This document shows positions 1 through 64,000 of a DNA stretch of 64,000 nucleotides, one piece after another. The first letter of the stretch is position 1. The number at the start of each line of letters is the position of its first letter. A model generated the notes under the pieces. It did not search any database. It saw nothing but the letters and a program-made list of their open reading frames with translations, and was not told the origin of the DNA. The DNA comes from Candidatus Omnitrophota bacterium (GTDB lineage Bacteria; Omnitrophota; Gorgyraeia; Pluralincolimonadales; Pluralincolimonadaceae). The translations under genes and the position numbers were made by a program. The stretch lies in the NCBI GenBank assembly GCA_003141835.1, contig PLNR01000004.1, positions 13,943 to 77,942 of the forward strand, read 5' to 3'.

Positions 1-268
1 AAGATGACAGCTCTGAGGATAGATTCGTTTATCTTATAGATCCTCTCCATCGCCGTGATCGACCGGGGCTCGCCGGTAAAATAGAGCAGGAGGTAACGGC
101 CCTTCTTCTCTTTCTTTATCGGATAGGCGAGGTCCCTCGTCCCTAATTCCTCTTTGGCGTCGACTTTCCCGCCGTTCTTTGTGATGACCTCTACGACCGC
201 GGCGCTGAGTTTCCCGTATTCTTCATCGCTTAAGTTCGGTTTGAGTATGAAAAGCCCTTCGTATTTCC
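1..268 (-). CDS. rpsF: 30S ribosomal protein S6, N-terminal part (gene runs off the window start)
   Basis: A minus-strand ATG at 266-268 opens a frame reading MRKYEGLFILKPNLSDEEYGKLSAAVVEVITKNGGKVDAKEELGTRDLAYPIKKEKKGRYLLLYF... This matches the S6 pattern (YE.vF...P...G...LAYPI.K..G.Y). It is not in the ORF track because it is truncated by the window edge. Confidence 0.7.
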
Positions 269-880
269 TCATTTTCCTTCCTTTCTATTCTTCAGATTGA
301 ACTGAGTCGCGGCGCCTTCGACGCCGCTTTTGAGCCATGTTTCGCAACAATCGACGGAAGTTTCCACTACTTCGTCTAAAATATCTTCTTCGGCCTTCTT
401 GAAAGTCGAGAGGACGTACCCGCTCAGGCCGGCGCTTTCTGTATCCGTGTCCCGCTCTTGCATGCAAGAGCGGGGCTTGCCTATGCCGACCCTTAGCCTC
501 GCGAAATCGCCGCTCCCCAGATGCTCTATTATGGAAGCGAGGCCGTTGTGGCCTCCGGCAGAGCCGTCGGCCCTTATCCGCGTTATGCCGAGGGAGAGGT
601 TTACGTCATCGCAGATGACGAGGAAGTCGCAGAGTTCGGTCTTCCTGCGCGAGAGTATTGCCCTGACCGCTTCTCCGGACCTGTTCATATAGGTCTGGGG
701 AAGCGCTATCGCCACTTCCTCCCCTAATATCCTGCCTCTTCCAATGAGCGAATTGAACGCCTTCGTATTTAACCTTATGCCATGACTGCCGGCCAGCGCG
801 GATGCGACCGTGAAGCCCACGTTGTGCCGCGTCTTTTCGTATCTCTTCCCGGGATTCCCGAGGCCGACGATCACTTTCAT
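269..880 (-). CDS. pth: peptidyl-tRNA hydrolase
   Basis: MKVIVGLGNPGKRYEKTRHNVGF... is the canonical Pth N-terminus. The protein is 203 aa and sits in the classic pth-rplY-prs-glmU cluster. Confidence 0.9.
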   Translation of the reverse strand: MKVIVGLGNPGKRYEKTRHNVGFTVASALAGSHGIRLNTKAFNSLIGRGRILGEEVAIALPQTYMNRSGEAVRAILSRRKTELCDFLVICDDVNLSLGITRIRADGSAGGHNGLASIIEHLGSGDFARLRVGIGKPRSCMQERDTDTESAGLSGYVLSTFKKAEEDILDEVVETSVDCCETWLKSGVEGAATQFNLKNRKEGK

Positions 881-917
881 CCCGCACCTATGGGTGCGGG
901 ACAGGCTCCGCTATTCA

Positions 918-1625
918 TTACTCCTTCTTTTCCTTAGCCTTCGCTGCCGCCTTCGCCGCTTCCTCCGCAGCTATCTCTTCGGGTTTCTTCTGCTTCAGGA
1001 CTTCGGGCTCGGCTGGGGCAGTCTCGGCCGCAGCCGCAACTTCCTCAGGCACGATCTCTATCGGTTTCTCGACCGCGAAGATCCTGACGTCAGGGTCATT
1101 TAGTATCTTTACGCCCTTAGGCGCGACTATGTCCTTAATGAAGAGCGCGTCGCCTATCTTCATATTGCTGACATCGACCTCGAGCTTCTGGGGGATGTCG
1201 GTAGGCAAGCACTCGACCTGGATCTCCCAGAGGAGATGCTCGAGCACGCCGCCTTCCTGCTTCACGCCGATAGACTCGCCCTTCGATGCGAGGGGCACGT
1301 TCACCTTGATCTCCTCGGTCAGCGAGATCTCGTTGAAATCGACGTGCAATATGTGGCCGCTCAGCGGGTCATGCTGGATCTCTTTTATGATGCAGGTCTT
1401 GGCCTTTGCCTTCTCGTCACCCTCGATCTTGAGGTTGATAAGGGCGTTCTCTCCGGCCGAGGTATGGAGCGCCTTGTCCATCAATTTCCTGTCGAGGAAA
1501 AGCGGCATTGACTTCTCGCCCTTCCTGTAGACGACGGCGGGGATTATGCCCTTTACGCGTTCGCGTTTTACTACTTCTTTACCGAGTTCCTTCCTTACTT
1601 TGGCTTCCAGTTTTACCTGTTCCAT
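918..1625 (-). CDS. rplY: 50S ribosomal protein L25 / general stress protein Ctc
   Basis: The ...GKEVVKRERVKGIIPAVVYRKGEKSMPL... L25/Ctc fold is followed by a KE/A-rich tail. It lies adjacent to pth and prs. Confidence 0.85.
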   Translation of the reverse strand: MEQVKLEAKVRKELGKEVVKRERVKGIIPAVVYRKGEKSMPLFLDRKLMDKALHTSAGENALINLKIEGDEKAKAKTCIIKEIQHDPLSGHILHVDFNEISLTEEIKVNVPLASKGESIGVKQEGGVLEHLLWEIQVECLPTDIPQKLEVDVSNMKIGDALFIKDIVAPKGVKILNDPDVRIFAVEKPIEIVPEEVAAAAETAPAEPEVLKQKKPEEIAAEEAAKAAAKAKEKKE

Positions 1626-1642
1626 TTAACTTCTTTCTCCTT

Positions 1643-2599
1643 TTATTGGTACACTTTATCGAATAACGTGCTTATCGATTTCTCGTAGTGTATCCTCTCT
1701 ATTGCCTGTCCCAAAAGCGGCCCGACCGATAACACCTTAATCCGCGGGATCATCTTCTCCCTGGGTATGGGTATCGTGTCGGTCACTATCAATTCCTCGA
1801 GTGCGGAATTCTCTATCCTCTCTATGGCCGGGCCCGATAAGACGGCGTGAGTGGCCGCGGCGAAGATCTTCTTTGCCCCGGCGTTCTTTAGCGCCGCTAC
1901 GGCCTCGACGAGAGTCCCTGCCGTGGCGACAAGGTCATCGATAAGGCAGACGTTCTTGCCCCTGACCTCGCCCATTATGTTCATTACCTCGGCTTCCTTG
2001 TCGTTTATCCGCCTTTTGTCCACGACGGCCAGCCCTGCCTTGAATTTTTTCGCGTAGGCGCGCGCCATCTTCATGCCGCCGACATCAGGCGAGACGACGA
2101 CGAGATTGGGGAGGTGCATCTTCTCGAAATATCTCATGAAAGTGTTCACCGCGAAAAGGTTATCGAGCGGTATGTCGAAAAATCCCTGTATCTGGCCCGC
2201 GTGCAGGTCCATCGTCAGGACGCGGTTAGCGCCGGCGACGGTTATTAGGTTCGCGACCAGTTTTGCCGTGATCGGTACGCGCGGGCGGTCTTTCCTGTCC
2301 TGCCTGCTGTACCCGTAATAAGGCATGACCGCGGTGATGCGCCGCGCCGATGAGCGCCTTATGGCGTCTGTCAATATCAATAATTCCATAAGATTATCGT
2401 TTACCGGATTGCAGGTCGGCTGGACGACGAATACGTCCCGGCCCCTTACGTCCTCGGCGATCCTTATCCTTATCTCGCCGTCGTTGAACCTGTCGACCTG
2501 CGCGTTGCCTAACGGGACCTTAAGGTAGCTGCAGATCCTCTTCGCGAGCTCGGGGTTCGCGTTGCCGGAAAATACCAGTATCTCCTTATTGTTCTTCAT
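1643..2599 (-). CDS. prs: ribose-phosphate pyrophosphokinase
   Basis: LVFSGNANPELAKRICSYLKVPLGNAQVDRFNDGEIRIRI and the PRPP-binding motif region DLHAGQIQGFFDIP are present. The protein is 318 aa. Confidence 0.9.
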   Translation of the reverse strand: MKNNKEILVFSGNANPELAKRICSYLKVPLGNAQVDRFNDGEIRIRIAEDVRGRDVFVVQPTCNPVNDNLMELLILTDAIRRSSARRITAVMPYYGYSRQDRKDRPRVPITAKLVANLITVAGANRVLTMDLHAGQIQGFFDIPLDNLFAVNTFMRYFEKMHLPNLVVVSPDVGGMKMARAYAKKFKAGLAVVDKRRINDKEAEVMNIMGEVRGKNVCLIDDLVATAGTLVEAVAALKNAGAKKIFAAATHAVLSGPAIERIENSALEELIVTDTIPIPREKMIPRIKVLSVGPLLGQAIERIHYEKSISTLFDKVYQ

Positions 2600-3867
2600 C
2601 TTTTGCCCTTTGCCTTTTTAGATTTATCCAGTATCCTCGCCGGCACTCCTACTGCGACAGCTTTCGCCGGGATGTTATTGTTTTTTAAGACGACGCTTCC
2701 CGCGCCTGTGACGGCGCCGTTGCCGACCTTGACCGGGGCGACCAGTATTGTGCCGCTCCCGACAAAGACTTTATCCCCTATCACGGTCCTGCTCTTTTTC
2801 TTGCCGTCGTAATTAGCGGTAATGGTGCCGCATCCCACGTTGGCGCCTTTACCGACGACGGTATCGCCGAGATAGGTAAGGTGTTTTGCTTTAGATTTAG
2901 AACCGATCTTCGAACGTACGATTTCGACGAAATTACCTATTTCCGCGTCGTCATCGATAGTCGTGCCCGGCCTTAACCTGCAGAACGGCCCGATCGCGCA
3001 GCGTTTGCCGATGACCACGTCTTTCTCTATAAAAGTAAAAGGATAAATGACCGTGTCTTTACCGATCTTCGCATCCGGAGATATGAAAGTCGTAGCAGGG
3101 TCGAGTACCGTGACCGAACCCTTGATAAGTTCCGCGACTTTCCTCCGGCCCAATACAGAATACGCTTTAGCCAAATCCGCCCTCGAGTTCATCCCGATTG
3201 ACTCGCCGGGATCGTCCGTCTTGAATGCGCTGACTTTCCTTCCGTCTTCCAGGAGGATCTCAATTACATCGGTCAGGTAAAATTCCTTCTTGACCTTCGA
3301 CTTCTGCACCCTGCTTATGGCTTCAAAGAGGTCCTTGCGGTCGAAACAGTAGAGCCCGACGTTTATCTCGCGGACCCGCTTCTCATCCGCGACCGCCTCT
3401 TTATCTTCGACGATCGCTTTTACGCCGCCTGATATCCCGCGGATGATCCTGCCGTACCCGGACGGATCGTCCATGTCTACGGTCAGTACCGTGCAGGAGG
3501 ACGCTGAAGCCTTGTGCTGCTTCATCAAGAACCGCAAAGTCCCTATTTTTACCAGGGGGACATCGCCGTAAAGGACCGCGATGTCATCAAATCCGGATAA
3601 TTCCTTCTTCGCAACCTTTACCGCGTCCGCCGTGCCGAGCTGCTTCTCCTGGACGACGGTCCTTGCCTTGCCCTTGAGGAAGCGCTCTGTCTCCCCGGCC
3701 TTGTGGCCTATCACGACGACGGGCTTTTCGAACCCGCATGCCGACGCCGTGTCCAGGACATGCTGGAGGATGGGTTTCCCGTGCAGGTCATGCAGGACTT
3801 TCGGTATATCGGAATAGAAACGCGTTCCCTTGCCGGCGGCAAGGATCACACAACCGAAGCCGCTCAA
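2596..3867 (-). CDS. glmU: bifunctional UDP-N-acetylglucosamine pyrophosphorylase / glucosamine-1-phosphate N-acetyltransferase
   Basis: ILAAGKGTRFYSDIPKVLH is the nucleotidyltransferase N-terminus, followed by C-terminal hexapeptide (LbH) repeats. The gene overlaps prs by 4 nt. Confidence 0.9.
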   Translation of the reverse strand: MSGFGCVILAAGKGTRFYSDIPKVLHDLHGKPILQHVLDTASACGFEKPVVVIGHKAGETERFLKGKARTVVQEKQLGTADAVKVAKKELSGFDDIAVLYGDVPLVKIGTLRFLMKQHKASASSCTVLTVDMDDPSGYGRIIRGISGGVKAIVEDKEAVADEKRVREINVGLYCFDRKDLFEAISRVQKSKVKKEFYLTDVIEILLEDGRKVSAFKTDDPGESIGMNSRADLAKAYSVLGRRKVAELIKGSVTVLDPATTFISPDAKIGKDTVIYPFTFIEKDVVIGKRCAIGPFCRLRPGTTIDDDAEIGNFVEIVRSKIGSKSKAKHLTYLGDTVVGKGANVGCGTITANYDGKKKSRTVIGDKVFVGSGTILVAPVKVGNGAVTGAGSVVLKNNNIPAKAVAVGVPARILDKSKKAKGKR

Positions 3868-3883
3868 TTTATCCCTGTGCCCC

Positions 3884-5140
3884 TTAGGCTATTTTACGTT
3901 TGTCTTTGTCTTCGCCGCGCGCGATGAGTATCGGCATGGTCTTGCGCGTGACGCATTCCGGCGTGATTATGCACTCCGCGATATCGTTCTGCGACGGAAT
4001 ATCATACATCACTTCGAACATTATCTCTTCGAGTATCGAGCGCAGGCCGCGAGCGCCGGTGCCCTTATGCAGGGCTTCTTTCGCGATCGCGACGAGCGAA
4101 TCTTCGGGGATCGTAAGCTTGACGTTCTCCATCTCGAAAAATTTCGTATACTGTTTTACCAGCGAATTCTTGGGCTTGACCAAAACCTCTACGAGGTCTT
4201 TCTCGTCAAGCGGGTTGAGCGTTGCGACCACCGGCAGGCGCCCCACGAATTCCGGGATCATCCCGAACTTTAACAGGTCCTCCGGCTCGACCCGGGAAAG
4301 GAGGTCTCCCATCTTCTTGGCCTTGCTGGCCTGCGGCTCGTCGAGATAAGTGTTGAAGCCTATCGTCTTCTTGCCTATCCTGCGCTCGATTATCTTGTCG
4401 ATGGTCGAGAAAGTCCCTCCGCATATAAAAAGTATGTTGGTCGTATCGACCTGTATATATTCCTGCTGCGGGTGTTTCCTTCCGCCCTGCGGCGGGACGT
4501 TGGCGGTCGTCCCTTCCAGTATCTTCAACAGCGCCTGCTGGACGCCCTCTCCGGAGACATCCCTCGTGACCGAGACGTTCTCATGGGTCTTGCCGATCTT
4601 GTCTATCTCGTCGATATATATTATCCCGTGCTGCGCGCGTTTTACGTCGTAATTGCACGCCTGGAGAAGGCGCAAGAGCACGTTCTCGACGTCCTCGCCG
4701 ACGTAACCGGCCTCTGTCAACGGCGTGGCGTCGCACAGGGCAAACGGCACATCCAGGACCTTCGCGAGCGTCCGCGCCAGGAGCGTCTTGCCGGACCCGG
4801 TGGGCCCGATAAGCAGGACGTTTGACTTCTCGAACTCGACGTCGCGGCTCTGTACCTGCGTGACTATGCGTTTGTAATGGTTGTATACGCCAACGGAAAG
4901 CTGCCTCTTGGCGCGATCCTGCCCGACTATGTATTGGTCGAGCTGGCGCTTTAATTCGGCGGGCTTTAAAAGTTCCTTGACGCGGGTCTCGCGCTTCTGC
5001 TTAAGCTCCTCTTCCTCGTCGCTGGACAAGATCTGTCCGCAAAGCTTGACGCAGCTCTCGCAGATATACGCGCCCTGCCCCGAAAATAGTTTCTTCACTT
5101 TTTCGCGGGATTTCCCGCAAAACGAACATCTCTCTGTCAT
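3884..5140 (-). CDS. clpX: ATP-dependent Clp protease ATP-binding subunit ClpX
   Basis: The N-terminal C4 zinc finger (CSFCGK...CESC) is followed by Walker [12 protein letters not shown], a sensor region and the IGF-like loop. Confidence 0.95.
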
Positions 5141-5157
5141 TCCGATTTGCCTCGCAT

Positions 5158-5231
5158 TGGTTGCCCGGTGAGGATTCGAACCTCAACGCCGAGATCCAAA
5201 TTCTCGTGTGCTACCTTTACACTACCGGGCA
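5158..5231 (-). tRNA. tRNA-Gln (anticodon UUG)
   Basis: The minus-strand read TGCCCGGTAGTGTAAAGGTAGCACACGAGAATTTGGATCTCGGCGTTGAGGTTCGAATCCTCACCGGGCAACCA has a 7-bp acceptor stem (TGCCCGG/CCGGGCA), an anticodon stem CGAGA/TCTCG with loop ATTTGGA (anticodon TTG), a T-arm TGAGG-TTCGAAT-CCTCA and an encoded CCA. It lies 18 nt upstream of the clpX start. Confidence 0.8.
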
Positions 5232-5297
5232 GAAGAAAATAAAACTATTCGGTTAAGCCTTTTCTTATAATGCATAAGGAAGGCTTGCCCTGTGGGG

Positions 5298-5732
5298 CTA
5301 GTCTTCTTCTTCTGCGTACTCTGGCCCTTTGGCTGGGACAGGACCCTTCTTCTTCTCGGCATCAAAGGCTTCCAGTACCCTCTTCTGGATAAGCTCCCTG
5401 AATTCGAGCGTGATAGGATGGGCTATGTCTTTGTGTTCCGCCTGGCGCTCCTTCGCCTCGTCCTCCGGGCTCTTCGCCGCCGGACGCGGGATGCAATTCA
5501 GGCCGGAACCGCAGTTATTGCAATATTTGGACCGTACCACGTTCTTGAAATTGCATTTCGGGCACGGCTCCTTCATCTTCCTCGACGGCATCGCGACGAA
5601 GAGGCCCTTTTGCCCTTCGATGACCTTTATATTCCTGACGACGAACGCGCTGTCGAAAGTTACCGTAGCGTAAGCCTTAAGCTTCTTGTCCTGCCCCTCT
5701 TTCATGAAGACCCTGACCTCGGTGATCTGCAT
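5298..5732 (-). CDS. spoVG: SpoVG-family protein with an inserted C4 zinc-ribbon
   Basis: [52 protein letters not shown] ... [22 protein letters not shown] matches SpoVG. Between those two conserved blocks sits an insertion of about 45 aa containing CPKC...CNNC. Confidence 0.75.
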
Positions 5733-5770
5733 CTGCTGCTCCTTTTTTTCTCAGATGAAGAAAGGCTGGC

Positions 5771-6640
5771 TTACCACAAAGTCCGCGCGACGAAAGCTTT
5801 CCAACCGTCCCCAAGTAAGAGCCTACTCTTTGCTTCCAGAGCTTCTTCTTTACCGGAAGCCACTCCATACACCGTAGGCCCGCTGCCGCTCATAATCGAA
5901 AACCTGAGCCCCGCTTCTTTTATCGCAGATTTCATCTCAGAGATGGCCTTGGACTTGCGTTCAACCGGGACTTCCAAGCTATTGGACAAAAGACTCCCAA
6001 GGTCCTCAAATTTGATCCCTTTGAGGCGAACAGGGTTAATTCTACTATCAGAAGGGGCCGAAGTCAAGCCCAAATTTAGGTCGTTGTAGGCGTCTTTTGC
6101 GAGCACCGGAAATCCAGGATTGACAAGAAGATACCAAAAAACGCTCTTTTCCTGCCCGTCTCCGCACGGTTCCAGTATTTCGCCTTTCCCTCGGCCTATA
6201 GCCCTCCCACAATCTAATAAAAAGAAGGCAACATCCGCCCCGATCGAACTTCCTATCTCTAATAAATGACTTTTATTAAGTTTTAAGTTCCAAAGTTCAT
6301 TCAAGCCGCGCAAGGCATAGGCGCAATCAGAGCTGGCGCCGCCTAAACCGGCCGCGACCGGGATATTCTTCTTTAATGTCATCTCCACGCCGCCGGCCGC
6401 CGGATATCTATCCTTGAGCATCTGCGCGGCTTTGTAGATGAGGTTGCGCTTATCACAAGGCGCTTGTGGGTCATCGCATTTGACCACAATATCTTCGGGT
6501 ATCGCTTTGAGGGAAAGTTCGTCGCAGAGATCTATGCGCTCGAACACGGTCTCGATGTCATGGTAACCGTCGGGCCGCTTGCGCAGGACCTTAAGATACA
6601 GGTTTATCTTTGCGGGAGGTCTTAAGTTTATCATAGGCAT
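5771..6640 (-). CDS. ispE: 4-diphosphocytidyl-2-C-methyl-D-erythritol kinase
   Basis: PAKINLYLKVLRKRPDGYHDIETVF and the GHMP-kinase motif GLGGASSD are present. Confidence 0.85.
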   Translation of the reverse strand: MPMINLRPPAKINLYLKVLRKRPDGYHDIETVFERIDLCDELSLKAIPEDIVVKCDDPQAPCDKRNLIYKAAQMLKDRYPAAGGVEMTLKKNIPVAAGLGGASSDCAYALRGLNELWNLKLNKSHLLEIGSSIGADVAFFLLDCGRAIGRGKGEILEPCGDGQEKSVFWYLLVNPGFPVLAKDAYNDLNLGLTSAPSDSRINPVRLKGIKFEDLGSLLSNSLEVPVERKSKAISEMKSAIKEAGLRFSIMSGSGPTVYGVASGKEEALEAKSRLLLGDGWKAFVARTLW

Positions 6641-6672
6641 TAGCCCCTTCCCTTAGTGGGTATAGGGAAGGG

Positions 6673-7626
6673 CTATCCTTTAGGATACTTTTTGGCTTTA
6701 AGGAGTTCGAGCGCCGCTTTCACGATGCCTTCGGCGCTAAGGCCGAAATATTTCATGAGCTCCAGGGCATCACCGGATTCGCCGAAACGGTCCTTCATCC
6801 CGACCATGCGCACCGGGACGGGGCAATTTTCGGCCAGGACCTCGACGACGGCGCTTCCCATCCCGCCTACGACAGTGTGCTCTTCGGCGGTGACGATAGC
6901 GCCGGTCTCTTTCGCGGCTTTTATTATCTCTTCCTTGTCTATCGGCTTTACCGTATGGAGGTTTACCACTCGGGATGACACTCCCAGTTTTTTGAGGTCG
7001 TCCCTCGCTTTCAGCGCCTCATGGACCATTACACCCGTCCCGATTATTGTGAGGTCTGAACCGTCGGCCATGCGCAGGGCCTTGCCTATTTTATAACTGT
7101 CCTTGTAGTCTGTTATTATGGGGAAGGGTTCGCGTCCCAGCCTTAGGTATACCGGCCCGGGATGTGAAGCGGCGGCGATCGTCGCAAGCCGCGCCTCTTC
7201 GGAATCGCACGGCACTATCACCGTCATGTTCGGCAGGACGCGCATAAGCGTTATCTCTTCAAGCGCCTGGTGCGAGGCGCCGTCAGGCCCGACCGATATC
7301 CCGCCGTGGCTGCCCGCGATCTTGACGTTCAGGTTCATGTAGCAGACCGAAAGGCGTATTTGGTCCCAGGCGCGGCCCGAGGCGAATACTCCGAACGTGC
7401 ACGCGAACGGGACCTTGCCGCTCAGCGCGAAACCCGCGGCGGTGGATATCATGTCCTGCTCGGCCACGCCGAAATCGAAGAACCTCTCCGGATATTTATC
7501 CCTGAACCAGTTGGCGCGCACCGAGGCGGTAAGGTCCGCGGAAAGCACCACGACATTACTGTTCGACTTCCCGAGCTCTACCAGCGCCTCGCCGAATCCG
7601 TCGCGTGTAGGTTTGATGACAGGCAT
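6673..7626 (-). CDS. transketolase, C-terminal (pyrimidine-binding/C-terminal domain) subunit
   Basis: At 317 aa it matches the split-transketolase C-terminal subunit (…GEDGPTHQ-like ISVGPDGASHQALEEI…), directly downstream of the N-terminal subunit. Confidence 0.85.
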   Translation of the reverse strand: MPVIKPTRDGFGEALVELGKSNSNVVVLSADLTASVRANWFRDKYPERFFDFGVAEQDMISTAAGFALSGKVPFACTFGVFASGRAWDQIRLSVCYMNLNVKIAGSHGGISVGPDGASHQALEEITLMRVLPNMTVIVPCDSEEARLATIAAASHPGPVYLRLGREPFPIITDYKDSYKIGKALRMADGSDLTIIGTGVMVHEALKARDDLKKLGVSSRVVNLHTVKPIDKEEIIKAAKETGAIVTAEEHTVVGGMGSAVVEVLAENCPVPVRMVGMKDRFGESGDALELMKYFGLSAEGIVKAALELLKAKKYPKG

Positions 7627-8457
7627 TTACTTAAGGCCCTCTTCTATCTCTTTGAGCGCTTTTTCAAGGTCGGCCTTCTTGACGGCCGTGCCGTGGTATC
7701 CGGGCGCGTTCTTCTCGATGAACGAGACTCCCTTGCCCTTTACCGTATGCGCGATTATCACCGTGGGTTTCCCTTTTATCATCTCGGCCTTATCGAGCGC
7801 GTCCATTATCTGCTTGAAATCGTGGCCGTCTATCTCTATGACGTGCCAGCCGAAAGCGAGCCATTTGTCCTTTACCGGCTCGAGGTTCTTTATGTCGCTA
7901 GTCCAGCCGTCTATCTGCTGCTTGTTGAGGTCTACGATGGCGCAGAGGTTGTCTATCTTGTAATGCGCGGCGGTCATGGCGGCTTCCCATACCTGCCCTT
8001 CGTCAAGCTCGCCGTCGCCAAGCAGGCAATATACCCTGTAATCCTTGAAATCCATGCGCGCGGAGAGCGCCATCCCGTCGGAGATGGAGAGCCCCTGTCC
8101 GAGCGATCCGGTCGAGGCCTCGCAACCGGGCGTACTGAGGCTCGCGTGCCCCTGGAGTATTGAACCGCGCTTGCGCACGGTCATTAGAGTTTCGCGCGGG
8201 AAGAATCCCCTGTGCGCGAGCACCGCGTAGAGCGTCGGGCAGGTGTGCCCCTTTGAAAGGACGAACCTGTCCCTCTCCGGCCATTTGATATTCTTGGGAT
8301 CATAACGCAACTTATAATAATAAAGCGCGACGACGAGCTCGACGCACGAGAGCGATCCGGACGTATGCCCGGACCCCGCCTCGGAGAGCATCGTCAGGAC
8401 GTCTTTTCTTATCTCTTTGGCCGTATCTTTTAACTGGTCGAGGCTTGGTCTTGCCAT
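7627..8457 (-). CDS. transketolase, N-terminal (TPP-binding) subunit
   Basis: The TPP-binding motif GHTSGSLS...GDGELDEGQVWEA is present. The ORF-track frame extends to 8685, but the likely true start is the ATG at 8455-8457 (MARPSLDQLKD...). That start overlaps the upstream TPR-gene stop as TAATG. Confidence 0.8.
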   Translation of the reverse strand: MARPSLDQLKDTAKEIRKDVLTMLSEAGSGHTSGSLSCVELVVALYYYKLRYDPKNIKWPERDRFVLSKGHTCPTLYAVLAHRGFFPRETLMTVRKRGSILQGHASLSTPGCEASTGSLGQGLSISDGMALSARMDFKDYRVYCLLGDGELDEGQVWEAAMTAAHYKIDNLCAIVDLNKQQIDGWTSDIKNLEPVKDKWLAFGWHVIEIDGHDFKQIMDALDKAEMIKGKPTVIIAHTVKGKGVSFIEKNAPGYHGTAVKKADLEKALKEIEEGLK

Positions 8458-9989
8458 TATTTCCCTGTTTTCTTCAATTTTTCGAGCTTCTCTTTGATCG
8501 ACGGCTGGTCTGCTTTCAATTCCAGCGATTTTTTCCAGACGTCCTCCGCCTTCGCCGTCAGGCCTTTCTTGTAATACGCGTCCCCGAGGTGGTCGTAAAG
8601 TATCGAATCTTTCCCGTAGGCCGTTATCGCCTTCTCGAGCTGTGTTATCGCCTCGTCGGTCATCCCCTTCTTGTAATACGCCCACCCGAGGCTGTCTATA
8701 TAGGCGCCGTTATCCGGGCTGAGATCGAGGGCGCGCTTGATGAGGGTTATCGCCTCGTCGAGGTTCGTCCCGTCTTCAGCGTACATATAACCCAGAAAAT
8801 TCAGCGCGTCGGCATGCTTGGGGTTGAGCTCGATCGCCTTCTTCAACTCTTCTATGGCAAGCGCTTTCTCCCCCGCGCTTTCGTAGGCCGAGGCCAGGTA
8901 AAAATATCCGTCGGAATCCTTAGGGGCGAGTTCTACCGCCCGCTTGTAAGAGCCGAGGGCTTCCTTCGTCATCTTCTTCTGCGAATAGGCCATGCCTTTT
9001 ACTATATAGGCCAGGCTGGCGCGAGGCTCATCTTTTATTGCGACCGCCTTATCCAGAAGGGCAAGGGCTTCGTCCGGCTTCTTCTCGTTGAGGTAGACAT
9101 ACGCCAGCTCCAGGTATCCCTCTATCTTATCCGGCGCAAGGCTGACTATGAGCTTATAGGTCGAGATAGCGTCGTCGGGCTTACCGGCGCGGTAATAGGC
9201 GTGCGCCAGCAGGCTGTATATCCTCGTGTTCAGCGGTTCGGCCTCGAGGGTCTTCTTGTAATCCTCTATCGCCTTGGCGTAATCGCCCTTGAGCTCCCAG
9301 ATTATCGCCCTGCTTAAGCGCGCTTCCGCGTAATCCGGGTTGAGTTTTACCGCCGTGTCGAAATGCGTGAGCGCGTCATCGTATTTCCCCAACTTCGTGT
9401 AAAAGATCCCTAACGTAAAATGTATGAGGGCCGACTCCTTGCCTTCCTTGAGGATATCCTCATAGACCTTGGCGGCCTCCTCGATCTTCTGCTGCACCAC
9501 GTAAAGGTCGGCAAGCGAGGCGAGGGCCTTGATATCGTGCGGGTCCCTTTTTACTATCTCCTCGTACTGTTCGGCGGCCTTGTCGAATTTCTTCTGTATC
9601 GTGTAAAGGAGGGCGAGGGTGAAACGGGCGTTGGCGTCGGACGGGTCGCTTTCTATGGCGATGTTAAGGTATTTCGCGGCCTCTTCCGATTTGTTGAGCC
9701 GGATGTAATCCAGCGCTATGCTCGTATTTATGGTAGAGGACTTCGGGTCCTGCTGTAAGGCTTTCTTGTATTCCTCGATTCCCTGCTCGAACTTTGATTC
9801 GTTATCGAGGACGTTACCCATCAGGAAATGGGCATAGGAGCTCGTATCGGCGCTTTTCGATTTTTGGCCTTCCGAAAAAAGCGTATCGTAATCGGAAAGG
9901 CGCTCGGAAGACCTGCAATAGAGGGGCGACCCTTTTATTACGGCAAAAAGGGCCACCCCTGCAATGGCGATGAGAATATACTTTTTCAC
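8457..9989 (-). CDS. TPR-repeat protein (N-terminal signal/anchor)
   Basis: Multiple tetratricopeptide repeats of the form A..Y..A..P.....A..LG..Y run throughout the protein, behind a hydrophobic N-terminus. Confidence 0.8.
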   Translation of the reverse strand: MKKYILIAIAGVALFAVIKGSPLYCRSSERLSDYDTLFSEGQKSKSADTSSYAHFLMGNVLDNESKFEQGIEEYKKALQQDPKSSTINTSIALDYIRLNKSEEAAKYLNIAIESDPSDANARFTLALLYTIQKKFDKAAEQYEEIVKRDPHDIKALASLADLYVVQQKIEEAAKVYEDILKEGKESALIHFTLGIFYTKLGKYDDALTHFDTAVKLNPDYAEARLSRAIIWELKGDYAKAIEDYKKTLEAEPLNTRIYSLLAHAYYRAGKPDDAISTYKLIVSLAPDKIEGYLELAYVYLNEKKPDEALALLDKAVAIKDEPRASLAYIVKGMAYSQKKMTKEALGSYKRAVELAPKDSDGYFYLASAYESAGEKALAIEELKKAIELNPKHADALNFLGYMYAEDGTNLDEAITLIKRALDLSPDNGAYIDSLGWAYYKKGMTDEAITQLEKAITAYGKDSILYDHLGDAYYKKGLTAKAEDVWKKSLELKADQPSIKEKLEKLKKTGK

Positions 9990-10015
9990 CTTGGAAAGTC
10001 AGCTTTCAAGAAGAA

Positions 10016-10105
10016 TTACTTCTTCTTGTGCCTGTCCCTGCGGAGCCTCTTTTTTCTCTTGTGCGTCCTGATCTTTCTTCTTTTGCGCTTTTTACCGCAC
10101 GGCAT
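10016..10105 (-). CDS. 29-aa Arg/Lys-rich small protein (bS22/ribosomal-like basic peptide?)
   Basis: This ORF is not in the ORF track because it falls below the length cutoff. It reads ATG CCG TGC GGT AAA AAG CGC ... TAA, giving MPCGKKRKRRKIRTHKRKKRLRRDRHKKK, and is preceded by a perfect SD (AAAGGAGG) 9 nt upstream of the ATG. Confidence 0.45.
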   Translation of the reverse strand: MPCGKKRKRRKIRTHKRKKRLRRDRHKKK

Positions 10106-10121
10106 CTTGTGCTGCCTCCTT

Positions 10122-10997
10122 TTAATATATGACTTTATTGAGCGGGTATTCGATTATGCCTTCCGCCCCGGCCTGTTTCAATTTGGGTATGAGCTCGCGC
10201 ACCTGTTTCTCGTCGATGATCGTCTCGATGGCGCACCATCCGGGAACACTCAGCTGCGAAATGGTGGGCCTGCGCATGGCCGGAAGGATGCCGAGTATCT
10301 TTTTTAAGTTCTTGTTGGCGATGTTCATCTTCAGGCCGACCTTCTCCTCGGCGGCTATGGCGCCCTTGAGGAGTATGGCGATCTTCTCTATCTTCGCCTT
10401 CTTCCAGGGATCTTTCCAGGATTTTTTGTTGGCGATCAATTGCGTCGTCGAGGTGCAGAGCGTCTCGACTATTTTCAGGTTGTGCGCGCGCAACGAAGAG
10501 CCGGTCTCGGTAAGCTCGACGATGGCGTCGACCAGGCCGGAATACACCTTGGCCTCTGTCGCGCCCCACGAGAACTCCACGTCGGCGTTGACCTTCTTCT
10601 TCTTAAAATATTCTTTTGTGAAATTTACGAGCTCGGTGGCGATCCTCTTGCCGTTAAGGTCCTTCACCCCGCGGATATTGGAATTCTCCGGGACGGCGAG
10701 GACCCATCTTACCGGGTTGAGGCTCTGTTTTGCGTAGGTAAGCTCTTCGACGCGGACTATGTCGGATTTGTTCTCGAGTATCCAGTCGTTGCCGGTGATG
10801 CCGCAGTCGAGGATGCCCTGTTCGACATACCGCGACATCTCCTGAGCCCTTAACAGGACAGGGGCAAGCTCCGGGTCGTCGGTCGAAGGGAAATACGACC
10901 TCTCCGAGCCGGATATGGAGAACCCGGCCTTCTTAAACAGTTTAAAGGTAGCCTCTTGCAGGCTACCTTTAGGTAAACCTATTTTCAGTTTGGACAT
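10122..10997 (-). CDS. hisG: ATP phosphoribosyltransferase (long form)
   Basis: [22 protein letters not shown] is the HisG N-terminus. At 291 aa it includes the C-terminal regulatory domain. Confidence 0.85.
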
Positions 10998-11022
10998 GGC
11001 TCATATTCTATATTCAACGAGC

Positions 11023-11394
11023 CTAAAAGTCAACGATATTTTCGCCGGAAGACAGCTGGTCCGTCAGTACGAGCTCTTCGGCGAGGTCGTCTCTTGAAAG
11101 GAGCGCTACCGAAACGAGGGTCGGCCCCCTGGAGGCAAAGGAGAACAGGACGATGTTTAACGCTAAAATAAACATCGCCGCGGCAAGCACCGGTTTGGGC
11201 TGGAAAAAGGCAAAGGAGATCCCGTCCAGCCATCCGGCGAACCCGTAGCTGCGGTTCGACTTACGGCTGTCTATGGCATCCAATCTCTCCCCCAGCTCCC
11301 TGTCGAACTCCGGCCAGAACCCTTTCGGGGGCTCGGGAGCCTTCCTCTTCGATATCATATCCATTATATCCTTAAATGACGCCATATTCTCCAC
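11023..11394 (-). CDS. putative membrane anti-sigma factor
   Basis: A 123-aa protein with a single TM (VLAAAMFILALNIVLFSFA) overlaps the ECF sigma gene by 23 nt. The call rests on position only. Confidence 0.4.
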   Translation of the reverse strand: MENMASFKDIMDMISKRKAPEPPKGFWPEFDRELGERLDAIDSRKSNRSYGFAGWLDGISFAFFQPKPVLAAAMFILALNIVLFSFASRGPTLVSVALLSRDDLAEELVLTDQLSSGENIVDF

Positions 11395-11974
11395 CCCCCT
11401 CCGTTTTTATGTATGGCGATAACGCCTTCTGTAAATTCTTTGTCGCGCGGAAAAGATGCACTTTCGCGGTCGACTCGCTGCATTTTATCATATCCGCTAT
11501 CTCGCCCAATTTCATGCCGTGCATATGCCTTAATACAAAAGTTATTTTCTGCTTCTCCGGCAGCCTGTTTATAGCCTCGTCGACTTTTTCGCGTATCTCC
11601 TTATTGAGGAGCGCCTTCCTCGGGCCCGGCCCGTTGTCGACCGCCTCGACCGGCGCCTCGTCGTCCTCATCCGCCGGCTCCCGGACCTCGACGAGGACCC
11701 TGATCCTGGCCTGCTTTTTCCTCAAGACATCCTTGCACTGGTTCAGGAGTATCCTGTAAAACCACGTGTAAAACGCTGAGCCGCCGCGGAATTTCCCGAT
11801 ATTCAAATACGCCTTGACGAAAGCTTCCTGCAGCACGTCCTTGGCGTCCTCGGCGTTGCCGGTAAAATTGTAAGCGAGGGCGAACGCCTTCCCCTTGTAC
11901 ATATCCACAAGTGAGTCGAACGCCGCCCGTTCGCCATTCCTGGCCCGTTCAATAAGCAGAAGTTCCGGATCCAA
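11372..11974 (-). CDS. ECF-type RNA polymerase sigma factor (sigma-70 family, region 2/4)
   Basis: Region 2 (AFVKAYLNIGKFRGGSAFYTWFYRILLN) and the region 4 helix-turn-helix (LGEIADMIKCSESTAKVHLFRA) are both present. Confidence 0.85.
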   Translation of the reverse strand: MDPELLLIERARNGERAAFDSLVDMYKGKAFALAYNFTGNAEDAKDVLQEAFVKAYLNIGKFRGGSAFYTWFYRILLNQCKDVLRKKQARIRVLVEVREPADEDDEAPVEAVDNGPGPRKALLNKEIREKVDEAINRLPEKQKITFVLRHMHGMKLGEIADMIKCSESTAKVHLFRATKNLQKALSPYIKTEGGGEYGVI

Positions 11975-11988
11975 TATTTGTTCGGCCT

Positions 11989-12312
11989 TTACTTGTTCGT
12001 ATCAGCCAGGTCCTTCTTGAGTTCTGAGAGGGTCGATTCCATCCTCTCTATCTGGCCCTGGATCATTTCCTTGTATTTCGCCGGGTCCTTCTCTTTCAAC
12101 TGCGCCAGCCTCTCGTGGATCTGCTCGCGGCGGTGTTCCATCATCTTCTTGAACTGCTCGGGATGCTTTTCCCCGTATTCCCTCAGCTTATGGAACCTCT
12201 CGAAGCCCTGTCCTCTTGACTGCGCCTTGCCGATAGAATAACCGGTAAAACTCGAGCTTGCCGCGATGATCAGGACAAGCACTGCCGCCAAAACTGCCTG
12301 GGAAGCCTTCAT
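11989..12312 (-). CDS. periplasmic coiled-coil protein (Spy/CpxP/ZraP-like?)
   Basis: A signal peptide (MKASQAVLAAVLVLIIAASSS) precedes a charged helical body. It lies 14 nt upstream of the ECF sigma gene. Confidence 0.35.
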   Translation of the reverse strand: MKASQAVLAAVLVLIIAASSSFTGYSIGKAQSRGQGFERFHKLREYGEKHPEQFKKMMEHRREQIHERLAQLKEKDPAKYKEMIQGQIERMESTLSELKKDLADTNK

Positions 12313-12384
12313 CTTGCACCCTCCTTTTACTGTGTTAGACGGATAGGAACGCTAAAAGTTTACTTTATTTTACCATAAATGGGG

Positions 12385-12413
12385 TTGCCTGTCCGAAGTT
12401 TTCCTGTTATAAT
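12385..12413 (+). promoter_or_regulatory. sigma-70-like promoter for the ppiD-like gene
   Basis: TTGCCT, a 17-nt spacer and TATAAT lie about 50 nt upstream of the AAGGAG RBS and the ATG at 12463. Confidence 0.4.
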
Positions 12414-12462
12414 GCTTAAACTTTACCTACCCCACGCAATGGGGCTCTAAGGAGAACCTAGA

Positions 12463-13872
12463 ATGCTCAAACAGATCAGGGAGAACGCAAGAGTACCTCT
12501 TTACCTGTTGATCGTGGCCTTCATCGGCCTCTACGCGGTAAGCGGGCATGATACCGTCCCGCCTGCCGGAAAGATATTCGGCAAAAAGGTCCCGATCAGC
12601 GATTTCCAGAAAGCCTACAACGGCGTGAAGACGCAGCTGACGATAAGATACGGCAAGCTGCCCAACGACTCTAAAATAGAGCCGGTCCTCGAGGACGAGG
12701 CGTGGAACAGGCTCATAATGCTTTATGAGGCAAAAAAAGAGCGCATAAAGGTCACAGATAAGGATATCGTCGATTACGTGAAGGGCGTGACCGCATTCAA
12801 TGACAAGAGCGGCAGGTTCAGCAAGAGGCAGTACGAGGAGATACTGAGATACGGTTTCGGCCTCACCCCTGCCGAGTTCGAAGCCCAGGTCAGGGATAAC
12901 CTGACGATAGACAAGCTGATCGAGAAGCACAGCGACGACGTGAAACTCACCGACGCCGAGATACTCAACGAATATAGATTCCTGAACGAGAAAGCGAAGG
13001 CCGATTACATCCTGTTCAAGACCTCCGATTTCCTGACGCAGGCGGTGGTGACCGAAGACGAAGTAAAGGCGTATTTCGAAAAGAACAAGGCGGCCTTCAA
13101 GATACCCACGCAGGTGAACGCGGAATATATCGCCAAGCCGTTCCCTGACGATAAGGAAGAGACGAAACAAAAGGTCAGGAAAGAGATAAAAGACATCTCC
13201 TACGAATTTGCGGCGGATACCGATTTGGCGGCGGCCGCGAAGAAGTTCTCGCTCGAAGTGAAAGAGACCGGATTCTTCAACAGGGAGACGAATATCCCGG
13301 GCATAGGATACGACCTCAAATTCGCGGACACGGCGCTGTCCCTTGCCGTGGGCCAGGTCAGCAGCCCGCTTGAGACGAAGACCGGCGTATATATAATAAA
13401 GATAAAGGAAAAGAAGCCGGAGCGCCAGGCAACCTTCGTTGAAGTAAAGGATGACGCTGAAAAGAATTTAAAGGCCGAGAAGGCCGACGCTATCGCGAAG
13501 GTAAAGGCCCAGGAAGCGCTTAAATCCCTGAAAGCGGGATCGAGCCTCCCATTCAAGAAGACCGAGGCGTTCGCGAGGGGCCAGTATATAGAGGGGCTGG
13601 GCGTGTCGCCTGAGTTCGCGGAAGCCGCGTTCTCGGTAAAACAGGGTGAATTGTTCGGCGACACGGTTAAAATCCACGACGGTTATGCGATCGTCAGGCA
13701 GGATTCGATAACCCCCATAGACGAGAAGAAATTCCAGGAAGAGAAAGATAAATTAAAGAAGTCGCTTTTGGAGCAGAAGAAATATTTCGCCTCGATAACC
13801 TGGTTCAACGAGCTAAGGAAGAAGGCTAACCCGCAGCCCGCCCTGAATAAGGCACGGGCAGCCCGCCAATAG
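12463..13872 (+). CDS. ppiD: periplasmic chaperone / peptidyl-prolyl isomerase, PpiD/SurA family
   Basis: An N-terminal TM anchor, a SurA_N-like domain and a parvulin-like region give a 469-aa protein. It is the only substantial plus-strand gene in the window. Confidence 0.7.
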   Translation: MLKQIRENARVPLYLLIVAFIGLYAVSGHDTVPPAGKIFGKKVPISDFQKAYNGVKTQLTIRYGKLPNDSKIEPVLEDEAWNRLIMLYEAKKERIKVTDKDIVDYVKGVTAFNDKSGRFSKRQYEEILRYGFGLTPAEFEAQVRDNLTIDKLIEKHSDDVKLTDAEILNEYRFLNEKAKADYILFKTSDFLTQAVVTEDEVKAYFEKNKAAFKIPTQVNAEYIAKPFPDDKEETKQKVRKEIKDISYEFAADTDLAAAAKKFSLEVKETGFFNRETNIPGIGYDLKFADTALSLAVGQVSSPLETKTGVYIIKIKEKKPERQATFVEVKDDAEKNLKAEKADAIAKVKAQEALKSLKAGSSLPFKKTEAFARGQYIEGLGVSPEFAEAAFSVKQGELFGDTVKIHDGYAIVRQDSITPIDEKKFQEEKDKLKKSLLEQKKYFASITWFNELRKKANPQPALNKARAARQ

Positions 13873-14377
13873 TCTCGCCCATAACATTTACCGGCTGGAG
13901 GAACTCCATTTCGAGGAGCTTCCAACCGTCTTCTTCTTTAACGAGCTTCAGCCTGAACTTATCCTTCTCCCCTTCCAGCCCCTGCATTATAGTCTCTGAC
14001 GCGCCCCGGCCGGTGCGGCCGATTATCAGGGCGGTCACTTCCACGTCGGCCTCTGTCTTCGCCCCGTTCAGTTTTATATCCACGCTCTCAATATTTATGA
14101 ATACATCCTTATAATACGAGACAAAACCCTTCACGCCGAAGACGAGGGTCGAGCGGTCATTGCCGTATTTATCTTTATAATTAAAGGAGACCATATCCGA
14201 GATACCGAGGAGGTTCTTCTTCTCGATGCGGGCTTTGCCTGTCATGATGAATTTCTTGATGCGGGCCGGCTCGCCGCCGAATACGTCCTGGACCAAATTA
14301 TAACCGAAATAGGCGACGAGTGAGATAACGACCGCCCACAAATAGATCTTAATATACTTTCTTATTGGGAAGCTCAT
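13826..14377 (-). CDS. hypothetical membrane-anchored protein
   Basis: The N-terminal TM is IYLWAVVISLVAYFGY. The gene is convergent with ppiD and the 3' ends overlap by 47 nt. Confidence 0.4.
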   Translation of the reverse strand: MSFPIRKYIKIYLWAVVISLVAYFGYNLVQDVFGGEPARIKKFIMTGKARIEKKNLLGISDMVSFNYKDKYGNDRSTLVFGVKGFVSYYKDVFINIESVDIKLNGAKTEADVEVTALIIGRTGRGASETIMQGLEGEKDKFRLKLVKEEDGWKLLEMEFLQPVNVMGETIGGLPVPYSGRAAG

Positions 14378-14816
14378 TGAATTTCCTGAAAAGCCCGAGG
14401 CATTCTCTTCTCATGAAGGCAGGAACGAGTTTCACTTTGCTCTTTCCGAGGGATTTGAGCCGGCTGTCGGTTATCTCAAGCTCGTTAAAACCGATCCTTT
14501 TTGCGTCTCTTGTCGTGGTGCCGTAGATTATCTTATCGATACGGGCCCAGTGTATCGCGGAAAAACACATCGGGCACGGCTCTGTCGTCGAATAGATAAC
14601 GCAGCCTGAAAGGTCGAAGGTCTTTAATTTGCGCGAGGCGAGGCGGATGGCGTTTATCTCGGCATGGCAGGTCGCGTCATTTTTCAACACAGAATTGCGA
14701 GCGACCGCGATCACCCTGTCGCCTTTGACAATACAGGCGCCGAACGGCCCGCCGTCCATCCTCTTGAGATTCTTCCCGGCCTCTTTTATGGCCAGGAGCA
14801 TGAATTTTTTATTCAT
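14349..14816 (-). CDS. tadA: CDA-family nucleoside deaminase (tRNA adenosine deaminase TadA-like)
   Basis: The zinc motifs HAEINAI and PCPMC are present. Confidence 0.8.
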   Translation of the reverse strand: MNKKFMLLAIKEAGKNLKRMDGGPFGACIVKGDRVIAVARNSVLKNDATCHAEINAIRLASRKLKTFDLSGCVIYSTTEPCPMCFSAIHWARIDKIIYGTTTRDAKRIGFNELEITDSRLKSLGKSKVKLVPAFMRRECLGLFRKFNELPNKKVY

Positions 14817-15475
14817 CTGTTCTTCAACTCCCTTATCGCGTCCGCGGCAATCCAGCGGGCGGCCCTTGAGTCTATATTATATATCTCTTTGGCGGCTTTA
14901 AGCGCGGCTTTCCTGAGCTTCGGGTTGCGCTTGCCGATCTGGCGAAGGGCCCAGTTGACCGCCTTCCTTACATAATTGCGCTCGTCGGCAGATTCCCTCT
15001 TTATCACCGGGAAATAGACCATGAATGCCGCGTCTTTTGCTTTTTTATCATGGACTGCGAGGCAGGCCATCAGCGCGAAACCCGACCGCTTATAATATTC
15101 TTCTTTCTTCCTGCTCCACTCGTGGGTTTTTTTGTGAGCAACCGGCGTATAACAAAAAAGGTTAGAACATACCTGGTCGCAGATATCCCATGAATCAAAA
15201 TCCTTGGCCCACTCGTCCATCTCCTTGGGAGTGATTTTATCTGGATCGGCTACCATGCCGGCGAGGATGCGCGCTTCGTGGATACCTGACGCCCACAGTT
15301 TTTGGGCGAGAGCGTGGTCTTTGCCTGCTTGCCTCGCTATCTTCCTTAGGACGGGTATGGGCACACCGAGGGTGTTCTTGGAACTGATGCCGAAGCGGGC
15401 CATCCCCTCGATATTCTTGGGGCTAGAAAGGGATTTGAGTTTTTTTATTATTTCCGCGGCCGTATATCGGGGCAT
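14813..15475 (-). CDS. DNA alkylation repair enzyme (AlkD-like HEAT-repeat)
   Basis: The DNA_alkylation family pattern is present, including WDICDQV and HEAT-like repeats. Confidence 0.75.
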   Translation of the reverse strand: MPRYTAAEIIKKLKSLSSPKNIEGMARFGISSKNTLGVPIPVLRKIARQAGKDHALAQKLWASGIHEARILAGMVADPDKITPKEMDEWAKDFDSWDICDQVCSNLFCYTPVAHKKTHEWSRKKEEYYKRSGFALMACLAVHDKKAKDAAFMVYFPVIKRESADERNYVRKAVNWALRQIGKRNPKLRKAALKAAKEIYNIDSRAARWIAADAIRELKNR

Positions 15476-15478
15476 GGA

Positions 15479-15736
15479 TTATTTCTTTAGTGTGATCTCG
15501 ACGAGCTTCGCGGTGACGCCGGGGAGCTTGTTGAGCCTCCTGGCGAGCTCCTTCTTTTTCTTGCTGTCTCCGACGAGCTCGAGGATTATCAGGCCGACGT
15601 CCGAACACTGGTTGAGGACGCCGTCGTGGATGCCGAGGCGCGTCTTGACGAAGCAGCCGTATTTGGTGAGGACCTTCTGGAAATTTACCGCCGATCTGCT
15701 GCGGGTGCGTAAAAGCGCTATCAGTATGCTCTTCAT
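15479..15736 (-). CDS. TM1266-like ACT-fold small regulator
   Basis: At 85 aa, ILIALLRTRSRSAVNFQKVLTKYGCFVKTRLGIH...GLIILELVGD...LPGVTAKLV resembles the small putative Fe-only hydrogenase system regulator family. Confidence 0.45.
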   Translation of the reverse strand: MKSILIALLRTRSRSAVNFQKVLTKYGCFVKTRLGIHDGVLNQCSDVGLIILELVGDSKKKKELARRLNKLPGVTAKLVEITLKK

Positions 15737-15753
15737 ACCTGCCTCCTTTAAGA

Positions 15754-16848
15754 TTACCGGTCCCCGAAACAGGTCCCGACAGAACGCGCCGACTCTACGA
15801 GCGGATGGTTCTTCGGGACGAGCCTCTTGCCCTTCGCGACATCCCTAAGGGAGGCCTTGACGAACTCATTGTTCCTGACCGCGACCATATGGCCGAACGC
15901 GCCCTCATTCACGAGATCCATCGCCCCTGTCCCAAGCTGTGTGGCCAGGACCCTGTCGAAAGGCGTGGGCGAGCCTCCCCTCTGGAGATGGCCCATTATC
16001 ACGGCGCGCGTCTCTATGCCGCACGCTAACTTCTCTATCTGCCCGCCGAGGACAAAGCTTACGCCGCCGAGCCTGATCGATTCGAAGCTCTCCTTCACTA
16101 TCCTCTTTACGACGACATCCCCACCCTTCGGCTTCGCGCCCTCGGAGACCACGATTATGCTGAACCTCTTGCCTTTGCTGTGCCTCTCTTTTATCTTCCT
16201 GACAACCACGTTGATATCGTACGGGATCTCGGGGATGAGTATGATATCGCCGCCGCCGGCAACACCGGAGTGGAGCGCTATCCAGCCCGCGGTACGCCCC
16301 ATTACCTCTATTATCATCGCGCGGTGATGCGATTGCGCGGTCGTATGTATCCTGTCTATGCCTTCGGTCGCCACCCATACGGCCGTGTCGAAACCGAACG
16401 TTATATCGGTGCCGAGGATGTCATTATCTATCGTCTTCGGGACGCCGACGATCGGGATCCCATCCTCATAAAGCCTGTGAGCAATGCTGAGCGTCCCGTC
16501 TCCGCCGATAACCACCAGCGCGTCGGCTTTCAACCTCTTAAAATTATTTATGGCGCTCCTGTGGTAGTCCTTGAATGTGACCTTGCAGTTCTTGCCTTCT
16601 ATGGCGTAATGGTAAGGATTGGCAATATTGGAGGTGCCGAGTATCGTGCCGCCTAGGGCAATGATGCCCGAGACATCGTGATTCTCGAGCTTCCTGACCC
16701 TATTCCTTACGAGGCCTTCGTAACCATCCTCGATCCCGACGACTTCGCATCCTTCGCCCATGGCTTTTTTAGCCACGGCCCGTATGACCGCGTTCAGGCC
16801 CGGGCAGTCCCCGCCGCCGGTAAGTATCGCTATCCTTTTAGGTTTCAT
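15754..16848 (-). CDS. pfkA: 6-phosphofructokinase
   Basis: ILTGGGDCPGLNAVIRAV, IGGDGTL and PKTIDNDI are present. Confidence 0.9.
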   Translation of the reverse strand: MKPKRIAILTGGGDCPGLNAVIRAVAKKAMGEGCEVVGIEDGYEGLVRNRVRKLENHDVSGIIALGGTILGTSNIANPYHYAIEGKNCKVTFKDYHRSAINNFKRLKADALVVIGGDGTLSIAHRLYEDGIPIVGVPKTIDNDILGTDITFGFDTAVWVATEGIDRIHTTAQSHHRAMIIEVMGRTAGWIALHSGVAGGGDIILIPEIPYDINVVVRKIKERHSKGKRFSIIVVSEGAKPKGGDVVVKRIVKESFESIRLGGVSFVLGGQIEKLACGIETRAVIMGHLQRGGSPTPFDRVLATQLGTGAMDLVNEGAFGHMVAVRNNEFVKASLRDVAKGKRLVPKNHPLVESARSVGTCFGDR

Positions 16849-16914
16849 ATTAGCTCCCTCTGTTAGATTATAAGAGCGCCGTAATTAAAAAGCAACTTTA
16901 AAAAATCGGGCGGG

Positions 16915-16980
16915 TCCTGTCTGCCGAGCACCTCACCCCTTTTGCTGGTGCAAAAGGGGTGAGGGCTCCGTCGGCAGCCA
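16915..16980. terminator. long GC-rich hairpin (probable terminator downstream of dus)
   Basis: The core CCTCACCCCTTTT-GCTGGTGC-AAAAGGGGTGAGG is extended by flanking CTGCCGAGC/GCTCCGTCGGCAG complementarity. On the minus strand it is followed by a TTTTTT run. Confidence 0.4.
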
Positions 16981-16994
16981 CCTGCTGCAAATTT

Positions 16995-17948
16995 TTAAAT
17001 CTTGCTTATTATCTCCAACATTTCTTTTTTCGTTTCCGCCGCGCAAGCCGCTACACGTAATGGGCGGACGTTATTAAGTCCCTTGGTGTACCAGCAGAAG
17101 AACTTGCGGAATGCCGGGATCGCCCTTTTGGCGCCGAAACATTTGACAGAGGAGTTGAGATGGTATTTTATCGTCTTTACGACCGTTTCTTTTGAAGGCC
17201 TTTCCTGGATAGTTCCGTCTTCGAGGTAAGTTTCGACCTCACGGAAGAACCACGGGTTGCCCAGCGCGCCGCGGGCCAGGAGGATACCGTCGCAACCGGT
17301 CTCGTCGAACATCTTTTTCGCGAGCTGGGCGGATAATACGTCGCCGCTGCCGATGACCGGGACCTTCACCGCGTCCTTGACCGACTTTATGACCCCGTAA
17401 TCGACGCTGCCGCTGTATAACTGGTTCCTCGTCCTGCCATGGATGAATATCGCAGAGACACCGGCATCTTCGGCAACCACAGCGGTCTCCCTGGCGTTGA
17501 CCGAATTCTTTTCCCAGCCGGCGCGGATCTTTACAGTGACCGGCCACCTCGATTCCCTGACCATTATCTTAAGCAGGCGCTTGAGTTTGCCTAAGTCCTT
17601 GAGCAGGGCCGCGCCCTCACCCTTCGCGGTGACTTTCCTTTCAGGGCAGGCGGCGTTGAAATCGAGGATATCGAATTTGTATTTATGGAGTTTTTCTATC
17701 GCGCGGTTCAAATATTCGGGTTCGTTGCCTACGAGCTGGATGCCGAGAGGCCTGTCGCCTTTTGCCGACCCTAGCATCTCGAGCGCCTTGACGTTGCTGT
17801 AACTTAACGAGCGCGCGTTGACCATTTCGGTAAAAGCGAGCTCGGCGCCGAATTTGCGGTTGAGCATGCGGTACGGCAGGTCTGTTATGCCCGCCATCGG
17901 GGCGAGGATGAGGTTAGACTTTAATTTAAGCTTGCCGATCGTCAGCAT
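16995..17948 (-). CDS. dusB: tRNA-dihydrouridine synthase
   Basis: LAPMAGITDLPYR..., ...DFNAACP and the TIM-barrel FMN-binding pattern are present. Confidence 0.9.
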   Translation of the reverse strand: MLTIGKLKLKSNLILAPMAGITDLPYRMLNRKFGAELAFTEMVNARSLSYSNVKALEMLGSAKGDRPLGIQLVGNEPEYLNRAIEKLHKYKFDILDFNAACPERKVTAKGEGAALLKDLGKLKRLLKIMVRESRWPVTVKIRAGWEKNSVNARETAVVAEDAGVSAIFIHGRTRNQLYSGSVDYGVIKSVKDAVKVPVIGSGDVLSAQLAKKMFDETGCDGILLARGALGNPWFFREVETYLEDGTIQERPSKETVVKTIKYHLNSSVKCFGAKRAIPAFRKFFCWYTKGLNNVRPLRVAACAAETKKEMLEIISKI

Positions 17949-17954
17949 GAACTA

Positions 17955-18377
17955 TCAGTCGGAGATCTTTATGTATTGCTTGGGCGCAAAATTGTTTTCG
18001 AACGTCCAGACGCACGCGACGCATTCCGTGATGCGGAAGACCGCAAGCACGCCAAGGCCCAGCTCCTCGACGATAGGCTTCAGGAACGGCCTTGACGCGA
18101 CGATCGCCCTTTTGAGGTTATCATCGTACACTACTACGGCCTTTCCTTTCACCCTGACCTGGATGCCGCTCTTCTGGTTGAAGAAGCATGCCTCGACCAG
18201 CGGGTTGTCGCAGATCTGCTTGAACAGGTCTTTCGAATTGCCGGTATGGAATATTATGCCTTCGTCGTCGGCGCGGTACGCCATCATGCCCCTTACGTGC
18301 GGCTGGTTCCCTTCGGCAGTGGCGAGATTACAGGCGAGGTTCTCGTTGATGAATTTGATTATCTTTTCTTTTGTCAT
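17955..18377 (-). CDS. pyridoxamine 5'-phosphate oxidase-like FMN-binding protein
   Basis: A 140-aa protein with a PNPOx-like split barrel pattern (ACNLATAEGNQPHVRGM). Confidence 0.6.
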   Translation of the reverse strand: MTKEKIIKFINENLACNLATAEGNQPHVRGMMAYRADDEGIIFHTGNSKDLFKQICDNPLVEACFFNQKSGIQVRVKGKAVVVYDDNLKRAIVASRPFLKPIVEELGLGVLAVFRITECVACVWTFENNFAPKQYIKISD

Positions 18378-18986
18378 CTAAATATACCTCACGACGTATT
18401 CCAGTGATTTTTTCTTGGGGCCTTCCCCTTCCTTAAGCGGATAGCCTACGGGGATGACCGCCATGAACTCGCCTTTCGATTCCCCAAAGAATGAAAGGAC
18501 GTCATCCTTTATCAAGAACAATATCCCCAGCCAGACGCTGCCGAGGCCGAGGGATGTCGCGGCAATAAGCAGGTTCTCCGCAGCCGCGGCCGAGCTTTGT
18601 ATCTCCATCGTCCGGAAAAAATCCTTTGCCTTCTCTTTTTCTATCTTGAATAATTCGGTGCCGTGGTTTATCAGTATCCCCGTGTTCACGACCGCGATGA
18701 CGACCGGCGCGTTGCTGATGCTTCTTGCCGCCATGCGGAGTATCGAGGACGAGGGTTTTGGAAAATCCGAGGACTTGTCTACGACCAGCTGGGCAAGCTG
18801 GTGTTTCTTCTCGCCGCGGACTACGATAAAATGCCACGACTGCTGGTTATGCGCCGACGGCGCCTTATTCGCGGCATCGAGTATCACCTTGATAAGGGAA
18901 TCGCCTACCGGAGTATCCCGGAATTGCCGCACGCTGTGCCGGCGATGGACCACTTTTAGAGTATCGTTTGAATGGCAGTCTTCCAT
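18378..18986 (-). CDS. nitroreductase family protein
   Basis: RHSVRQF...APSAHNQQSW is present. I trimmed the ORF-track N-terminal extension to the internal Met at MEDCHSN. Confidence 0.7.
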   Translation of the reverse strand: MEDCHSNDTLKVVHRRHSVRQFRDTPVGDSLIKVILDAANKAPSAHNQQSWHFIVVRGEKKHQLAQLVVDKSSDFPKPSSSILRMAARSISNAPVVIAVVNTGILINHGTELFKIEKEKAKDFFRTMEIQSSAAAAENLLIAATSLGLGSVWLGILFLIKDDVLSFFGESKGEFMAVIPVGYPLKEGEGPKKKSLEYVVRYI

Positions 18987-19003
18987 ATTGGAACAATTAT
19001 ACT

Positions 19004-19480
19004 CTATGTATCCAGGAAGGCCAAGAGGGATTTTATTATGGTAAGCGGCGATGGCGGGCAGCCGGGAATATGCAGGTCTACAGGCAGGACCTCTTTTACC
19101 CCGCCGACGACGTAATATGAACCTTTGAACGCGCCTCCGTCGAGGGCGCAATCGCCAAGGGTTATGACGAATTTCGGCTCGGGCATCGCGTCATATGTCT
19201 TGCGAAGCGCCATCGCCATATTTTTGGAAACAGGACCGGTAACTAACAAGGCGTCTGCGTGACGGGGAGATGCCACAAAGTCGATGCCGAACCGCTGGAT
19301 ATCGTAAATGGGGTTAGTGGTAGCGATTATCTCGGATTCGCAGCCGTTGCATGAACCGGTGTCGACTTCCCTGATGTGGAAAGACCTCCCGAACTTCTTG
19401 AATATATGCGCTTTCAGGTCTTCGCCCAGTTTCTCGGTGACTACGCCCTTCATTATCCTGTTCTTCAAAATATTCTTCAT
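19004..19480 (-). CDS. NuoB-like [4Fe-4S] small subunit of a group-4-hydrogenase-like (Ehr/Hyf-type) complex
   Basis: GSCNGCE...GDCA...PGCPP supplies the four Cys for the proximal cluster. I chose the start at 19478-19480 (MKNILKN), which overlaps the large-subunit stop by 4 nt. Confidence 0.85.
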   Translation of the reverse strand: MKNILKNRIMKGVVTEKLGEDLKAHIFKKFGRSFHIREVDTGSCNGCESEIIATTNPIYDIQRFGIDFVASPRHADALLVTGPVSKNMAMALRKTYDAMPEPKFVITLGDCALDGGAFKGSYYVVGGVKEVLPVDLHIPGCPPSPLTIIKSLLAFLDT

Positions 19481-21006
19481 AGGTCGTTCCCCGGGTACGA
19501 AAGATCGAAGCTCTTGTTGCAAAGCGGGAAATCAGGGATTATGTTGCCGAGCACCGCGAAACACAGCCCCTGCCAGTTATGGAAAGACGGGTCGACTATC
19601 TTGCATCTCTCTATCCGGCCCGAGGCATCTGTTTTTATCCAAAAAAGGACCGGCCCCCTCCACCCCTCGGCATAACCGATGCCGCAGCCGGCTTCAGGCG
19701 CGGATTTTTTAGCGGCCGATATGTCGGCCGGGGCCATGATCCTAGCAAATTCCCTTATGAGCCGCACCGATTCCTCGATTTCCCTCAGGCGTACGTTCAG
19801 GCGCGCGAGGACATCGCCCTCTTCTTCTCTTACGAGCTTGAAATTCGCGGCAGAATAAACACCGGGGAATGTCTTCCGCAGATCCATCGGTATGCCTGAT
19901 GCGCGGGCCGCAAGCCCGACTATGCCGAGGTCAACGGCGGTCTTCTTCTTTAATATGCCTGTCTTATCGGCCCGGTCCATGAAAGATATGCTGGATAGAA
20001 GCATCCTTTTAAGTTCCCTGAAATCTTTCGATATCCCGTCGAGGAAATCCAGCAAAACTTTCCTCTCCGACCCGCCGAGGTCCCTGTTCACCCCGCCTAC
20101 GGTATTAACGCCTTTGAGATACCTGCTGCCGGATATCTTTTCGTTAAGGGCTAAGGTCTTTTCCTTTATTATCGAAGCAAATGCGTTCGGGAAAGTAAAG
20201 CCGACATCCACGGCCATGCCGCCAATATCGTTTGCGTGGTTATAGATCCTCTCGAGCTCGAGGTATATCGCCCTTATGTATTGCGCCCGTTCCGGGATGA
20301 GTATGCCGTATATCTTCTCGATCGCCTGGCAATATGCCGTGCTGTACGCGAACACGGAATCTCCGGAGACGCGCTCGGAAAAGCTTACCGCGTCATCCGA
20401 ACCGGCCGAGGGCATCTTTTCAAAAAGTTTTTCGACGCCACGATGGGTAAACCCAAGGCGCGCCTCGAGGTTTATCACCGGTTCCCCGGCCGCGCTGAAC
20501 CTGAAATGCCCGGGCCCGATTATCCCGGCATGGACAGGCCCGACCGGCACCTCGAATATCCCCTCGCCTTCGACTTTCTTGAACCTGTACGAGCCTTCCG
20601 CCTTTTGCGCCCGTTCAGGCGGGATAAAATCCTTGCGCAACGGGTAGAATCCCTCGAGCCATACCTCCTCGTGGAGATGGAGCCTCCTTAAGTCGGGATT
20701 GCCTTCCGGCTCGAGGCCGAACATCTCCTTCATCTCCCTCTCGAAAAGCGCGGCCGAGAAGACGTCTTTTGATATCGATTCAAACCGGGCCTGCCCTTCG
20801 GGCAATTGCATCCTTACTAAGACCCATCTTTTACCGGCCCAATCGAGGAAAGCGCAATAGACCGAGAATGCCTTTTTCCCGGGCCCCTCGTCGACCGCAA
20901 AATACATCATGACCGGGGAAGAAAGTTTCTTATGGAGTTCCAGGCATTTGCTCCTGAATTCCTCCGGCTTTACGTCTATATATATTTCATCCCTGTATTC
21001 CATCAT
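19477..21006 (-). CDS. NuoC-NuoD fused large subunit homologous to HycE/HyfG but lacking the NiFe-binding cysteines (Ehr-type)
   Basis: The protein aligns to the HycE core (…ERAQYIRAIYLELERI…), but the N-terminal RxCGxC is RVSGDSVFAY and the C-terminal DPCxxC is DPSFHNWQ. Confidence 0.85.
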   Translation of the reverse strand: MMEYRDEIYIDVKPEEFRSKCLELHKKLSSPVMMYFAVDEGPGKKAFSVYCAFLDWAGKRWVLVRMQLPEGQARFESISKDVFSAALFEREMKEMFGLEPEGNPDLRRLHLHEEVWLEGFYPLRKDFIPPERAQKAEGSYRFKKVEGEGIFEVPVGPVHAGIIGPGHFRFSAAGEPVINLEARLGFTHRGVEKLFEKMPSAGSDDAVSFSERVSGDSVFAYSTAYCQAIEKIYGILIPERAQYIRAIYLELERIYNHANDIGGMAVDVGFTFPNAFASIIKEKTLALNEKISGSRYLKGVNTVGGVNRDLGGSERKVLLDFLDGISKDFRELKRMLLSSISFMDRADKTGILKKKTAVDLGIVGLAARASGIPMDLRKTFPGVYSAANFKLVREEEGDVLARLNVRLREIEESVRLIREFARIMAPADISAAKKSAPEAGCGIGYAEGWRGPVLFWIKTDASGRIERCKIVDPSFHNWQGLCFAVLGNIIPDFPLCNKSFDLSYPGNDL

Positions 21007-22403
21007 GCCCCTCTTATTATCCCGATCGCCGAAGTCATGAGCCCGCTTAGAAGCGCGGGTAATTTAAACCCAAGCGTGCATGTAAAGACCAGCAAGAATA
21101 TGAACGCGATCTTCCCGCTTAACGGCTCTCCCTCTGCAGCCACGTCGGACGGCTTCTTCCCGAACACGACCCTGCTGATGTGGTATATGACCGCGCCGAA
21201 TATTATCGCCAGAAAAAGCAGGAAGAGCGCCGACTGGAGATAAAGCCCCTGCCCAAAACCCGAGATGAGTATCATCAGCTCGCTGAAGAATACCGAGAAC
21301 GGCGGCGAGCCGGTCAGGGCGAACGCGCCTATTATCAGCATGACGCCGGTAAAAGGCATGGCGTTTACCACTCCCCTCATTGCATTCATGTCGCTCGTCT
21401 TGTATTTTTTCACGGCGTTCCCTGCGCTAAAGAACATGAGCGATTTTGTGACCGCGTGGTTAAAGACGTGAAAGAGCGCGCCGAAAAGCCCAAGCGCCCC
21501 GCCCATGCCAAGGCCGAAAGTTATGACGCCGATATGCTCGACGCTGCTGTACGCAAACAGCCGCTTGATATCTTTCTGGACGACGACGAAAGCCGCGGAT
21601 ACGCCGAGTGAAAGCAACCCGAAGAAGACCAGCAGCCTGTCCGAATAGGACGTGCCTATGCAGATATTTATTATTGAAGTGAACCTGATGATCGCGTAGA
21701 TGGCCGTCTTAAGGAGAACGCCTGACAACAGCGCGCTTATCGGAGCGGGCGCCTGGCTGTGCGCGTCCGGAAGCCAGGTATGCATGGGCGCAAGGCCTGC
21801 CTTGGTCCCGTATCCGACGAGGATAAAGAGGAACGCGACCTTTAATACATTCGGGTCGAGCTTTCCGGCGACAGAGGCCATCTCGGTCCAGTTGAGGCTC
21901 GTCACGCCGCCGTCGCGCGAGGCGGTGTAATAGAATAATATCGTCCCTAAAAGCGCCAGAGTGATGCCGACCGAGCAGATTATTATATATTTCCATGCCG
22001 CCTCGATCGACTTCTTGCTGTTATAGAAACCTACCAAAAACGCCGAGACGAGGGTCGTCATCTCTATCGCGACCCAGAGCATGCCGAGGTTATTTACGAC
22101 GGTCACGAAATACATCGTGAACGCGAAGAGGTTAAAAAGGCCGTAATAGGCCCTCGCCTTCTTCTCTTTTATCGTCCCGGATTCCGCGTCTTTCGCTATG
22201 TACCCTATCGAGTAAAGCGCAGCGGCGAAATTCACGACCGATATCGTCAGGATAAAGAACGCGCTCAAGGCATCGATATAGAAGAAATCGAAACCGCTGA
22301 CCGGGCCTTCCCTTAGCACATACGAGGCAAGGAATACCGAGGCGGCCGATAGCGCAAGGTGCAACACCGCATTGATCACTCCCAACGCCTTTATCCTGTT
22401 CAT
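21003..22403 (-). CDS. NuoN/HyfF-like antiporter-type membrane subunit
   Basis: A 466-aa polytopic protein with the Mrp/NuoN family pattern (WLPDAHSQAP). Confidence 0.8.
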   Translation of the reverse strand: MNRIKALGVINAVLHLALSAASVFLASYVLREGPVSGFDFFYIDALSAFFILTISVVNFAAALYSIGYIAKDAESGTIKEKKARAYYGLFNLFAFTMYFVTVVNNLGMLWVAIEMTTLVSAFLVGFYNSKKSIEAAWKYIIICSVGITLALLGTILFYYTASRDGGVTSLNWTEMASVAGKLDPNVLKVAFLFILVGYGTKAGLAPMHTWLPDAHSQAPAPISALLSGVLLKTAIYAIIRFTSIINICIGTSYSDRLLVFFGLLSLGVSAAFVVVQKDIKRLFAYSSVEHIGVITFGLGMGGALGLFGALFHVFNHAVTKSLMFFSAGNAVKKYKTSDMNAMRGVVNAMPFTGVMLIIGAFALTGSPPFSVFFSELMILISGFGQGLYLQSALFLLFLAIIFGAVIYHISRVVFGKKPSDVAAEGEPLSGKIAFIFLLVFTCTLGFKLPALLSGLMTSAIGIIRGA

Positions 22404-22406
22404 CAG

Positions 22407-23027
22407 TTAACCTTTCAGCTCGGTGAGCTTGTCCACGTCTATGTGCGTGAACAGGCTGTTTATCTTATAAACGAAAATACCGAGTATCATTACCGCGAGG
22501 AATACGTCGAAGAATATCGCTATCTCGACTATGAACGGCATCCCGCCGGATACGCTCGCCGCGGCAAGGAACATCCCGTTCTCCATGACCAGGAGGCCTA
22601 CTATCTGGGCAAGCGCCTTCATCCTGAATATCATTATAAATACGCCGATGAGCGTTATCGAAATGGATACGAAGAACGCGGGGATCCCGGTGATCATCCC
22701 GGTGAATGCGTACGCCAGGTAAGCCAGCACTATCGCCGCAAAGATCGAGACGGTCGGGTTCGCGGAAAGCCCCAGGTCCTCTCCCACCTTTATCCTTTTT
22801 ACCACCCTGTGCAGCATGCGCGGGATCAATATGACCTTTATCAGGAAGAGAAGCGCGGCGACTACATATAATTCCGTCGAGCCCGACCTGTATGCCAGCA
22901 CGAACATCAGGAGGAAAAGGAAGAACGACTGGGCGCGGAAACCGTTTATCAACGCGGTCAGGCGTTTTGCCGCGACCATCGCGAAAGCCATCATGAGTAT
23001 TAAAAACAAAAATATATTTATAGGCAT
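22407..23027 (-). CDS. HyfE-like small membrane subunit (NuoK-related)
   Basis: A 206-aa protein with about 6 TM. Its size and position match hyfE. Confidence 0.65.
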   Translation of the reverse strand: MPINIFLFLILMMAFAMVAAKRLTALINGFRAQSFFLFLLMFVLAYRSGSTELYVVAALLFLIKVILIPRMLHRVVKRIKVGEDLGLSANPTVSIFAAIVLAYLAYAFTGMITGIPAFFVSISITLIGVFIMIFRMKALAQIVGLLVMENGMFLAAASVSGGMPFIVEIAIFFDVFLAVMILGIFVYKINSLFTHIDVDKLTELKG

Positions 23028-23028
23028 A

Positions 23029-23904
23029 TCAGTACCCCGCCGCGGAAACGATGACCGCCATTATGGAGATGACGAGCGCGAAGCTCAGGAGGTCCACGGC
23101 CCTGAAGAGCCTCATCTTCGCGATCGATACCTCGAGTAAACTCACCGCTGCGATCACCGCCGCCATCTTGAGGGCGAAATCACCCCAGGGAATGACGACT
23201 GCGGCGATCAAGGAAAAGAACAATACCTGCTTTATGTGCGAGGCTAATTCTATCAGGGCGAGCGACTTCCCTGAATATTCCAGGACCATCGCCTCGTGTA
23301 TCATCGTCAATTCCAGGTGCGTCTCCTGGTTATCTACGGGAATACGCGAGGTCTCGGCTATGGTCACGACAAAAAGCGAGAGCGACGCGATTATTGATGA
23401 AAGCTTTAATCCTGCGGGCGCGCTTACGGCCGCGAGGTTCGTCGAACCGGCGTTAAGCGAGACGGCGAAGACCGACAACAAAGCGACCGGCTCGACAAAG
23501 GTCGATATGAACATCTCCCTGGAGGAACCCATACCGCCGAACGCGCTCCCCGCGTCGAGCCCGGCGAGGGCAACAAAGAACCTGCCCAGGGCCAATATAA
23601 ATATGATGGCAAGGAAATCGCCCATATTGGAGAACGATAGCGTCGAGGCAAATACCGGTACCAGCGATAACGCGCACACTGATGAGGCGAGGACGACAAA
23701 CGGCGCAGCCTTGAATATCCACGACGTAGTATCCGAGACCACTTCTTCCTTTCCGAAGAGTTTGGCAAGATTATAATACGGCTGGAATACGCTCGCGCCT
23801 TTGCGCATCCTGATATTGTTCTTTATCTTCCTTATTATGCCGCTCACGAGGGGCGATACCGCGATCAGCAGCAATATCTGTATGAGTATTAGCGCGGTTT
23901 TCAT
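23029..23904 (-). CDS. HycD/HyfC/NuoH-like membrane subunit
   Basis: A 291-aa protein with the NuoH family pattern (VSPLVSGIIRKIKNNIRMRKG, RLFRAVDL). Confidence 0.85.
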   Translation of the reverse strand: MKTALILIQILLLIAVSPLVSGIIRKIKNNIRMRKGASVFQPYYNLAKLFGKEEVVSDTTSWIFKAAPFVVLASSVCALSLVPVFASTLSFSNMGDFLAIIFILALGRFFVALAGLDAGSAFGGMGSSREMFISTFVEPVALLSVFAVSLNAGSTNLAAVSAPAGLKLSSIIASLSLFVVTIAETSRIPVDNQETHLELTMIHEAMVLEYSGKSLALIELASHIKQVLFFSLIAAVVIPWGDFALKMAAVIAAVSLLEVSIAKMRLFRAVDLLSFALVISIMAVIVSAAGY

Positions 23905-23905
23905 G

Positions 23906-25732
23906 TCAGGACCTCCCCACGAATATTATGAGCGCCAGTATCGTGATAAAGATATAGGCGATATAGACGTGTATGCTGCCGGGCTGGATCTTCCTCATCG
24001 CCTGCGCGGTCTTGATTATCACGTTAAGCGTTGGTTCGTAGATATAGCGCCTGAAGACCGGCGTCGTGAAGACCTCGTATTTGAACGACTTGACGTGGTA
24101 AAAAGACTCCCTTATCTTCTCGGTCTTGGTATAAGGCATCAAAAAGAAACTGAACGCGATACGGAACGGCTTTGAGAAGGCTGTGGCCGTATACTCTGTC
24201 CTCGAGTCGAGGTTATAATATCCGCAGCCCCATGTCTTGCCCTCGCAAACCCTCTTCTTGCCGGTACCGGCAAGAGCCCATGCCGCGCCAAAGACGAATA
24301 TGAGCGCAAGGGCTATGAGCGGTACAGAAAGATTTGTGCCGGACTGCGGCGCAAGCGTGAAATTATTAAGGGTAAAGTTCATTCCGACGGTGTTGATGCC
24401 TGTCGCGCAGCCTGAAACAACGACTAATATCTTGATCATAAGCGAGGCTGCAAGCCCCAGGATAATTGTAAGTACGGACATGGCAACAAGGGCGGACTTC
24501 ATCGAGAGCGATACCTCTTTCGCCTCCCTCGCGTGCGCGCTCCTCGGCATCGCCAGGAAAGTGACGCCGAAGGCCTTCACAAAACACGATGCCGCAAGCC
24601 CGCCTGTCAGGGCAAGCATCGCCGCGCAGAGGCTCAAAAATATCTTATAACTTCCCGCTGTGGCGAGCGCGCCCAGGAAGAACGCCTGGAGCGTAAGCCA
24701 TTCGCTCACGAAACCGTTAAACGGCGGCAGGGCCGATATCGCCATCGCGCCGACAAGGAACGTCGCCGCTGTCCACGGCATCAGTTTTATCAGGCCGCCG
24801 AGGTTTTCCATATTGCGCGTCCCGGTCGCCTTATAGACCGCGCCGGCGCCCAGGAACAAAAGCCCCTTAAATACCGCGTGATTGATAAGATGATACAACC
24901 CGGCGCAGAGCGCGAATACCGCCAGGACCGGATTGCCCATTTTGATAAAGACCATTGAGGCACCGACGCCGAGCAGTATTATGCCGATATTCTCGACGCT
25001 GTGATAGGCCAGAAGTTTCTTAAGGTCGTGTTCCATCAACGCATAAATGACGCCTACCAGGCATGAGACTACCGCAAGGACCAGCACAAGATTGCCCCAC
25101 CATAGCGAATTGACGCCGAGGATGAAAATTATGAACCGCACCATGCCATAGATGGCCGTCTTTATCATTACGCCGGACATTATGCTTGAAATATGGCTGG
25201 GCGCCTGCGGATGGGCGTAAGGAAGCCAGATGTGGAGCGGCACGATCCCCGCCTTTGTGCCGAACCCTACCAACAAGAAGATAAAGACGATGTTTTTGAC
25301 GTTATCAGGCATGAGCAGGCAGGCCTGCTTAAATGCGGAAAAATCGAATGACCCGGCGTATTTGTATATTATCAGGAATGCCGCGGTGATAAACGCGGTC
25401 CCGATGTGGGTCATGACTATGTAGATGGTGCCGGCCCGGACGGATTTTTCATGCTTATGGTCAAAGACTACGAGAAAATACGAAAGCAGCGACATCAGCT
25501 CCCATGCAACGAGGAAAAGGAAGGCGTTGCCGACCGTGACTACGAGCACCATAGACAGGACGAACGCGGTCATAAGCGACCACGCGAGGATCTTCTCCCC
25601 TCGTGAATGGCCTTCCTTAAGGTAGCCTATCGAATAGACCGCCGACGGCACCGAAACGAGCGCTATTACCGCCAGAAAAAACAAAGACAGCGGGTCAAAT
25701 AATAGTGAAAAACCTATTTTAAGATATTCCAT
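23906..25732 (-). CDS. HyfB/HycC/NuoL-like antiporter-type membrane subunit
   Basis: A 608-aa protein with the WLPYAHPQAPSHISS motif. It is the first gene of the six-gene module. Confidence 0.85.
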   Translation of the reverse strand: MEYLKIGFSLLFDPLSLFFLAVIALVSVPSAVYSIGYLKEGHSRGEKILAWSLMTAFVLSMVLVVTVGNAFLFLVAWELMSLLSYFLVVFDHKHEKSVRAGTIYIVMTHIGTAFITAAFLIIYKYAGSFDFSAFKQACLLMPDNVKNIVFIFLLVGFGTKAGIVPLHIWLPYAHPQAPSHISSIMSGVMIKTAIYGMVRFIIFILGVNSLWWGNLVLVLAVVSCLVGVIYALMEHDLKKLLAYHSVENIGIILLGVGASMVFIKMGNPVLAVFALCAGLYHLINHAVFKGLLFLGAGAVYKATGTRNMENLGGLIKLMPWTAATFLVGAMAISALPPFNGFVSEWLTLQAFFLGALATAGSYKIFLSLCAAMLALTGGLAASCFVKAFGVTFLAMPRSAHAREAKEVSLSMKSALVAMSVLTIILGLAASLMIKILVVVSGCATGINTVGMNFTLNNFTLAPQSGTNLSVPLIALALIFVFGAAWALAGTGKKRVCEGKTWGCGYYNLDSRTEYTATAFSKPFRIAFSFFLMPYTKTEKIRESFYHVKSFKYEVFTTPVFRRYIYEPTLNVIIKTAQAMRKIQPGSIHVYIAYIFITILALIIFVGRS

Positions 25733-25828
25733 TTACATTTTTTGGTTAGTTAGAGGTAATGCTGGCAGGAACTGGTGTTCATCGCTGCAGTATTACTTGA
25801 CTGTTGTGAAAGTATTTTACGGCAAAAA

Positions 25829-25879
25829 CGGAAAGTTGTCAAGGCGACTGGGACAGTCCAGTGGAGTGAAATGTTATGC
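25829..25879 (-). repeat. attC-like site, truncated/degenerate (terminal cassette)
   Basis: The right arm TCCAGTGGAGTGAAAT-GTTATGC is conserved and the left arm is reduced to ACTGG/CCAGT. It starts 2 nt after the stop of the 59-aa ORF. Confidence 0.4.
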
Positions 25880-25881
25880 GA

Positions 25882-26512
25882 TTATTCTTTATTTTTCTTA
25901 GATATGCTATCTTTAAATCTCTTAATTTTATTTGGAGCAACATATACATATTCAAGCATTGCAATTAGGAAATCATCTATGGCCTTTATTTCCGTTTGGT
26001 CAAAATTTACTTCGATTTTATGAGCGCCTATATTTCCTATAAATCTTAAACTTTCTGCCATTTCAACTATTGTATTAGGAATTAAATCTCTCTGATAAAT
26101 TGGCTATTTGTTCTTTTAAATTATTTCCTTTTGCCTTTTGATCTTTGCAGAGTAATTCCATAGATCTTCTAATCAATACCGCAAAAGCACTTGGTGATAT
26201 TTTTTCTACCTTTTTTGCTTCCTCGTAATTTCTTCTAATTTCTTCAGGTATCACTCCATCAAGTTTACGGGGAGCAGGATAAAGCAGCTTTGCCTTCTCA
26301 AGATTACCTGGATCTTCCGAAGCTTCCCAATCTCCAAATAGGCAAATGCCTTTACATGTTTTGCATTCCGTCAAGTAATAATACGTTTCCATGTCTCCTA
26401 GAGATGAGCCATCGAAATCGTATATTTTTACGCTGGAAGTAACTGTTGTTATTATAACGTGTGGCGTTTTATTGCCGCAATGGCTACAAATTAAGATTGC
26501 TTCTTTGTTCAT
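25882..26512 (-). pseudogene. zinc-ribbon + DUF4145-like protein, disrupted by a +1 frameshift (ORFs 26075..26512 and 25882..26061)
   Basis: The 145-aa ORF (CSHCGNK...CKTCKG, then ...AFAVLIRRSMELLCKDQKAKGNNLKEQIANLSERFNS*) is followed 13 nt later, in the +1 frame, by a 59-aa ORF MAESLRFIGNIGAHKIEV...LEYVYV carrying the DUF4145 GNxxAH motif. The upstream read in the +1 frame is ...IPNTIVEMAESLRF. Confidence 0.5.
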
Positions 26513-26528
26513 AATTATTATATCCTAC

Positions 26529-26603
26529 GCATAACGCTTGGACTCAGCGGCCAAGCCCTGCTAAAAGATACCTGGCGTGGTCCGCTGGAGTGAAATGTTA
26601 TGG
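26529..26603 (-). repeat. attC-like site (75 bp)
   Basis: GCATAAC-GCTTG-GACTCAGCGGC-[29 nt]-TCCGCTGGAGTGAAAT-GTTATGG, with a bulged G in the right arm. Confidence 0.6.
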
Positions 26604-26612
26604 GTTTATATC

Positions 26613-27116
26613 TTATTCTCCCTTTACATCTCCGTTTTTATACAGAATAAGGCCTTTTTTATATTTAAGACCTTTGTTGTGTTGCGTGCAAGTAATAATA
26701 ACTGTATCCGAAGGCGAATCTGGCTTAGGCTGTGTATATGTATATTGCATATTCGTAACCGGACAGTTAATGATATCTTTGTCATTGGCGGGAATGTATT
26801 TGGGAATTAGATCCGTTAACTGAGCAGGCCATTTGCCATTATTTTCTTCGCTATGCAATTTACATACTATTCCAATCTCTATTAAATTGTGTCTACATGT
26901 TATAAGTTTACGAATGAATGGGGGATGGCCTCCCGTTGGAGTAAAAAGCGCCAATATGATTAAAATACTTAAAATAGCCCATATAAAATGTAAAATTGGT
27001 TGTTTTTTTATCTTCTCGCGTGAATTTGCAGAGAAAATGCAGCCAATGAACCTAGATGCTGCACTAAGCGATACGATTAGTAATATGATTGCTAAGATTA
27101 ATGTTAAAATTCCCAT
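26613..27116 (-). CDS. cassette-encoded hypothetical membrane protein (2 TM + Cys-containing C-terminal domain)
   Basis: A 167-aa protein with TM helices MGILTLILAIILLIVSLSAA and ILHFIWAILSILIILALF. It has no recognisable family. Confidence 0.5.
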   Translation of the reverse strand: MGILTLILAIILLIVSLSAASRFIGCIFSANSREKIKKQPILHFIWAILSILIILALFTPTGGHPPFIRKLITCRHNLIEIGIVCKLHSEENNGKWPAQLTDLIPKYIPANDKDIINCPVTNMQYTYTQPKPDSPSDTVIITCTQHNKGLKYKKGLILYKNGDVKGE

Positions 27117-27140
27117 TTATGCCTTTTATTATTTTTCATC

Positions 27141-27215
27141 CCATAACGTTTGAACTCAGCGGCTGGCACCATAAAACAGATGGCCGGGACAGTCCGCTGG
27201 AGTGAATTGTTCGGC
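27141..27215 (-). repeat. attC-like site (75 bp)
   Basis: CCATAAC-GTTTG-AACTCAGCGGC-[29 nt]-TCCGCTGGAGTGAATT-GTTCGGC. Confidence 0.6.
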
Positions 27216-27218
27216 TCT

Positions 27219-27602
27219 TTATTTGATTTCTTTTAGCCACCTTACAGCCTCTTCTTTCAATTCTGGTTTATCCTCTTTGTGGCTAAAAACCATACCGTTT
27301 TCTTTCCTAAAAGCTTCGACCTCAATGCGTGTTTGTTTTTGATCGACATAAATCAACTTGATGTGAATCTCTTCTACCCATGTTTTTCCATAGCAGTTCC
27401 AGTATGTGTAGGACCATCCGCCTTTCTCCCGCTTGGCTTCGAAAAGACCATCAAATGAGACTTTTGGGATTTGCGATTGAACCTGTTTCGCGACGTCATC
27501 TATATAATTGGATACCGTCCACGTCTCAAGCGCGGCACATACAATTGATGCCCCGCTGACAACTATAAGCAGCGCTATAACTATTGATTTCATTATTTTC
27601 AT
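27219..27602 (-). CDS. cassette-encoded hypothetical secreted protein
   Basis: A 127-aa protein with a signal peptide (MKIMKSIVIALLIVVSGASIVCAA). Confidence 0.5.
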   Translation of the reverse strand: MKIMKSIVIALLIVVSGASIVCAALETWTVSNYIDDVAKQVQSQIPKVSFDGLFEAKREKGGWSYTYWNCYGKTWVEEIHIKLIYVDQKQTRIEVEAFRKENGMVFSHKEDKPELKEEAVRWLKEIK

Positions 27603-27608
27603 CTCTTC

Positions 27609-27683
27609 GCCGAACGATTGAACTCAGCGGCGGCGATATGAAAACAGGATGCCAACGCCATCCGCTGGAGTGAAATGTTAGGT
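27609..27683 (-). repeat. attC-like site (75 bp)
   Basis: GCCGAAC-GATTG-AACTCAGCGGC-[29 nt]-TCCGCTGGAGTGAAAT-GTTAGGT. Its left core GCCGAAC is the complement of the neighbouring site's GTTCGGC. Confidence 0.6.
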
Positions 27684-27687
27684 TCCA

Positions 27688-27993
27688 TTATTTTGTTTCC
27701 TGGGTGGAAAGAACTCGCATAAGCGCTTCGAATCCTGCCTCGCCAACTTCCTTCCCGGCCTTAATGCTTTCATGATATATAAATATTGCCGAAATAAGAT
27801 ACAAACTCGCTATTAAAATTATGATTTTGGGCATTTTAGCATACCGAACCCAAAGATATGTTCCTAAAATACTAGAAAAAGAAAGAGCAACTATCATAGG
27901 AATTTGTCCAAACTCGAAATATGCATAAATTCCTAGGAAAAAATTTACTAAAACCGTACCAAGAATTATAGATAACCTTATTATCCAGATCAT
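27688..27993 (-). CDS. cassette-encoded hypothetical small membrane protein (3 TM)
   Basis: A 101-aa protein with three hydrophobic helices, and the first cassette after the putative attI side. Its start lies 20 nt from the ACCTAAC core at 28014-28020. Confidence 0.45.
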   Translation of the reverse strand: MIWIIRLSIILGTVLVNFFLGIYAYFEFGQIPMIVALSFSSILGTYLWVRYAKMPKIIILIASLYLISAIFIYHESIKAGKEVGEAGFEALMRVLSTQETK

Positions 27994-28013
27994 TTTCGTT
28001 ATTTAATTTTTCA

Positions 28014-28170
28014 ACCTAACATATAATATACGAATTCGTAGTTTATTGGTTGTCGTACTGCCCTGTTATCATTATAAGGCCCAAATTGCTTATTGCAAGC
28101 TCAAATAAATTCGCAAATGACCTGTAATGGCATGAAATACGAATTCGTAATTTGCGGGTTTTTGTACTTT
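28014..28170. promoter_or_regulatory. putative attI-like / cassette promoter region with duplicated perfect palindrome TACGAATTCGTA (28029-28040 and 28138-28149)
   Basis: The ACCTAAC core (GTTAGGT on the minus strand) is complementary to the R'' box of the first cassette's attC. Two identical 12-bp palindromes lie 109 bp apart in an AT-rich spacer. Confidence 0.35.
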
Positions 28171-29609
28171 TAGAGCTTGGGCAGGCGGGTGGAACCCATG
28201 AGGTATTTGTCGATCGAATGCGCGGCGCGGCGGCCTTCGGAGATGGCCCAGACGATGAGAGACTGGCCCCTCCTCATATCGCCTGCCGCGAATACATCTT
28301 TCACCGAAGTAAGGTAATGCTCGTCGGTCTTGACGTTGCCGCGCGGGTCGAGCTCAACGCCGAGCTGGGAGATCAATCCTTTTTCCGGATGCATGAAGCC
28401 TAGCGCGAGGATGACCAGGTCCACCTCTATCTTGAATTCGCTTCCCGGGACGTCTTTAATAAGCATGCAGCCCTTATCATCGCGGCCTATCTCGACCTTT
28501 ACGCAGGAGAGTTTCTTGACTTGTCCTTTGGCACCCTCGAATTTCTTGGTCGAGACCGACCAATGGCGCTCGCCGCCCTCCTGGTGGCTGGAGGTCGTCT
28601 TCAGTAGCATCGGATATTTCGGCCAAGGGGAATCCTTTGTCCGGCATTCCGGAGGCTGGGGCAATAACTCTACCTGGACAATGCATGACGCGCCCTGCCT
28701 GTGCGCGGTGCCGACGCAGTCCGCGCCGGTGTCACCGCCGCCGATAACGACGACTTTCTTGCCCTTCGCGTCGATGAGCTTTCCGGAAGGTATCTTGGCG
28801 CCGGAGACCCTCTTATTCGACTGGATGAGGAAATCCATCGCGAAATGTATCCCGCCCAACTCGCGGTCCGGTATCTTCAGGTCGCGTGGAAAGCGGCTCC
28901 CGCCGGCAAGCACTATTACATCAAAGTCCTTCTTCAGTTTAGATAGTTTATAACCCGCCCCGACGTCCGTCGAAGTTTTAAATTCAATCCCCTCTTTCTT
29001 CCATATCTTTATGCGCCTGTCGAGGACGGATTTATCGAGCTTGAAATCGGGTATGCCGTAGCGCAGAATACCGCCTATCTTGTCGTCTCTTTCGAATACC
29101 GTGACTTCATGGCCGGCTTTATTCAATTGGTCCGCGCAGGCGAGCCCGGACGGGCCGGAACCGATTACCGCGACTTTCTTTCCGGTGCGTTTTTTCGGAG
29201 GGTTTGCCTTTATCCATCCCTGCTTGAAAGCATATTCTATAATATCGAGTTCATCTTCGCGTATCGTGACAGGGTCGTCGTTTATCCCGAGGACGCACGC
29301 GTATTCGCACAAGGCCGGGCAGATCCTTCCGGTTATCTCGGGCAGGTTATTCGTCGCGGACAGGACATCTATGGCCTTTTTCCATTGGCCGCGGAACATC
29401 AGGTCGTTCCATTCCGGGATATAATTCCCGATGGGGCAGCCCCAGTGGCAGAACGGCACTCCGCAGTCCATGCAGCGCGAGCTCTGGTCCTTCGACTTCT
29501 CCTCCGGGCGCAGGACAGCCACCTCCTTGTAATCCTTTACGCGCTCGCAAACCTCGCGGTAGGATGAGGCCTCCCGTTTTATCTTCATGAACCTCTTTGT
29601 ATCAACCAT
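28170..29609 (-). CDS. gltD: glutamate synthase (NADPH) small subunit
   Basis: N-terminal Cys clusters, an FAD/NAD(P) Rossmann motif (VAVIGSGPSGLACA) and a second GG-rich dinucleotide motif (VVVIGGGDTGADC) are present. Confidence 0.85.
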   Translation of the reverse strand: MVDTKRFMKIKREASSYREVCERVKDYKEVAVLRPEEKSKDQSSRCMDCGVPFCHWGCPIGNYIPEWNDLMFRGQWKKAIDVLSATNNLPEITGRICPALCEYACVLGINDDPVTIREDELDIIEYAFKQGWIKANPPKKRTGKKVAVIGSGPSGLACADQLNKAGHEVTVFERDDKIGGILRYGIPDFKLDKSVLDRRIKIWKKEGIEFKTSTDVGAGYKLSKLKKDFDVIVLAGGSRFPRDLKIPDRELGGIHFAMDFLIQSNKRVSGAKIPSGKLIDAKGKKVVVIGGGDTGADCVGTAHRQGASCIVQVELLPQPPECRTKDSPWPKYPMLLKTTSSHQEGGERHWSVSTKKFEGAKGQVKKLSCVKVEIGRDDKGCMLIKDVPGSEFKIEVDLVILALGFMHPEKGLISQLGVELDPRGNVKTDEHYLTSVKDVFAAGDMRRGQSLIVWAISEGRRAAHSIDKYLMGSTRLPKL

Positions 29610-32600
29610 CGCTTACCTCTTCGAAGAGCACGTCCTTCCTCATGAGCCTGCCTTCAAGGGCGCGCTTGTATTCGATCGGCATGACCTTTATGAAATGCCT
29701 TATCTCGTTGTCAAAATCGTCAAGCACGGCCTTAGCCTTGGCGCTATGCGTATACCTGATATGGTTGGAGAGGAGCTTCTGTATGGTCGCGGTATCCTCG
29801 CCGTCGAGGGCCTCGAACGCGACCATCCCCATATTGCACCTCGTCTTGAATTCCCTGTCCTCGTCGTAGACATACGCGATGCCCCCGGACATGCCTGCCG
29901 CGAAGTTGCGCCCGGTCTTGCCGAGGATGACGACGCGCCCGCCTGTCATGTATTCGCATCCGTGGTCGCCAACACCCTCGATGACCGCGTAGATCCCTGA
30001 GTTGCGTATGCAGAACCTCTCGCCGGCGACGCCGCAGATATAAGCCTCACCTGAAGTGGCGCCGTAGAAAGTGGTATTGCCTATGATGATGTTCTCAGGC
30101 GCCTCGAAAGCCGACGCCTTCGGAGGATAGACGATGATACGCCCTCCGGAAAGCCCCTTGCCGACGTAATCGTTGGCTTCGCCCTCTACCTCGAAGACGA
30201 CACCCCTGGCCAGGAACGCTCCGAAGCTCTGTCCGGCGGTCCCGGTGAATTTATAATGTACCGTATCGTCCGGAAGTCCCTTCTCCCCGTAACGGCGCGC
30301 TATCTCGCCGCTTAGCATAGCGCCTACAGCCCTGTCCGTATTCTTTATGGAAAAGTCGGCCTTGACGTGGTCCTTATTATCGAGCGCCGGCTTCGCGCTT
30401 TCGATAAGTTTAAGGTCCATTACTTTTTCGAGGCCGTGGTCCTGCTTTCTTTCGCAGCGCGTGCCAACGCGCGGAGATACCTGCGGCTTATATAATATCC
30501 TCGAAAGGTCGACATTCTTGGCCTTCCAGTTCAATATGGCCGTATTCAACTCAATAAGCTCGGTGCGGCCGATCAACTCGTCGAGCTTGCGCGCCCCGAG
30601 TTCAGCCATGATCCCGCGGACCTCTTCGGCGACGAAATAAAAATACCTCTGCAGATATTCGGGTTTGCCGGCGAACCTTTTTCCGAGATCCTCGTCCTGC
30701 GTGGCGACGCCGACCGAGCAATTGTTCAGCTGGCAGTGCCTGAGCATGACGCAGCCTAAATTGATGAGCGCGGCGGTCGCGAAGCCGTATTCTTCGGCGC
30801 CCAGCAGCGCCGCTATCACGACGTCACGCCCGGTCCTCATCTGGCCGTCTGTCTGCAGGCGCACGCGGCTCCTTAAGTCGTTTAAAACCAGGGTCTGGTG
30901 CGTCTCGGAAAGCCCGAGTTCCCACGGCAGGCCTGCGTGCTTTATCGAGCTCAAAGGTGACGCGCCGGTGCCTCCGTCGCCGCCGGATATGAGTATCATA
31001 TCCGCGTGGCCCTTGGCGACACCGGCCGCGATAGTGCCCACCCCCATTTCTGAAACAAGTTTGACGCTTATCCGCGCGCGAGGGTTCGCGTTCTTCAGGT
31101 CGAAGATAAGCTGCGCTAAGTCTTCTATGGAATAGATATCATGGTGCGGCGGAGGAGAAATGAGCGTGACGCCCGGCGTCGAATGGCGTACCTTCGCTAT
31201 TACCGGACTGACCTTATGGCCTGGCAGCTGCCCGCCCTCGCCGGGTTTCGCTCCCTGCGCGATCTTTATCTGCAATTCATCAGCGTTGGTCAGGTAATTT
31301 ATCGTGACGCCGAACCTGCCGGAGGCGACCTGCTTCGTCGCGGAACGGAGGCTGTCGCCGTTAGGCAGCGGCGCGTAACGCGCCGGGTCCTCGCCGCCTT
31401 CGCCGGAATTGGATTTTCCTCCGAGGCGGTTCATCGCTATGGCCATCGTCTCGTGCGCGCCCCTGCTTATCGAACCGAAGCTCATAGCGCCGGTCACGAA
31501 ACGTTTTACTATCTCAGATGCCGGCTCGACCTCGTCGAGCGGGACAGGTTTCGCGCCGGGTTTGAACTTCATCAGGCCGCGCAAAGTGCAGAGGTTCTTC
31601 TCCTGGTTATTTATAAGCCCTGCAAATTTTTTGTACAGGGCGGGGTCCTCGAAACGGGTGGCATCCTGGAGCGCGGCTATCGACTCGGGATTCCAGAGAT
31701 GGAACTCGCCGTCGCGCCGCCACTGGTAAAGCCCGCCGTTGGGAAGCTGCGCCGTGCCGCCTTCCTCTTCAGGGAATGCCTCGCCGTGCCTCTTTATGAC
31801 CTCCTGCGCTATCTCGTCTAGCCCTATCCCCTCAATGCGCGAGACTGTGCCGGTAAAACATTTTTCTATAAGTTTGCCACTCAGGCCGACGGCCTCGAAT
31901 ATCTGCGCGCCGCGGTAGCTCTGCAGCGTCGATATGCCCATCTTAGAGAGGATCTTCAGGAGCCCGTGGTTCAGCGCGTCGGTGTAGTTCTTGCGCGCGG
32001 AGCTGGCCGCGAGTTCCGGGTCCGGGAAAGCGATGACAAGCTCTTTCTCTTTTATCATCTTCTCTATCGTCTCATAGGCAAGGTAAGGATTGATGCAGTC
32101 GGCGCCGTATCCGAAAAGTAGCGCGAAATGCGCGACCTCGCGCGGCTCGCCGCTCTCGATGATTATACTCGCCTGCGTGCGCGTTTCGCCGCGGATAAGG
32201 TGATGGTGCACCGCACCGCAAGCAAGGAGCGCCGGGAGCGCGGAATATTTCCCATCGACGCCCCTGTCGCTTAATATTATGAAGGTGCAGCCGCTCTTTA
32301 CGGCCCTCTCCGCTTCGGCGCATATCATATCGAGCGCCTTGCCAAACGCCGCTTTCCCCTTCTTCGCCTCGAAGAGCGTCGGGATGGTCTTTGTCTTGAA
32401 TGTCTTGTTGCGGATATGGCGTATCCTCTCGAGGTCCATATTAGAGAGGATCGGATGCCTGACCTTAAGCCTGTGGCAATGGTCAGGGGTCTCGTCGAGC
32501 AGGTTCATCTCGCGGCCGAGATACGTATTAAGGGTCATGACGAGCTCTTCGCGTATCGGGTCGATGGGCGGGTTGGTGACTTGCGCGAACAGCTGCTTGA

Positions 32601-34161
32601 AATAATCATAAAGCATCCTGGGCCTTGTCGAAAGGACTGCGAGCGGGGTATCGTCGCCCATCGAACCGGTAGGTTCGTTGCCGTCGCCTGCCATGGGCTT
32701 GATTATACTGCGGAGGTCTTCCTTGGAATAACCGAACGCCTTAAGGACCGGGGCCAGGTCCTTCTCGTGCCAGACCTTGAAAGAACGCGGGAAAGGCACG
32801 TCCTCGAGCTTCTCCATATTCTCGTCGAGCCACCTGCCGTACGGCTTTAAGTTCGCTATCGAAGATTTAAGCTCCTCGTCGCCGATTATGCGTCCGGCGC
32901 TGGTATCTATAAGGAACATCCTGCCTGGCTGGAGCCTGCCGTTGACCGCGACCTCTTCGGGCGCAATATCGAGGACGCCGACCTCCGAGGCCATAACAAC
33001 GAGGCCGTTCTTCGTGATGACGTAACGCGCGGGCCTGAGGCCGTTGCGGTCGAGCGTGGCGCCGATAAATTTTCCGTCGGTAAAAGCTATGGCCGCCGGG
33101 CCGTCCCACGGCTCCATGAGGCAGGCGTGATATTCATAAAAGCGCTTCCTCTCTTCGCTGATCTGGTCGTTATCCTGCCATGCCTCGGGGATGAGCATCA
33201 TCATCGCGTGGGGAAGCGAGCGCCCTCCCAGGACGAGGAGTTCCAGCATATTATCCAGCGAAGCCGAGTCGCTTCCGCCGGGAACTATGACCGGGAAGAG
33301 TTTCTTTATATCCTTGCCTAATACGCCGCTCTCGAGCAGGCCCTGCCGCGCCTTCATCCAGTTGATGTTGCCGCGCAGGGTATTTATCTCGCCGTTATGC
33401 GCGAGGAAACGGAACGGCTGGGAGAGGTCCCAGGTCGGGAATGTGTTCGTGCTGTAGCGCGCGTGGAAAAGCGTAAATGAGCTCTCCATCGTCCGGTCTT
33501 TCAGGTCCGGGAAGAAATCCTTCAACTGCGTCGACATCAGGAGGCCCTTGTAACTCAACGTGCGGGACGACAGGCCGGAGATATAAAAGGACGCCTTCTG
33601 CTTTATTGTTGAGCCGCGGACGATGTTCTCGGCCCTCTTCCTTACGATATACAATTTCCTCTCGAAAGCGAGTTCTCCGGCAAGGCTGGCTGGGCGGCCG
33701 ATAAAAACCTGCTTTATGGCAGGCTGGGATTCCCTGGCGGTCTTGCCTATGGCCGAATCGTCGACCGGGACTTCGCGCCAGCCGAGGAATACAAGCCCTT
33801 CCTCTTCGGCGATCTTTTTTAAATTATCCTCGCAGGATCTCCTGTCTTTGTCTTCGGCAGGCAGGAATACGAGGCCGACGCCGTAGTCGCCGGATTTGGG
33901 CAAGCGGATGCCTGTCTTCGAGCATTCCTTCAAAAGGAATTCGTGCGGTACTTGTATCAGGATGCCGGCGCCGTCGCCCGTCTTCGGGTCTGAGCCGGTG
34001 GCGCCGCGGTGCATCAAATGCTCCAGCGCAAGGATCCCCTTGGTAACGATATCATGGGACTTGCTGCCCTTGATATCGCAGACGAACCCGACGCCGCAGC
34101 TGTCGTGCTCGAACCGCGGGTCGTATAATCCCTGTCTTTCCGGCAAGTACGTCTTTTTCAT
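29602..34161 (-). CDS. gltB: glutamate synthase large subunit
   Basis: A 1,519-aa protein with an N-terminal Ntn amidotransferase (CGVGF), an FMN/Fe-S central domain and C-terminal GXGXG repeats. Confidence 0.9.
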   Translation of the reverse strand: MKKTYLPERQGLYDPRFEHDSCGVGFVCDIKGSKSHDIVTKGILALEHLMHRGATGSDPKTGDGAGILIQVPHEFLLKECSKTGIRLPKSGDYGVGLVFLPAEDKDRRSCEDNLKKIAEEEGLVFLGWREVPVDDSAIGKTARESQPAIKQVFIGRPASLAGELAFERKLYIVRKRAENIVRGSTIKQKASFYISGLSSRTLSYKGLLMSTQLKDFFPDLKDRTMESSFTLFHARYSTNTFPTWDLSQPFRFLAHNGEINTLRGNINWMKARQGLLESGVLGKDIKKLFPVIVPGGSDSASLDNMLELLVLGGRSLPHAMMMLIPEAWQDNDQISEERKRFYEYHACLMEPWDGPAAIAFTDGKFIGATLDRNGLRPARYVITKNGLVVMASEVGVLDIAPEEVAVNGRLQPGRMFLIDTSAGRIIGDEELKSSIANLKPYGRWLDENMEKLEDVPFPRSFKVWHEKDLAPVLKAFGYSKEDLRSIIKPMAGDGNEPTGSMGDDTPLAVLSTRPRMLYDYFKQLFAQVTNPPIDPIREELVMTLNTYLGREMNLLDETPDHCHRLKVRHPILSNMDLERIRHIRNKTFKTKTIPTLFEAKKGKAAFGKALDMICAEAERAVKSGCTFIILSDRGVDGKYSALPALLACGAVHHHLIRGETRTQASIIIESGEPREVAHFALLFGYGADCINPYLAYETIEKMIKEKELVIAFPDPELAASSARKNYTDALNHGLLKILSKMGISTLQSYRGAQIFEAVGLSGKLIEKCFTGTVSRIEGIGLDEIAQEVIKRHGEAFPEEEGGTAQLPNGGLYQWRRDGEFHLWNPESIAALQDATRFEDPALYKKFAGLINNQEKNLCTLRGLMKFKPGAKPVPLDEVEPASEIVKRFVTGAMSFGSISRGAHETMAIAMNRLGGKSNSGEGGEDPARYAPLPNGDSLRSATKQVASGRFGVTINYLTNADELQIKIAQGAKPGEGGQLPGHKVSPVIAKVRHSTPGVTLISPPPHHDIYSIEDLAQLIFDLKNANPRARISVKLVSEMGVGTIAAGVAKGHADMILISGGDGGTGASPLSSIKHAGLPWELGLSETHQTLVLNDLRSRVRLQTDGQMRTGRDVVIAALLGAEEYGFATAALINLGCVMLRHCQLNNCSVGVATQDEDLGKRFAGKPEYLQRYFYFVAEEVRGIMAELGARKLDELIGRTELIELNTAILNWKAKNVDLSRILYKPQVSPRVGTRCERKQDHGLEKVMDLKLIESAKPALDNKDHVKADFSIKNTDRAVGAMLSGEIARRYGEKGLPDDTVHYKFTGTAGQSFGAFLARGVVFEVEGEANDYVGKGLSGGRIIVYPPKASAFEAPENIIIGNTTFYGATSGEAYICGVAGERFCIRNSGIYAVIEGVGDHGCEYMTGGRVVILGKTGRNFAAGMSGGIAYVYDEDREFKTRCNMGMVAFEALDGEDTATIQKLLSNHIRYTHSAKAKAVLDDFDNEIRHFIKVMPIEYKRALEGRLMRKDVLFEEVSDG

Positions 34162-34265
34162 GGTTTTTTATATAGAAAAAAGCGTCTCTCATTATATACC
34201 TGAAAGACGCCCTCGTCTCTACCTAATATATTTTAGGTGCCATTAATTATATCACAGCCCCTGCC

Positions 34266-37200
34266 CTAATCAATATATATTTTGATCTCTTCGATCTTTC
34301 TTTCCCTTATAAGGACCGAGTATGGCTCCGGGACGCTGCCGGTGAATTCCTTCACTGCGCCGCCTTCAAGCGTAAGCGCGTATTTTGCTTTTTTGCTGCC
34401 CCCGAATATGTCTTTCCTGCCCGGATTGATATAAGTCACCGGGATCTTTCCCAGGAAGATGAACTTCAGCGTGCCTTTCCCGGCGGTCTCTTTCCGCAAT
34501 TTTCCTTCGGGGGAATAATATTCCGCCTCGCGGTCTTTTTTGAGGAACATATCGCCCTTAAGCGCGGGGGAAAGGCTGAATACCAGCTTACCGTTTGCAT
34601 CGAGCGTGAACGGTTTCCCGCCGGTCATCATGATAAGCCACATATGGACGAACTCGGCGGTCGAGCCTGAGAGCCTCGCGTAGAACCCCTGCCCGTGGAC
34701 TTTCCTGTCAGGATGGACGCTGCTCGCGATGAAGGACGAGTTCTCGAAGATGCTCCTGCCGTAGACCTCGGGCTTCAGGAACGGGACAAGGACATTCTTC
34801 AGCCCCTTGTAATAATCACGGTATAGCCCGGCCTTCAATAATTCGAGCATATATTTATATTCCATGTGCAACCATATCGACTGGTTCTCGAGCCATCCGG
34901 GATTGAACGTCTTGATCCTTCCTATTTCATACGGCTCTTTTTCAAGCGATTCATTGGCCGAAAGCATCTTCAATTTTTTATCCACCAGGCCGCTCTTCAT
35001 GAGGTTGGAGTGCAGCTTCGCGGCGGCAGGCTTATCCTGTTCCGTCTTAAGCGCGTGGACTTGCGCCTCCAGGAACAACGGCAGCAGCTTCGAGTCGAAT
35101 CCCGTAACCCTGATGCAGGGCAGGCAGTTATGGTTTGCCTTCGTGAGCAGCTCGTATCCGGACGGAGTATTGATGAAATATCCGGAATAAAGGCCGGTCT
35201 TCTTGTCGAAACTTTTATCTATGGCAGCCTGCACCCTCTTGGCCGCGAGCGCGAGGTAACCTGATAATTCGTCCGCCGGGACCCGGACAAACCTGCCGGT
35301 TATCCCGTATTTCGTCTTTCTCCTGAAATCCTCTTTTATCGAGGTGAGCTTGTCCCATGCGCCGAAATCATCCAGCTTTCCGTCGAGATAGCCGCTTAAC
35401 ATGCTTTTTGAATCCCTGATCGCCCCGAAAACTTCCTCGGGGAGCTCGAGGGCATTTCCGGACAGGTTCTTCGAGACCATGCCTATCAGCCTCTTCAATT
35501 CAAAGGTCTCGTTCGAGGACGACCCGAAGAGCCCTGGCAGGCCGTTGAGCGCGTCGCACCAGTTCGGCTTATCAGACTCCATCTCGATGCCGCATCCGTC
35601 AGGCCCGATGGAATTTATCTTGTTGACCGCGATGACCAGGAGTTTCGTGATGAGATTTGTCTTATAGACATCACCTTTGCCGTTGGCCTTGCGGACGAGC
35701 GTCTTCTCCGACTTCCTGGAGGCGATCATCGTCCTCTTCCCTTCGTCAACCTTTACCGCGCCCAGCTGTACCGGCTTGCCGTCCCACAAGACGTATTTAT
35801 CTTCCCTCGGCAGCACGGTGTAGGGGTTGTCGTAGAACGTGAAATCCATGCGCCCGGAGAAGAGCTCTTCCCTCCTGTCCGGATAGACGGCAAGGAAACT
35901 GTCGATGAGGTCCATATTATAGAACCAGTGGTCGCTCCAGAAGCCTTCGCCATGCTGCGAATTCTGCTCGCCATCGGAACGCTCAAGTATCCTTGAGAGC
36001 GTCTCCTCATTGGATACGGAGGATTTTATCGAGTTGGAGCCTGCGAACTTGAAGATATCGCCTGGCGCAAAAGCATTTTTAAAAAATACTTCCATCCTAC
36101 GAGCAGCACCACTGCCAAAAAGGTTGACGAGAAGTTTTTTATCCCCCTTATATGTGAACGTTATCCCGCCCACGCCGTGCGGATTGAACCCGTCCATCTG
36201 CACCAGGTTCATGAAATTGGCTATATTGGCAATCCCGACGTCGGGATTGAAGAGCGTATCGTTGCGCCTGTTCTGGTTGACGTCCCTGTAACTGGAATCG
36301 CCCTGTGAATAGAAGGTCGGGGAGGTGTAGAACCGGTTATAATCCCTCTCCAGGTCCCCGTGTTTCCTGGAATAGACATAAAAGACCTTGCTCTTGTCCT
36401 TCGTTACCGTCAGCGGGAAACCTCCCCGCAATACATTATCGAGGAAATTTTGCGCGGAATACCTGTCAAACTTCTCGTCTTCGCTTATGACCAGCGAGGA
36501 TCCCATTATTGATTCGATGACGGCCTTGTTCTTCCTGAGTTGTATCTGGGCGAAATCGACGGTGAGGGCGCGTGCCACTTCTTTCGTTCCGGCCAGGGAA
36601 TCGAGGGTGCCGCAGACACTATATAGGGAGAGCGATGCCGAAGGTTTCAAGGTGACATCTTCATAGCACATGGCCGAAGAGAATTCCCCGCTCGCCAGTT
36701 CGCCTTTCATATCATAAACGAATTTCGACTTTACGTTAAAGAGCGAGGGAAGGATGAGGTCTTTCCTCATCCCGAATATCTGTGAAGCGTCGACGAGGGG
36801 GCGCCTTAATTCCGCCTTATTTCCCTCCACCCTGACGCAGGCGTAATAATGGCCCCTCTTTACCACGGCCACTTCCGGGCCGTCCGCATGGGTGGTCTTT
36901 ATATGGAAATAGGGTATCTTCTTTTCGAGGTTTTCCACAAAACCGAAGGACTTGGCGAGATATCTCATCTTCTTGAGGCCGGCATCGTCCATCCCGAAAG
37001 GGATAACCTGCGGCATGCCGTCGAGGAGTTCGATCTTGAGGGGTCGACGGGATATATTCTTTATTTCAACCTGCCTTATAAGGCCGGGGAACGGCTCCCG
37101 GACTACATTGCAATACCTGACCTCGACGCTTATGCCCAGCTTCTCGTGAACCTCCCTGAGGACCACGGAATAAGGGGTCACGGTCATCACCTGCGACGGG

Positions 37201-37529
37201 ATATACTTCTCTTCCTTCTCGTATATCCTGAACGGCTCATATAGAGTGAATCCGCCCTTGGCCATGACCTTGATGAAAGTCCTGAAACCCTGCGTCCCGA
37301 CAAGCTGGTAGGCGAAATTCGCGGGCAGGAATTCCATCATCGCGCGGTCCTTGCTCTCGATGCCGAGGCTGCAGACCGCCTGGTTCCTGTTCACGTAGAA
37401 GACCCACATCGGGATGCCGTCGACGCCGGCTATACCGGGCAGGAAACTCGAAAAGGGCTTGGAATAGTTGTAGTTCTCGATGACAAATTCGTTGTCACTG
37501 CCGATCTTGTAGGCAGCGGTTGTTTTCAC
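34266..37529 (-). CDS. GH94/GH36-superfamily glycoside phosphorylase-like protein (cellobiose/beta-glucan phosphorylase-like)
   Basis: A 1,087-aa protein. Its N-terminus (...PFSSFLPGIAGVDGIPMWVFYVNRNQ...) resembles GH94 N-terminal domains. The family call is from memory of the motif. Confidence 0.4.
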   Translation of the reverse strand: MKTTAAYKIGSDNEFVIENYNYSKPFSSFLPGIAGVDGIPMWVFYVNRNQAVCSLGIESKDRAMMEFLPANFAYQLVGTQGFRTFIKVMAKGGFTLYEPFRIYEKEEKYIPSQVMTVTPYSVVLREVHEKLGISVEVRYCNVVREPFPGLIRQVEIKNISRRPLKIELLDGMPQVIPFGMDDAGLKKMRYLAKSFGFVENLEKKIPYFHIKTTHADGPEVAVVKRGHYYACVRVEGNKAELRRPLVDASQIFGMRKDLILPSLFNVKSKFVYDMKGELASGEFSSAMCYEDVTLKPSASLSLYSVCGTLDSLAGTKEVARALTVDFAQIQLRKNKAVIESIMGSSLVISEDEKFDRYSAQNFLDNVLRGGFPLTVTKDKSKVFYVYSRKHGDLERDYNRFYTSPTFYSQGDSSYRDVNQNRRNDTLFNPDVGIANIANFMNLVQMDGFNPHGVGGITFTYKGDKKLLVNLFGSGAARRMEVFFKNAFAPGDIFKFAGSNSIKSSVSNEETLSRILERSDGEQNSQHGEGFWSDHWFYNMDLIDSFLAVYPDRREELFSGRMDFTFYDNPYTVLPREDKYVLWDGKPVQLGAVKVDEGKRTMIASRKSEKTLVRKANGKGDVYKTNLITKLLVIAVNKINSIGPDGCGIEMESDKPNWCDALNGLPGLFGSSSNETFELKRLIGMVSKNLSGNALELPEEVFGAIRDSKSMLSGYLDGKLDDFGAWDKLTSIKEDFRRKTKYGITGRFVRVPADELSGYLALAAKRVQAAIDKSFDKKTGLYSGYFINTPSGYELLTKANHNCLPCIRVTGFDSKLLPLFLEAQVHALKTEQDKPAAAKLHSNLMKSGLVDKKLKMLSANESLEKEPYEIGRIKTFNPGWLENQSIWLHMEYKYMLELLKAGLYRDYYKGLKNVLVPFLKPEVYGRSIFENSSFIASSVHPDRKVHGQGFYARLSGSTAEFVHMWLIMMTGGKPFTLDANGKLVFSLSPALKGDMFLKKDREAEYYSPEGKLRKETAGKGTLKFIFLGKIPVTYINPGRKDIFGGSKKAKYALTLEGGAVKEFTGSVPEPYSVLIRERKIEEIKIYID

Positions 37530-38491
37530 CGCGAACTCTTCACGTAAGGATACGGCGCGAACTTTATCTGCAGGTAAGATTTTTTAATTTCGGCGAAACC
37601 TGTGATGTCACCGGCAGGCGCGTTCGGGTTATAGCTTGAAAGCTCCGTCTCCTGGGTATTCTGGTCGGGGCTGGCCAGGTCATAATAATCCGGGTCTACC
37701 CCGTCTTCGGCGGTAGTGGCCTCGCCGCCGCCGCCGTGCCAGTCTTCCGCGGTCTTATATATCTCCCTGGCGTGTTCCTTATCTTCGAGGCCGCAGGCTA
37801 CGACGAATCTCCATATCTTCCCGGCGGGATTACCTATTATGCTTTGCGGCACCTGGATCTCGATGGCGCACATATTGGAATCTTTTATCTTGAAACCGGG
37901 CGTATCGGCCTTTTCGCCTACGGCTTTAGCGACAAGGTTTCCCTTACCGTCCCACATCCTTCCTTTATATGTGCCTGCTACCGATATCACGTAATCGGCC
38001 GCGAGCGCCTCAGAAACTCTCAGTTCACCGAACGTCCCTGTATCCGCGTTCAAGATACTCATATCGCCCTGCTGTATGACCCTCATGCCCCTCCTGCCTC
38101 CGCCTGCGCCATCCGTATCTATGGCAATGACGCGATAAGGGGACCACCAATCGCCTGGCATGGCAGTCTTGACCAGGAAATAGACGTTCCTGCTATCCCA
38201 CGTGACCCTGAACTCTTCCAGGTCGGCCGCCCTCGCGAAAGCCGGGGTCTTTGGATAAGTATATTTTCCGTTGCCGGTATCATCGCCGGATGCGTCTTTC
38301 CAGATGAATTCGCCTTTGCTTATTACACCGGCATCCGGCTTGGTGGGCGCGATCCCAACCCAATCCGCCACCGAACCGTCCACCCTTATCGAATGGCCGG
38401 ATAGGGGCCCGTACGTATCTCCCGCATCAGCGGGAGAGCAGAGCAGGAAAAAAGACGCCAGCGCCAGGTAAAAAACCGGCTCCTTCACCAT
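37526..38491 (-). CDS. secreted protein, paralog 1 of a ~300-aa beta-rich module (glucodextranase-domain-C-like?)
   Basis: Signal peptide MVKEPVFYLALASFFLLCSPADA (the track's 5' extension was trimmed). The conserved blocks GEFIWKDASGDDTGNGKYTYP, EFRVTWD..N.YFL and WW.PYR are present. It overlaps paralog 2 by 64 nt. Confidence 0.55.
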   Translation of the reverse strand: MVKEPVFYLALASFFLLCSPADAGDTYGPLSGHSIRVDGSVADWVGIAPTKPDAGVISKGEFIWKDASGDDTGNGKYTYPKTPAFARAADLEEFRVTWDSRNVYFLVKTAMPGDWWSPYRVIAIDTDGAGGGRRGMRVIQQGDMSILNADTGTFGELRVSEALAADYVISVAGTYKGRMWDGKGNLVAKAVGEKADTPGFKIKDSNMCAIEIQVPQSIIGNPAGKIWRFVVACGLEDKEHAREIYKTAEDWHGGGGEATTAEDGVDPDYYDLASPDQNTQETELSSYNPNAPAGDITGFAEIKKSYLQIKFAPYPYVKSSR

Positions 38492-39443
38492 CTTCACCCC
38501 TCCTTGACAATTTACCGGGTCCCTCATACCTGAAATCGATCTTCAGGAACGATTTCTCTATAACTGCAAATCCGTCGGGAAGCCCGAACGGCGCATTCGG
38601 GTTATAGCTACCAATCTCTTTTTCCTGCGTCTCTTTATCGGCGCCGGCCAGGTCATAGACATACGGATTGGAGTTGTTCGGCGCACCGCCTCCTCCGTTC
38701 CATTCGCTCGCGTCTACGTCTATCTTGCGCGCGACATCAAAATCCTGCTGGCCTACCGCGACGATGACATCCCATACCTGCCCGGCCGGACTGCCGCCTA
38801 TAAGTTCGAGCGGTATACCCACTTCGACCGAATTCCAATTGGTGCCTTCTACCTTGAAACCGGGAGTGTCCTTTTTGTCTCCCTCCTTGCGGGCGACAAG
38901 GCCGCCTTTCTCATCCCAGATCCTGCCCTTGTAGGCGGATGACGAAATAGCTATCACATATTGGCAGGCTAATTCGGGCGAGACTTTCAGGTTGGCGCAT
39001 ACGCCTTTATCGAAATTCGGTTCGTTTACATCGCCCTGGGCCAACACGGTCATTCCGCCGGCCGCACCTTCTTTATGTATCCCCACTATCCTTAAGGGGG
39101 TCCAGAACTCACCGGGCCGGTCGCATTTTATCATCAGGTACAGGTTCTTATCGTCATATGTAAGCCTGACCTCCCTTATATCGCATCCCCCTTTCAGGGC
39201 TTTGTTGAGGGGATAGGCATACTTCCCGTTTCCGGTGTCATCGCCTTTGGCGTCTTCCCAGATGTATTCCCCGTTGCTTATCGTCCAGGTGTTGGGCTCA
39301 GCGGGAGCTATCCCGGTCCAGTCGTTGGTCGCGCCGTCAACTTTGATCGGGTGGCCGGTAAAAGCGCCGGCCACCCGTTGATCCATAAAGATAATGCTCA
39401 TAGCTGCAAACATATAAAAAAGAAAGTGCACTTTCCTTTTCAT
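38427..39443 (-). CDS. secreted protein, paralog 2 of the same module
   Basis: A signal peptide is followed by GEYIWEDAKGDDTGNGKYAYP...LYLMIKCDRPGEFWTP. It has a C-terminal extension of about 30 aa relative to its paralogs. Confidence 0.55.
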   Translation of the reverse strand: MKRKVHFLFYMFAAMSIIFMDQRVAGAFTGHPIKVDGATNDWTGIAPAEPNTWTISNGEYIWEDAKGDDTGNGKYAYPLNKALKGGCDIREVRLTYDDKNLYLMIKCDRPGEFWTPLRIVGIHKEGAAGGMTVLAQGDVNEPNFDKGVCANLKVSPELACQYVIAISSSAYKGRIWDEKGGLVARKEGDKKDTPGFKVEGTNWNSVEVGIPLELIGGSPAGQVWDVIVAVGQQDFDVARKIDVDASEWNGGGGAPNNSNPYVYDLAGADKETQEKEIGSYNPNAPFGLPDGFAVIEKSFLKIDFRYEGPGKLSRRGEDGEGAGFLPGAGVFFPALLSR

Positions 39444-39475
39444 ATGCCGCCCTTTCTATTTAAAACTAACGGGAC

Positions 39476-40456
39476 TTATTTTGTTCCGAAATTAACGGTC
39501 AGGAACGACTTCTCTATCGTAGCGAACCCTTTCGGATCGCCCTCTTGCGCGTTAGGGTCATAGCTGCCGAGCTCTTTCTCCTGCGTAGCCTTGTCAGCGC
39601 CTGCCAGGTCATAGACGCTCGGGTTTTCCGCGTTCTCGGCCCCGCCGCCGCCGTGATACTGGCTCTGCTCGACCTCGACCCTACGGGCGACATCGTTATC
39701 CTGCTGGCCCGTCGCTACAATGAATTTCCATGTCTGTCCTGCAGGGCTTCCGCCGATAAGACTTAACGGGATAGCTATCTCGACAGAGTTCCAATTAAAG
39801 TCAGCGACCTTGAACCCGGGTGTATCATCCGGCTGCGCCTCATTACGGCCTATCATCTTGCCCTTCTCGTCCCATATGCGGCCCTTGTAAGTAGACGAAA
39901 CAGCTACGGCATACTGGCAGGCCAGCGCCGGGGCGAGCTTCAAATTGGCGAAAGTGCCCGAATCAAAATTAAATTCATCCTTATCACCCTGCGCCAGGAG
40001 CTGCGCGCCGCCGGCCGCGCCTTCCTTGTGGATCCCTATTATCTTGTATCCGGTCCACCAGTCTCCGGGCCTGTCGGTCTTTATCAGCATATAAAGGTTA
40101 TCTTTATCGAACGTCACCCTGAACTCTTTCAGGTCCCCGCCTTTCTTGAGCGCCTTGTCCAGGGGATAAGTATATTTTCCGTTACCGGTATCATCGCCGG
40201 AAGCATCCTTCCAGATATATTCGCCGTTGCTCACCGCGGCCGAGTTCTCCTGTTCCGGAGCTACGCCGGTCCAATCTTTTATATTCTTGTCGACCGCAAT
40301 AGTATGCCCGGTAACCGGGACCTTGCCCGCCTCATCTACCGTCAGGCCTTTTGCGACCGTAGCCGCGGGCGCGTTGGGATCATTAACTATGCCGTCGGCG
40401 AAACATATGCTTGAAAAGACCAACAGTACCGCTAAAAATAACGCCACTCTGCCCAT
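39476..40456 (-). CDS. secreted protein, paralog 3 of the same module
   Basis: Signal peptide MGRVALFLAVLLVFSSICFA, followed by GEYIWKDASGDDTGNGKYTYP...LYMLIKTDRPGDWWTG. Confidence 0.6.
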   Translation of the reverse strand: MGRVALFLAVLLVFSSICFADGIVNDPNAPAATVAKGLTVDEAGKVPVTGHTIAVDKNIKDWTGVAPEQENSAAVSNGEYIWKDASGDDTGNGKYTYPLDKALKKGGDLKEFRVTFDKDNLYMLIKTDRPGDWWTGYKIIGIHKEGAAGGAQLLAQGDKDEFNFDSGTFANLKLAPALACQYAVAVSSTYKGRIWDEKGKMIGRNEAQPDDTPGFKVADFNWNSVEIAIPLSLIGGSPAGQTWKFIVATGQQDNDVARRVEVEQSQYHGGGGAENAENPSVYDLAGADKATQEKELGSYDPNAQEGDPKGFATIEKSFLTVNFGTK

Positions 40457-40486
40457 TTTACCATACCTCCTTTTTCTTCGGTTAAA

Positions 40487-43400
40487 CTACTTCTTCCCTT
40501 GCGGGGAGTCAATATTTTCAAGGGACTTCGTCGTCGCCTCGTCGCTGAACGTAACGACCAGATACGACCTGTTTATAACCGCAAATGTATCGGGATCACC
40601 GGAGTCGCCGTCCTTCTTGTAGCTGTTCAACTCGTATTCCTGCGTCTTCTTATCCGGGCTTGCCAGATCATAAATAAAGGGGGCGTTTGCGTCGCCTCCT
40701 CCTCCGTGCCACTCGGACGCGTCCCTGTCTACTTTCCTTAAAACACCGTTATCCTGCAAGCCTGTTCCCACGATAAACCTCCAGGTCTGGCCGGCCGGGC
40801 TCCCGCCTATGAGCTTTAACGGGATCGCCACCTCGACCGAGTTCCAGCTGGCATCGTCGACCATAAATCCGGGTGTATCGTTACTATCGCCTTCTTTGCG
40901 GGCAATTAGGCTGCCTTTCGCGTCCCATATTCGGCCTTTGTAGGAATTGGATATCCCTATAACGTACTCACACGCCAGCTCCGGGGAGACCCTGATATTG
41001 CCGTAGCATCCGGTGTCCTGGTCCCCGTCGCCCTGCGCCAATACCTGCGTGCCGCCCTTGCCGCCTTTAGCGCCGTCCTGGTCTATGCCTATTAACCTGT
41101 AAGGCGTCCAGAAATCACCGGGCCGGTCGCATTTTATCATCAGGTAGAGGTTCTCGTTGTCCCATGTGACCCTGAACTCTTTCAGGTCTGCGCCTTTTGC
41201 GAGCGCCTTATTCGTAGGATAAACATAATGCCCGTTGCCTGTATCGTCACCGGAAGTGTCTTTCCAGATATACTCGCCGCCGCTGACCGTCGCGGTATTC
41301 TCCTGGTCCGGCGCGGCGCCTATCCAGTCCCTGGTGTTCTTGTCGACCTTTATCGTATGGCCCTTGACCGGCTCGGCTATCATTATCTTGACGGTATCGG
41401 CCGTTATCTTGACCGTATCAATCGTGACCCCGCCGCCCTTCTCGTCCTCCCTGACCGTCAGCGTATGGCCCGAGCCGGGCTTGTATCCTTCATCTATCTT
41501 CCACTCGGCCGTATAGAGGCCCATGTTCGGCGACATCTCCATGAACTTGCCGTTATCTATGGAATATTCGACCTTATCGATCTCCTTGTTCGCCCTCGGC
41601 TCGACCATGAGCGTCGCCATCTTGTATATGCTTGCGCCGTCGAACGGGAATACTATGGTGACTTTATTTACGACCCTCACATCTATGCTCTTTATATTTA
41701 TCTGGCCTATCTTATCGGTCGCCTTTACGTCTATCGTATGGTTTATCCCCGCCACTTTTGCCGTATCCCATTCTGCGGTATAGGTCCCTTCGGCAGACGG
41801 CGACATCGGCATCCAATCTCCCCGGTCCAGGGAATAATCAATCTTCGCGATATTCTCCTGCTTGTCCTCAGCGGCGATCTTTACGACGCCGCCCACCGAT
41901 GAGTTGGCCCCGGGCTCTATTATAGAAGGTTCAGGCAACGGGACGTTCGAGACCTCGCCCTCAAGGGTGATCGCAAATATGTTAAGCCTCTTGTCCGCGG
42001 GAAGGGTGACCGAAGAGAGGATCTTGCTCTTATCCGGCTCGAGCGTCTGCATGTAAAGTGCAACGCCCGGTTTCCTGTCTGCGGCAGTTTCATGATGGTG
42101 CGTCGTCATCACTGCGATCTCCTCGCCGTAGACGGGATTGCCGCCCCACCAGTCAGAAAATCCTGCGACGGCCTTCGTCGAGGTCCCGTCGGTATAATTT
42201 AACATGAACGTCTCTTTCGATCCGCCGTCATGCCTTGCGGCGAGGATATGCACTTTCGTATAATACCCGGGCTGGAAAGTTATTTTCTGCTTCCCGGCTT
42301 CCAATGTGTTCTTTCCTCCGTCGGCCTTGTCGCCGAATTTGAATTTTACCTTAGAGGTGCCGTTAAATATGAACTCGGAGTTCGAGTCCGGGAGTTCTTC
42401 GGCCGGAAAGTCATAACCTGTCCCGTCGTTGCGGTTGGTGTTCCAGGAGATCCAGTCGTGGTCTAACGGCAACTCCGCGTATTTTCCCGGCTTATTATCG
42501 ATTGTAATATTAGCCTTCGCCTCGGCGGCCTGGCCGCCCGTGTCGGTCGCAATAAATTTAATATCATGCGTAGAGCCGTCGGGAAGCTGCGAGGCATCCA
42601 ATACCGCCTGGTAGATCCCTTCGCCTATGCTTTCCATCTGCTTGGGCTCTCCCCCGTCGACGGTATAAGTGACCGAGGCGATGCCCCTGTCATCGGCCGC
42701 TATGGCCTTCAGCGGGACCTTGCCCATGACTGCGTCATTATCTTTAAGGCCGGCCGTAATAACCGGCGGTTCATCTATATTATCTATGTTTACCCGGACC
42801 GAATCGGAGACATAATAACCTTTCTTGGCTGTCACTCGCACGACAAGCGTATTCTTGCCTTCCGGCAGCTTTGCCGTATCCAATTCCATCTGGTAAAGGT
42901 CTTTCTTCTGGGAGAGCCGGCCGAAGGACTTTCCTTCGACGATCAGCTCCACCGCCTCGACTTTATCCTTCCCTCTTACCTCGGCGGATATAATGGCCTT
43001 CCCCTGCAAGGCCGCTTCTTCTTTAGGCTCTTTGAGCTCGACGGAGAGGTCGCCTAAAAGCGAGGCATATTGCCGCTGCAATTGGAAATATACCGGCTTC
43101 TTGAATTTCCTGTCGATCGTCATCGTGCCCATGATCTCGGGCTCGACTATCATCGTGTGCCAATCCGCTATAGTCCACCATGTCGCGCCGGCGACGAACG
43201 GGAATTCCTTGAAAGCGTTGAAAGTGTCTTTCGCAACCTCGACCTGCGCCGCCTCCTGAGGGGTGTCCCCGTAACGGCCCCAGACGCCGTACTCGGTGGA
43301 TATCACCGGCTTGTCAGGGAATGCCTCATGTGTCTTCTTTAGCGCTTCCTTCGTATCGGCAAAATACGAATTGCCGTAGAATATCCCGTAATAAGTGGTA

Positions 43401-45055
43401 AATCCTATGATATCGCATTGGTTCTGGGTGGCATCGGTGGGATCGCTTCCTGAAGCCGACTGGGCGACAAGCCTGGTCCCGTCTACTTTATAAGCATTCT
43501 CACGCAGGTCTTTGATGAAAGCCGCCCTCTCCGACTGCCAGCTGCATTCGTTGCACGCGCTCCAGACTATGATCGACGGCCTGTTGAAATCCCGGTATAT
43601 CATCTCGAGCCACATCTGCCTTCCGATACCACGGACGTTCTTCTGGATGAGGAACTCCGGCCCGGTGAACCAGAACATCGGGATCTCTTCCCATACGAGG
43701 AGCCCCATCCTGTCTGCGATCGTATATGTCTGCTGCTGGTTTGGATAATGGGCCGTCCTTACGAAATTCGCGTTGGCGTCTTTTATCGACTTGAAATCCG
43801 CGATGACCGCGGCCGGGCCGTAGACCAACGGGCCGGGCTCGCCGTAGAAAACTTCATGGCGGGCGATACCGCGGAGGAATGTCTCTTTTCCGTTCAGGAG
43901 CAGTTTCGCGTTGGCCTTATCGACGCTTATCTCCCTGGCGCCGAACTGCGTATAGAACTCGCCGAATTTCGCCTTTTTATCCCCGAGGTTCACCTGCAGC
44001 ACGTAAAGGTTCGGAGCCTCAGGCGACCAGGCTTTAAGCCCGCTCGATTTCAGCGAGAACCTGAACGCCTTAGCCTCGCCGGCCTTCAAGGATATCTGCC
44101 TTGAGGTCTCGCCCTGTACGGAAACTGTCCTGCCTGTCGCTATCTTCTTTGGCGACGCTTCCTCTAGATTATTTTCTTTTATATTGGCCTGGACGATCCT
44201 GAGGGCAAGTGACGTATTGACCTCGGCGTCACTCCGGTTATAGGCGGTAACGTCTACGGTCACTTCGACCGTCAGCTCGGAATCCTCTCCATTGACCGGC
44301 TTTGCTTTTACGTCGGCACGGACAACAGAGACCTGCGGCGATATCTCCAGATATACGTTCCTGGTTATCCCGCCGTAATTCCACCAGTCTCCGGTAACAT
44401 ACGGCACCGTATTATGGCTATTGGTCGCGAGCGCCTCCGGAGAGGTGTCGCCGTTGGGAAGCCACGGGATATTATCGACGCGGACGGCTATGACATTGTC
44501 CTGCCCGTAATTAAGGTACTGGCTTACATCGAAAGCGAACGGCGTATAGCCGCCTTCGTGGCAGCCTATCCATTTTCCGTTGATCCAGACATCCGTAAAA
44601 TAGTTCGCGGCCTCGAACATGAGTTTGACATATTTGCCGGCCGCATCAGCCGGGACCGTGAAATGCCGCCTGTACCATGCCCCGTCCATATACCTGTCAG
44701 GCGCAGGGTCCTCGACGCCCGGTATAGTCTTCTCTTTCCACACGCTGTCGTCGTAATCGGCCTTATACCTGCCCGCGCTTTCCTGCTCGAGGAGTTTTAA
44801 GGCCTCCGGCGTCCTACTGTAAAGAGTAAGCTTGTGGTCGACACCCTGCCGCTCGGACCTCCAGGCGCCGTTCAATTCTATGTACGGACGCTCCTGTCTC
44901 TCCCACGACGGGAAAGGTATCCCGTTCTGGAACGGCACGTTCAGGCCGTCTATCTCTTTCACTTCGAACGTCGGGGGCTGGGTCACGGGCTCCCCGAATG
45001 CGCACGGCAACAGGAATACTGCAATAATAATATAAAAAAGGGATTTTTTCAGCAT
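40487..45055 (-). CDS. GH2-family glycoside hydrolase (beta-mannosidase/beta-galactosidase-like) with Ig-like repeats and C-terminal copy of the ~300-aa paralog module
   Basis: A signal peptide is followed by the GH2 sugar-binding and TIM-barrel signatures (NGKWIGCHEGGYTPFAFDVS; RTAHYPN; VWSACNECSW). The C-terminal 330 aa (GEYIWKDTSGDDTGNGHYVYP...) are paralogous to the three genes downstream. Confidence 0.75.
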   Translation of the reverse strand: MLKKSLFYIIIAVFLLPCAFGEPVTQPPTFEVKEIDGLNVPFQNGIPFPSWERQERPYIELNGAWRSERQGVDHKLTLYSRTPEALKLLEQESAGRYKADYDDSVWKEKTIPGVEDPAPDRYMDGAWYRRHFTVPADAAGKYVKLMFEAANYFTDVWINGKWIGCHEGGYTPFAFDVSQYLNYGQDNVIAVRVDNIPWLPNGDTSPEALATNSHNTVPYVTGDWWNYGGITRNVYLEISPQVSVVRADVKAKPVNGEDSELTVEVTVDVTAYNRSDAEVNTSLALRIVQANIKENNLEEASPKKIATGRTVSVQGETSRQISLKAGEAKAFRFSLKSSGLKAWSPEAPNLYVLQVNLGDKKAKFGEFYTQFGAREISVDKANAKLLLNGKETFLRGIARHEVFYGEPGPLVYGPAAVIADFKSIKDANANFVRTAHYPNQQQTYTIADRMGLLVWEEIPMFWFTGPEFLIQKNVRGIGRQMWLEMIYRDFNRPSIIVWSACNECSWQSERAAFIKDLRENAYKVDGTRLVAQSASGSDPTDATQNQCDIIGFTTYYGIFYGNSYFADTKEALKKTHEAFPDKPVISTEYGVWGRYGDTPQEAAQVEVAKDTFNAFKEFPFVAGATWWTIADWHTMIVEPEIMGTMTIDRKFKKPVYFQLQRQYASLLGDLSVELKEPKEEAALQGKAIISAEVRGKDKVEAVELIVEGKSFGRLSQKKDLYQMELDTAKLPEGKNTLVVRVTAKKGYYVSDSVRVNIDNIDEPPVITAGLKDNDAVMGKVPLKAIAADDRGIASVTYTVDGGEPKQMESIGEGIYQAVLDASQLPDGSTHDIKFIATDTGGQAAEAKANITIDNKPGKYAELPLDHDWISWNTNRNDGTGYDFPAEELPDSNSEFIFNGTSKVKFKFGDKADGGKNTLEAGKQKITFQPGYYTKVHILAARHDGGSKETFMLNYTDGTSTKAVAGFSDWWGGNPVYGEEIAVMTTHHHETAADRKPGVALYMQTLEPDKSKILSSVTLPADKRLNIFAITLEGEVSNVPLPEPSIIEPGANSSVGGVVKIAAEDKQENIAKIDYSLDRGDWMPMSPSAEGTYTAEWDTAKVAGINHTIDVKATDKIGQINIKSIDVRVVNKVTIVFPFDGASIYKMATLMVEPRANKEIDKVEYSIDNGKFMEMSPNMGLYTAEWKIDEGYKPGSGHTLTVREDEKGGGVTIDTVKITADTVKIMIAEPVKGHTIKVDKNTRDWIGAAPDQENTATVSGGEYIWKDTSGDDTGNGHYVYPTNKALAKGADLKEFRVTWDNENLYLMIKCDRPGDFWTPYRLIGIDQDGAKGGKGGTQVLAQGDGDQDTGCYGNIRVSPELACEYVIGISNSYKGRIWDAKGSLIARKEGDSNDTPGFMVDDASWNSVEVAIPLKLIGGSPAGQTWRFIVGTGLQDNGVLRKVDRDASEWHGGGGDANAPFIYDLASPDKKTQEYELNSYKKDGDSGDPDTFAVINRSYLVVTFSDEATTKSLENIDSPQGKK

Positions 45056-46074
45056 GATTGTCTTATTATGAGCTCGGGTTTTAATACGGCTAACTGGGGT
45101 TCAAAATTCTCATCATTCATGGAGCGGACGGCAAGGTCAACCGCTTTCTCTCCCATCTCCTGCAGGGGCTGCCTTATCGTCGTCAGCGCGGGCTCCACAT
45201 AGGCGGCCTCAAGCGTATTATCGAATCCGATAAGCGCGATGTCCTTAGGTATAGATATGCCCTGCGCCTTCATCGCGCGCATAGCGCCGATAGCCATATA
45301 ATCGCTCGCGGCAAATATCGCCGTGGGCCGCTTCTTTAAGCCCAGGAGTTTCGGCGCTTCCCTCTCACCGCTCTCGAACGTGAAATCCCCCTGGACGATG
45401 AGGTCTCTATCCTGGTCAAATCCCATCTTCTTTGAGAGGGCCTTGAACGCTTGCAGCCTTTCCGGACCGTCGGATGAGTTCGGATGCCCGCTTATATACC
45501 CGACGCGCTTGTGGCCTCGTTCGGCCAGGTATTCCAGGGCCAGCCTGACGCCTTCGAAATTGTCGACGCAGACCGCGTTGACCTTTTCCTTACCTACATA
45601 TTTGGTCACGATAGAGAAGGCGATCCCGTTCTTCCTCAGGTCCTCGATATCCTTTGATATGTCCCTGGTATAATCGACATTCATTATAACCATTACGTCG
45701 ATAAGCCATTTACGGGATATCTGGTAATACGATTCGCCTTTCGTCTGGTCGAGGCTGAAGAACATGAGCGCCCTGTCATATTTCTTGCAGGCGTTCTGGA
45801 TACCCTCGATCATCATAAGGAAGTAAGTTATGGTGAAGAAATGCGGGTTCTCCGGGAAGACCACCCCCACGGTGGATGACCTCTTGCTGATGAGGCTGCG
45901 CGCGACCATATTGGGCATATAGCCCATCTCGTTGGAAATCTTTAAGATACGTTCACGCAGCTTAGGCGACACGTGTTCACGGTCGTTCATAACAAGAGAG
46001 ACCGTAGAGTGCGCGACTCCCGCCCGTTTTGCCACGTCTTTTATGGTTACGCTGGCTTTATCGAAACGTTTCAT
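45049..46074 (-). CDS. LacI-family transcriptional regulator
   Basis: An HTH (VTIKDVAKRAGVAHSTVSLVMN) and a periplasmic-binding-like effector domain are present. Confidence 0.9.
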   Translation of the reverse strand: MKRFDKASVTIKDVAKRAGVAHSTVSLVMNDREHVSPKLRERILKISNEMGYMPNMVARSLISKRSSTVGVVFPENPHFFTITYFLMMIEGIQNACKKYDRALMFFSLDQTKGESYYQISRKWLIDVMVIMNVDYTRDISKDIEDLRKNGIAFSIVTKYVGKEKVNAVCVDNFEGVRLALEYLAERGHKRVGYISGHPNSSDGPERLQAFKALSKKMGFDQDRDLIVQGDFTFESGEREAPKLLGLKKRPTAIFAASDYMAIGAMRAMKAQGISIPKDIALIGFDNTLEAAYVEPALTTIRQPLQEMGEKAVDLAVRSMNDENFEPQLAVLKPELIIRQSC

Positions 46075-46142
46075 AGGTTAACTGACCTCCAGAAGAAAGG
46101 TTACCATATGAACCATACTTTGTCAATGTGACCGCCAACGCC

Positions 46143-48269
46143 TTATTTGGAGGGCTTGACCTTGCAGCCCAGGTCGGTAGTAAAGGTAGGTATGGCCAGC
46201 TCGAGATTCCCGTTCCGGCACTCGGCCTTGTCGCTCCGGACCACGCCGCAGGCTATGGTATCGAAATATTCGACGGTGTAATTCCCGTCCCTTAAACCGG
46301 TTATGACGACCCGGGGTATCTCTATCCAGGTATATCTGATGCCTTTCCTGCGGTTATCGACCGTATCATCCCGGTTCTTAAGCCAGATATATGCCGAATC
46401 TTCAGACCGGATGCCTATCACCTGGAGCGGGTTGGAATAGCCGCTCAGGCAGATGTTCCTCACCCTGAACCAATCGCCTCCGTCATTTGTTATCTTTATG
46501 CGGTGCTTCCCCCTGGAAACACCGATCTCAAAACTGTCGTCGAGATGCTTGTAGCTCGGCAGCGGCTTATAAATATGTTCCAGTACCATACGGTCATCAA
46601 GCCAAATGGCGGCTTTGGCCCCGCCTTCGGAGACCATATCGATATTAAGCGTGAATGAACCGTCCTCGGGATAATCGACGACGAATACCGGCGTGACCTT
46701 CATATCCTTGTGCGCCGCGCCCTGGAAAAATCTCGAGAGCTTATCGATACCGGAGACGCGCCCGTCGTTTCCCACGATGAGCTCCGAGGCTGACGAGGCC
46801 TGCCAGTCGAGGTAAGGCGTGAAAGTGAGCGTGTTATAGGTATCCTTGGGGCTTAATATCCTGTATTCGATATCCGTGAATTTTTTCCCGCGCCTGTCAT
46901 CGCCGGCGGTAAACCCTGAGACCGCCTTAAGCTCGTAGAAAAGGCCGCGCGGCTTGATAAAGCTGTCCCACCACCAATACATCGCCGTCCCGGCGGCAGG
47001 CGAGGCGGCCGACGACCAGAGCGCGTTATGGAACCTTATCCCCTGCGGGTCCTGCCTGCGCTCTACCGTCCCCTCTTTCGCGGTGCTGGCTACTTCGGAA
47101 ATAAGTACCGGCTTTCCGTACCTCTCCCTAAACTCCTTCGCGCAAAAGACTATCTCATCTATCATCACGTCGCTGTACTGGTGGATCTGCGTATAGCTGA
47201 TATACGGCGCGCGCCAAAGCCCGTAATCGAGCGGCTTTGAGCAACTCGTGGTGATCATGTGGCCCATCGGGTCCAGGCTTTTTATGTGATCCGCCATCTC
47301 TTTATGCCATTCCCCGGCGCGGGCATCGTCGAAATTGTCGGTCAGGTCGACTTCGTTCCAGAGCTCCCACGAGAATATCGCCGGGCTGTATCCCCACCTG
47401 GCGATTATATAACGGAGCCTGTTCTTGAAAAGCTTTTTCGCGGTCTCGTCCGTGAAGAAATCCGGCGGAGAGCCGCACGGCCCGCCGTTCTTCTTGTTAT
47501 AAGGGTTAGCGCCCCACTCCGAGTTGGCCGAACTGCTCAGTTGGCCGTGGATATTGACAGTAAGCTGGACCCGTACGCCGTATTTTTCGGCCATCCCGAG
47601 GATATTGTCTATCCTGTCCGCATTCCTGAGGTTATATACGCCAAGGCCGCCGTACGACTTATCCTTCTTCCATTCAAGCCCGAGGCCCCACGAACACAGC
47701 CACAGCCTCGTCCAGTTCCCGCCGTTGCTTCCTATCTTCTTATAATAGTCATCGTAATTATAAAGCACGTCTCCCCCGAGCCAGGCGACGTTCATGCCGA
47801 CCGGGAAGAAGAACCTGCCGTCCGAGGTCTCGAAATAACAGGGATCGATCTTGCTTACCCTGACCGGTCCTGCCGTCGTCGAAGGGAAGCATGTGAATCC
47901 GGCAACAGGAGACCTGGCTGAGGAGTGTTTGTCCGCGACTGTCGCGCAATAGGTCCAGTCCCCCTCTTCATCCGGGGAGAAGCGTATCTTCCAAACAGGC
48001 CTTTTCCCGGACGATGAATAAAGGAACCCGGGGACCTTTATCTCTTTGGATGACGGCGACTTGAATATTCCGGAGAGGTCTACCTGCGAAGGGTCAAAAG
48101 GATTTTCATATTCGGCGCTTAGGTCCACCGTGAGCTCGAAAAGACCGTATCTCCCGACCTTTTCCGAAGAAGCGGCGATTGAATTTATCGTGGCCGGCTT
48201 ATAGGCGAACGCTTCGGCGGAAATGAGTAGAAACGCGCAGGCTAGAAAGCCAAGGCAGCTTTTTTTCAT
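46143..48269 (-). CDS. secreted GH5-like glycoside hydrolase (DUF5060 N-domain + DUF4038 TIM-barrel type)
   Basis: A signal peptide, an Ig-like N-domain and a catalytic region with ...FSWELWNEVD (the NE acid/base motif) are present. It is paralogous to 55840..58707. Confidence 0.65.
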   Translation of the reverse strand: MKKSCLGFLACAFLLISAEAFAYKPATINSIAASSEKVGRYGLFELTVDLSAEYENPFDPSQVDLSGIFKSPSSKEIKVPGFLYSSSGKRPVWKIRFSPDEEGDWTYCATVADKHSSARSPVAGFTCFPSTTAGPVRVSKIDPCYFETSDGRFFFPVGMNVAWLGGDVLYNYDDYYKKIGSNGGNWTRLWLCSWGLGLEWKKDKSYGGLGVYNLRNADRIDNILGMAEKYGVRVQLTVNIHGQLSSSANSEWGANPYNKKNGGPCGSPPDFFTDETAKKLFKNRLRYIIARWGYSPAIFSWELWNEVDLTDNFDDARAGEWHKEMADHIKSLDPMGHMITTSCSKPLDYGLWRAPYISYTQIHQYSDVMIDEIVFCAKEFRERYGKPVLISEVASTAKEGTVERRQDPQGIRFHNALWSSAASPAAGTAMYWWWDSFIKPRGLFYELKAVSGFTAGDDRRGKKFTDIEYRILSPKDTYNTLTFTPYLDWQASSASELIVGNDGRVSGIDKLSRFFQGAAHKDMKVTPVFVVDYPEDGSFTLNIDMVSEGGAKAAIWLDDRMVLEHIYKPLPSYKHLDDSFEIGVSRGKHRIKITNDGGDWFRVRNICLSGYSNPLQVIGIRSEDSAYIWLKNRDDTVDNRRKGIRYTWIEIPRVVITGLRDGNYTVEYFDTIACGVVRSDKAECRNGNLELAIPTFTTDLGCKVKPSK

Positions 48270-48272
48270 ATG

Positions 48273-49157
48273 TCACGCTTTAAGGCCGGTAAGGGCTATG
48301 CCCTTTATGAAATACTTCTGGAAGGCTATAAAGACTATCAATACCGGGGCCGTGGCGACCACTGCGCCGGCCATGACCATCGCGAAGTTCGTCCCGAATT
48401 GCCCGTTCAGGACAGAGAGGGCAAGGGGTATCGTCCTCATTTTCGAGGAATATATTATGACGAGGGGCCAGACGAAATTATTCCATTGCGCCATGAAAGT
48501 GAATATCGCCAGCGAGGCGAGCGCCGGTTGTATCAGCGGAAGTATCACCCTGCGGTATATCGTGAACTCGGTGCAACCGTCTATCTTTGCCGCGTCTATG
48601 AGGTCATCTGGGATGTTCGAGATGAACTGCCTCATCAGGAATATCCCGAACGCGCCTGACATCGCCGGGATTATCAGCCCGTAAAACGAGTTGAGCCACC
48701 CGAACTTCTTCACTATCACGAAACTCGGTATCAGGTTGACCTGCCACGGGATCATCATCGAGCCGACGAGCAGGAGGAAGAGCTTGTCCCTGCCGAAGAA
48801 CCGGTGCTTGGCAAAGGCGTAGCCGGCCAGGGAACAGAAGAATATATTGGCCACCGTTATAGCGGTCGTGGCAAAAAGGCTGTTGAGGAAATACCTGCCC
48901 ATCGGTATTATCCTGAAGAGTTCGAGGTACGCCGCGATCGTCGGTTTGCGGATGAAGAAGCTCGGCGGATAGGTGTTTATCTCGTCGAGCGGCTTGAACG
49001 ACGTGGCTATCATCCAGACGAACGGCACGATCATTATGAACGAACCGGCTATCAGGAAAATATATATAAGGAGATTGGCGGTCCGCTGCTGCTTCTTCTT
49101 GCTGGTTACCCTGACCGCGCCCCTTCTTTCCAGCTCTTTTATCCCGTTCATATCCAT
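48273..49157 (-). CDS. carbohydrate ABC transporter permease (MalG-like)
   Basis: Six TM and an EAA-like loop (DAAKIDGCTEFTIYRRVILP). Confidence 0.85.
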   Translation of the reverse strand: MDMNGIKELERRGAVRVTSKKKQQRTANLLIYIFLIAGSFIMIVPFVWMIATSFKPLDEINTYPPSFFIRKPTIAAYLELFRIIPMGRYFLNSLFATTAITVANIFFCSLAGYAFAKHRFFGRDKLFLLLVGSMMIPWQVNLIPSFVIVKKFGWLNSFYGLIIPAMSGAFGIFLMRQFISNIPDDLIDAAKIDGCTEFTIYRRVILPLIQPALASLAIFTFMAQWNNFVWPLVIIYSSKMRTIPLALSVLNGQFGTNFAMVMAGAVVATAPVLIVFIAFQKYFIKGIALTGLKA

Positions 49158-49158
49158 G

Positions 49159-50061
49159 TCAGTACTCGATCTTTTTCTCCACCAGCCGCATGTTGACGAT
49201 CGTTACGATAAAAAGCACCAGGAATATAAGGTACGCCAGCGCCGAGGCGTAACCCATCGCGAACCTCTGGAACCCGGTGTCGTAGAGGTACGCGACTATC
49301 GTCAGCGCGCAGTCAAGCGCGCCGCCCACCGCCCCCTCGGAACTGTAAGTCATTATATATACCGCGTCGAAGACCTGGAACGCGCTTATGATCGACATTA
49401 TGGTGACGAAGAGCATCGTCGGCGCCAACAGCGGCAGCGTGATGTTGCGGAACTTGTCCCATTCGCTCGCCCCGTCGACCTCGGCCGCCTCATAGAAGAC
49501 GTGCGGGATGCCCTGAAGCCCGGCGATGAACAGTATCATGTTATACCCGAGCCCTCCCCAGACGCTCATGATTATTATCGAGGGGAGCGTCCAATCGATC
49601 CCGAGCCAGTTCACCGGCGGTATCCCGATCGAAGAAAGGGCGTGGTTGAAGAGGCCGTATTTGCCGCTGGCGTAAAGCCATTTCCAGATGACCGATATCG
49701 CTATTATCGAGGTTATGCTGGGGATGAAGAAGAACGTCTTGAACCAGTTCTTGAAACGGATATTCTGGTCGATGGCGACGGCGAGGGCAAGCGAGATCAC
49801 TATGCTCGTCGGGACCGTGCCTGCCACATATATCGCAGTGTTTGTCATCGCTTTCCAGAAACGCGGGTCATGGAACAGTATGTTTATGTAATTCTGGAAC
49901 CCGACGAATTTGGGCGGCTGGAGGATATTATACTGGGTGAAACTCCAGTAAAGCGACGCGAAGACCGGTATTATCAGGAAAAGGGTGAAGATCATGAAAG
50001 ACGGGCCGATGAAGATGTAAGACCATTTCTGCCTGTTCAGTTCTTTTGCGAACGGTTTCAC
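49159..50061 (-). CDS. carbohydrate ABC transporter permease (MalF-like)
   Basis: Six TM and the EAA motif (YEAAEVDGASEWDKFRNITLP). Confidence 0.85.
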   Translation of the reverse strand: MKPFAKELNRQKWSYIFIGPSFMIFTLFLIIPVFASLYWSFTQYNILQPPKFVGFQNYINILFHDPRFWKAMTNTAIYVAGTVPTSIVISLALAVAIDQNIRFKNWFKTFFFIPSITSIIAISVIWKWLYASGKYGLFNHALSSIGIPPVNWLGIDWTLPSIIIMSVWGGLGYNMILFIAGLQGIPHVFYEAAEVDGASEWDKFRNITLPLLAPTMLFVTIMSIISAFQVFDAVYIMTYSSEGAVGGALDCALTIVAYLYDTGFQRFAMGYASALAYLIFLVLFIVTIVNMRLVEKKIEY

Positions 50062-51332
50062 TTCTTGAGCCTCCTGTTCAGCTCATCATTGGCATCGGTT
50101 AAAGCGGCCTCGACGTCCTTGCCCTTGAGGACGATAAGCTGTATGGCCGTATCTATGAACCTCGTGCTGTCGTCCCAACCCAACAAGGACGGGGGGCCTT
50201 TCGAGTCAAAAGCCTGCGCTTTAAGCGGTCCCTTGAACGCCGCATCCATCGGCAGGATGTCCCACGTCTTGATATTGGGAGGAAGATACGTATCGTGCGA
50301 CTCGAGGGTCGCCTCGTATAATTTCAGCTGGATGTCCGGACGGGAAAGATACTTTATGAATCCCCACGATTCATTCTGCAGCTTGGATTGGGAAAATATC
50401 CCCATCACCCTGCCGCCGATGAACCCCGTCCTTTTTCCCGTTGGCCCGGCCGGCAGCTGCGATATGCCCCATTTACCGTTTATCTCCGGCGCAACGTCGG
50501 CAAGGGTCTTCATCTTCCAGTTCCCGGAGATGAATATCGGGTAGTCTCCCATCTTAAATCCCTGCTCGACGGGTTTCTCCTCTTTCGGCACTCCGTATCT
50601 TTTATAAAGTCCGGTGAAAAATTCCATCCCTGTTTCCGCGGCTGCGGTATCGAGGGTGGCAACCGTATTCTCTTTATTATAAAAATCCCCGCCTGCCTGC
50701 CATAGGAAAGGGCTGTACCCTATCCACCCGAGCCCTCCCCAGTCTATTATCATCGATTTGCCGTTGCGGTTAAGTTCTGCCAAAAGCGAGGCCAGCTCTT
50801 TCCAGTCCCGGGGCGGCTTCCCGATCATGTCGGTCCTGTAATACATTATATATTCGCTTATATCGAATGGCACGGCATAGACGCTGTCCTTGTACCTTAT
50901 CGACGCGGCGAGGCCGGGGAAGATATCGTCCTCTATGGCCTTGAGGTCTGCGGGAAAAGCCTTCTGGAGGTCGACCATCGCCCCGAGATTCCCGAATTCC
51001 GTTCCCCAGGTTAGCCCCATCGTCCCGATGTCAGGGGTGACTTCGCCGACGACCGAAGTAAGGTATTTCGAATGCGCCTCTCCCCACGAGATCGCCTCGC
51101 ACCTTACTTTGACGCCGGTCTCTTTATAAAAATCCCGCCCGAGCTCGGTTATCTTCTGGGCCTGCTTCTCGGAACCGACGAGCCACATGAGTATCTCTTT
51201 TTCGGAGGACTTTTTCACGCAGCCGGAAAAGCAGGACAAGGCGAGGGCCGCAAAAAATAAAAAAAGACAGCATATGGCTTTTCCGCGTTTTATGCCGCGC
51301 ATAGTCTCACTTTTTTTCCTGTTTGCCTGCAA
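50058..51332 (-). CDS. ABC transporter extracellular solute-binding protein (family 1, sugar)
   Basis: A lipoprotein-like signal (…ALSCFSGC) precedes the SBP_bac_1-like body. Confidence 0.8.
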   Translation of the reverse strand: MQANRKKSETMRGIKRGKAICCLFLFFAALALSCFSGCVKKSSEKEILMWLVGSEKQAQKITELGRDFYKETGVKVRCEAISWGEAHSKYLTSVVGEVTPDIGTMGLTWGTEFGNLGAMVDLQKAFPADLKAIEDDIFPGLAASIRYKDSVYAVPFDISEYIMYYRTDMIGKPPRDWKELASLLAELNRNGKSMIIDWGGLGWIGYSPFLWQAGGDFYNKENTVATLDTAAAETGMEFFTGLYKRYGVPKEEKPVEQGFKMGDYPIFISGNWKMKTLADVAPEINGKWGISQLPAGPTGKRTGFIGGRVMGIFSQSKLQNESWGFIKYLSRPDIQLKLYEATLESHDTYLPPNIKTWDILPMDAAFKGPLKAQAFDSKGPPSLLGWDDSTRFIDTAIQLIVLKGKDVEAALTDANDELNRRLKK

Positions 51333-52356
51333 AAGTTTCCAGGTCCGAAAGCCTTCCCTCGATATCCTTTTTCAGGGTCTCGGTATCCTTGCTTCCCGCC
51401 CATGTGGAAAGGTTATAAGTAAGGTTGTTCGCCTTGAACAATTCGTCCGTATACCTGCTGATAAGCCTCTCCAGAGAATAGGCGACCTCGTTCAAATTGC
51501 TCTCCTGTAGCGCAAAATCGAAGTTCGCCACCTTGGTGTGGTACTTTGCTATCGACGATTTGATATCGTTTATTTTAGCCTGCCATTTTAAGGCGCGGGC
51601 ATTCCAGGCGGCTTTGTTGAAAGCTGCCTTTTGTGCCTCGTACTCGCCCGTCAGCTCGCCGTACATGCCGGCGGCGCCTTTTATCTGCGATATCAACTCG
51701 GACCTGCGCTTATCCACTAAATTCTCGACTTCCTCCGGGACGCCGACGGTCACCTCGGACTCGGCTTTTATCTCTTTCAGCCCTTTTACTTTTTCTTTTA
51801 CGGCCTCGTCTTCCTGTCCATCCGGTGAAAAAACCGCTTCCACGACATACGAACCCGGCGGGATCTTCTTGTTGCTGGATTGCCCGATCCTTACCGAGAA
51901 AGGGGACTTCCCGATCTTCTCTTTGCGCGCTTGTATCGTCTCTACGGGGCTCTTCAAAACGAACTCGATAACGGTATTCGGCGGCAGGTTCGTAGTCCCT
52001 TCGACAACGATCGCGTCCCCGCTTGAAAGCTTTTTGTATTCCGCTTTTATTGCCAACCCGGATTTTTGGGCCTCGGGTTGTCCGCCGGCCTGCACGCCCT
52101 CTTTATGGGTTACGTTCCCGGATGTATCATCGAAAAAACCAGGGGCCAGCTCCTTCTTCTCCACTGCTTTTATCTTGTCTTTTTTAATGACGACCTGCCC
52201 TATCTTAATCTTTAAGGTAACCGCTTCGCCGGTCTCTTCCGTGATCTCCCCTTCGACGTCGCGGCCGTTATTAAGATGTACCACATCGCCGGAAGCGGAA
52301 GGCCGGACCAGTAAAATAAAAACAAACACGCATGTTATAATGAGATCTTTGCGCAT
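51307..52356 (-). CDS. hypothetical secreted protein
   Basis: A signal peptide is present. I recognise no family. Confidence 0.4.
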   Translation of the reverse strand: MRKDLIITCVFVFILLVRPSASGDVVHLNNGRDVEGEITEETGEAVTLKIKIGQVVIKKDKIKAVEKKELAPGFFDDTSGNVTHKEGVQAGGQPEAQKSGLAIKAEYKKLSSGDAIVVEGTTNLPPNTVIEFVLKSPVETIQARKEKIGKSPFSVRIGQSSNKKIPPGSYVVEAVFSPDGQEDEAVKEKVKGLKEIKAESEVTVGVPEEVENLVDKRRSELISQIKGAAGMYGELTGEYEAQKAAFNKAAWNARALKWQAKINDIKSSIAKYHTKVANFDFALQESNLNEVAYSLERLISRYTDELFKANNLTYNLSTWAGSKDTETLKKDIEGRLSDLETFAGKQEKK

Positions 52357-54828
52357 CTACACGCCCCTTAAATATAATATACGGGCGCCCCTCGTATACG
52401 TTATGGTCACGTCGTCCAGGAGAGGGGTGTCGAGCAGGCCTGTCCCGGTCGTGATAAAATAGGCCTTGTATTTAACCGCGCCGAGGTTTGAGGTCGGCCT
52501 GTCGAGGGGGTTGCCCGCGGTATTTGTCCTCGTCGAATAGCTCCCGATCCAATTCGAGCCGTCAAATACGTCAAATTGCATGTCGGCGCCGGGAACCCCG
52601 GCCGGGAGATGCTCGGTCCAGTAGGCATTGCAAAGCCTCGCGGGCGTATTATTCGGCAAAGACGGCAATTGGCTTGAAAGAGGCGCCGATTCAAATGACG
52701 CGTCCCCGGCGTTGTAATATATGCCCCTGTCCGAATCGGCCTGTATCTGCGCCTGCGTGCGGACCGAATTAAAGATCCTTATGCCGGCGATCGTAGAATA
52801 ACATTCGACATCCTTGCTCAAATCGTTCCACGCATCCCCGCCCACCTGGATGAAGTTAAACGGGAGCGTGGGCCCTGTCGGGTAACGGGCTACCTGGTTC
52901 CAGGCATAGCCGTCGCAATAAAGCCACTGTTCTCCCTGGGGGGTGGGCGTGCCCTGGTCCCAGTAACGCCAGGAAAAAGCGACATGATGCCAACCGCCGG
53001 CTTTCCATTGGGAATTATCGAATTGCTGGCTGTATACGCAGTAATAATACCTTGCCCACCAGGAATCGTACCCCCAGTAATTTGCGCCATAAAGTGACCC
53101 GGAGGCGGCAAAATCCCCCCATGTCTTCGTGGAAAGATGTTTATCCCATGACTGCCTCCAGAATTCAAATTCGATAGCCGACCTTCCGAAATTGTTCGAG
53201 TCGGTCACCGCAAGGAATCTAGCGCAGTTGTAGGTTCCGAGGAGCCATTGGTCGCTCGTATACCAATCCGACTTGACCCACATCTCGACCGTTCCTATAG
53301 TGTTATCCACGGCGCCGGAAGCCGGATACGCCGGGTCGTACGTCGCGTCGCCGGCCAAGCTGCCGTCCCCCAAATAAAGGCCGTCGGGATACATATTGCC
53401 CCGGTTGGCGGGATCTATGACGCTTGCTATGTTAGGGTTGGTCTTGCCATTCAAGTGCGTAAAGGCCTGGCCGCTATCGGCATTCAAAGAACTGTTCCCG
53501 TTATAATTCACAAGGAAATGCGTCCCGGAATCCGGGGTGGAGTCCTTCAGCGTCGCCAGCATTATCTGGCCGTCATAATTAGCCGCTGCCGGAACGGCCG
53601 CTACCGGTTCGGGATAAGTCACCAAGTTGGCTTTTACGCCGGCTTCGAACTGCGCCTGCGTCGTCTGCCGCCATTGGTCGAACAGCTTTACGACCACATC
53701 AAGGCTTTTTGAGGCTACCTGGCCCCCGCCCGGATTGCGCAGCGTTCCGGTAGAGGTGATCTCGTAATATCCGCCTGAATTGAAACAAAACTCCGTGGTA
53801 TAAACGGTCAATTGCGTCTTGTCTATTCCGTCGGTGCCGGCCCGCGGATAGGCGGCCGAACTCGATTTGGATACGTGCTTGCCCCTCCAGCTGTTATTCG
53901 GGTTAGCGCTCATATAATCGGTATTCGGATCGGCGTTAGCCATAACGATGGCCGCGTCGCCATCCGCTATGATGCTGGCGGCCTGTGCGGCAAGAAGCCT
54001 CGTCCATAAGTCGTCGTAAGTCATATAAGGCCTGTTGGCGATCAGATAGTCCGCCAAAGAGGCGGCTTCGGCCGAAGAGATGGAATTAACGCCGTTGTTG
54101 GTTATGCCTGTCAATACCGCGATCAACACCTGCCTGGATGCGGTATTCACATTGATCGGGGCCCTGGGAGCCGCGGCATACGGGTACGCCGCGCTTATGA
54201 CATCGGGATCCACAAAGGCGTAAATGGTAATATAATCCTTTATGGCGTTATACTTAGCCTGCGCCTGGGAGGCGCTCCCGCTTAATACAGTCTTGATCTG
54301 TTCTTTGGTCGTATATCCGGCGACCGCCCGGCCGGTTATCAACTGGCTTATATCGGCCGCGGTCAAAGGGGAGCCGAGAGCGGTATTTAAATTGGTAAGA
54401 ATAGCGCCTAAATTGGGGTTAAGGCTGTCGTTTATATATATCTGCCTGTTGCAGTCTATGATAATCGCGCTATAACCGCCGAGGCTATCCAATAAGCTTG
54501 AATCGCTGTATCCGGAATACCAGGCCTCGCCCGGATAATCTGCCGCGCTCTGTATCGCGCCGCCGGCGCCGTACCGCAGCTCGTTTATGCTCCTGTTTAC
54601 GCCGGCCTCTGCCAGGTATTTCGCTTTCACGGAATCTTCGAAACTTTTCGAGGACTTGAGGTCCATTATCATATTTACGGTAAAAGAAATACCGACAAGG
54701 ACAAGCAGGGCCAGTACCCCTACCGTAAGGACAAGGACGACTCCCCTCCTCTTCCTCCTGGAGATAAAAAAGGGGGTGCTTAAAGCTATTTTCGGGTGAG
54801 GGAGCAAGTCCTTTTGAACTTTCCTCAT
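52357..54828 (-). CDS. large pseudopilin-like protein (GspK/minor-pilin-like N-terminus + ~750-aa aromatic-rich beta domain)
   Basis: The N-terminus RRGVVLVLTVGVLALLVLVGISF...AKYLAEAGV resembles T2SS GspK or type IV minor pilins. The rest is rich in W, Y and G. Confidence 0.4.
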   Translation of the reverse strand: MRKVQKDLLPHPKIALSTPFFISRRKRRGVVLVLTVGVLALLVLVGISFTVNMIMDLKSSKSFEDSVKAKYLAEAGVNRSINELRYGAGGAIQSAADYPGEAWYSGYSDSSLLDSLGGYSAIIIDCNRQIYINDSLNPNLGAILTNLNTALGSPLTAADISQLITGRAVAGYTTKEQIKTVLSGSASQAQAKYNAIKDYITIYAFVDPDVISAAYPYAAAPRAPINVNTASRQVLIAVLTGITNNGVNSISSAEAASLADYLIANRPYMTYDDLWTRLLAAQAASIIADGDAAIVMANADPNTDYMSANPNNSWRGKHVSKSSSAAYPRAGTDGIDKTQLTVYTTEFCFNSGGYYEITSTGTLRNPGGGQVASKSLDVVVKLFDQWRQTTQAQFEAGVKANLVTYPEPVAAVPAAANYDGQIMLATLKDSTPDSGTHFLVNYNGNSSLNADSGQAFTHLNGKTNPNIASVIDPANRGNMYPDGLYLGDGSLAGDATYDPAYPASGAVDNTIGTVEMWVKSDWYTSDQWLLGTYNCARFLAVTDSNNFGRSAIEFEFWRQSWDKHLSTKTWGDFAASGSLYGANYWGYDSWWARYYYCVYSQQFDNSQWKAGGWHHVAFSWRYWDQGTPTPQGEQWLYCDGYAWNQVARYPTGPTLPFNFIQVGGDAWNDLSKDVECYSTIAGIRIFNSVRTQAQIQADSDRGIYYNAGDASFESAPLSSQLPSLPNNTPARLCNAYWTEHLPAGVPGADMQFDVFDGSNWIGSYSTRTNTAGNPLDRPTSNLGAVKYKAYFITTGTGLLDTPLLDDVTITYTRGARILYLRGV

Positions 54829-54884
54829 AGCTTTAATACCCCCTTTATTATTTTCCTTATTGTACCTCTACTTTCGAACTTTTA

Positions 54885-55625
54885 CTACGCTTTCTTCTTT
54901 CTAGCGAAACCAAAGATGCCGATCAAGCCGCTGCCGAGAAGAAGCATGCTCGCCGGTTCAGGAACCACGGTGTAGTCGTCGACATAGACGGGGCCGTCAT
55001 AAGTCCCTGTAGCCGAACCGCCGGTACCTATCTTGACGCCAAGGGTGACTACCTGAGTCGAGTCAAACCCCGCATCTACAAAATCCGGAGTTGTCGTGCC
55101 TAATGTTGAAGAGAGCGTCGTCCAGCTGTTTTCGACCATGTTCTGCCAAGGGCCATACCACGACTTGTAGTTGACGTCCTTGAAGAACATCTGCCAGCCG
55201 TTAGAAGACGAGGGATTTGTCCCTGCGGCACCGGTCGGGCCGAATACGCCCACAGACGCCGTAAGGCCTCCAAGGTTCAGTTTGTTCGCCTGCGTCCTTG
55301 TGACCAAAAGCTCACCCTTGCTGAAATGAGCATCACCCGGGACCAGATGGGTCGTTCCTACCAATGAGTTGGCACCGGTTAACGCCTGAGCCGCCGACTG
55401 TGCTGCTGTCGATATAGCCTGGCTGTCCGTATAATTCTGGAACGTCCATCCTTCTGTCCCTGTCTCGAAGTCATACAAAGTTGTACCGAACGCCGAACCG
55501 CTTACCAATAACATCGCTGCAATCACTACCATGTACTTCATCATTATTGTTTTCACCTCCTCCTTTTTAAAATTTAAAATTGTTTGGTTTATCTCTTCCT
55601 TTACTACTACTAAACTCTTTACCAT
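54885..55625 (-). CDS. PEP-CTERM sorting-domain protein
   Basis: The C-terminus VPEPASMLLLGSGLIGIFGFARKKKA follows PEP-CTERM architecture (VPEP + TM + basic tail). The N-terminus has a signal peptide. Confidence 0.75.
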   Translation of the reverse strand: MVKSLVVVKEEINQTILNFKKEEVKTIMMKYMVVIAAMLLVSGSAFGTTLYDFETGTEGWTFQNYTDSQAISTAAQSAAQALTGANSLVGTTHLVPGDAHFSKGELLVTRTQANKLNLGGLTASVGVFGPTGAAGTNPSSSNGWQMFFKDVNYKSWYGPWQNMVENSWTTLSSTLGTTTPDFVDAGFDSTQVVTLGVKIGTGGSATGTYDGPVYVDDYTVVPEPASMLLLGSGLIGIFGFARKKKA

Positions 55626-55839
55626 TGGACAACCCTCCTTTCCTTTGATTAGTATAACCGAGTATACTATTTAACAGGAAACAAAGATGTTTTTACAAGG
55701 TTTAAACAATTATTGAATAACATGGCAAGTATACTCTGGTATAACTATCTTGGGCAAATATATCACTTTAGAGCTCTTTTGTCAAGAATATATAGTTGCT
55801 TTTTTAAGGGAAAATATTGTTATCTTACGTCTAAGATCC

Positions 55840-58707
55840 CTAATTGCTCAAAAATCCCACATTATCTATATAGATAGCGCCGGAATCCACGTCCCACGTG
55901 TATAACATGAACATGACCTGCTTCATAGGCTCTTCCCTGTCAATGGCGCCCTTATGCTGCCATTTCGTCTCCTGCTTCTTGAAGGTCTTAGCCATGAGGT
56001 CGAATGTCACGTTCTTGTTCCAGCCCGGGACCAGCTGCTTCCTTACGCTTTCGCAGAAGCCTTTGCTGTTAAGGACGACCGATACTTCTATGGAATTCGG
56101 CGCGTCGAGATAAACATCGAATATCATCTTCTTGGCCTTTGACAGGTCAAGCTCAAGTTTGGTGTTCTGGAGACATACGCCTTTCCCATCAGTCCTCTTG
56201 CCCGCCTTGTCGAAGACCACCTTGATCGAGGTCTTGCCCTCGGTAAACTTGTCTTTGGCAAGCGAGACCTTGGCTATATCGCCCCAGTCCGCGCAGGCCC
56301 AATCGCCCTGCTTCTCAAAACCTTCCCAGATATCGCGGGCCTCTAGCGGCACGTCTTTATTCAGGAGCTTCGAAGCTATATAAGCCTTTGACGGCTTCGG
56401 GCGCGCATTTGCGTCCAGGGATATCACCTTCAGGGCAAAGTCACCGGTTATCTCGGGTAAGGGTATGTCCAATTTCGAGCCCTTGCTAGCGGCGTCGACC
56501 GTTCCCGTGATCTTCCCGGAATACGTATCCCAGAACTCGACTTTATAGTCCCCCTTGTCCATGCCCGCGACCGTCAAGACCGCGCCTTTGATATCCAGCG
56601 GCCTGAACGCGCCCTGGTTGAATTTCGTCCTTAACAGGTCGTATACCCAGATAAGCGCCCTCTTGTTATTCAATATGCCCTGGGCGTTTAGTATCGTCCC
56701 GTCCTCGAACTCGAGCGTCCCGCGGCTGTATTGGTAATACTGCCCGCGCCTGTCTTCGCCCTTGTTGAATTCGGCGAGGGAGCGCCAGTGGAAATAAAGG
56801 TTCCTCGGCTCGATATAATCGTCCCATTGCCAGGGCATCGCGTCGCCGGATGACACCGTAGTATATGCCGCCCAGATGCCGTTATGGTGGACGGTCGCGT
56901 CAGGGTCCTGTATGTCGATGCCGCTTAAGTTGCTGCCGCCGTACTCGCCGACGAAATACGCCTTCTTATAATCCTTCATTATCGTGTAGAGGCCGTCGAG
57001 GGTGGTGACTATCTCCGGCGTATACATATGTATCTGGCCGTAGGATATCTCCGGCTGCTTCCAGATATCCTTCGGGAAATTCCCGAAATAGCTGGTCGTT
57101 ATCATGTGCGCGTAGGGATCGACCGAATCGACATACTGGCCCATCTCTTTCTGCCACGGGATGTCGAGGTTCGCGTCGTAATTGTCCATAAGCGTCAGCT
57201 CGTTCCACGGCTCCCAGGCGAGTATGTTCGTGGAATATCCCCAGCGCGCGATGATATAGCGCATGCGCATCTTGTAGAGCTTCTTCGCCTCGGGGTTCGT
57301 CAGGAAGTCTTTCGGCTCCTTGCACGGCCCGCCGTTCTTGATGTTATAGGGGTTGTTGAGCCACTCCGGGTCGACCTTGGTGCTGAGCTGCCCGTGCTGG
57401 TTCAGTACGAGCTGGAAATAGATATCGTGTTTCTTTGCCAAGTCTGTAATATCATCAAGCAACTTGGCATTCTTGAGGTTGTAATTGTTAAGGCCGTGGA
57501 ACTCCCCGACATCGAGCCATTCTATCGCGCACTGCCAGCTCGACATCCAGACTCGCGACCAGCAGTACATGTTCTCCTGCATCTTCTGGAAATAATGCTC
57601 GTACGCGTCGACCGACGGCGCCCACGCCACGTTCTGGCCTATCGGATAATAATAATCGCCGTTATCGAACTCAAAATAGAGCGGGTCCTTCTTGCTTATG
57701 CGTACAAATCCTTTTTTCGGCGAAATAGGGGCCGTGCATTCGAAAGCCAGGTTGCCGGACTTGGCCGTCCCCTTCGGGTTGGACACGTTCACGCAGTACG
57801 TCCATTTCCCTGCCTTGGCCGGGGTGAACCTTATCTTCCAGACCGCGCTCGAGATATTGACGCCGTCGACCTTCCCGGAATAAAGGAACCCGGGCATGGT
57901 GACCTTCTTGCCGTCCGGAGAGGTGAATACGCCGTTCAAGTCTATGTTCTCCGGATTATACGGGTACTGGTATGTGCCTTCGAAATCAACGGTCACTTCG
58001 AACTTCTCGAACTGCTCGACGCTCTCCTTGTCGCCTTTTACCGAGAGGATCTTCGGCGCCTTATACTCGGCTAACGGGATCACCTTCTGTTCGCTGGTTA
58101 ACCTCGGCGTCCTCTCAACGCGGATATTGTCGAAATAGACATTCGCCTTCGCCTCGGTGTCTTCGGCATACAAGATGAACATTATGCGCCATGCGATCGT
58201 GCCTGTCCTGGGCGCGTAATTATACTGCCAGTTGCTGGTAGGCGACTTAAAACCTTTCTCATGGATATTGAAGGTCACGTCCTTGTTCAGCCCCTTCTTT
58301 ATCGTCTCGGTCGCGCTTTCGATGAATTCATCGGTATAGAGGACAAGGGCCAGCTCGAACGGAGGGCCGTCGTTATAGATGTCGACCATGAGCTTCTTCG
58401 TCGAATCGAGGTCGATAGCCGACTGCTCCCTCTCGAGGACCACACCCTTGGGCGGGTTCTGTTTCCCCTCAGGCCCGAACTCGACCTTAAAGCATTTCCC
58501 GCCTTCGGTCTTGTTGTCCGGGACGACGGTCATTTTCGCGGCGTCACCCCATTGGGCTATGCTCCAGAGATGCTGGGCTTCAAGGCCGTCCCACAAGATG
58601 GTTTCGGTTCCCTCAACCACTGGCGCGGCTCCGGTCTCGGCGGCGTAAAGGTGGTTTACGATCGCCATAATAGACAGGATAAATATTACAAATAATGACT
58701 TTTTCAT
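55840..58707 (-). CDS. secreted GH5-like (DUF4038-type) glycoside hydrolase flanked by two CBM-like beta-sandwich modules
   Basis: The central region is paralogous to 46143..48269 (…LAWEPWNEL…). The N- and C-terminal ~170-aa modules resemble the free-standing 61804..62385 protein (…IYIDNVGF). Confidence 0.65.
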   Translation of the reverse strand: MKKSLFVIFILSIMAIVNHLYAAETGAAPVVEGTETILWDGLEAQHLWSIAQWGDAAKMTVVPDNKTEGGKCFKVEFGPEGKQNPPKGVVLEREQSAIDLDSTKKLMVDIYNDGPPFELALVLYTDEFIESATETIKKGLNKDVTFNIHEKGFKSPTSNWQYNYAPRTGTIAWRIMFILYAEDTEAKANVYFDNIRVERTPRLTSEQKVIPLAEYKAPKILSVKGDKESVEQFEKFEVTVDFEGTYQYPYNPENIDLNGVFTSPDGKKVTMPGFLYSGKVDGVNISSAVWKIRFTPAKAGKWTYCVNVSNPKGTAKSGNLAFECTAPISPKKGFVRISKKDPLYFEFDNGDYYYPIGQNVAWAPSVDAYEHYFQKMQENMYCWSRVWMSSWQCAIEWLDVGEFHGLNNYNLKNAKLLDDITDLAKKHDIYFQLVLNQHGQLSTKVDPEWLNNPYNIKNGGPCKEPKDFLTNPEAKKLYKMRMRYIIARWGYSTNILAWEPWNELTLMDNYDANLDIPWQKEMGQYVDSVDPYAHMITTSYFGNFPKDIWKQPEISYGQIHMYTPEIVTTLDGLYTIMKDYKKAYFVGEYGGSNLSGIDIQDPDATVHHNGIWAAYTTVSSGDAMPWQWDDYIEPRNLYFHWRSLAEFNKGEDRRGQYYQYSRGTLEFEDGTILNAQGILNNKRALIWVYDLLRTKFNQGAFRPLDIKGAVLTVAGMDKGDYKVEFWDTYSGKITGTVDAASKGSKLDIPLPEITGDFALKVISLDANARPKPSKAYIASKLLNKDVPLEARDIWEGFEKQGDWACADWGDIAKVSLAKDKFTEGKTSIKVVFDKAGKRTDGKGVCLQNTKLELDLSKAKKMIFDVYLDAPNSIEVSVVLNSKGFCESVRKQLVPGWNKNVTFDLMAKTFKKQETKWQHKGAIDREEPMKQVMFMLYTWDVDSGAIYIDNVGFLSN

Positions 58708-59666
58708 AGCTTTTTCGCCCTCCAGGCTGCGCCGATTATTCCCGCGTCTTCCCCAAGTTCCGCGGTCACTATCCTTACCCCTTTGTATGCTTCCCGTAAA
58801 GCCCTTTCCTTCGCGGCTTTCTTGACCTTACCGAAAAATACCTTCCCGGCCTTTGCCATCCCGCCGGCCAGGACTATCGTTTCCGGATCGAGCGCGTTTA
58901 TGATATTGGCTATCGCCGCGCCGATATACACGGCCGTTTCATCCACGATCCTGCGCGAGATCCTGTCGCCCTTCTCTGCCGCTTTATATATATCTTCGGC
59001 GGTCATTTTGCCGGCGGCCTTCCTGCGCCTTACCACGGCTGTCGCCGAAGCATACATCTCCAGGCATCCGCGGTTGCCGCAGCGGCATTTCGGGCCGTTA
59101 ATATCTATGGATGTATGGCCAAATTCCGAGGCGAACCCGCCTTTTCCCGTCCATAATTTCCCGTCGAGGACGATGGCGCTCCCTATCCCGGTGCCGAGCG
59201 TCAGCAGGACCATGCTTGAAGAACCGCGGCCTGCGCCGTTCATCGCCTCGCCAAGCCCCGCACAATTGGCATCGTTCTCGACAACTGCGGGGACCCGGAA
59301 CCTTCTTTCAATGATCTTCTTTAACCGCACCCCGCGCCAATCCGGCAGGTTCGGCGGGGAAAGGACTATGCCTTTTTTGCTGTCCAGCGGGCCCGGGCAA
59401 CCGGCCCCGATAGCTTTTACTTTGGCGCCTGATTTTTTAATTATCTGCGCCGCGGCATCGAGCAGGCGCCGGATCACTTTATCCTTGCCCTGCTCTTTCA
59501 GCGTCGGCATGCGGTATCTCGCGATGACTTTACCGCGCCCGTCTATGATGCCGAAGCGGATATTCGTCCCGCCTATATCTATGCCGAGATAATTGCTTAT
59601 AGCGGCTTCCTCTTCCCTTTCAGGGCGATATCGACCAGGTCGTCTATCCTGGCAGTCGCGACACAC
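58704..59666 (-). CDS. ROK-family sugar kinase (glucokinase/mannokinase-like)
   Basis: LGIDIGGTNIRFGIID and the zinc motif CRCGNRGCLE are present. The annotated 5' end overlaps the GH130 gene by 70 nt, so the true start is probably internal or non-ATG. Confidence 0.8.
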   Translation of the reverse strand: MCRDCQDRRPGRYRPEREEEAAISNYLGIDIGGTNIRFGIIDGRGKVIARYRMPTLKEQGKDKVIRRLLDAAAQIIKKSGAKVKAIGAGCPGPLDSKKGIVLSPPNLPDWRGVRLKKIIERRFRVPAVVENDANCAGLGEAMNGAGRGSSSMVLLTLGTGIGSAIVLDGKLWTGKGGFASEFGHTSIDINGPKCRCGNRGCLEMYASATAVVRRRKAAGKMTAEDIYKAAEKGDRISRRIVDETAVYIGAAIANIINALDPETIVLAGGMAKAGKVFFGKVKKAAKERALREAYKGVRIVTAELGEDAGIIGAAWRAKKL

Positions 59667-60526
59667 ATGACCGTATCCGCGCCGCCGTAATAGATCTTGA
59701 CCGTGCCGTCAGGCTCAGGGATCGCGCCGCAGGTAAAGACTACATTATGGACATAACCGACCCTTTCGAATATTTCGTCAGGGCTGATTATGAACTGGTC
59801 CGCGATTCCGAGCACTTTCGCCGGGTTCTTGAGGTCATGCATCGCAACGCCCAGCCTGTACGTCATCCCGTCCATCGTCCAGGTTACGCCGTGATAGATG
59901 CTGAGCCAGCCCTTCTTCGTCTTGATGGGCGGGGCTCCGGCGCCGATCTTGTGGTCCTCCCAGATATGGTTGCCGTAGGGAAGCATTATCAATTCCTGTT
60001 CGCCCCAGTGTATGAGGTCGGGCGAATAAGATATCCAGATGCCCTGGCGCCCGACGTTCGGCCGCTCGAAACGGCAGTACTTGCCGTTTATCTTTTCAGG
60101 GAAGAGGACCGAGTTGCGGTAGTCGATAGTCGTTGTCATCGCCACCCGTTCGAACTTCTCGAAATTTTTCGTCTTGGCCAGCCCTATCCTCATGCCGATG
60201 CCCGAATAGCAGCTGTAGAAGAAATAATAGGTGTCGCCGATCTTCGTGATCCTCGGGTCCTCGATGCCTTTCTGCTCGTAGAACGCAAACGGCCCGGTCG
60301 TCGCAGGGACCATTACCGGCTTCGGGCGCACGGTGAAGTTATAGCCGTCATCGCTCACCGCCAAACCGAATTCGCAATTGCCGTTCAGGCGCAGGGCCCT
60401 GAACAGGAGGTAATATTTGCCGTTGTACTTCGCCGCGCCGGCGTTGTAGGCCGCGTCGCAGGGATACGGAACATCCTCTTTTGTCAGTATCGGGTTCTTC
60501 TCGTATTTTTTGCATACGAATCTCAT
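59597..60526 (-). CDS. GH130-family glycoside phosphorylase/hydrolase (beta-mannoside phosphorylase-like)
   Basis: The 5-bladed beta-propeller pattern is present: FNAG..KYNGKYYLLFR, EDPRITKIGDTYYFFY. Confidence 0.7.
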   Translation of the reverse strand: MRFVCKKYEKNPILTKEDVPYPCDAAYNAGAAKYNGKYYLLFRALRLNGNCEFGLAVSDDGYNFTVRPKPVMVPATTGPFAFYEQKGIEDPRITKIGDTYYFFYSCYSGIGMRIGLAKTKNFEKFERVAMTTTIDYRNSVLFPEKINGKYCRFERPNVGRQGIWISYSPDLIHWGEQELIMLPYGNHIWEDHKIGAGAPPIKTKKGWLSIYHGVTWTMDGMTYRLGVAMHDLKNPAKVLGIADQFIISPDEIFERVGYVHNVVFTCGAIPEPDGTVKIYYGGADTVMCVATARIDDLVDIALKGKRKPL

Positions 60527-60539
60527 TTTTGTACCCTCC

Positions 60540-61724
60540 TTATTTCGTTTTAGAATACCACAGCTTGACTACGTCAGATGCAGGTTTATTCTGAATATTG
60601 AATCCGCGGTCCGTGCTACCACCCATCCTCTCGTTCGTGCCCCAATACCACCAGTACATCCCGTAAAACCACGGCTTATCCCAAAAGGCCTCGAGCATGG
60701 CGGTATAGCAGTCGCTCTGGAGCTGAAGGTCGACCTCCCTGCCGAGCTGATGTTCCCACGGCGTCTTGGCCGCGCCGGTCGAACTCTTGTATCCGACCTC
60801 GGTGAGGATCACGGGCTTGTTTATCTTCTTCTGCCACGCCTCGATCTCCGGGATATATTTCTTCCATCCTTCGCGAAGGTCGTCAAGCGTAGGTTTCTCT
60901 TTATCGGAGAGCGGGAAATAGGCGTCCAGGCCGGCATAATCGAGCTTGTCCCAGAACGTGATATTCTGGTATTCCTCGTTCCAGTTGGCCGCGTATGTCA
61001 ACGGGCCGGTAAAGACTTTCCTGGCCTCGCTTATCACATATTTGTCCCAGAGTTCGCCTTTATATGTGGCCGGGGTCGTCAGCTCCACGCCTATGCATAA
61101 TAATTCGACGTTCTCTTTTTCCGCCAAAGCGGCGTAATGGACGATGAAATTCCCGTAGCTCTTGAACCACGCCTCCCAATCCGTGTCGTTATTGAACTGC
61201 ACCTCCCCGCGCCAATATCCGCTCTTGACCAGGTCGAGGTGGGGCTTGAGCATCACCTTGAGGCCTAAATTATGCGCCTGCTCGATGGCATGCGTGAGAC
61301 TCTCGTCGGTGGGCGTATACGCCCCGGCTTTTATCTCGGTGCTGTTATAATCTGTCTGGTACCACGTCGTTACTATGGCTATATACTGGCATCCCATAGC
61401 CGAAAGCTTTGACATGGATAGGTCGGAAAAACCCTTGCCGTATGCGACCCTGTCCCAGGTCACGTATGTCATTCCTTTTTGGAACTGCGGAAAAGAAGGC
61501 CTCTCTATCTTTTTGTGCTCTTCGGGGACAACCGGGGTAACTACCGGCGCCGCCGGAAGAGGCGAAGGAGTCGTTTGCGCCGGGGACGCCATCTCGGCTG
61601 TGGCCTCGAGGTTCGCCTGGCCCTCGGGGCCAGCGCGTTTATTACCCTTCAGGCTGAATAAGTATCCCGCCAAAAAGGCGAGGATTATAAGTACGATGAT
61701 GAAGATCTTATTGCGAAAAGACAT
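60540..61724 (-). CDS. TIM-barrel glycoside hydrolase, GH113/GH26-like (putative beta-mannanase)
   Basis: Signal anchor. ...VMLKPHLD... , ...IGVELT... and ...ILTEVGY... give the (beta/alpha)8 clan GH-A pattern. It is paralogous to 62410..63957. Confidence 0.55.
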   Translation of the reverse strand: MSFRNKIFIIVLIILAFLAGYLFSLKGNKRAGPEGQANLEATAEMASPAQTTPSPLPAAPVVTPVVPEEHKKIERPSFPQFQKGMTYVTWDRVAYGKGFSDLSMSKLSAMGCQYIAIVTTWYQTDYNSTEIKAGAYTPTDESLTHAIEQAHNLGLKVMLKPHLDLVKSGYWRGEVQFNNDTDWEAWFKSYGNFIVHYAALAEKENVELLCIGVELTTPATYKGELWDKYVISEARKVFTGPLTYAANWNEEYQNITFWDKLDYAGLDAYFPLSDKEKPTLDDLREGWKKYIPEIEAWQKKINKPVILTEVGYKSSTGAAKTPWEHQLGREVDLQLQSDCYTAMLEAFWDKPWFYGMYWWYWGTNERMGGSTDRGFNIQNKPASDVVKLWYSKTK

Positions 61725-61761
61725 ATTGTTATCTCCTTAGACTAAGATTCGAGTATCCGTT

Positions 61762-61796
61762 ATCCTGTGGGGTGCTATATTAATAGCACCCCACAG
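61762..61796. terminator. perfect 14-bp stem-loop (probable intrinsic terminator between convergently-transcribed-in-series genes)
   Basis: CCTGTGGGGTGCTA-TATTAA-TAGCACCCCACAGG lies between the stop of 61804..62385 and the start of 60540..61724. There is no clear U-tract. Confidence 0.4.
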
Positions 61797-61803
61797 GATG
61801 TGG

Positions 61804-62385
61804 TCATTCTACCCTGATGTTGTCGATGTATATCTTGCCTTTCCAGGCGGTCCTGTTGTCTTCGACCCTGACGCCGAGTTTCCTGACGTCTTTCCTGAAG
61901 CTGTCATCGACGACCGTATTCTTCCAGTCCTTGCTGCCCGGCTTCAGGTCAGCCGTTATCGTGGTGACCTGGCCCGGGGTAAGCGGGATCGTCTTTCCCA
62001 TCTCGATCCACTTCCAGTCTTCGCCGACGGTAAGGATTATCTTGCCTTTAAGCCCGGCAGGCGCATCCTTCGGGATATAAACATCGGCCGATATCTTGCC
62101 GTAGGGGGTCCAGTCAAAATAATCCTCGATCTCGACATAAGAGCCTGACCATTTCTTGTCAAGGAACTCGCTGGATACGGAGAGGGATTTCTTCCCTTCG
62201 GAAGCCCAATCCGGGGATACAGCGATCTCCCTCGCGACGCTGTCCTCTTTTTCCATCGCCCAATCGGGTATGCGCCAGCCGTCCGTATCCTTCTCGAAAC
62301 CGAAGAGTACGGTCTCCGCCGCGTTGCATACGCCGGAAGATGACAACATCAAAACCGCAAAAAGAACCACTGCCAACCTTTTCAT
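61804..62385 (-). CDS. secreted CBM-like beta-sandwich protein
   Basis: Signal peptide. The protein is homologous to both terminal modules of 55840..58707 (…GKIYIDNIRVE). Confidence 0.5.
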   Translation of the reverse strand: MKRLAVVLFAVLMLSSSGVCNAAETVLFGFEKDTDGWRIPDWAMEKEDSVAREIAVSPDWASEGKKSLSVSSEFLDKKWSGSYVEIEDYFDWTPYGKISADVYIPKDAPAGLKGKIILTVGEDWKWIEMGKTIPLTPGQVTTITADLKPGSKDWKNTVVDDSFRKDVRKLGVRVEDNRTAWKGKIYIDNIRVE

Positions 62386-62409
62386 TTCAACTTCCTCCTT
62401 TCCCTGCTT

Positions 62410-63957
62410 TTACTTTGCCGTCTTATACCAGCCGGCCAAAACTTTTTCGGCCGACTTGCCCTTGATCGTGTATCCGAGCGGACTCTCAATATCCTGCGGG
62501 AACACGCACCACCAGTAAAGGCCTTTGAACCACACCCGTTTTGTCATGACCGTCATCATCGCGTCCAGACAGTCAGCTTGCTCTTTTTGGCTCTCGACCT
62601 TTGATGGCACCGTCCACGGGGTCTTGCTCGTCCCCTCGGCGCTGGTATATCCGGCTTCCGTAAATATTACCGGTTTACTTATGCCCTTCTTCCTGAAAAA
62701 ATCCTCCATATTCCTTGCTTCCTTCTCCCACGCCGCGACCAGGTCCTCCTTGGAAGGATTCGCCTTTGAGGCGAGCGGGAAATAGGCGTCGATCCCCACG
62801 AAATCCAGTTCGTTCCAGAACGGGACTTCCTTATATTCGTTCCAGTTCGAGGCGTATGTCAAGGGCCCCTTGTAAACATCCCTTACCGCCTTTATTATCT
62901 TCCTCCACTCCGCTTCCCATTTCATCGGGGTGCCTGAAAGTTCTGTCCCGACGGAATACAGTTCCACGTTGTATTTCGCCGCCAATTTCGCATACTTGAG
63001 GATGAACTCATTATAATTCTTGAACCACTCCTCTTCCCCGGGGATGTCCCCGCGGAACTCGTCGGTCTGCACGTCTATGTGGGGCTTGAGAATCACCTTG
63101 AATCCCAGCGAATGCGCCTTGTTTATCGCGTGAGTCAACGCTTCATCGACAGGCGTCCTGCCGCCTTCCGGGCTCTCCGGGTAGATCTTCATGGATTCAA
63201 GCGTATCCTGGTACCAGGTGACGATAAAACAGACATGGGTGACGTTTATAGTCTTCAGGTATTCCAGCATCGCGTCGGATTCTTTCGCCGCGAGGTCGCT
63301 TTCGTTGTAAGAAGTATAATTTATGCCTTTCTGGAACTCGACCGCGGTTATGGGCCCGGGAGAAGGAAGCGGCTCTTCCATCGTAAGTTTTATCACTTCC
63401 TTCGGCTTGCGGTCCGGGAATACCTGTTCTATGGGCTTATCTTCCGGGTTAAGTTCTTTGGGGCCGTAGACCTCCCATTCCCATATCGAGATGCCCCAGC
63501 TCGGGTTCGACCTCTTGAGGCCTACAAGCTTAAGATAGCGCGCCGTGGTCTGGGGAATGCCTATGATATCCGTGCCTCCGCGCCTGTTCTTTAAGATCAT
63601 GACCGACTTCCATTGCTTCGCGTCATCGGAGACGAGGAGCTCGTATTCCGGGGAATAAGCGCGCTCCCAGTAGATCACCGTCTTAGTGAATGTCTTCGGT
63701 TTCCCGAAATCGTAAAATATCCACTCGCCGTCCTTGCCAAGCATCGGGGACCAGCGCGTATTGAAATCCCCGTCGGCTACAGCCATCGGGTTCGGCCCGG
63801 GCGCCCATTCGGAATCGTCGAAAGACGATGCCACAGCTGAGGCGGGTTTCAGGTAGACCGGGTCCTCGCATTTCTCTTCGGCCATGACGCACGGCCCGGC
63901 CGCAAATAAGAGAGCTGCCAGCGACAAAAATACTGCTGTTAAATTTTTATATACCAT
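62410..63957 (-). CDS. secreted F5/8-type-C (discoidin) domain + GH113/GH26-like TIM-barrel hydrolase
   Basis: The N-terminal discoidin pattern (…ADGDFNTRWSP…EWIFYDFGKP…) is followed by a catalytic domain paralogous to 60540..61724 (VILKPHID, FTEAGY). Confidence 0.55.
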   Translation of the reverse strand: MVYKNLTAVFLSLAALLFAAGPCVMAEEKCEDPVYLKPASAVASSFDDSEWAPGPNPMAVADGDFNTRWSPMLGKDGEWIFYDFGKPKTFTKTVIYWERAYSPEYELLVSDDAKQWKSVMILKNRRGGTDIIGIPQTTARYLKLVGLKRSNPSWGISIWEWEVYGPKELNPEDKPIEQVFPDRKPKEVIKLTMEEPLPSPGPITAVEFQKGINYTSYNESDLAAKESDAMLEYLKTINVTHVCFIVTWYQDTLESMKIYPESPEGGRTPVDEALTHAINKAHSLGFKVILKPHIDVQTDEFRGDIPGEEEWFKNYNEFILKYAKLAAKYNVELYSVGTELSGTPMKWEAEWRKIIKAVRDVYKGPLTYASNWNEYKEVPFWNELDFVGIDAYFPLASKANPSKEDLVAAWEKEARNMEDFFRKKGISKPVIFTEAGYTSAEGTSKTPWTVPSKVESQKEQADCLDAMMTVMTKRVWFKGLYWWCVFPQDIESPLGYTIKGKSAEKVLAGWYKTAK

Positions 63958-64000
63958 TGATTTCCCCTGGATCAGTTCCTGACCTTCAATTTACCCCACT

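Follow-up and report, generated by a model that had tools for sequence, protein, structure and literature searches.

A small gene behind hisG in an Omnitrophota bacterium very likely encodes an orthologue of the ribosomal protein bS22

The 64-kb stretch of Omnitrophota DNA analyzed here, called the window below, carries on its minus strand a small open reading frame (ORF) between hisG and a gene for a TPR-repeat protein (Table 1). The ORF runs from an ATG at 10105-10103 to a TAA at 10018-10016; its start lies 16 nt past the hisG stop, and its end lies 26 nt ahead of the TPR gene. It had been pointed out in an earlier note on this DNA, and the position, strand, length of 29 codons and translation given there all proved exact on re-reading. 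The description of the ORF as lying between the TPR gene and hisG was right as to placement, the order on the coding strand being hisG, ORF and TPR gene, and the gap between the two larger genes, put at 130 bp, measured 132 nt (10121..9990). The Shine-Dalgarno sequence and its 9-nt spacing could be confirmed in the letters 10122-10106. This Shine-Dalgarno contains AAGGAGG, and its first A is also the final base of the TAA stop of hisG. The peptide has 19 Lys/Arg residues (66% of 29 aa) and 2 His, giving 21 basic residues and not the 22 counted previously. Its size and basicity fall within the range used to recognize bS22 (~28-31 aa, ~60% or more Lys plus Arg), and it is of a short form with the C terminus ...RDRHKKK. 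A single copy of such an ORF was present in the window.

Table 1. Features of the window, and bS22 genes or proteins from other sources to which they were compared
Feature	Source	Coordinates	Strand	Remarks
Putative bS22 (rpsV-like) CDS	Window	10016..10105	-	29 codons + TAA; product MPCGKKRKRRKIRTHKRKKRLRRDRHKKK
Shine-Dalgarno sequence AAAGGAGG	Window	10115..10122	-	Read directly; 9 nt (10114-10106) before ATG
hisG, long-form ATP phosphoribosyltransferase	Window	10122..10997	-	TIGR00070 181 bits, TIGR03455 109 bits, PF01634, PF08029
TPR-repeat protein, N-terminal hydrophobic segment	Window	8457..9989 (GTG start 9989)	-	Multiple TPR Pfam and NCBIfam matches
Candidate sigma-70-like promoter TTGAAA-17-CATAAT	Window	10153..10181	-	Consensus scan only, 10/12 matches; within hisG 3' end
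Promoter-like site	Window	11033..11005		Immediately ahead of hisG
123-aa ORF	Window	11023..11394	-	No family match
ECF-type sigma factor	Window	11372..11974	-	TIGR02937
Transketolase, split over two adjacent ORFs	Window	6673..8685	-	N-terminal half 7627..8685, C-terminal half 6673..7626; NF004559 positions 8-281 and 319-625, respectively
tRNA	Window	5161..5231	-	RF00005, 59 bits
Long-form bS22, examples	L015; L013	4892..5002; 4970..5071
31-aa bS22 homologue	L081; L082-L085	3001..3096; 3001..3096		Directly after HU (Bac_DNA_binding), downstream of SLT/LysM transglycosylase
Solved bS22	F. johnsoniae			Fjoh_1533; 7JIL
Solved bS22	P. gingivalis			AAQ66340.1; 9I5V/9I5X
Solved bS22	Borrelia burgdorferi			bb0822; 8FMW
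Actinobacterial bS22	M. smegmatis			MSMEG_0945; 5O5J/5O61

The surroundings of the ORF were examined for signals that could bear on its expression. hisG is its probable operon partner, and the ORF would probably be expressed either from a hisG co-transcript or from the candidate promoter at 10181-10153. No terminator-like hairpin was found on the minus strand in the interval from the ORF to the TPR start; hairpins of this kind near 9952-9970 on the same strand were discounted, as they fall in the part of the TPR gene that encodes the N-terminal hydrophobic segment. An Rfam scan of the whole 64-kb window at the gathering threshold detected no leader family, a tRNA being the sole match, and a scan of the region 9850-10300 at a permissive threshold returned nothing better than E 0.5. 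On the other side of hisG, the gene for an ECF-type sigma factor is followed by a 123-aa ORF directly upstream of hisG, which may encode an anti-sigma factor. Beyond the TPR gene, a transketolase is split into two halves. The N-terminal half as called shares ~230 nt with the end of the TPR gene, its true start being probably internal, and it comes after the TPR gene also in L022, one of the related loci described below.

We searched all PDB chains with the window peptide by phmmer, in line with a suggestion of the earlier note to look for bS22 similarity. Exactly three sequences were matched, and each was a bS22 chain aligned end to end over residues 1-29, with E values from 3.4e-7 to 2.2e-6. 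The identities were 22/29 with F. johnsoniae bS22 (7jil_5, E 3.4e-7), 22/29 with a P. gingivalis chain (9i5v_10) and 20/28 with Borrelia burgdorferi bS22 (8fmw_V). As a high Lys/Arg content might by itself produce such scores, the peptide was shuffled 200,000 times with its composition kept and Met1 fixed. The shuffled peptides had about 7 identities on average and 16-17 at most, as against the 20-22 observed. The non-basic landmarks M1, P2, G4, T14, H15 and H26 all coincided with those of the bS22 chains. When a profile was made from Omnitrophota peptides together with these three chains, it scored the chains at E 5e-12 to 1.4e-10, and 15 residues were invariant in the corresponding alignment of 23 sequences. 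Judged by its sequence, the ORF is thus homologous to structure-verified bS22.

The names under which the matched chains were deposited required some care. The P. gingivalis chain bears the deposited name "AURKAIP1/COX24 domain-containing protein"; it was modelled as bS22 (PMC12123416). The 30-aa F. johnsoniae sequence is labelled "30S ribosomal protein S22" or "50S ribosomal protein L38" across depositions (PDB 7JIL chain 5; 9OZ9, 9OZN, 9OZZ and 9P0E). An identity with bL38 was considered and rejected: the basic 30-aa protein Fjoh_1533 is bS22, and bL38 of F. johnsoniae is Fjoh_4981, a DUF4295 beta-hairpin protein (PMC7797042). An AlphaFold model of a 31-aa proxy with 97% identity consisted of one helix (residues 5-30, pLDDT 88). 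This agrees with bS22, but a lone helix has no discriminating power, and a Foldseek search of the PDB with this single-helix model returned nothing.

Next, the ORF was followed across Omnitrophota. A search of one genome per GTDB species with the window hisG gave 80 loci, in which hisG was 67-98% identical to that of the window. Most of them were labelled as Candidatus Omnitrophota or Omnitrophica metagenome-assembled genomes (MAGs), about 12 as "uncultured Planctomycetia/Planctomycetales" and one as "bacterium." Three of the 80 contigs stop within 30 nt of hisG, and in all of the 77 loci with sequence there a small ORF came next after hisG on the same strand. In a first pass, the ORF had seemed to be absent from 11 loci, and all of these absences were artefacts: 3 were contig ends, 7 were calls in which upstream starts had made the ORF longer, and 1 was an N-masked stretch. 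The latter was in L022 (JAPLLZ010000037.1, ~4987..5060), where the N run lies inside the ORF while MPCG... and ...KRKKLRRRLRHLKKRAWGGKG are still legible. The earlier note had proposed examining conservation and hisG synteny in relatives, and took loss of the ORF or of its frame there as evidence against a gene; no such loss was seen, the ORF being in frame beside hisG in 77/77 loci.

The first 28 codons were then compared in 77 sequences (76 loci plus the window). They comprised 75 distinct DNA versions and 39 distinct peptides. Column entropy was 1.18 at third codon positions, 0.43 at first positions and 0.35 at second positions, and the pooled pN/pS was 0.18, with pS (0.82) already saturated. 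Relative to L003 and L004, the window showed 6-7 synonymous changes and no nonsynonymous ones. Among the nine closest sequences, the sole indel within the ORF was an in-frame insertion of 6 nt, and the spacers flanking the ORF carried indels of 1, 2 and 4 nt. A Shine-Dalgarno-like motif (GGAG, AGGAG, GGAGG, GAGG or AGGA) was present 4-12 nt before the start in 75/76 loci, and the spacer between hisG and the ORF varied in sequence and in length, from 9 to 276 nt. A TPR homologue lay directly downstream on the same strand in 73/74 loci. These homologues were only 24-88% identical to the TPR protein of the window, so the TPR protein is far less conserved than the peptide. Close relatives of the window shared its short ...RDRHKKK form, and the more distant Omnitrophota (L011-L080) mostly had a longer peptide of 33-36 aa ending in ...RLRHLKKRAWG(GKG), which includes a conserved Trp; no solved bS22 chain has this tail. 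Purifying selection acts on the protein that the ORF encodes, and the ORF is a real protein-coding gene that is strongly conserved in its lineage. The earlier note had read the peptide as bS22-like, and this reading was borne out by the full-length match to structure-verified bS22 chains, by the selection acting at the protein level and by the synteny with hisG. As the best explanation, the ORF very likely encodes an Omnitrophota orthologue of bS22, of the Bacteroidota/Spirochaete sequence type.

In addition, 5.8 billion protein clusters were searched for homologues. The query was the 40-codon in-frame read-through of the window, of which the 11 upstream residues are non-coding. This search found 401 relatives, and the core MPxG[KR]K[KR]K...THKRKK...RHKK was present in 117 of the 120 listed. 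In the two relatives that were checked in their contigs, the neighborhood was SLT/LysM, HU, the peptide and exonuclease VII, and these neighborhoods also encoded Por_Secre_tail (T9SS-type) proteins. The bS22 gene next to HU belongs to another lineage and stands in another context.

The gene has largely escaped annotation. The 120 relatives listed, of the 401, had neither Pfam domains nor informative names, and Pfam and NCBIfam scans of the window peptide gave no match. The exact 29-aa peptide was not in a collection of 15 billion proteins, and the 29-31-aa forms that were looked up were missing from it too; the 33-36-aa Omnitrophota variants were present, all as "hypothetical protein" (e.g., OQB08986.1). 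The claim that such peptides are missed by gene callers agrees with this absence and with the unnamed or "hypothetical" state of the relatives. Among the 117 relatives with the core (from proteins P0051-P0170), 73 had been given a false N-terminal extension of 1-39 residues by the gene caller; one of those wrongly extended, P0051, contains the exact peptide of the window. Several proteins of this set also overran the expected C terminus with unrelated tails, which may stem from errors of assembly or from differences in stop codons. In the library of papers searched, none mentions Omnitrophota together with bS22.

Other readings of the ORF were weighed against these results. It could be a regulatory leader or uORF, in which the act of translation, and not the product, controls hisG by attenuation or controls the TPR gene. 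Such a role would suit a short ORF with a strong Shine-Dalgarno in an intergenic gap, the more so as the 26 nt to the TPR start would allow translational coupling and as the order hisG-ORF-TPR was kept in 73/74 loci. However, a leader or attenuator of hisG, the alternative named in the earlier note, is excluded by the position of the ORF 3' of hisG and by its recurrence beside unrelated genes in other lineages. The ORF also has just two His codons, which are non-adjacent, no terminator-like hairpin precedes the TPR gene, and neither the gathering-threshold scan of the window nor the permissive scan of 9850-10300 revealed a his leader or another cis-regulatory family of Rfam. A leader of the TPR gene was rejected as well, since the bS22 gene follows HU in other lineages and is therefore free-standing. 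What is under strong purifying selection is the amino acid sequence itself, and the peptide is shared with lineages that have HU and exonuclease VII as neighbors and with proteins observed directly in ribosome structures. We therefore consider a regulatory leader to be highly improbable. Even less can be said for an open frame that arose by chance in a purine-rich spacer, with no gene at all. The ORF is indeed only 90 nt long and AG-rich, it has no Pfam or NCBIfam match, and its exact peptide has no entry in the large protein collection; but a chance frame would have to be reconciled with 77/77 loci in frame, with 75 distinct DNA sequences that vary at third positions, with an indel confined to whole codons among the nine closest sequences, with the retained Shine-Dalgarno and with 0/200,000 shuffles reaching the observed identity to bS22. 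Its probability is practically nil.

Two further readings accept a small basic protein and differ from an orthologue of bS22 in function or in family. The peptide may be bS22 by descent and act off the ribosome, for instance as a nucleic acid-binding or nucleoid-associated peptide, or by an antimicrobial or cell-penetrating activity. A peptide of such extreme basicity would bind any polyanion, its gene adjoins that of HU, a nucleoid protein, in other lineages, and its place on the ribosome within Omnitrophota is reached by deduction. On the other hand, 15 positions, non-basic ones among them, do not vary at all in Omnitrophota, Bacteroidota and Borrelia, so one specific, conserved binding pocket fits better than generic binding of polyanions. 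All members examined structurally were located in the 30S subunit (PMC10618245, PMC7797042, PMC12123416), and an off-ribosome role thus appears unlikely. The earlier note had also called the peptide "bS22/bTHX-like"; the first half of this label was upheld by the matches to solved chains, and the second was not. Like the window peptide, bTHX (Thermus thermophilus Thx, plastid PSRP4, and the plastid and mitochondrial forms bTHXc and bTHXm) is a tiny, basic peptide of the small subunit that often goes uncalled, and the likeness in size and basic composition made it a possibility. However, the two families did not meet in either direction. A Thx query against the PDB matched Thx, bTHXc, bTHXm and S31 chains and no bS22 chain; the window peptide and its profile matched no Thx chain at E <= 10; and hhalign gave a probability of 0.2%. 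Thx binds on top of the head of the 30S subunit and is not known to occupy the h44/h45 pocket. bTHX is a sequence family unrelated to the window peptide, and the chance that the ORF belongs to it is negligible.

With bS22 as the preferred reading, a role can be proposed from the solved homologues. In all three of them, the protein forms a bent helix in a pocket of 16S rRNA made of h2, h27, h44 and h45, beside the decoding center, and contacts H68/H70 of 23S rRNA in the 70S ribosome (PMC10618245, PMC7797042, PMC12123416). The mRNA of the Omnitrophota gene would be shared with hisG, probably, or would start from a promoter inside the hisG 3' end, and its own strong Shine-Dalgarno would drive translation. 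The resulting 29-residue peptide, 66% Lys/Arg, would fold as a helix, as suggested by the solved ribosomes of other phyla, and this helix would insert into the h2/h27/h44/h45 pocket adjoining the decoding center, with the C terminus meeting H68/H70 of 23S rRNA at the subunit interface. In this position, the peptide may neutralize backbone charge, stabilize h44 and shape the aminoglycoside-binding pocket. By analogy, we infer that the gene is expressed and that its product enters the Omnitrophota ribosome and functions there. With 76% identity and all invariant positions kept, the peptide most likely does the same job as solved bS22. In M. smegmatis, deletion of bS22 is tolerated, with a shift of h44 nucleotides 1388-1392 and a twofold higher sensitivity to aminoglycosides (10.1101/2023.03.31.535098); in Borrelia, the bS22 gene is an essential-gene candidate (PMC10618245). 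Since bS22 is dispensable in M. smegmatis, its presence alone is no gauge of its functional weight in Omnitrophota.

Omnitrophota are almost entirely uncultured and often ultra-small bacteria. The bS22 family is already known, and what is described here is a further member in this phylum, with no new mechanism. The phyla documented to have bS22 so far are Actinobacteria, Bacteroidota and Spirochaetota, to which Omnitrophota would be added if our reading is true. The Borrelia study predicted bS22 in further bacteria and noted that its short length defeats automated annotation (PMC10618245), a prediction that an Omnitrophota bS22 would bear out. In that study, bS22 was also the one ribosomal protein that mass spectrometry failed to identify (PMC10618245); trypsin cuts a peptide of this kind into very small pieces. 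The finding is of use for the annotation of bS22 and for its evolutionary distribution. The Pfam and NCBIfam models miss this subtype, and a dedicated profile for it would mend ribosomal-protein inventories in MAGs. In addition, as bS22 lies at the edge of the aminoglycoside pocket of h44, its presence, if true, bears on predicted antibiotic responses. A more far-reaching scheme can be drawn, in which bS22 is a core ribosomal protein inherited vertically in all Omnitrophota and possibly in further lineages, the long form makes a lineage-specific interface contact through its Trp, and the linkage to hisG couples the supply of bS22 to the transcription of histidine biosynthesis. Taken as a whole, this scheme is speculative and rather doubtful. 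If bS22 does have such a core status across Omnitrophota and possibly beyond, the peptide would be much older and wider in Bacteria than the structural record of three phyla.

Finally, the window peptide was compared with the other known forms of bS22. Actinobacterial bS22 and mitochondrial mS38 (AURKAIP1/Cox24) are likewise small, basic peptides, helical as is predicted for the window peptide, and they differ from the window peptide in having no significant sequence similarity to it. A mycobacterial-type bS22 query, whose sequence was verified against PDB chains (5O5J, 5O61 and others), matched mS38 chains in the PDB and not 7JIL, 8FMW or 9I5V; conversely, the Omnitrophota-type profile did not reach mycobacterial bS22 or mS38. 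According to hhalign, a profile of Omnitrophota, Bacteroidota and Borrelia sequences matched mycobacterial bS22 with a probability of 4.3% over 12 columns. The Pfam model PF08213 (COX24_C, cutoff 23 bits) gave 46.2 bits with mycobacterial-type bS22, and 12.7 and 11.8 bits, below the cutoff, with an Omnitrophota relative and the P. gingivalis protein. The weak alignments of these Bacteroidota/Spirochaete-type relatives were in the same register (5-30 of 33), and the window peptide had no match to the model at E <= 1. Actinobacterial bS22 and mS38 occupy the same h44/h45 pocket of 16S rRNA as the F. johnsoniae and Borrelia proteins (PMC10618245, PMC7797042, PMC12123416). Equivalence to them rests on this published structural superposition, not on sequence similarity.

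The closest likeness is to bS22 of Bacteroidota and Spirochaetota. These proteins have 28-30 aa and ~60-66% Lys/Arg, as exemplified by the 61% K/R of Borrelia bS22 (PMC10618245) and the 30 aa and pI of 12.7 of F. johnsoniae bS22 (PMC7797042), and the window peptide shares with them the ungapped motif MPxG[KR]KRK..K..THKRKK....RHKK. The helix predicted for the AlphaFold proxy agrees with the bent helix of these proteins and, as a lone helix, does not discriminate. They have been overlooked in the same way, the F. johnsoniae and P. gingivalis proteins as hypothetical and that of Borrelia as unannotated (PMC7797042, PMC12123416, PMC10618245). Differences lie in the signals, the form and the context of the gene. 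The window ORF has an ATG and a strong Shine-Dalgarno, whereas Borrelia bS22 has a GUG start and Bacteroidia mostly lack a Shine-Dalgarno. The long Omnitrophota form, with its conserved Trp tail, has no counterpart in solved Bacteroidota or Spirochaetota bS22. The HU-bS22 synteny is conserved among T9SS-bearing contigs, unlike the order hisG-bS22-TPR of Omnitrophota. The host phylum, Omnitrophota, differs as well.

Follow-up and report, generated by a model that had tools for sequence, protein, structure and literature searches.

An Omnitrophota locus for an Ehr-type complex whose hydrogenase-like large subunit lacks [NiFe] ligands

What does a complex that resembles formate hydrogenlyase do once its "hydrogenase" subunit can no longer hold a metal center? 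This question is raised by a locus in a Candidatus Omnitrophota bacterium, within a window of 64 kb (by the window, we mean the whole stretch of DNA that was analyzed). Six intact, tightly packed open reading frames (ORFs) lie on the minus strand of the window at 19004-25732 (Table 1), and the original prediction was that they encode an Ehr ("energy-converting hydrogenase-related") complex. Given the protein sequences and a structural model, we consider this identity nearly certain. Ehr complexes have already been named in the literature but have never been characterized (PMC7894505, PMC10284858, PMC6349859, PMC7304191). What is new here, judging by the alignments, is a minimal Ehr subtype, found mostly in Omnitrophota, in which the HycF domain has been cut out and a conserved glutamate has been lost.

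Six genes and their surroundings

Table 1. Features of the ehr locus, in window coordinates
Feature	Position	Strand	Description	Length or remark
candidate sigma-70-type promoter	25814..25842	-	TTGACA-17-TAAAAT; putative function	~80 nt upstream of ehrA; best regional match, 11/12 positions
ehrA	23906..25732	-	NuoL/HyfB/HycC-like antiporter-type membrane subunit	608 aa
ehrB	23029..23904	-	NuoH/HycD-like membrane subunit	291 aa
ehrC	22407..23027	-	HyfE-like membrane subunit, C-terminal half NuoK/MrpC-like	206 aa
ehrD	21003..22403	-	HyfF/NuoN-like antiporter-type membrane subunit	466 aa
ehrL	19477..21006	-	fused NuoC + NuoD/HycE-like large subunit without [NiFe] ligands	509 aa
ehrS	19004..19480	-	NuoB/HycG-like small subunit, four Cys for one [4Fe-4S] cluster	158 aa

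The gene order that had been proposed (NuoL/HyfB, NuoH/HycD, HyfE, HyfF, large subunit, small subunit) holds, with E-values from 1e-32 to 1e-195 for every gene except the HyfE-like one. The 4-nt overlaps are also real: ATGA joins ehrD to ehrL at 21003-21006 and ehrL to ehrS at 19477-19480. (The ORF for ehrS, 19004-19522, is over-extended; translation probably begins at the ATG at 19480, which overlaps the ehrL stop and gives the length in Table 1.) The A-B-C-D-L-S order is common to 60 or more related loci, and a homologue search found that more than 8,000 homologues exist. The promoter-like sequence is also kept in a syntenic relative (L001), although L001 lacks the upstream insertion. Intact and coupled ORFs, abundant homologues, and conserved residues suggest that the locus still encodes a functional machine.

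Two of the membrane subunits are antiporter-like. EhrA (Pfam Proton_antipo_M, 1.5e-54) matches the NCBIfam model for hydrogenase 4 subunit B at 8e-195, with 649 bits against a cut-off of 667, and its best solved relative is HycC (7z0s_C, 4e-75). It carries Glu78 in TM5, Lys160 in TM7, Lys191 in TM8, and Lys289 in TM12; Lys191 is conserved in 58 of 65 related loci and the other three in 64-65 of 65. In EhrD (Proton_antipo_M, 1.2e-54; hydrogenase 4 subunit F, 4e-154), Glu114, Lys201, and Lys320 are invariant in 60/60 loci. EhrB (Pfam NADHdh, 1.4e-37) has HycD as its best solved relative (7z0s_D, 4e-39), and its loop residues R187, D191, E204, and E209 are conserved in 64-65 of 65 loci. EhrA, EhrD, and EhrB retain the charged residues responsible for ion movement in complex I. 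EhrC is the exception in the family assignments: the NCBIfam HyfE model matches at 3.6e-25, but its 89 bits fall short of the cut-off of 136. Pfam Oxidored_q2 (NuoK) is also below its cut-off (5.7e-5; 23 vs. 26 bits), and the match to MbsG (6u8y_G) is weak (E = 0.33). The position of EhrC is conserved in nearly all related cassettes.

The genes nearby had been misread in two respects. The gene taken for a TM1266-like regulator (17955-18377) encodes an FMN-binding protein of the PNPOx family, and this gene and PFK stand 3' of the operon, not upstream of it. A nitroreductase gene (18378-18985), which had gone unmentioned, lies immediately 3' of the operon, and on the 5' side are a low-GC cassette array and gltBD. 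The absences had been called correctly: none of the 55 ORFs of the window encodes a HycF/NuoI-type subunit or a Hyp maturation protein. Neither kind of gene is found within 10 kb of the ehr cassette in L001. Hyp genes are missing from all 21.5 kb of L001, and neither this stretch nor the window has a gene for the maturation endopeptidase. The 55 ORFs also include no formate dehydrogenase (FDH) or ferredoxin gene. More broadly, redox partner genes are absent from the window and from three related loci (L001, L003, and L004), and no redox partner recurs across 80 related loci. In particular, there are no genes for FDH, HycB, or NuoEF-like proteins in the window or within 10 kb in L001, L003, and L004, and these do not recur among the 80 loci.

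The former nickel site and the shortened small subunit

EhrL matches Pfam Complex1_30kDa and Complex1_49kDa, as well as HycE (7z0s_E, 1.4e-62), MbhL (7e-41), and Nqo4 (7e-40). The top Foldseek match of its AlphaFold model (pLDDT 90.7) is HycE, with a TM score of 0.94. The motifs of [NiFe] hydrogenases are RxCGxCxxxH (L1) and (D/L)(P/C)CxxCxx(R/H) (L2); in their place EhrL has RVSGDSVFAY and DLSYPGNDL. The first of these had been recognized correctly: it aligns column for column with RVCGICGFAH of HycE, with both Cys replaced by Ser and the His by Tyr. The second had not, as DPSFHNWQ (around residues 472-479), which was taken for L2, aligns with AATYANW of HycE. The true L2 site is at the extreme C-terminus, in the last 11 residues (SFDLSYPGNDL in EhrL, SLDPCYSCTDR in HycE); here KSFDLSYPGNDL (then stop) of EhrL aligns with GSLDPCYSCTDR of HycE and with INKSFELCYSCTDR of group 4f relatives. 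The C-terminal alignment of EhrL with its four-Cys relatives is gapless, and there is no Cys at the ligand columns. The original prediction had considered that the cysteines might be present but shifted. The C-terminal motif was indeed shifted, but there is no Cys at its true position. Because the L2 Cys columns hold Ser503 and Gly506, the conclusion that there is no [NiFe] site survives. All four Cys are substituted at homologous columns (S214, S217, S503, and G506), and EhrL cannot ligate a [NiFe] center. In our best explanation of the locus, the complex neither makes nor uses H2 any longer.

The loss is not peculiar to this genome. Among the 120 closest homologues, the position of the third Cys is Ser or Thr in every case, and none has the full set of four ligands. 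About 11 of them keep a single Cys at the first position (for example, RVCGDAAFAH), and there is one Cys at another position. EhrL has 38 invariant columns at a mean identity of 39%, and these include N497, S499, Y504, G506, and D508 near the former metal site; G215-D216 are nearly invariant. There are two further changes. G164 replaces a Glu that is conserved in relatives (in the GPxHAGxIEPGH loop), and the quinone ligands of complex I, His38 and Tyr87 in Nqo4 of T. thermophilus, correspond to Ile163 and Gly215 in EhrL (numbers counted by hand from a printed alignment).

The small subunit, EhrS, matches Pfam Oxidored_q6 (5.8e-32), HycG (4e-38), and MbhJ (5e-35). As predicted, it keeps four Cys for a [4Fe-4S] cluster: Cys44, Cys47, Cys111, and Cys141 align with the ligands of HycG and MbhJ, and they are conserved in about 74 of 79 related loci. 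Five related cassettes lack any cluster ligands yet keep the membrane residues, so the family can persist without any redox cofactor. In most relatives, a ferredoxin (HycF) domain is fused to the small subunit and feeds it through one or two [4Fe-4S] motifs, which would point to an ancestral redox role. In the window's EhrS, this domain is deleted. The deletion falls between residue 15 and the HycG domain, and about 15 N-terminal residues of HycF are left (alignment A3).

The nearest relatives of the complex are Cys-less sequences that probably correspond to the clade called Ehr in the literature, next to group 4f (PMC10284858, PMC6349859, PMC7894505). The nearest 150 cluster representatives split into four-Cys sequences that resemble group 4f and a Cys-less cluster that includes the query, and in a rough neighbor-joining tree without support values, the query lies inside one Cys-less cluster derived from a four-Cys grade. 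The six-subunit complex is descended from group 4 [NiFe] hydrogenases (formate-hydrogenlyase/Hyf-like, and closest to group 4f). Three features expected of Ehr occur together here: a NuoD-type large subunit, no [NiFe] Cys, and adjacent NuoB-, NuoH-, and NuoL/M/N-like genes. A Cys-less relative with identical gene order is present in the Nitrospira MAG QZM_B4_2_Bin429, which is one of 11 MAGs from a single study; seven of these 11 were reported to have Ehr complexes (PMC10284858). The window complex falls in a subclade with mostly Omnitrophota among its named members; its identity is 59-90% within this subclade and at most 46% to the other representatives.

What the complex might do

We lean slightly towards a redox-driven ion pump of the Ehr type, with a single [4Fe-4S] cluster, as the best explanation for this locus. 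For how such a pump would work, we can offer a scheme whose chances we put a little short of even. A low-potential one-electron donor, most plausibly soluble ferredoxin, would dock at the face of EhrS that is left open by the missing HycF domain and would reduce the cluster directly. The electron would then move to an acceptor in the remodeled pocket, at the interface of the large, small, and NuoH-like subunits. The leading candidates for the acceptor would be a membrane quinone or a small molecule that takes its electrons directly from the cluster, as has been proposed for MBS. The change in charge would drive translocation of H+ or Na+ through EhrB, C, D, and A. Several results count against a redox pump: there is no redox partner gene in the window, at the three related loci, or recurrently in the 80; the HycF relay domain for electron delivery is deleted; neither the canonical quinone ligands nor the conserved Glu is present; one cluster must serve for both the entry and the exit of electrons; and five related cassettes persist without cluster ligands. 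Also, we know of no experimental activity for any Ehr.

The main rival to this pump is a redox-independent transporter: the complex would be an Mrp-like cation/proton antiporter, or some other secondary ion translocator, in which EhrL and EhrS merely cap or gate the NuoH-like channel as structural parts and the cluster serves as a structural element or a redox sensor. Across the family, redox features are lost to a varying degree while the ion-path residues are invariant. No Ehr has the [NiFe] site; the Omnitrophota and Nitrospirota forms are without the HycF domain, the Omnitrophota clade has lost the Glu, and CPR and a few further lineages have lost the cluster Cys. The lack of a conserved partner in cis and the matches of EhrA and EhrD to Mrp subunits A and D also agree with such a transporter. 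We still consider it rather unlikely, as the cluster Cys are kept here and in most relatives, MrpE/F/G-type subunits are absent, and homologues of NuoB, NuoD, and NuoH are present. Mrp antiporters work without a NuoB/NuoD module, so a peripheral arm of 670 residues that is under strong constraint needs another reason. A further reading, to which we give a modest chance, is that the Omnitrophota-type Ehr is a complex-I-like ion machine without an electron-transfer chain, in which the single [4Fe-4S] cluster is reduced and re-oxidized at one exposed site, or in which there is no net redox chemistry. If this is true, then the conserved Ser/Asp pocket that replaces the [NiFe] site would serve as a trigger that binds a ligand or a proton. 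The Ehr family would then be a natural deletion series (the [NiFe] site, then the HycF domain, then the Glu, and then, in CPR, the last cluster), and it would show which coupling parts of complex I work without catalysis.

A link to formate has been hypothesized for Saganbacteria and Margulisbacteria (PMC6349859) and suggested for Geobacter, in which proteomics picked up every Ehr subunit, with the highest amounts on formate (PMC7894505). An FDH that is encoded elsewhere would dock on the Ehr module and feed it electrons. The formate hydrogenlyase-like ancestry of the complex, with Hyc and Hyf subunits as the best matches, is consistent with this, but we found none of the expected partner genes (FDH, HycB, or NuoEF-like) in the neighborhoods that we surveyed, and the HycF-type relay that such a module needs is deleted here, so we think it improbable. 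Annotations such as "NADH-quinone oxidoreductase subunit C," or scoring PF00346 as a marker, would instead imply a true respiratory complex I, whole or in part. PF00346, PF00329, PF01058, PF00146, and PF00361 do all match, NCBI names of homologues agree, and Foldseek matches EhrL to E. coli NuoCD (TM 0.86). However, the locus has just six genes: the operon and the window contain no NuoE, F, G, I, A, or J, and there is no separate NuoK. The NuoD and NuoB equivalog models are all far below their cut-offs, and every subunit fits its formate hydrogenlyase/Hyf counterpart better than Nuo. The missing subunits, together with the replacement of both quinone ligands, refute membership in complex I, and we see very little chance of it. 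As for a true [NiFe] hydrogenase with misaligned ligands or a decaying pseudogene cluster, the initial misplacement of L2 and a faint PF00374 match might have raised the former. Both are scarcely credible: correctly aligned, the ligand positions have no Cys, the substitutions hold throughout the closest homologues apart from the few that keep one Cys, and decay is ruled out by six intact ORFs with coupled starts and invariant key residues.

Comparison with known systems

As described for Geobacter sulfurreducens (GSU0739-45; EhrA, B, C, D, L, and S), Ehr comprises EhrA (NuoL-like), EhrC (HyfE-like), a small subunit, and a large subunit in which the CxxC motifs are missing. The window complex agrees with this published description. 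Ehr is also found in Nitrospira, Saganbacteria, Margulisbacteria, and CPR, and Nitrospira and many other phyla have the A-B-C-D-L-S order of the window. The window's subclade differs in that the GPxHAGxIEPGH loop is without its Glu and the small subunit is short, with no HycF domain.

The closest Cys-containing relatives are the putative group 4f [NiFe] hydrogenases (Ehf), at about 37-43% identity. Their loci (in Thermincola, Desulfotomaculum, Selenomonas, and others) have the same six-gene order as the window, and they have the INKSF.L.Y..D tail and the IIEPGH loop in common with the window family. Group 4f keeps RxCGxC, LCYxCxDR, and a fused HycF-HycG small subunit, whereas the window complex has lost the four Cys, the Glu, and the HycF domain.

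Among solved structures, E. coli Hyc (PDB 7Z0S) provides the best matches, with HycC, HycD, HycE, and HycG for EhrA, EhrB, EhrL, and EhrS. HyfB, HyfE, and HyfF of E. coli hydrogenase 4 (Hyf) are the best NCBIfam models. Compared to Hyc and Hyf, the window complex is without the [NiFe] site, HycF, the HycB/FdhF module, and the maturation genes; beyond the Hyc set, it has one more antiporter-like subunit and one HyfE-like subunit. Complex I and the MBS/Mbx of Pyrococcus furiosus (PDB 6U8Y) are also descendants of group 4 that lack [NiFe] and have kept a NuoB-type cluster and an antiporter-like arm. Both match in the comparisons with solved structures, and MBS (6u8y) matches both EhrL and EhrS, which makes it a precedent for a redox pump without [NiFe]. 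In MBS, catalysis is proposed to occur at the proximal cluster. MBS and complex I differ from the window complex in keeping a two-cluster subunit of the NuoI type; they also have far more subunits, and their acceptors are defined (polysulfide and quinone). The window complex is much closer to Hyc/Hyf than to MBS or complex I.

The operon and its surroundings

The six genes of the operon (ehrA-ehrB-ehrC-ehrD-ehrL-ehrS; see table) are intact and follow each other with almost no spacing, and the last three are joined by ATGA overlaps (21003-21006 and 19477-19480), as originally predicted. The listed start of ehrS (TTG at 19522) lies too far upstream: translation from the ATG at 19480, which overlaps the stop codon of ehrL, gives a protein of 158 amino acids, in agreement with how the gene is called in the closest relative. 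Among solved structures, the best relatives of four of the subunits are HycC, HycD, HycE, and HycG of the E. coli formate hydrogenlyase; for the HyfE-like EhrC, the best match in the PDB had E = 0.33 only. A confident AlphaFold model of the large subunit, EhrL (pLDDT 90.7, pTM 0.93), resembles HycE (TM 0.94) more closely than E. coli NuoCD (TM about 0.86). At 0.50-0.54, the operon matches the surrounding genome in G+C content, and an exact-sequence look-up of EhrL found no identical record.

None of the 55 ORFs in the window (all 55 were compared to Pfam) encodes a hyp protein, an endopeptidase, HycF/NuoI, HycB, formate dehydrogenase, NuoEF, or ferredoxin, so the predicted lack of hyp genes and of a HycF/NuoI-type subunit holds. 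On the 5' side of the operon are a promoter-like site, a 2.3-kb low-GC insert, gltD, and gltB. A TM1266-like regulator and PFK had been placed just upstream; the supposed regulator is actually a PNPOx-family FMN-binding protein, and both genes lie on the 3' side. A syntenic relative that is 83% identical (L001) has the order gltB-gltD-ehrABCDLS-nitroreductase-PNPOx-Dus-PFK with the promoter-like sequence and without the insert, while two more distant Omnitrophota loci (L003 and L004, 60-63% identity) have the six genes with unrelated flanks. All-against-all clustering of the ORFs that flank 80 loci did not identify any recurrent partner gene: the most common families are all generic (ABC ATPases at 9 loci, ArsR-like regulators at 8, and sensor kinases at 7). 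The six ehr genes are a self-contained unit.

We considered and rejected two candidates for an electron partner. The nitroreductase and PNPOx-like flavoproteins are kept in L001 only and are absent from L003, L004, and the other loci; also, the nitroreductase has its own promoter-like site. Similarly, the GltD-like NADPH module on the 5' side is shared with L001 only, and because a full-length GltB adjoins it, this GltD is part of an ordinary glutamate synthase pair.

With 38% G+C, the insert that separates gltD from the ehr promoter resembles a series of integron-type gene cassettes with attC-like sites. Each of its ORFs is followed by an imperfect palindrome of about 80 nt (..ATAAC..CAGCGG..(variable)..CCGCTG..GTTAT...). 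As single-stranded DNA, one repeat forms a bulged hairpin (z -3.3), and the other two are indistinguishable from shuffled sequences. The first ORF belongs to DUF4145 and matches the PADLOC model PD-T7-4 (1e-11). The upstream insert had no match in Rfam, and the window has no integrase. A 37-nt repeat with the palindrome ATACGAATTCGTA occurs in two copies between the insert and the end of gltD. Large carbohydrate-active proteins, secreted or at the surface, are also abundant in the window and are surrounded by glycoside hydrolase genes; the types include GH2 with Big_7 and SLH-like Glucodextran_C modules, GH113, DUF5060, and one PEP-CTERM protein. The window also includes a 1087-aa ORF without a Pfam match.

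Features of the window and of related loci (positions are those of the window unless a locus is named; E values for ehr genes are from Pfam/NCBIfam)
Feature	Position	Strand	Remarks
ehr operon	19004-25732	minus	six ORFs
ehrA, NuoL/HyfB type	23906-25732	minus	608 aa; Proton_antipo_M 1.5e-54; hydrogenase 4 subunit B 8e-195
ehrB, NuoH/HycD type	23029-23904	minus	291 aa; 1.4e-37
ehrC, HyfE-like	22407-23027	minus	206 aa; 3.6e-25, under the curated cut-off
ehrD, HyfF/NuoN type	21003-22403	minus	466 aa; 4e-154
ehrL, Complex1_30kDa + Complex1_49kDa fusion	19477-21006	minus	509 aa
ehrS, NuoB type	19004-19480	minus	158 aa from ATG; 5.8e-32
Promoter-like TTGACA-17-TAAAAT	25842-25814		5' of operon
Nitroreductase	18378-18985		3' of operon, 18 nt past ehrS
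PNPOx-family FMN-binding protein	17955-18377		3' of operon
Dus, PFK			3' of operon, beyond the PNPOx-family gene
Low-GC insert	25850-28170		2.3 kb
Four small insert ORFs	26075-26512, 26613-27116, 27219-27602, 27688-27993	minus
Insert repeats	26525-26605, 27137-27217, 27605-27685		half-site at 25856-25880
37-nt repeat	28023-28059, 28132-28168		two copies
Large carbohydrate-active proteins	34266-37529, 46143-48269, 55840-58707		secreted or surface
Glycoside hydrolase genes	38427-45055, 60540-63957
Tandem Ehr cassettes, L017	5030-12100, 12460-19826		one strand
Truncated-looking cassette, L009	6017-10054		Saganbacteria MAG
Fused small subunit, L035	11537-12325
Small-subunit genes of L018, L036, L023, L054, L058	roughly 4200-4830 or 2244-2672, depending on locus

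The large subunit and the Ehr family

In a HMMER alignment, RVCGICGFAH of HycE corresponds to RVSGDSVFAY of EhrL, with S214 and S217 replacing both Cys, as the original prediction had it, and Tyr in place of His. The L2 motif is the very end of EhrL (KSFDLSYPGNDL and then the stop, versus GSLDPCYSCTDR in HycE). This end aligns without gaps to INKSFELCYSCTDR of the closest relatives that contain Cys, which puts S503 and G506 at the L2 Cys positions. DPSFHNWQ had been taken for the C-terminal motif, and it aligns instead with AATYANW of HycE, which is not a ligand segment; the loss of both C-terminal Cys stands. Because S214, S217, S503, and G506 replace the four Cys, EhrL cannot ligate a [NiFe] center, as was claimed before the alignment was corrected.

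An alignment of 48 large-subunit sequences (39% mean identity) has 38 invariant columns, including N497, S499, Y504, G506, and D508 at the former metal site, and G215 and D216 are nearly invariant. Relative to the relatives with four Cys, the only Ehr-specific changes are Ser214, Asp216, Ser/Thr217, Ser503, and Gly506. We dropped conservation of the C-terminal tail as a strong argument for a new site: the NKSF.L.Y..D frame is common to the four-Cys relatives from group 4f (the closest [NiFe]-hydrogenase group) and is an inheritance from hydrogenase ancestors. The Glu of the loop GPxHAGxIEPGH, which nearly all relatives keep, with or without the Cys, is Gly in EhrL, and in 119 of the best 120 homologs this position is Gly, Pro, or Ala.

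Those 120 were the best of more than 8,000 homologs of EhrL that we scored; they are at least 59% identical to it, and almost all of the named ones are labeled Candidatus Omnitrophota (one is labeled Endomicrobiales). An exhaustive search among representatives at 50% identity found 941 proteins with E values below 1e-30. Among the best 150 of these, a majority lack the Cys (R[IV]SGD[ST]...H and NKSFNLSY[SA]GNDL), a minority have all four and are of the group-4f type (RICG[VA]C...H and INKSFELCY[SA]C.DR), and the HycE type is not reached until identity falls to about 33%. In a neighbor-joining tree rooted on the HycE type, which is rough and has no support values, the four-Cys proteins are a basal grade and the Cys-less proteins are one derived cluster, in which the sub-branch with EhrL is marked by the change from Glu to Gly; we view this placement as indicative.

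The complex in the window belongs to a known and named kind. The concept of Ehr (energy-converting hydrogenase-related complex) comes from GSU0739-45 of Geobacter, with a NuoL-like EhrA, a HyfE-like EhrC, EhrL, and EhrS; every subunit is expressed, with the highest abundance on formate (PMC7894505). An FDH-Ehr hypothesis was proposed for Saganbacteria and Margulisbacteria (PMC6349859), and versions of Ehr occur in CPR (PMC7304191). These three papers and PMC10284858 state that the function of Ehr is unknown. We did not find any papers about Ehr in Omnitrophota in the searchable literature.

Ehr is present in more than 15 phyla of bacteria and archaea. Among the matches listed from a genome scan, the cassette is found in Omnitrophota, Saganbacteria, Nitrospirota, Acidobacteriota, Verrucomicrobiota, Rokubacteria, CPR, Bacillota, Actinomycetota, Chloroflexota, Thermoproteota, and Methanomassiliicoccales. 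Most of these cassettes have the order A-B-C-D-L-S, and S-A-B-C-D-L occurs in Actinomycetota, Rokubacteria, CPR, and Chloroflexota. One match is in the Nitrospira MAG QZM_B4_2_Bin429, which is one of 11 genomes of which seven were reported to contain an Ehr that is near group 4f and lacks the CxxC motifs (PMC10284858). Two Nitrospirota genomes (L017 and L068) have a tandem pair of complete cassettes on one strand, whose large subunits are about 40% identical to EhrL. In a Saganbacteria MAG (L009), the cassette seems to be truncated: two SNF2-family helicase genes are followed directly by a 247-aa ORF without an assignment and then by D, L, and S, and upstream of these the contig has neither a NuoL-like nor a NuoH-like gene. 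The large subunit of L009 shares the Glu-to-Gly change and has 57% identity to EhrL.

The small subunit and its missing ferredoxin domain

In alignments with HycG and MbhJ, the four ligands of their [4Fe-4S] cluster correspond to Cys44, Cys47, Cys111, and Cys141 of EhrS, in agreement with the original prediction. Most related cassettes encode a small subunit of 236-354 amino acids, longer than that in the window; its first 100 or so residues match HycF, and the remainder matches HycG. For example, the small subunit of L035 matches residues 1-103 of 7z0s_F (E = 3.5e-15) and also 7z0s_G (1.9e-42). This fusion prevails in Ehr and group-4f cassettes outside of Omnitrophota and Nitrospirota (e.g., L035, L032, L020, L025, L021, and L084); a few loci from archaea and clostridia (L011, L024, L026, and L045) have the ferredoxin part as a separate gene of about 110 codons between L and S. 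Some relatives have both [4Fe-4S] motifs in the ferredoxin part, and others have just the CP of the first motif and the CxxCxxC of the second, which is enough for one cluster. Overall, the ferredoxin part of the fused proteins carries two, one, or degenerate motifs, which suggests that the electron-input relay has eroded to differing degrees among lineages.

EhrS begins with MKNILKNRIMKGVVT, which is common to its closest relatives and to the Nitrospirota forms and aligns with the HycF-type N-terminus (MFNIIKKVIK...). From there the alignment passes directly into the HycG domain. EhrS is thus a secondary internal deletion of a HycF-HycG fusion, with a stub of 15 residues left behind: the HycF/NuoI part was excised from a fused ancestor rather than merely being encoded elsewhere. 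The minimal form must therefore accept electrons at the NuoB-type cluster itself, unless it needs none.

Mechanism and relation to known complexes

Both antiporter-like subunits keep the Glu of TM5 and the Lys of TM7 and TM12 in all or almost all of 60-65 related loci, and the same is true of R187, D191, E204, and E209 in the NuoH-like loop. The cluster Cys of the small subunit remain in about 74 of 79 loci. Protons are excluded as the electron acceptor. As for quinones, some orders of Omnitrophota synthesize menaquinone (PMC10066038); the quinone ligands His38 and Tyr87 of Nqo4 from T. thermophilus correspond to Ile163 and Gly215 of EhrL, as counted from the printed alignment. We propose that the ancestral Ehr would have been a redox enzyme that was supplied with electrons through a HycF-type relay, and that in the minimal form, the donor would have direct access to the NuoB-type cluster from the side that HycF otherwise covers. 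In complex I, the NuoB-type cluster is about 10 Å from the nearest NuoI cluster, so direct reduction of the cluster by a small ferredoxin is physically reasonable. Of the possible mechanisms, we consider an ion pump with a single cluster, driven by ferredoxin, to be the most likely, at somewhat less than an even chance.

The main rival is a transporter that does not depend on redox chemistry at all. We think this is unlikely, yet it is supported by the graded loss of redox parts over the family, which ends in five cassettes (L018, L036, L023, L054, and L058) whose small subunits have at most one of the four cluster Cys. The residues at the four positions are Thr, Asp, or Ser; Cys or Glu; Asp or Gly; and Asp. 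Four of the five have three ligands replaced (T-C-D-D or D-C-G-D), and L058 has all four replaced (S-E-G-D). These cassettes are from Daviesbacteria and Saccharibacteria (both CPR), Thermoleophilia, Bdellovibrionales, and one unclassified MAG, and their antiporter and NuoH-like charged residues are within the columns that are invariant in the comparison of 60-65 loci. With these replacements, the five small subunits cannot bind a [4Fe-4S] cluster, and their complexes would have no redox cofactor whatsoever.

Ehr is among the most widespread of the uncharacterized relatives of complex I. The residues of its ion path are invariant, the redox parts are lost by degrees, and some CPR and other lineages lack even the last cluster. 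These graded forms offer natural tests of the coupling between redox chemistry and ion pumping. The excision of HycF with its stub, the loss of the loop Glu, and the cluster-less relatives may not have been described before; primary Ehr papers that are available by subscription only might cover them. A related issue is annotation: the public names of Ehr large subunits, including those of the best 120 homologs, are NADH-quinone oxidoreductase subunit C or Ni,Fe-hydrogenase III large subunit. A large survey of Omnitrophota genomes used PF00346 as a marker for respiratory complex I (PMC10066038). EhrL matches this family at 1e-38, so some of the complex I calls may be Ehr cassettes, and some of the simplified respiratory chains that were inferred for Omnitrophota may rest on Ehr.

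How does the complex in the window compare to its known relatives? In contrast to complex I, its large subunit lacks the canonical quinone ligands. Group 4f keeps the four Cys, whereas EhrL has none of them, and the two have the INKSF/NKSF tail frame in common. Finally, MBS, a relative without [NiFe] for which catalysis has been proposed to occur at the proximal cluster, is a precedent, and alignment relates its sequence to the large and small subunits in the window.

What the first reader, a model, noticed from the sequence alone, without database searches (positions are those of the whole stretch)
37526..45055. Four tandem paralogous copies of a ~300-aa secreted beta-rich module, one fused to a 1,522-aa GH2 enzyme
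The C-terminal ~330 aa of the GH2 hydrolase (40487..45055) and the three downstream genes (39476..40456, 38427..39443, 37526..38491) share long conserved blocks (GHxIxVDxxxxDWxGxAP; GEYIWKDASGDDTGNGKYTYP; DLxEFRVTxDxxNLYxxIK; DRPGDxWTxY; GGSPAGQxW; W/YHGGGG). Each free-standing copy has its own signal peptide. The region thus records domain duplication and excision or fusion of what is probably a carbohydrate-binding or surface-anchoring module (reminiscent of glucodextranase C-terminal/S-layer-associated domains). Copies 1 and 2 overlap by 64 nt, and copy 2 has a unique ~30-aa tail, suggesting a recent indel or frameshift.
Basis: partly seen in the sequence, partly recalled or inferred. Interest (0 to 1): 0.6.

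Follow-up and report, generated by a model that had tools for sequence, protein, structure and literature searches.

The report
Tandem glucodextranase-type modules beside a GH2
An uncultured Omnitrophota bacterium carries four old, still-functional copies of a known but poorly understood sugar-enzyme accessory domain, one fused to a GH2 glycosidase and three made as separate exported proteins; it is an ordinary, already-annotated domain family in a tidy conserved arrangement.

Summary
On the minus strand lie four paralogous ~280-aa modules: the C-terminus of a 1,522-aa GH2 (module 40547-41371) and three free-standing genes (39476-40456, 38427-39443, 37526-38491). They share 46-65% amino-acid identity (E 1e-95 to 1e-136). 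All four match Pfam PF09985 (Glucodextran_C, 74-84 bits against a cut-off of 22). A confident AlphaFold model (pLDDT 93.9) has one significant PDB match, Arthrobacter glucodextranase 1UG9. NCBI already names the relatives "glucodextranase DOMON-like domain-containing protein".

The cassette of GH2 plus 1-4 modules recurs in 26 of 30 related loci from Omnitrophota, Elusimicrobia, Auribacterota and Verrucomicrobia MAGs. The module is either fused to the GH2 or encoded just downstream. Positional paralogs form stable orthogroups under purifying selection (dN/dS 0.06-0.16).

Copy 2's odd tail and its 65-nt overlap with copy 1 are conserved in two other MAGs, so they are not a recent indel or an assembly error. 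In the closest relative, copy 2 is reduced to a 97-aa in-frame remnant.

The most likely role is a non-catalytic polysaccharide-binding accessory to the GH2/ABC-import/GH161 pathway. A scaffold role through protein-protein contacts is not excluded. No SLH domain and no heme ligands were found. I rate it a new member of a known kind, of low to moderate interest.

The parts
45049..46074 (-). LacI-family regulator, first gene of the operon; its stop codon overlaps the GH2 start
   Evidence: Pfam LacI plus Peripla_BP_3 and Peripla_BP_1. Conserved directly upstream of the GH2 in relatives.
40487..45055 (-). 1,522-aa exported GH2 glycosidase: signal peptide, GH2 N/Ig/TIM catalytic core, Ig (Big_7) domains, AziU2-like beta domain, two more Big_7 domains, and the C-terminal Glucodextran_C module
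   Evidence: Pfam Glyco_hydro_2_N, Glyco_hydro_2, Glyco_hydro_2_C, Big_7 x4 and Glucodextran_C. The nearest PDB relatives are GUS/GalA-type GH2 enzymes at E 4e-53. The NE motif at residue 502-503 (ACNEC) and the TEYG motif at residue 587-590 are present, and the NxK glucuronate motif is absent (motif roles are from my own knowledge of E. coli GUS).
41921..42493 (-). Unassigned ~190-aa all-beta domain inside the GH2 (residues ~855-1045), homologous to AziU2/Azi28
   Evidence: No Pfam hit. phmmer to PDB 7wuw/8gs1 gives E 1e-10, and a profile gives 3e-13. The AF2 model is low confidence (pLDDT 57).
40547..41371 (-). Module copy fused to the GH2 (residues 1229-1503)
   Evidence: tblastn to copy c3 gives 61% identity, E 6e-116. 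PF09985 E 9e-21.
39476..40456 (-). Free-standing module c3 (326 aa): signal peptide, a c3-type N-terminal extension (KGLTVDEAGKVPV), then the module; strong AGGAGG ribosome-binding site
   Evidence: PF09985 E 1.9e-22. AF2 pLDDT 93.9. Foldseek to 1UG9 E 1.6e-7. RBS.
38427..39443 (-). Free-standing module c2 (338 aa) with a 34-aa C-terminal tail (38430-38531) that reads through the ribosome-binding site and signal peptide of c1
   Evidence: PF09985 E 1.2e-20. dN/dS 0.156 against L005. The tail is conserved in L003 and L005.
37526..38491 (-). Free-standing module c1 (321 aa), the most divergent copy and the conserved 'last position' orthogroup; its stop overlaps the GTG start of GH161
   Evidence: PF09985 E 1.1e-23. 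Tree. dN/dS 0.11. Start and RBS.
34266..37529 (-). Cytoplasmic GH161-type glycan phosphorylase, last gene of the operon
   Evidence: phmmer to PDB 9qqk (GH161A) and 9h8v gives E 1.7e-190. No signal peptide. Conserved downstream of the modules in Omnitrophota loci.
46143..51332 (-). Upstream genes of the same glycan locus: a DUF5060/GH5-like exported hydrolase, two ABC permeases and a solute-binding protein
   Evidence: Pfam DUF5060 and SBP_bac_1. BPD_transp_1 in the called genes of L001. PDB 9gmj E 2e-78, plus weaker matches to GH5 mannanases.

Best explanation
The four modules are non-catalytic, Sec-exported beta-sandwich domains of the Glucodextran_C (DOMON-like) family. They act as polysaccharide-recognition accessories for a GH2-centred glycan-utilisation operon: LacI, GH2+module, c3, c2, c1, GH161.

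Proposed mechanism: the fused copy keeps the GH2 on its polymeric substrate. The free copies, co-translated from the same transcript, bind the same glycan or its fragments in the cell envelope. This retains the glycan near the enzyme and the ABC importer's solute-binding protein. Imported oligosaccharides are then phosphorolysed in the cytoplasm by GH161.

Shown here: domain identity, fold, export signals, the operon layout, conservation of the cassette, and purifying selection on every copy.
Inferred: that the ligand is a glycan, which glycan it is, and where in the envelope the proteins sit.
For: Domain identity: PF09985 scores 74-84 bits against a cut-off of 22 for all four copies. The AF2 model has pLDDT 93.9 and is mostly beta. 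Its only significant PDB match is glucodextranase 1UG9 (E 1.6e-7, probability 1.00, 282 columns). The DDxGxGxYxYP motif aligns to 1UG9 residues 781-813.

Functional precedent: removing this domain from the GH65 enzyme MdDDE raised Km about threefold for polymeric glucans but not for oligosaccharides (PMC10074034). The same paper notes the domain on several enzymes of one dextran locus.

Context: 26 of 30 related loci have a GH2 directly upstream of the module(s). In Elusimicrobia-type loci the modules are interleaved with the solute-binding protein and the ABC permeases. A distant module-only relative, P0130, is translationally coupled to a solute-binding protein gene and lies 4 kb from a GH2.

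Module as cargo: module-only relatives carry a T9SS sorting domain (TIGR04183 above cut-off for P0126 and P0130) or a C-terminal transmembrane helix (P0144). In those proteins the module is the displayed cargo, not the anchor.

Selection: all copies are under purifying selection, with dN/dS 0.06-0.16.

Operon: gaps between genes are 30-32 nt or the genes overlap, and there is no convincing minus-strand terminator between them.
Against: No member of PF09985 has been shown directly to bind sugar (PMC10074034).

The most conserved motif is shared with enzymes acting on unrelated glycans (dextran, pullulan, galactan), so it may be structural rather than ligand-specific.

A classical CBM proximity effect requires covalent linkage, yet orthologous cassettes have the module unlinked from a shorter GH2 (L007, L023, L025-27, L031, L032).

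The free copies have no anchor. In a diderm (BamD is present in a related Omnitrophota MAG) they would by default be periplasmic, where polymeric substrate may not reach.

Stable positional orthogroups suggest non-redundant roles, which simple shared glycan binding does not explain.
Confidence: 0.5

Rival explanations
1. Protein-protein scaffold. The free modules associate with each other and with the GH2's own C-terminal module. Together they build a hetero-oligomeric envelope complex that holds or positions the enzyme, and each positional paralog is a distinct subunit.
For: There is a Rosetta-stone pattern: the module is fused to the GH2 in some genomes and is a separate gene directly downstream of a shorter GH2 in others. 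Fused, middle and last copies form separate orthogroups that are kept across Omnitrophota, all under purifying selection. Tight or overlapping gene spacing suggests stoichiometric co-production. The c3-type copies carry a conserved N-terminal peptide (VKGLxxxEAGKxPV) that the other paralogs lack. The terminal beta-strand IxxSYxTVxF sits at the N-terminus in some relatives and at the C-terminus in others, so strand exchange between modules is conceivable.
Against: There is no direct evidence of any interaction, because no multimer prediction or model coordinates were available here. Copy number is flexible: it ranges from 1 to 4, c2 is deleted in L003, and the fused copy is absent in L007. That flexibility is unusual for obligate subunits. 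No anchoring signal exists on any copy, so a complex would still not be tethered.
Confidence: 0.25
2. Heme- or small-ligand-binding DOMON domains that act in extracytoplasmic electron transfer rather than glycan handling.
For: The family is classified in the DOMON-like superfamily (NCBI names; PMC10074034). Some DOMON domains bind heme (from my own knowledge).
Against: No His, Met or Cys is invariant. H51 is present in 89% and H268 in 76% of 71 sequences, and copy c2 has Asn at the second site. There are no redox partners in the operon, and the context is entirely glycan catabolism.
Confidence: 0.03
3. Redundant duplicates with no individual function, drifting toward loss.
For: c2 is the least constrained copy (dN/dS 0.156) and has been reduced to a 97-aa remnant in the closest relative L003. 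Copy number varies between genomes.
Against: dN/dS is 0.06-0.16 for every copy, with dS of 0.55-1.4. All reading frames are intact. The positional orthogroups are older than the divergence of the Omnitrophota lineages sampled.
Confidence: 0.05

Closest known systems
[quoted passage not shown]
   Same: Same Pfam family, with all four copies above the gathering score. It is the only significant fold match. The DDxGxGxYxYP motif is shared. One copy is likewise the C-terminal appendage of an exported glycoside hydrolase.
   Different: Only about 15% identity. The host enzyme is a GH2, not a GH15. Three copies are free-standing exported proteins. There is no preceding 'domain B'. The organism is a diderm Omnitrophota, not a Gram-positive actinobacterium, so the cell-wall-anchoring idea proposed for glucodextranase (my recollection of Mizuno et al. 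2004; the paper was not held) does not transfer directly.
[quoted passage not shown]
   Same: The same domain family recurs on several proteins of one glycan-utilisation locus that also encodes a solute-binding protein, a permease and a regulator. This is the only functional data for the family: truncation raises Km for polymer only.
   Different: There the domain is always fused and is often followed by a transmembrane anchor. The substrates are alpha-glucans. No free-standing copies are described.
CBM9 and the DOMON superfamily of beta-sandwich ligand-binding domains
   Same: The literature places Glucodextran_C in the DOMON-like superfamily with a CBM9-like sandwich. The N-terminal 'VDGxxxDW' start is reminiscent of it (my own knowledge).
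   Different: No CBM9 Pfam hit at E<=0.01. No CBM9 structure appears among the top 50 Foldseek PDB matches. No conserved heme ligands. The family is not recognised as a CBM family.
Surface glycan-binding proteins (SusE/SusF-like SGBPs) of Bacteroidota polysaccharide utilisation loci
   Same: They work alike in concept: non-catalytic beta-sandwich proteins encoded in tandem next to the glycosidases and the importer of one locus (from my own knowledge).
   Different: Unrelated fold family. SGBPs are lipoproteins tied to SusC/D transport. Here there is no lipobox and the importer is an ABC system.

Membership tests
Pfam PF09985 Glucodextran_C (NCBI: glucodextranase DOMON-like domain) | Profile HMM score above the curated gathering threshold (22 bits) | tested here: met
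   Scores are 84.4, 74.5, 80.3 and 74.9 bits for c1, c2, c3 and the GH2 C-terminus.
Pfam PF09985 Glucodextran_C (NCBI: glucodextranase DOMON-like domain) | Fold of the glucodextranase C-terminal domain | tested here: met
Pfam PF09985 Glucodextran_C (NCBI: glucodextranase DOMON-like domain) | C-terminal appendage of an exported glycoside hydrolase | tested here: met
   This is met for the GH2-fused copy. The three free-standing copies depart from this architecture, but free-standing members are common in the family.
Pfam PF09985 Glucodextran_C (NCBI: glucodextranase DOMON-like domain) | Binding of polysaccharide or cell-wall polymer | not testable with these tools
   Only indirect kinetic evidence exists, for one family member.
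SLH (S-layer homology) domain | PF00395 SLH motif | tested here: not met
   None of the four proteins has an SLH hit at E<=0.01. The 'SLH-like' wording in the Pfam title is not reflected in the sequence.
CBM9 | CBM9 profile match or closest fold match | tested here: not met
Heme-binding DOMON | Conserved axial ligands (His/Met, or Lys) | tested here: not met
   No invariant His, Met or Cys in 71 sequences, and c2 lacks the HGGGG histidine.
Glycoside hydrolase family 2 (the host enzyme) | GH2 N-terminal sugar-binding domain, Ig domain and TIM-barrel domain, with the catalytic acid/base (NE) and nucleophile (EYG) glutamates | tested here: met
   PF02837, PF00703 and PF02836 are all above cut-off. 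ACNEC sits at residue 500 and STEYG at residue 586. No NCBIfam equivalog reaches its cut-off, so specificity is unknown. The GUS NxK motif is absent.
Anchored surface proteins (lipoprotein, T9SS, PEP-CTERM, transmembrane) | Lipobox or a C-terminal sorting signal | tested here: not met
   There is no lipobox and no sorting-domain hit in the window copies. Distant module-only relatives do carry T9SS tails or a transmembrane helix.

The most novel reading that the evidence does not exclude
The free-standing modules are obligate, non-covalent partners of the GH2. Fused, middle and last paralogs would each occupy a fixed place in a hetero-oligomeric envelope machine that captures glycan and passes it to the ABC importer's binding protein. 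That would be a glycan-capture complex for Omnitrophota, Elusimicrobia and Verrucomicrobia-type diderms, analogous to but unrelated to the Bacteroidota Sus 'utilisome'. The movable terminal beta-strand would be the assembly element.
Probability: 0.15. Interest if true: 0.55.

Novelty: new member of a known kind. Interest (0 to 1): 0.25.

Why it matters
Glucodextran_C is a widespread appendage of exported glycosidases, and its function has never been shown directly. The cassette found here is a natural experiment. The same module occurs fused, unfused and in 1-4 conserved paralogs next to one GH2 across several uncultured phyla. Recombinant free-standing copies are small, lack catalytic baggage and are predicted with high confidence. 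That makes them convenient material to test whether the family is a genuine carbohydrate-binding module, and so a candidate for a new CBM family, or instead an assembly domain. Beyond that, the locus adds a piece to how Omnitrophota, often described as host-dependent nanobacteria, may use polysaccharides. It does not overturn anything known.

Tried and rejected
Things that led nowhere:
- Model coordinates are not exposed to scripts. I could not map conserved residues onto the surface or look for a binding cleft or interface.
- phmmer of one copy against PDB sequences found nothing. A profile gave only a weak motif-level hit to 1UG9.
- The literature search for S-layer and glucodextranase returned nothing relevant. 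The original glucodextranase structure paper is not held.
- For the AziU2-like domain, the word-indexed homolog search gave only 2 proteins. The resulting AF2 model was too poor (pLDDT 57) to use in a fold search. AziU2 literature in the library was uninformative.
- The promoter and terminator scan was at chance level and adds nothing beyond the short gene spacing.

Readings I rejected:
- S-layer or SLH anchoring: no SLH hit.
- Heme-binding DOMON: no conserved ligands.
- Decaying pseudogenes: low dN/dS.
- Assembly artefact for the c2 tail: it is conserved in other MAGs.
- The longer ATG 38527 start for c1: it has no ribosome-binding site, and it would place 12 residues ahead of an otherwise normal signal peptide.
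Full report
**1. What is there**

The minus strand of window 34.2-46.1 kb carries a tightly packed gene string:
- a LacI-family regulator (45049-46074);
- a 1,522-aa GH2 (40487-45055);
- three ~320-340-aa genes, c3 (39476-40456), c2 (38427-39443) and c1 (37526-38491);
- a 1,087-aa protein (34266-37529).

Gaps between these genes are 30-32 nt or negative. The LacI stop overlaps the GH2 start. c2 overlaps c1 by 65 nt. The c1 stop overlaps the GTG start of the last gene. No convincing minus-strand terminator lies between them. I read this as one operon.

**2.

- BLASTP among c1, c2, c3 and the last ~340 residues of the GH2 gives 46-65% identity over 276-308 residues, with E 7e-95 to 3e-136.
- tblastn finds exactly four copies in the window.
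- DNA identity between copies is only 66-76%, so the duplications are old.
- The GH2 and each free copy begin with a typical Sec signal (basic N-terminus, hydrophobic core, small-x-small site) and have no lipobox. The last gene of the operon has none.
- The proper start of c1 is ATG 38491, behind an AGGAGG. The longer ORF start at 38527 has no ribosome-binding site.

**3. What the module is**

- All four copies match Pfam PF09985, Glucodextran_C, at 74-84 bits against a gathering score of 22.
- An AlphaFold2 model of c3, built on 71 homologs, is confident (mean pLDDT 93.9, pTM 0.88) and almost entirely beta.
- Foldseek against the PDB returns one significant match, Arthrobacter globiformis glucodextranase 1UG9 (E 1.6e-7, probability 1.00, 282 aligned columns). 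The next hit is at E 2e-3 with TM 0.17.
- A profile of the family aligns its most conserved motif, DDTGNGxYTYP, to glucodextranase residues 781-813.
- NCBI already names homologs 'glucodextranase DOMON-like domain-containing protein'.
- There is no SLH hit, so the 'S-layer' part of the analogy has no sequence support.
- No His, Met or Cys is invariant, so a heme-binding DOMON is unlikely.

**4. Source and spread**

The window is part of a 95-kb contig of an ENA metagenome assembly. Its nearest genome match is a Candidatus Omnitrophica MAG, L003, with c3 91% identical. I fetched thirty related loci from Omnitrophota, Elusimicrobia, Auribacterota and Verrucomicrobia MAGs, plus some MAGs labelled Planctomycetia or Clostridia.
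- In 26 of the 30, a GH2 ortholog lies directly upstream of the module(s).
- Two loci are cut by a contig end.
- Two loci (L029, L030) have a lone module elsewhere.

Two architectures occur:
- a ~1,500-aa GH2 with the module fused, followed by 1-3 free copies;
- a ~1,050-aa GH2 without the module, followed directly by one or two free, signal-peptide-bearing copies (L007, L023, L025-27, L031, L032).

A neighbour-joining tree of 70+ modules separates the fused, middle and last copies into orthogroups that persist across Omnitrophota. A second, independent triplication is seen in the Elusimicrobia-type loci.

In Nei-Gojobori comparisons with L003, L004 and L005, every window copy is under purifying selection: dN/dS 0.06-0.16 at dS 0.55-1.4. 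c2 is the least constrained, at 0.156.

Scanning 1.84 billion representative proteins with the family profile finds 671 clusters at E<=1e-3. Only about seven of these are full-length close relatives (E<1e-86), and they are either ~310-aa free proteins or ~1,490-aa GH2 fusions.

**5. Copy 2's tail**

c2 ends with 34 extra residues (RYEGPGKLSRRGEDGEGAGFLPGAGVFFPALLSR). These read through the ribosome-binding site and signal peptide of c1 in another frame.
- The same tail is present in L003, with 27 of 34 residues identical.
- It begins identically in L005 before that contig ends.
- The exact 338-aa product was called on four contigs.

It is therefore neither an assembly error in this window nor recent. 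A stop-codon loss in the common ancestor of these three genomes is the simplest origin.

In L003 the c2 gene itself has suffered a 723-nt in-frame deletion between 'VAGA' at the end of the signal peptide and 'LAGAD' near the C-terminus. This leaves a 97-aa remnant. Copy number is thus still changing: L007 lacks the fused copy, and other lineages keep one, two, three or four copies.

**6. Context**

- The last gene of the operon is a GH161-type phosphorylase (E 1.7e-190 to PDB 9qqk and 9h8v) with no signal peptide.
- The GH2 core is nearest to GUS/GalA-type GH2 enzymes. It has the NE and EYG catalytic motifs but not the NxK glucuronate motif. No NCBIfam equivalog reaches its cut-off, so its specificity is open.
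- Upstream lie a DUF5060/GH5-like hydrolase, an ABC importer with its solute-binding protein, a PEP-CTERM protein with a mannanase-type binding domain, a second DUF5060 protein, a ROK kinase, a GH130 and two GH113 enzymes. This is a beta-mannan-flavoured glycan region.
- In Elusimicrobia-type loci the order is GH2+module, module, solute-binding protein, module, permease, permease, GH42-like.
- More distant module-only relatives carry a T9SS sorting domain (TIGR04183 above cut-off for P0126 and P0130) or a C-terminal transmembrane helix. One of them is translationally coupled to a solute-binding protein gene and sits 4 kb from a GH2. In those lineages the module is the displayed cargo rather than the anchor.

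**7. How it most likely works**

The only functional data on the family come from the GH65 enzyme MdDDE. Deleting the domain raised Km about threefold for polymeric glucans and left oligosaccharide kinetics unchanged. The authors stress that sugar binding has not been shown directly and that the family is not a recognised CBM (PMC10074034).

Combining that with the context above, my best explanation (confidence 0.5) is that these are non-catalytic polysaccharide-recognition modules. One tethers the GH2 to its polymer. The free ones hold glycan or fragments in the envelope, near the enzyme and the importer's binding protein. GH161 finishes the job in the cytoplasm.

Shown:
- domain identity and fold;
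- export signals;
- operon layout;
- cassette conservation;
- purifying selection.

Inferred:
- that the ligand is a glycan, and which glycan;
- where the proteins are located.

The main rival (confidence 0.25) is that the modules bind each other and the GH2, forming a hetero-oligomeric assembly. Evidence pointing that way:
- the fused/unfused Rosetta-stone pattern;
- the stable positional orthogroups;
- the c3-specific N-terminal peptide.

The flexible copy number argues against obligate subunits.

Heme-binding (0.03) and functionless duplicates (0.05) are disfavoured.

**8. Comparison and novelty**

This is a member of a known, already auto-annotated domain family. Three things are not in the literature I could search, where only three papers mention the family at all:
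- its fusion to a GH2;
- the conserved tandem of free-standing paralogs;
- the fused/unfused alternation.

I rate it a new member of a known kind, with interest 0.25. Its practical value is as a clean system to settle whether Glucodextran_C is a true carbohydrate-binding module.

**9. Side observations**

- The ~190-aa unassigned domain inside the GH2 is homologous to AziU2/Azi28 of azinomycin biosynthesis (E 1e-10 to 3e-13).
- A low-GC island at 25.8-28.15 kb looks like an integron-type cassette array with attC-like sites and no adjacent integrase.

Noticed in passing
window 41921-42493 (-), GH2 residues ~855-1045: An all-beta domain with no Pfam match is significantly similar to AziU2/Azi28 (PDB 7wuw, 8gs1), proteins of azinomycin aziridine biosynthesis. 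phmmer gives E 1e-10 and a profile gives 3e-13. It carries an NYTDGTST...SDW...VTLP motif and is conserved in GH2 orthologs. Finding it inside an exported glycosidase is unexpected. The AF2 model was too poor (pLDDT 57) for a fold search.
   Followed up: partly
L003 3556-3849 (Omnitrophica E3_bin-509), equivalent to window 38427-39443: In the closest relative, copy c2 is reduced to a 97-aa in-frame remnant: the signal peptide is joined to the last ~70 residues, including the unusual tail. The cause is a 723-nt deletion between 'VAGA' and 'LAGAD' microhomology.
   Followed up: yes
window ~25780-28150: A low-GC island (0.38 against ~0.54 around it) holds 4-5 small minus-strand ORFs (59-167 aa). 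They are separated by repeat pairs (27-nt D2 and 38-nt D1; 3-4 copies) whose arms are imperfectly complementary and are flanked by ..ATAAC / GTTA(T/G)G cores. These look like attC-type sites of an integron cassette array with no integrase next to it. One site folds well as ssDNA (z -3.8) and two fold weakly. There is no Rfam hit.
   Followed up: partly
P0125, P0127, P0129, P0132, P0134 compared with P0126, P0128, P0130 and the window copies: The beta-strand motif IxxSY(V/L)xVxF is the last strand of the module in the window subfamily. In several distant relatives that lack it at the C-terminus, it sits before the module at the N-terminus. This looks like a circular-permutation relationship.
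   Followed up: no
L043 1509-2999 and neighbours; P0126, P0130, P0144: Distant module-only proteins carry a T9SS type A sorting domain or a C-terminal transmembrane helix. P0130's gene overlaps the stop of a solute-binding-protein gene and lies upstream of a beta-helix protein and a 1,022-aa GH2.
   Followed up: partly
window 40310-40351 (-), c3 residues 36-49: c3-type orthologs share an N-terminal extension between the signal peptide and the module (VKGL(T/S)xxEAGKxPV). The other paralogs lack it. It is predicted as a short helix.
   Followed up: no
window 54885-63957 (-): Further glycan genes lie upstream: a PEP-CTERM protein with a mannanase-type galactose-binding-like domain, a second DUF5060 protein (955 aa), a ROK kinase, a GH130 mannooligosaccharide-phosphorylase-type protein and two GH113 enzymes. 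Two ORFs (51307-52356 and 52357-54828) have no Pfam match.
   Followed up: partly
L007 6868-11928: In this Omnitrophota MAG the GH2 ends after the AziU2-like domain and lacks the last two Ig domains and the fused module. The c3-type and c1-type free copies remain. The fused copy has apparently been lost.
   Followed up: partly
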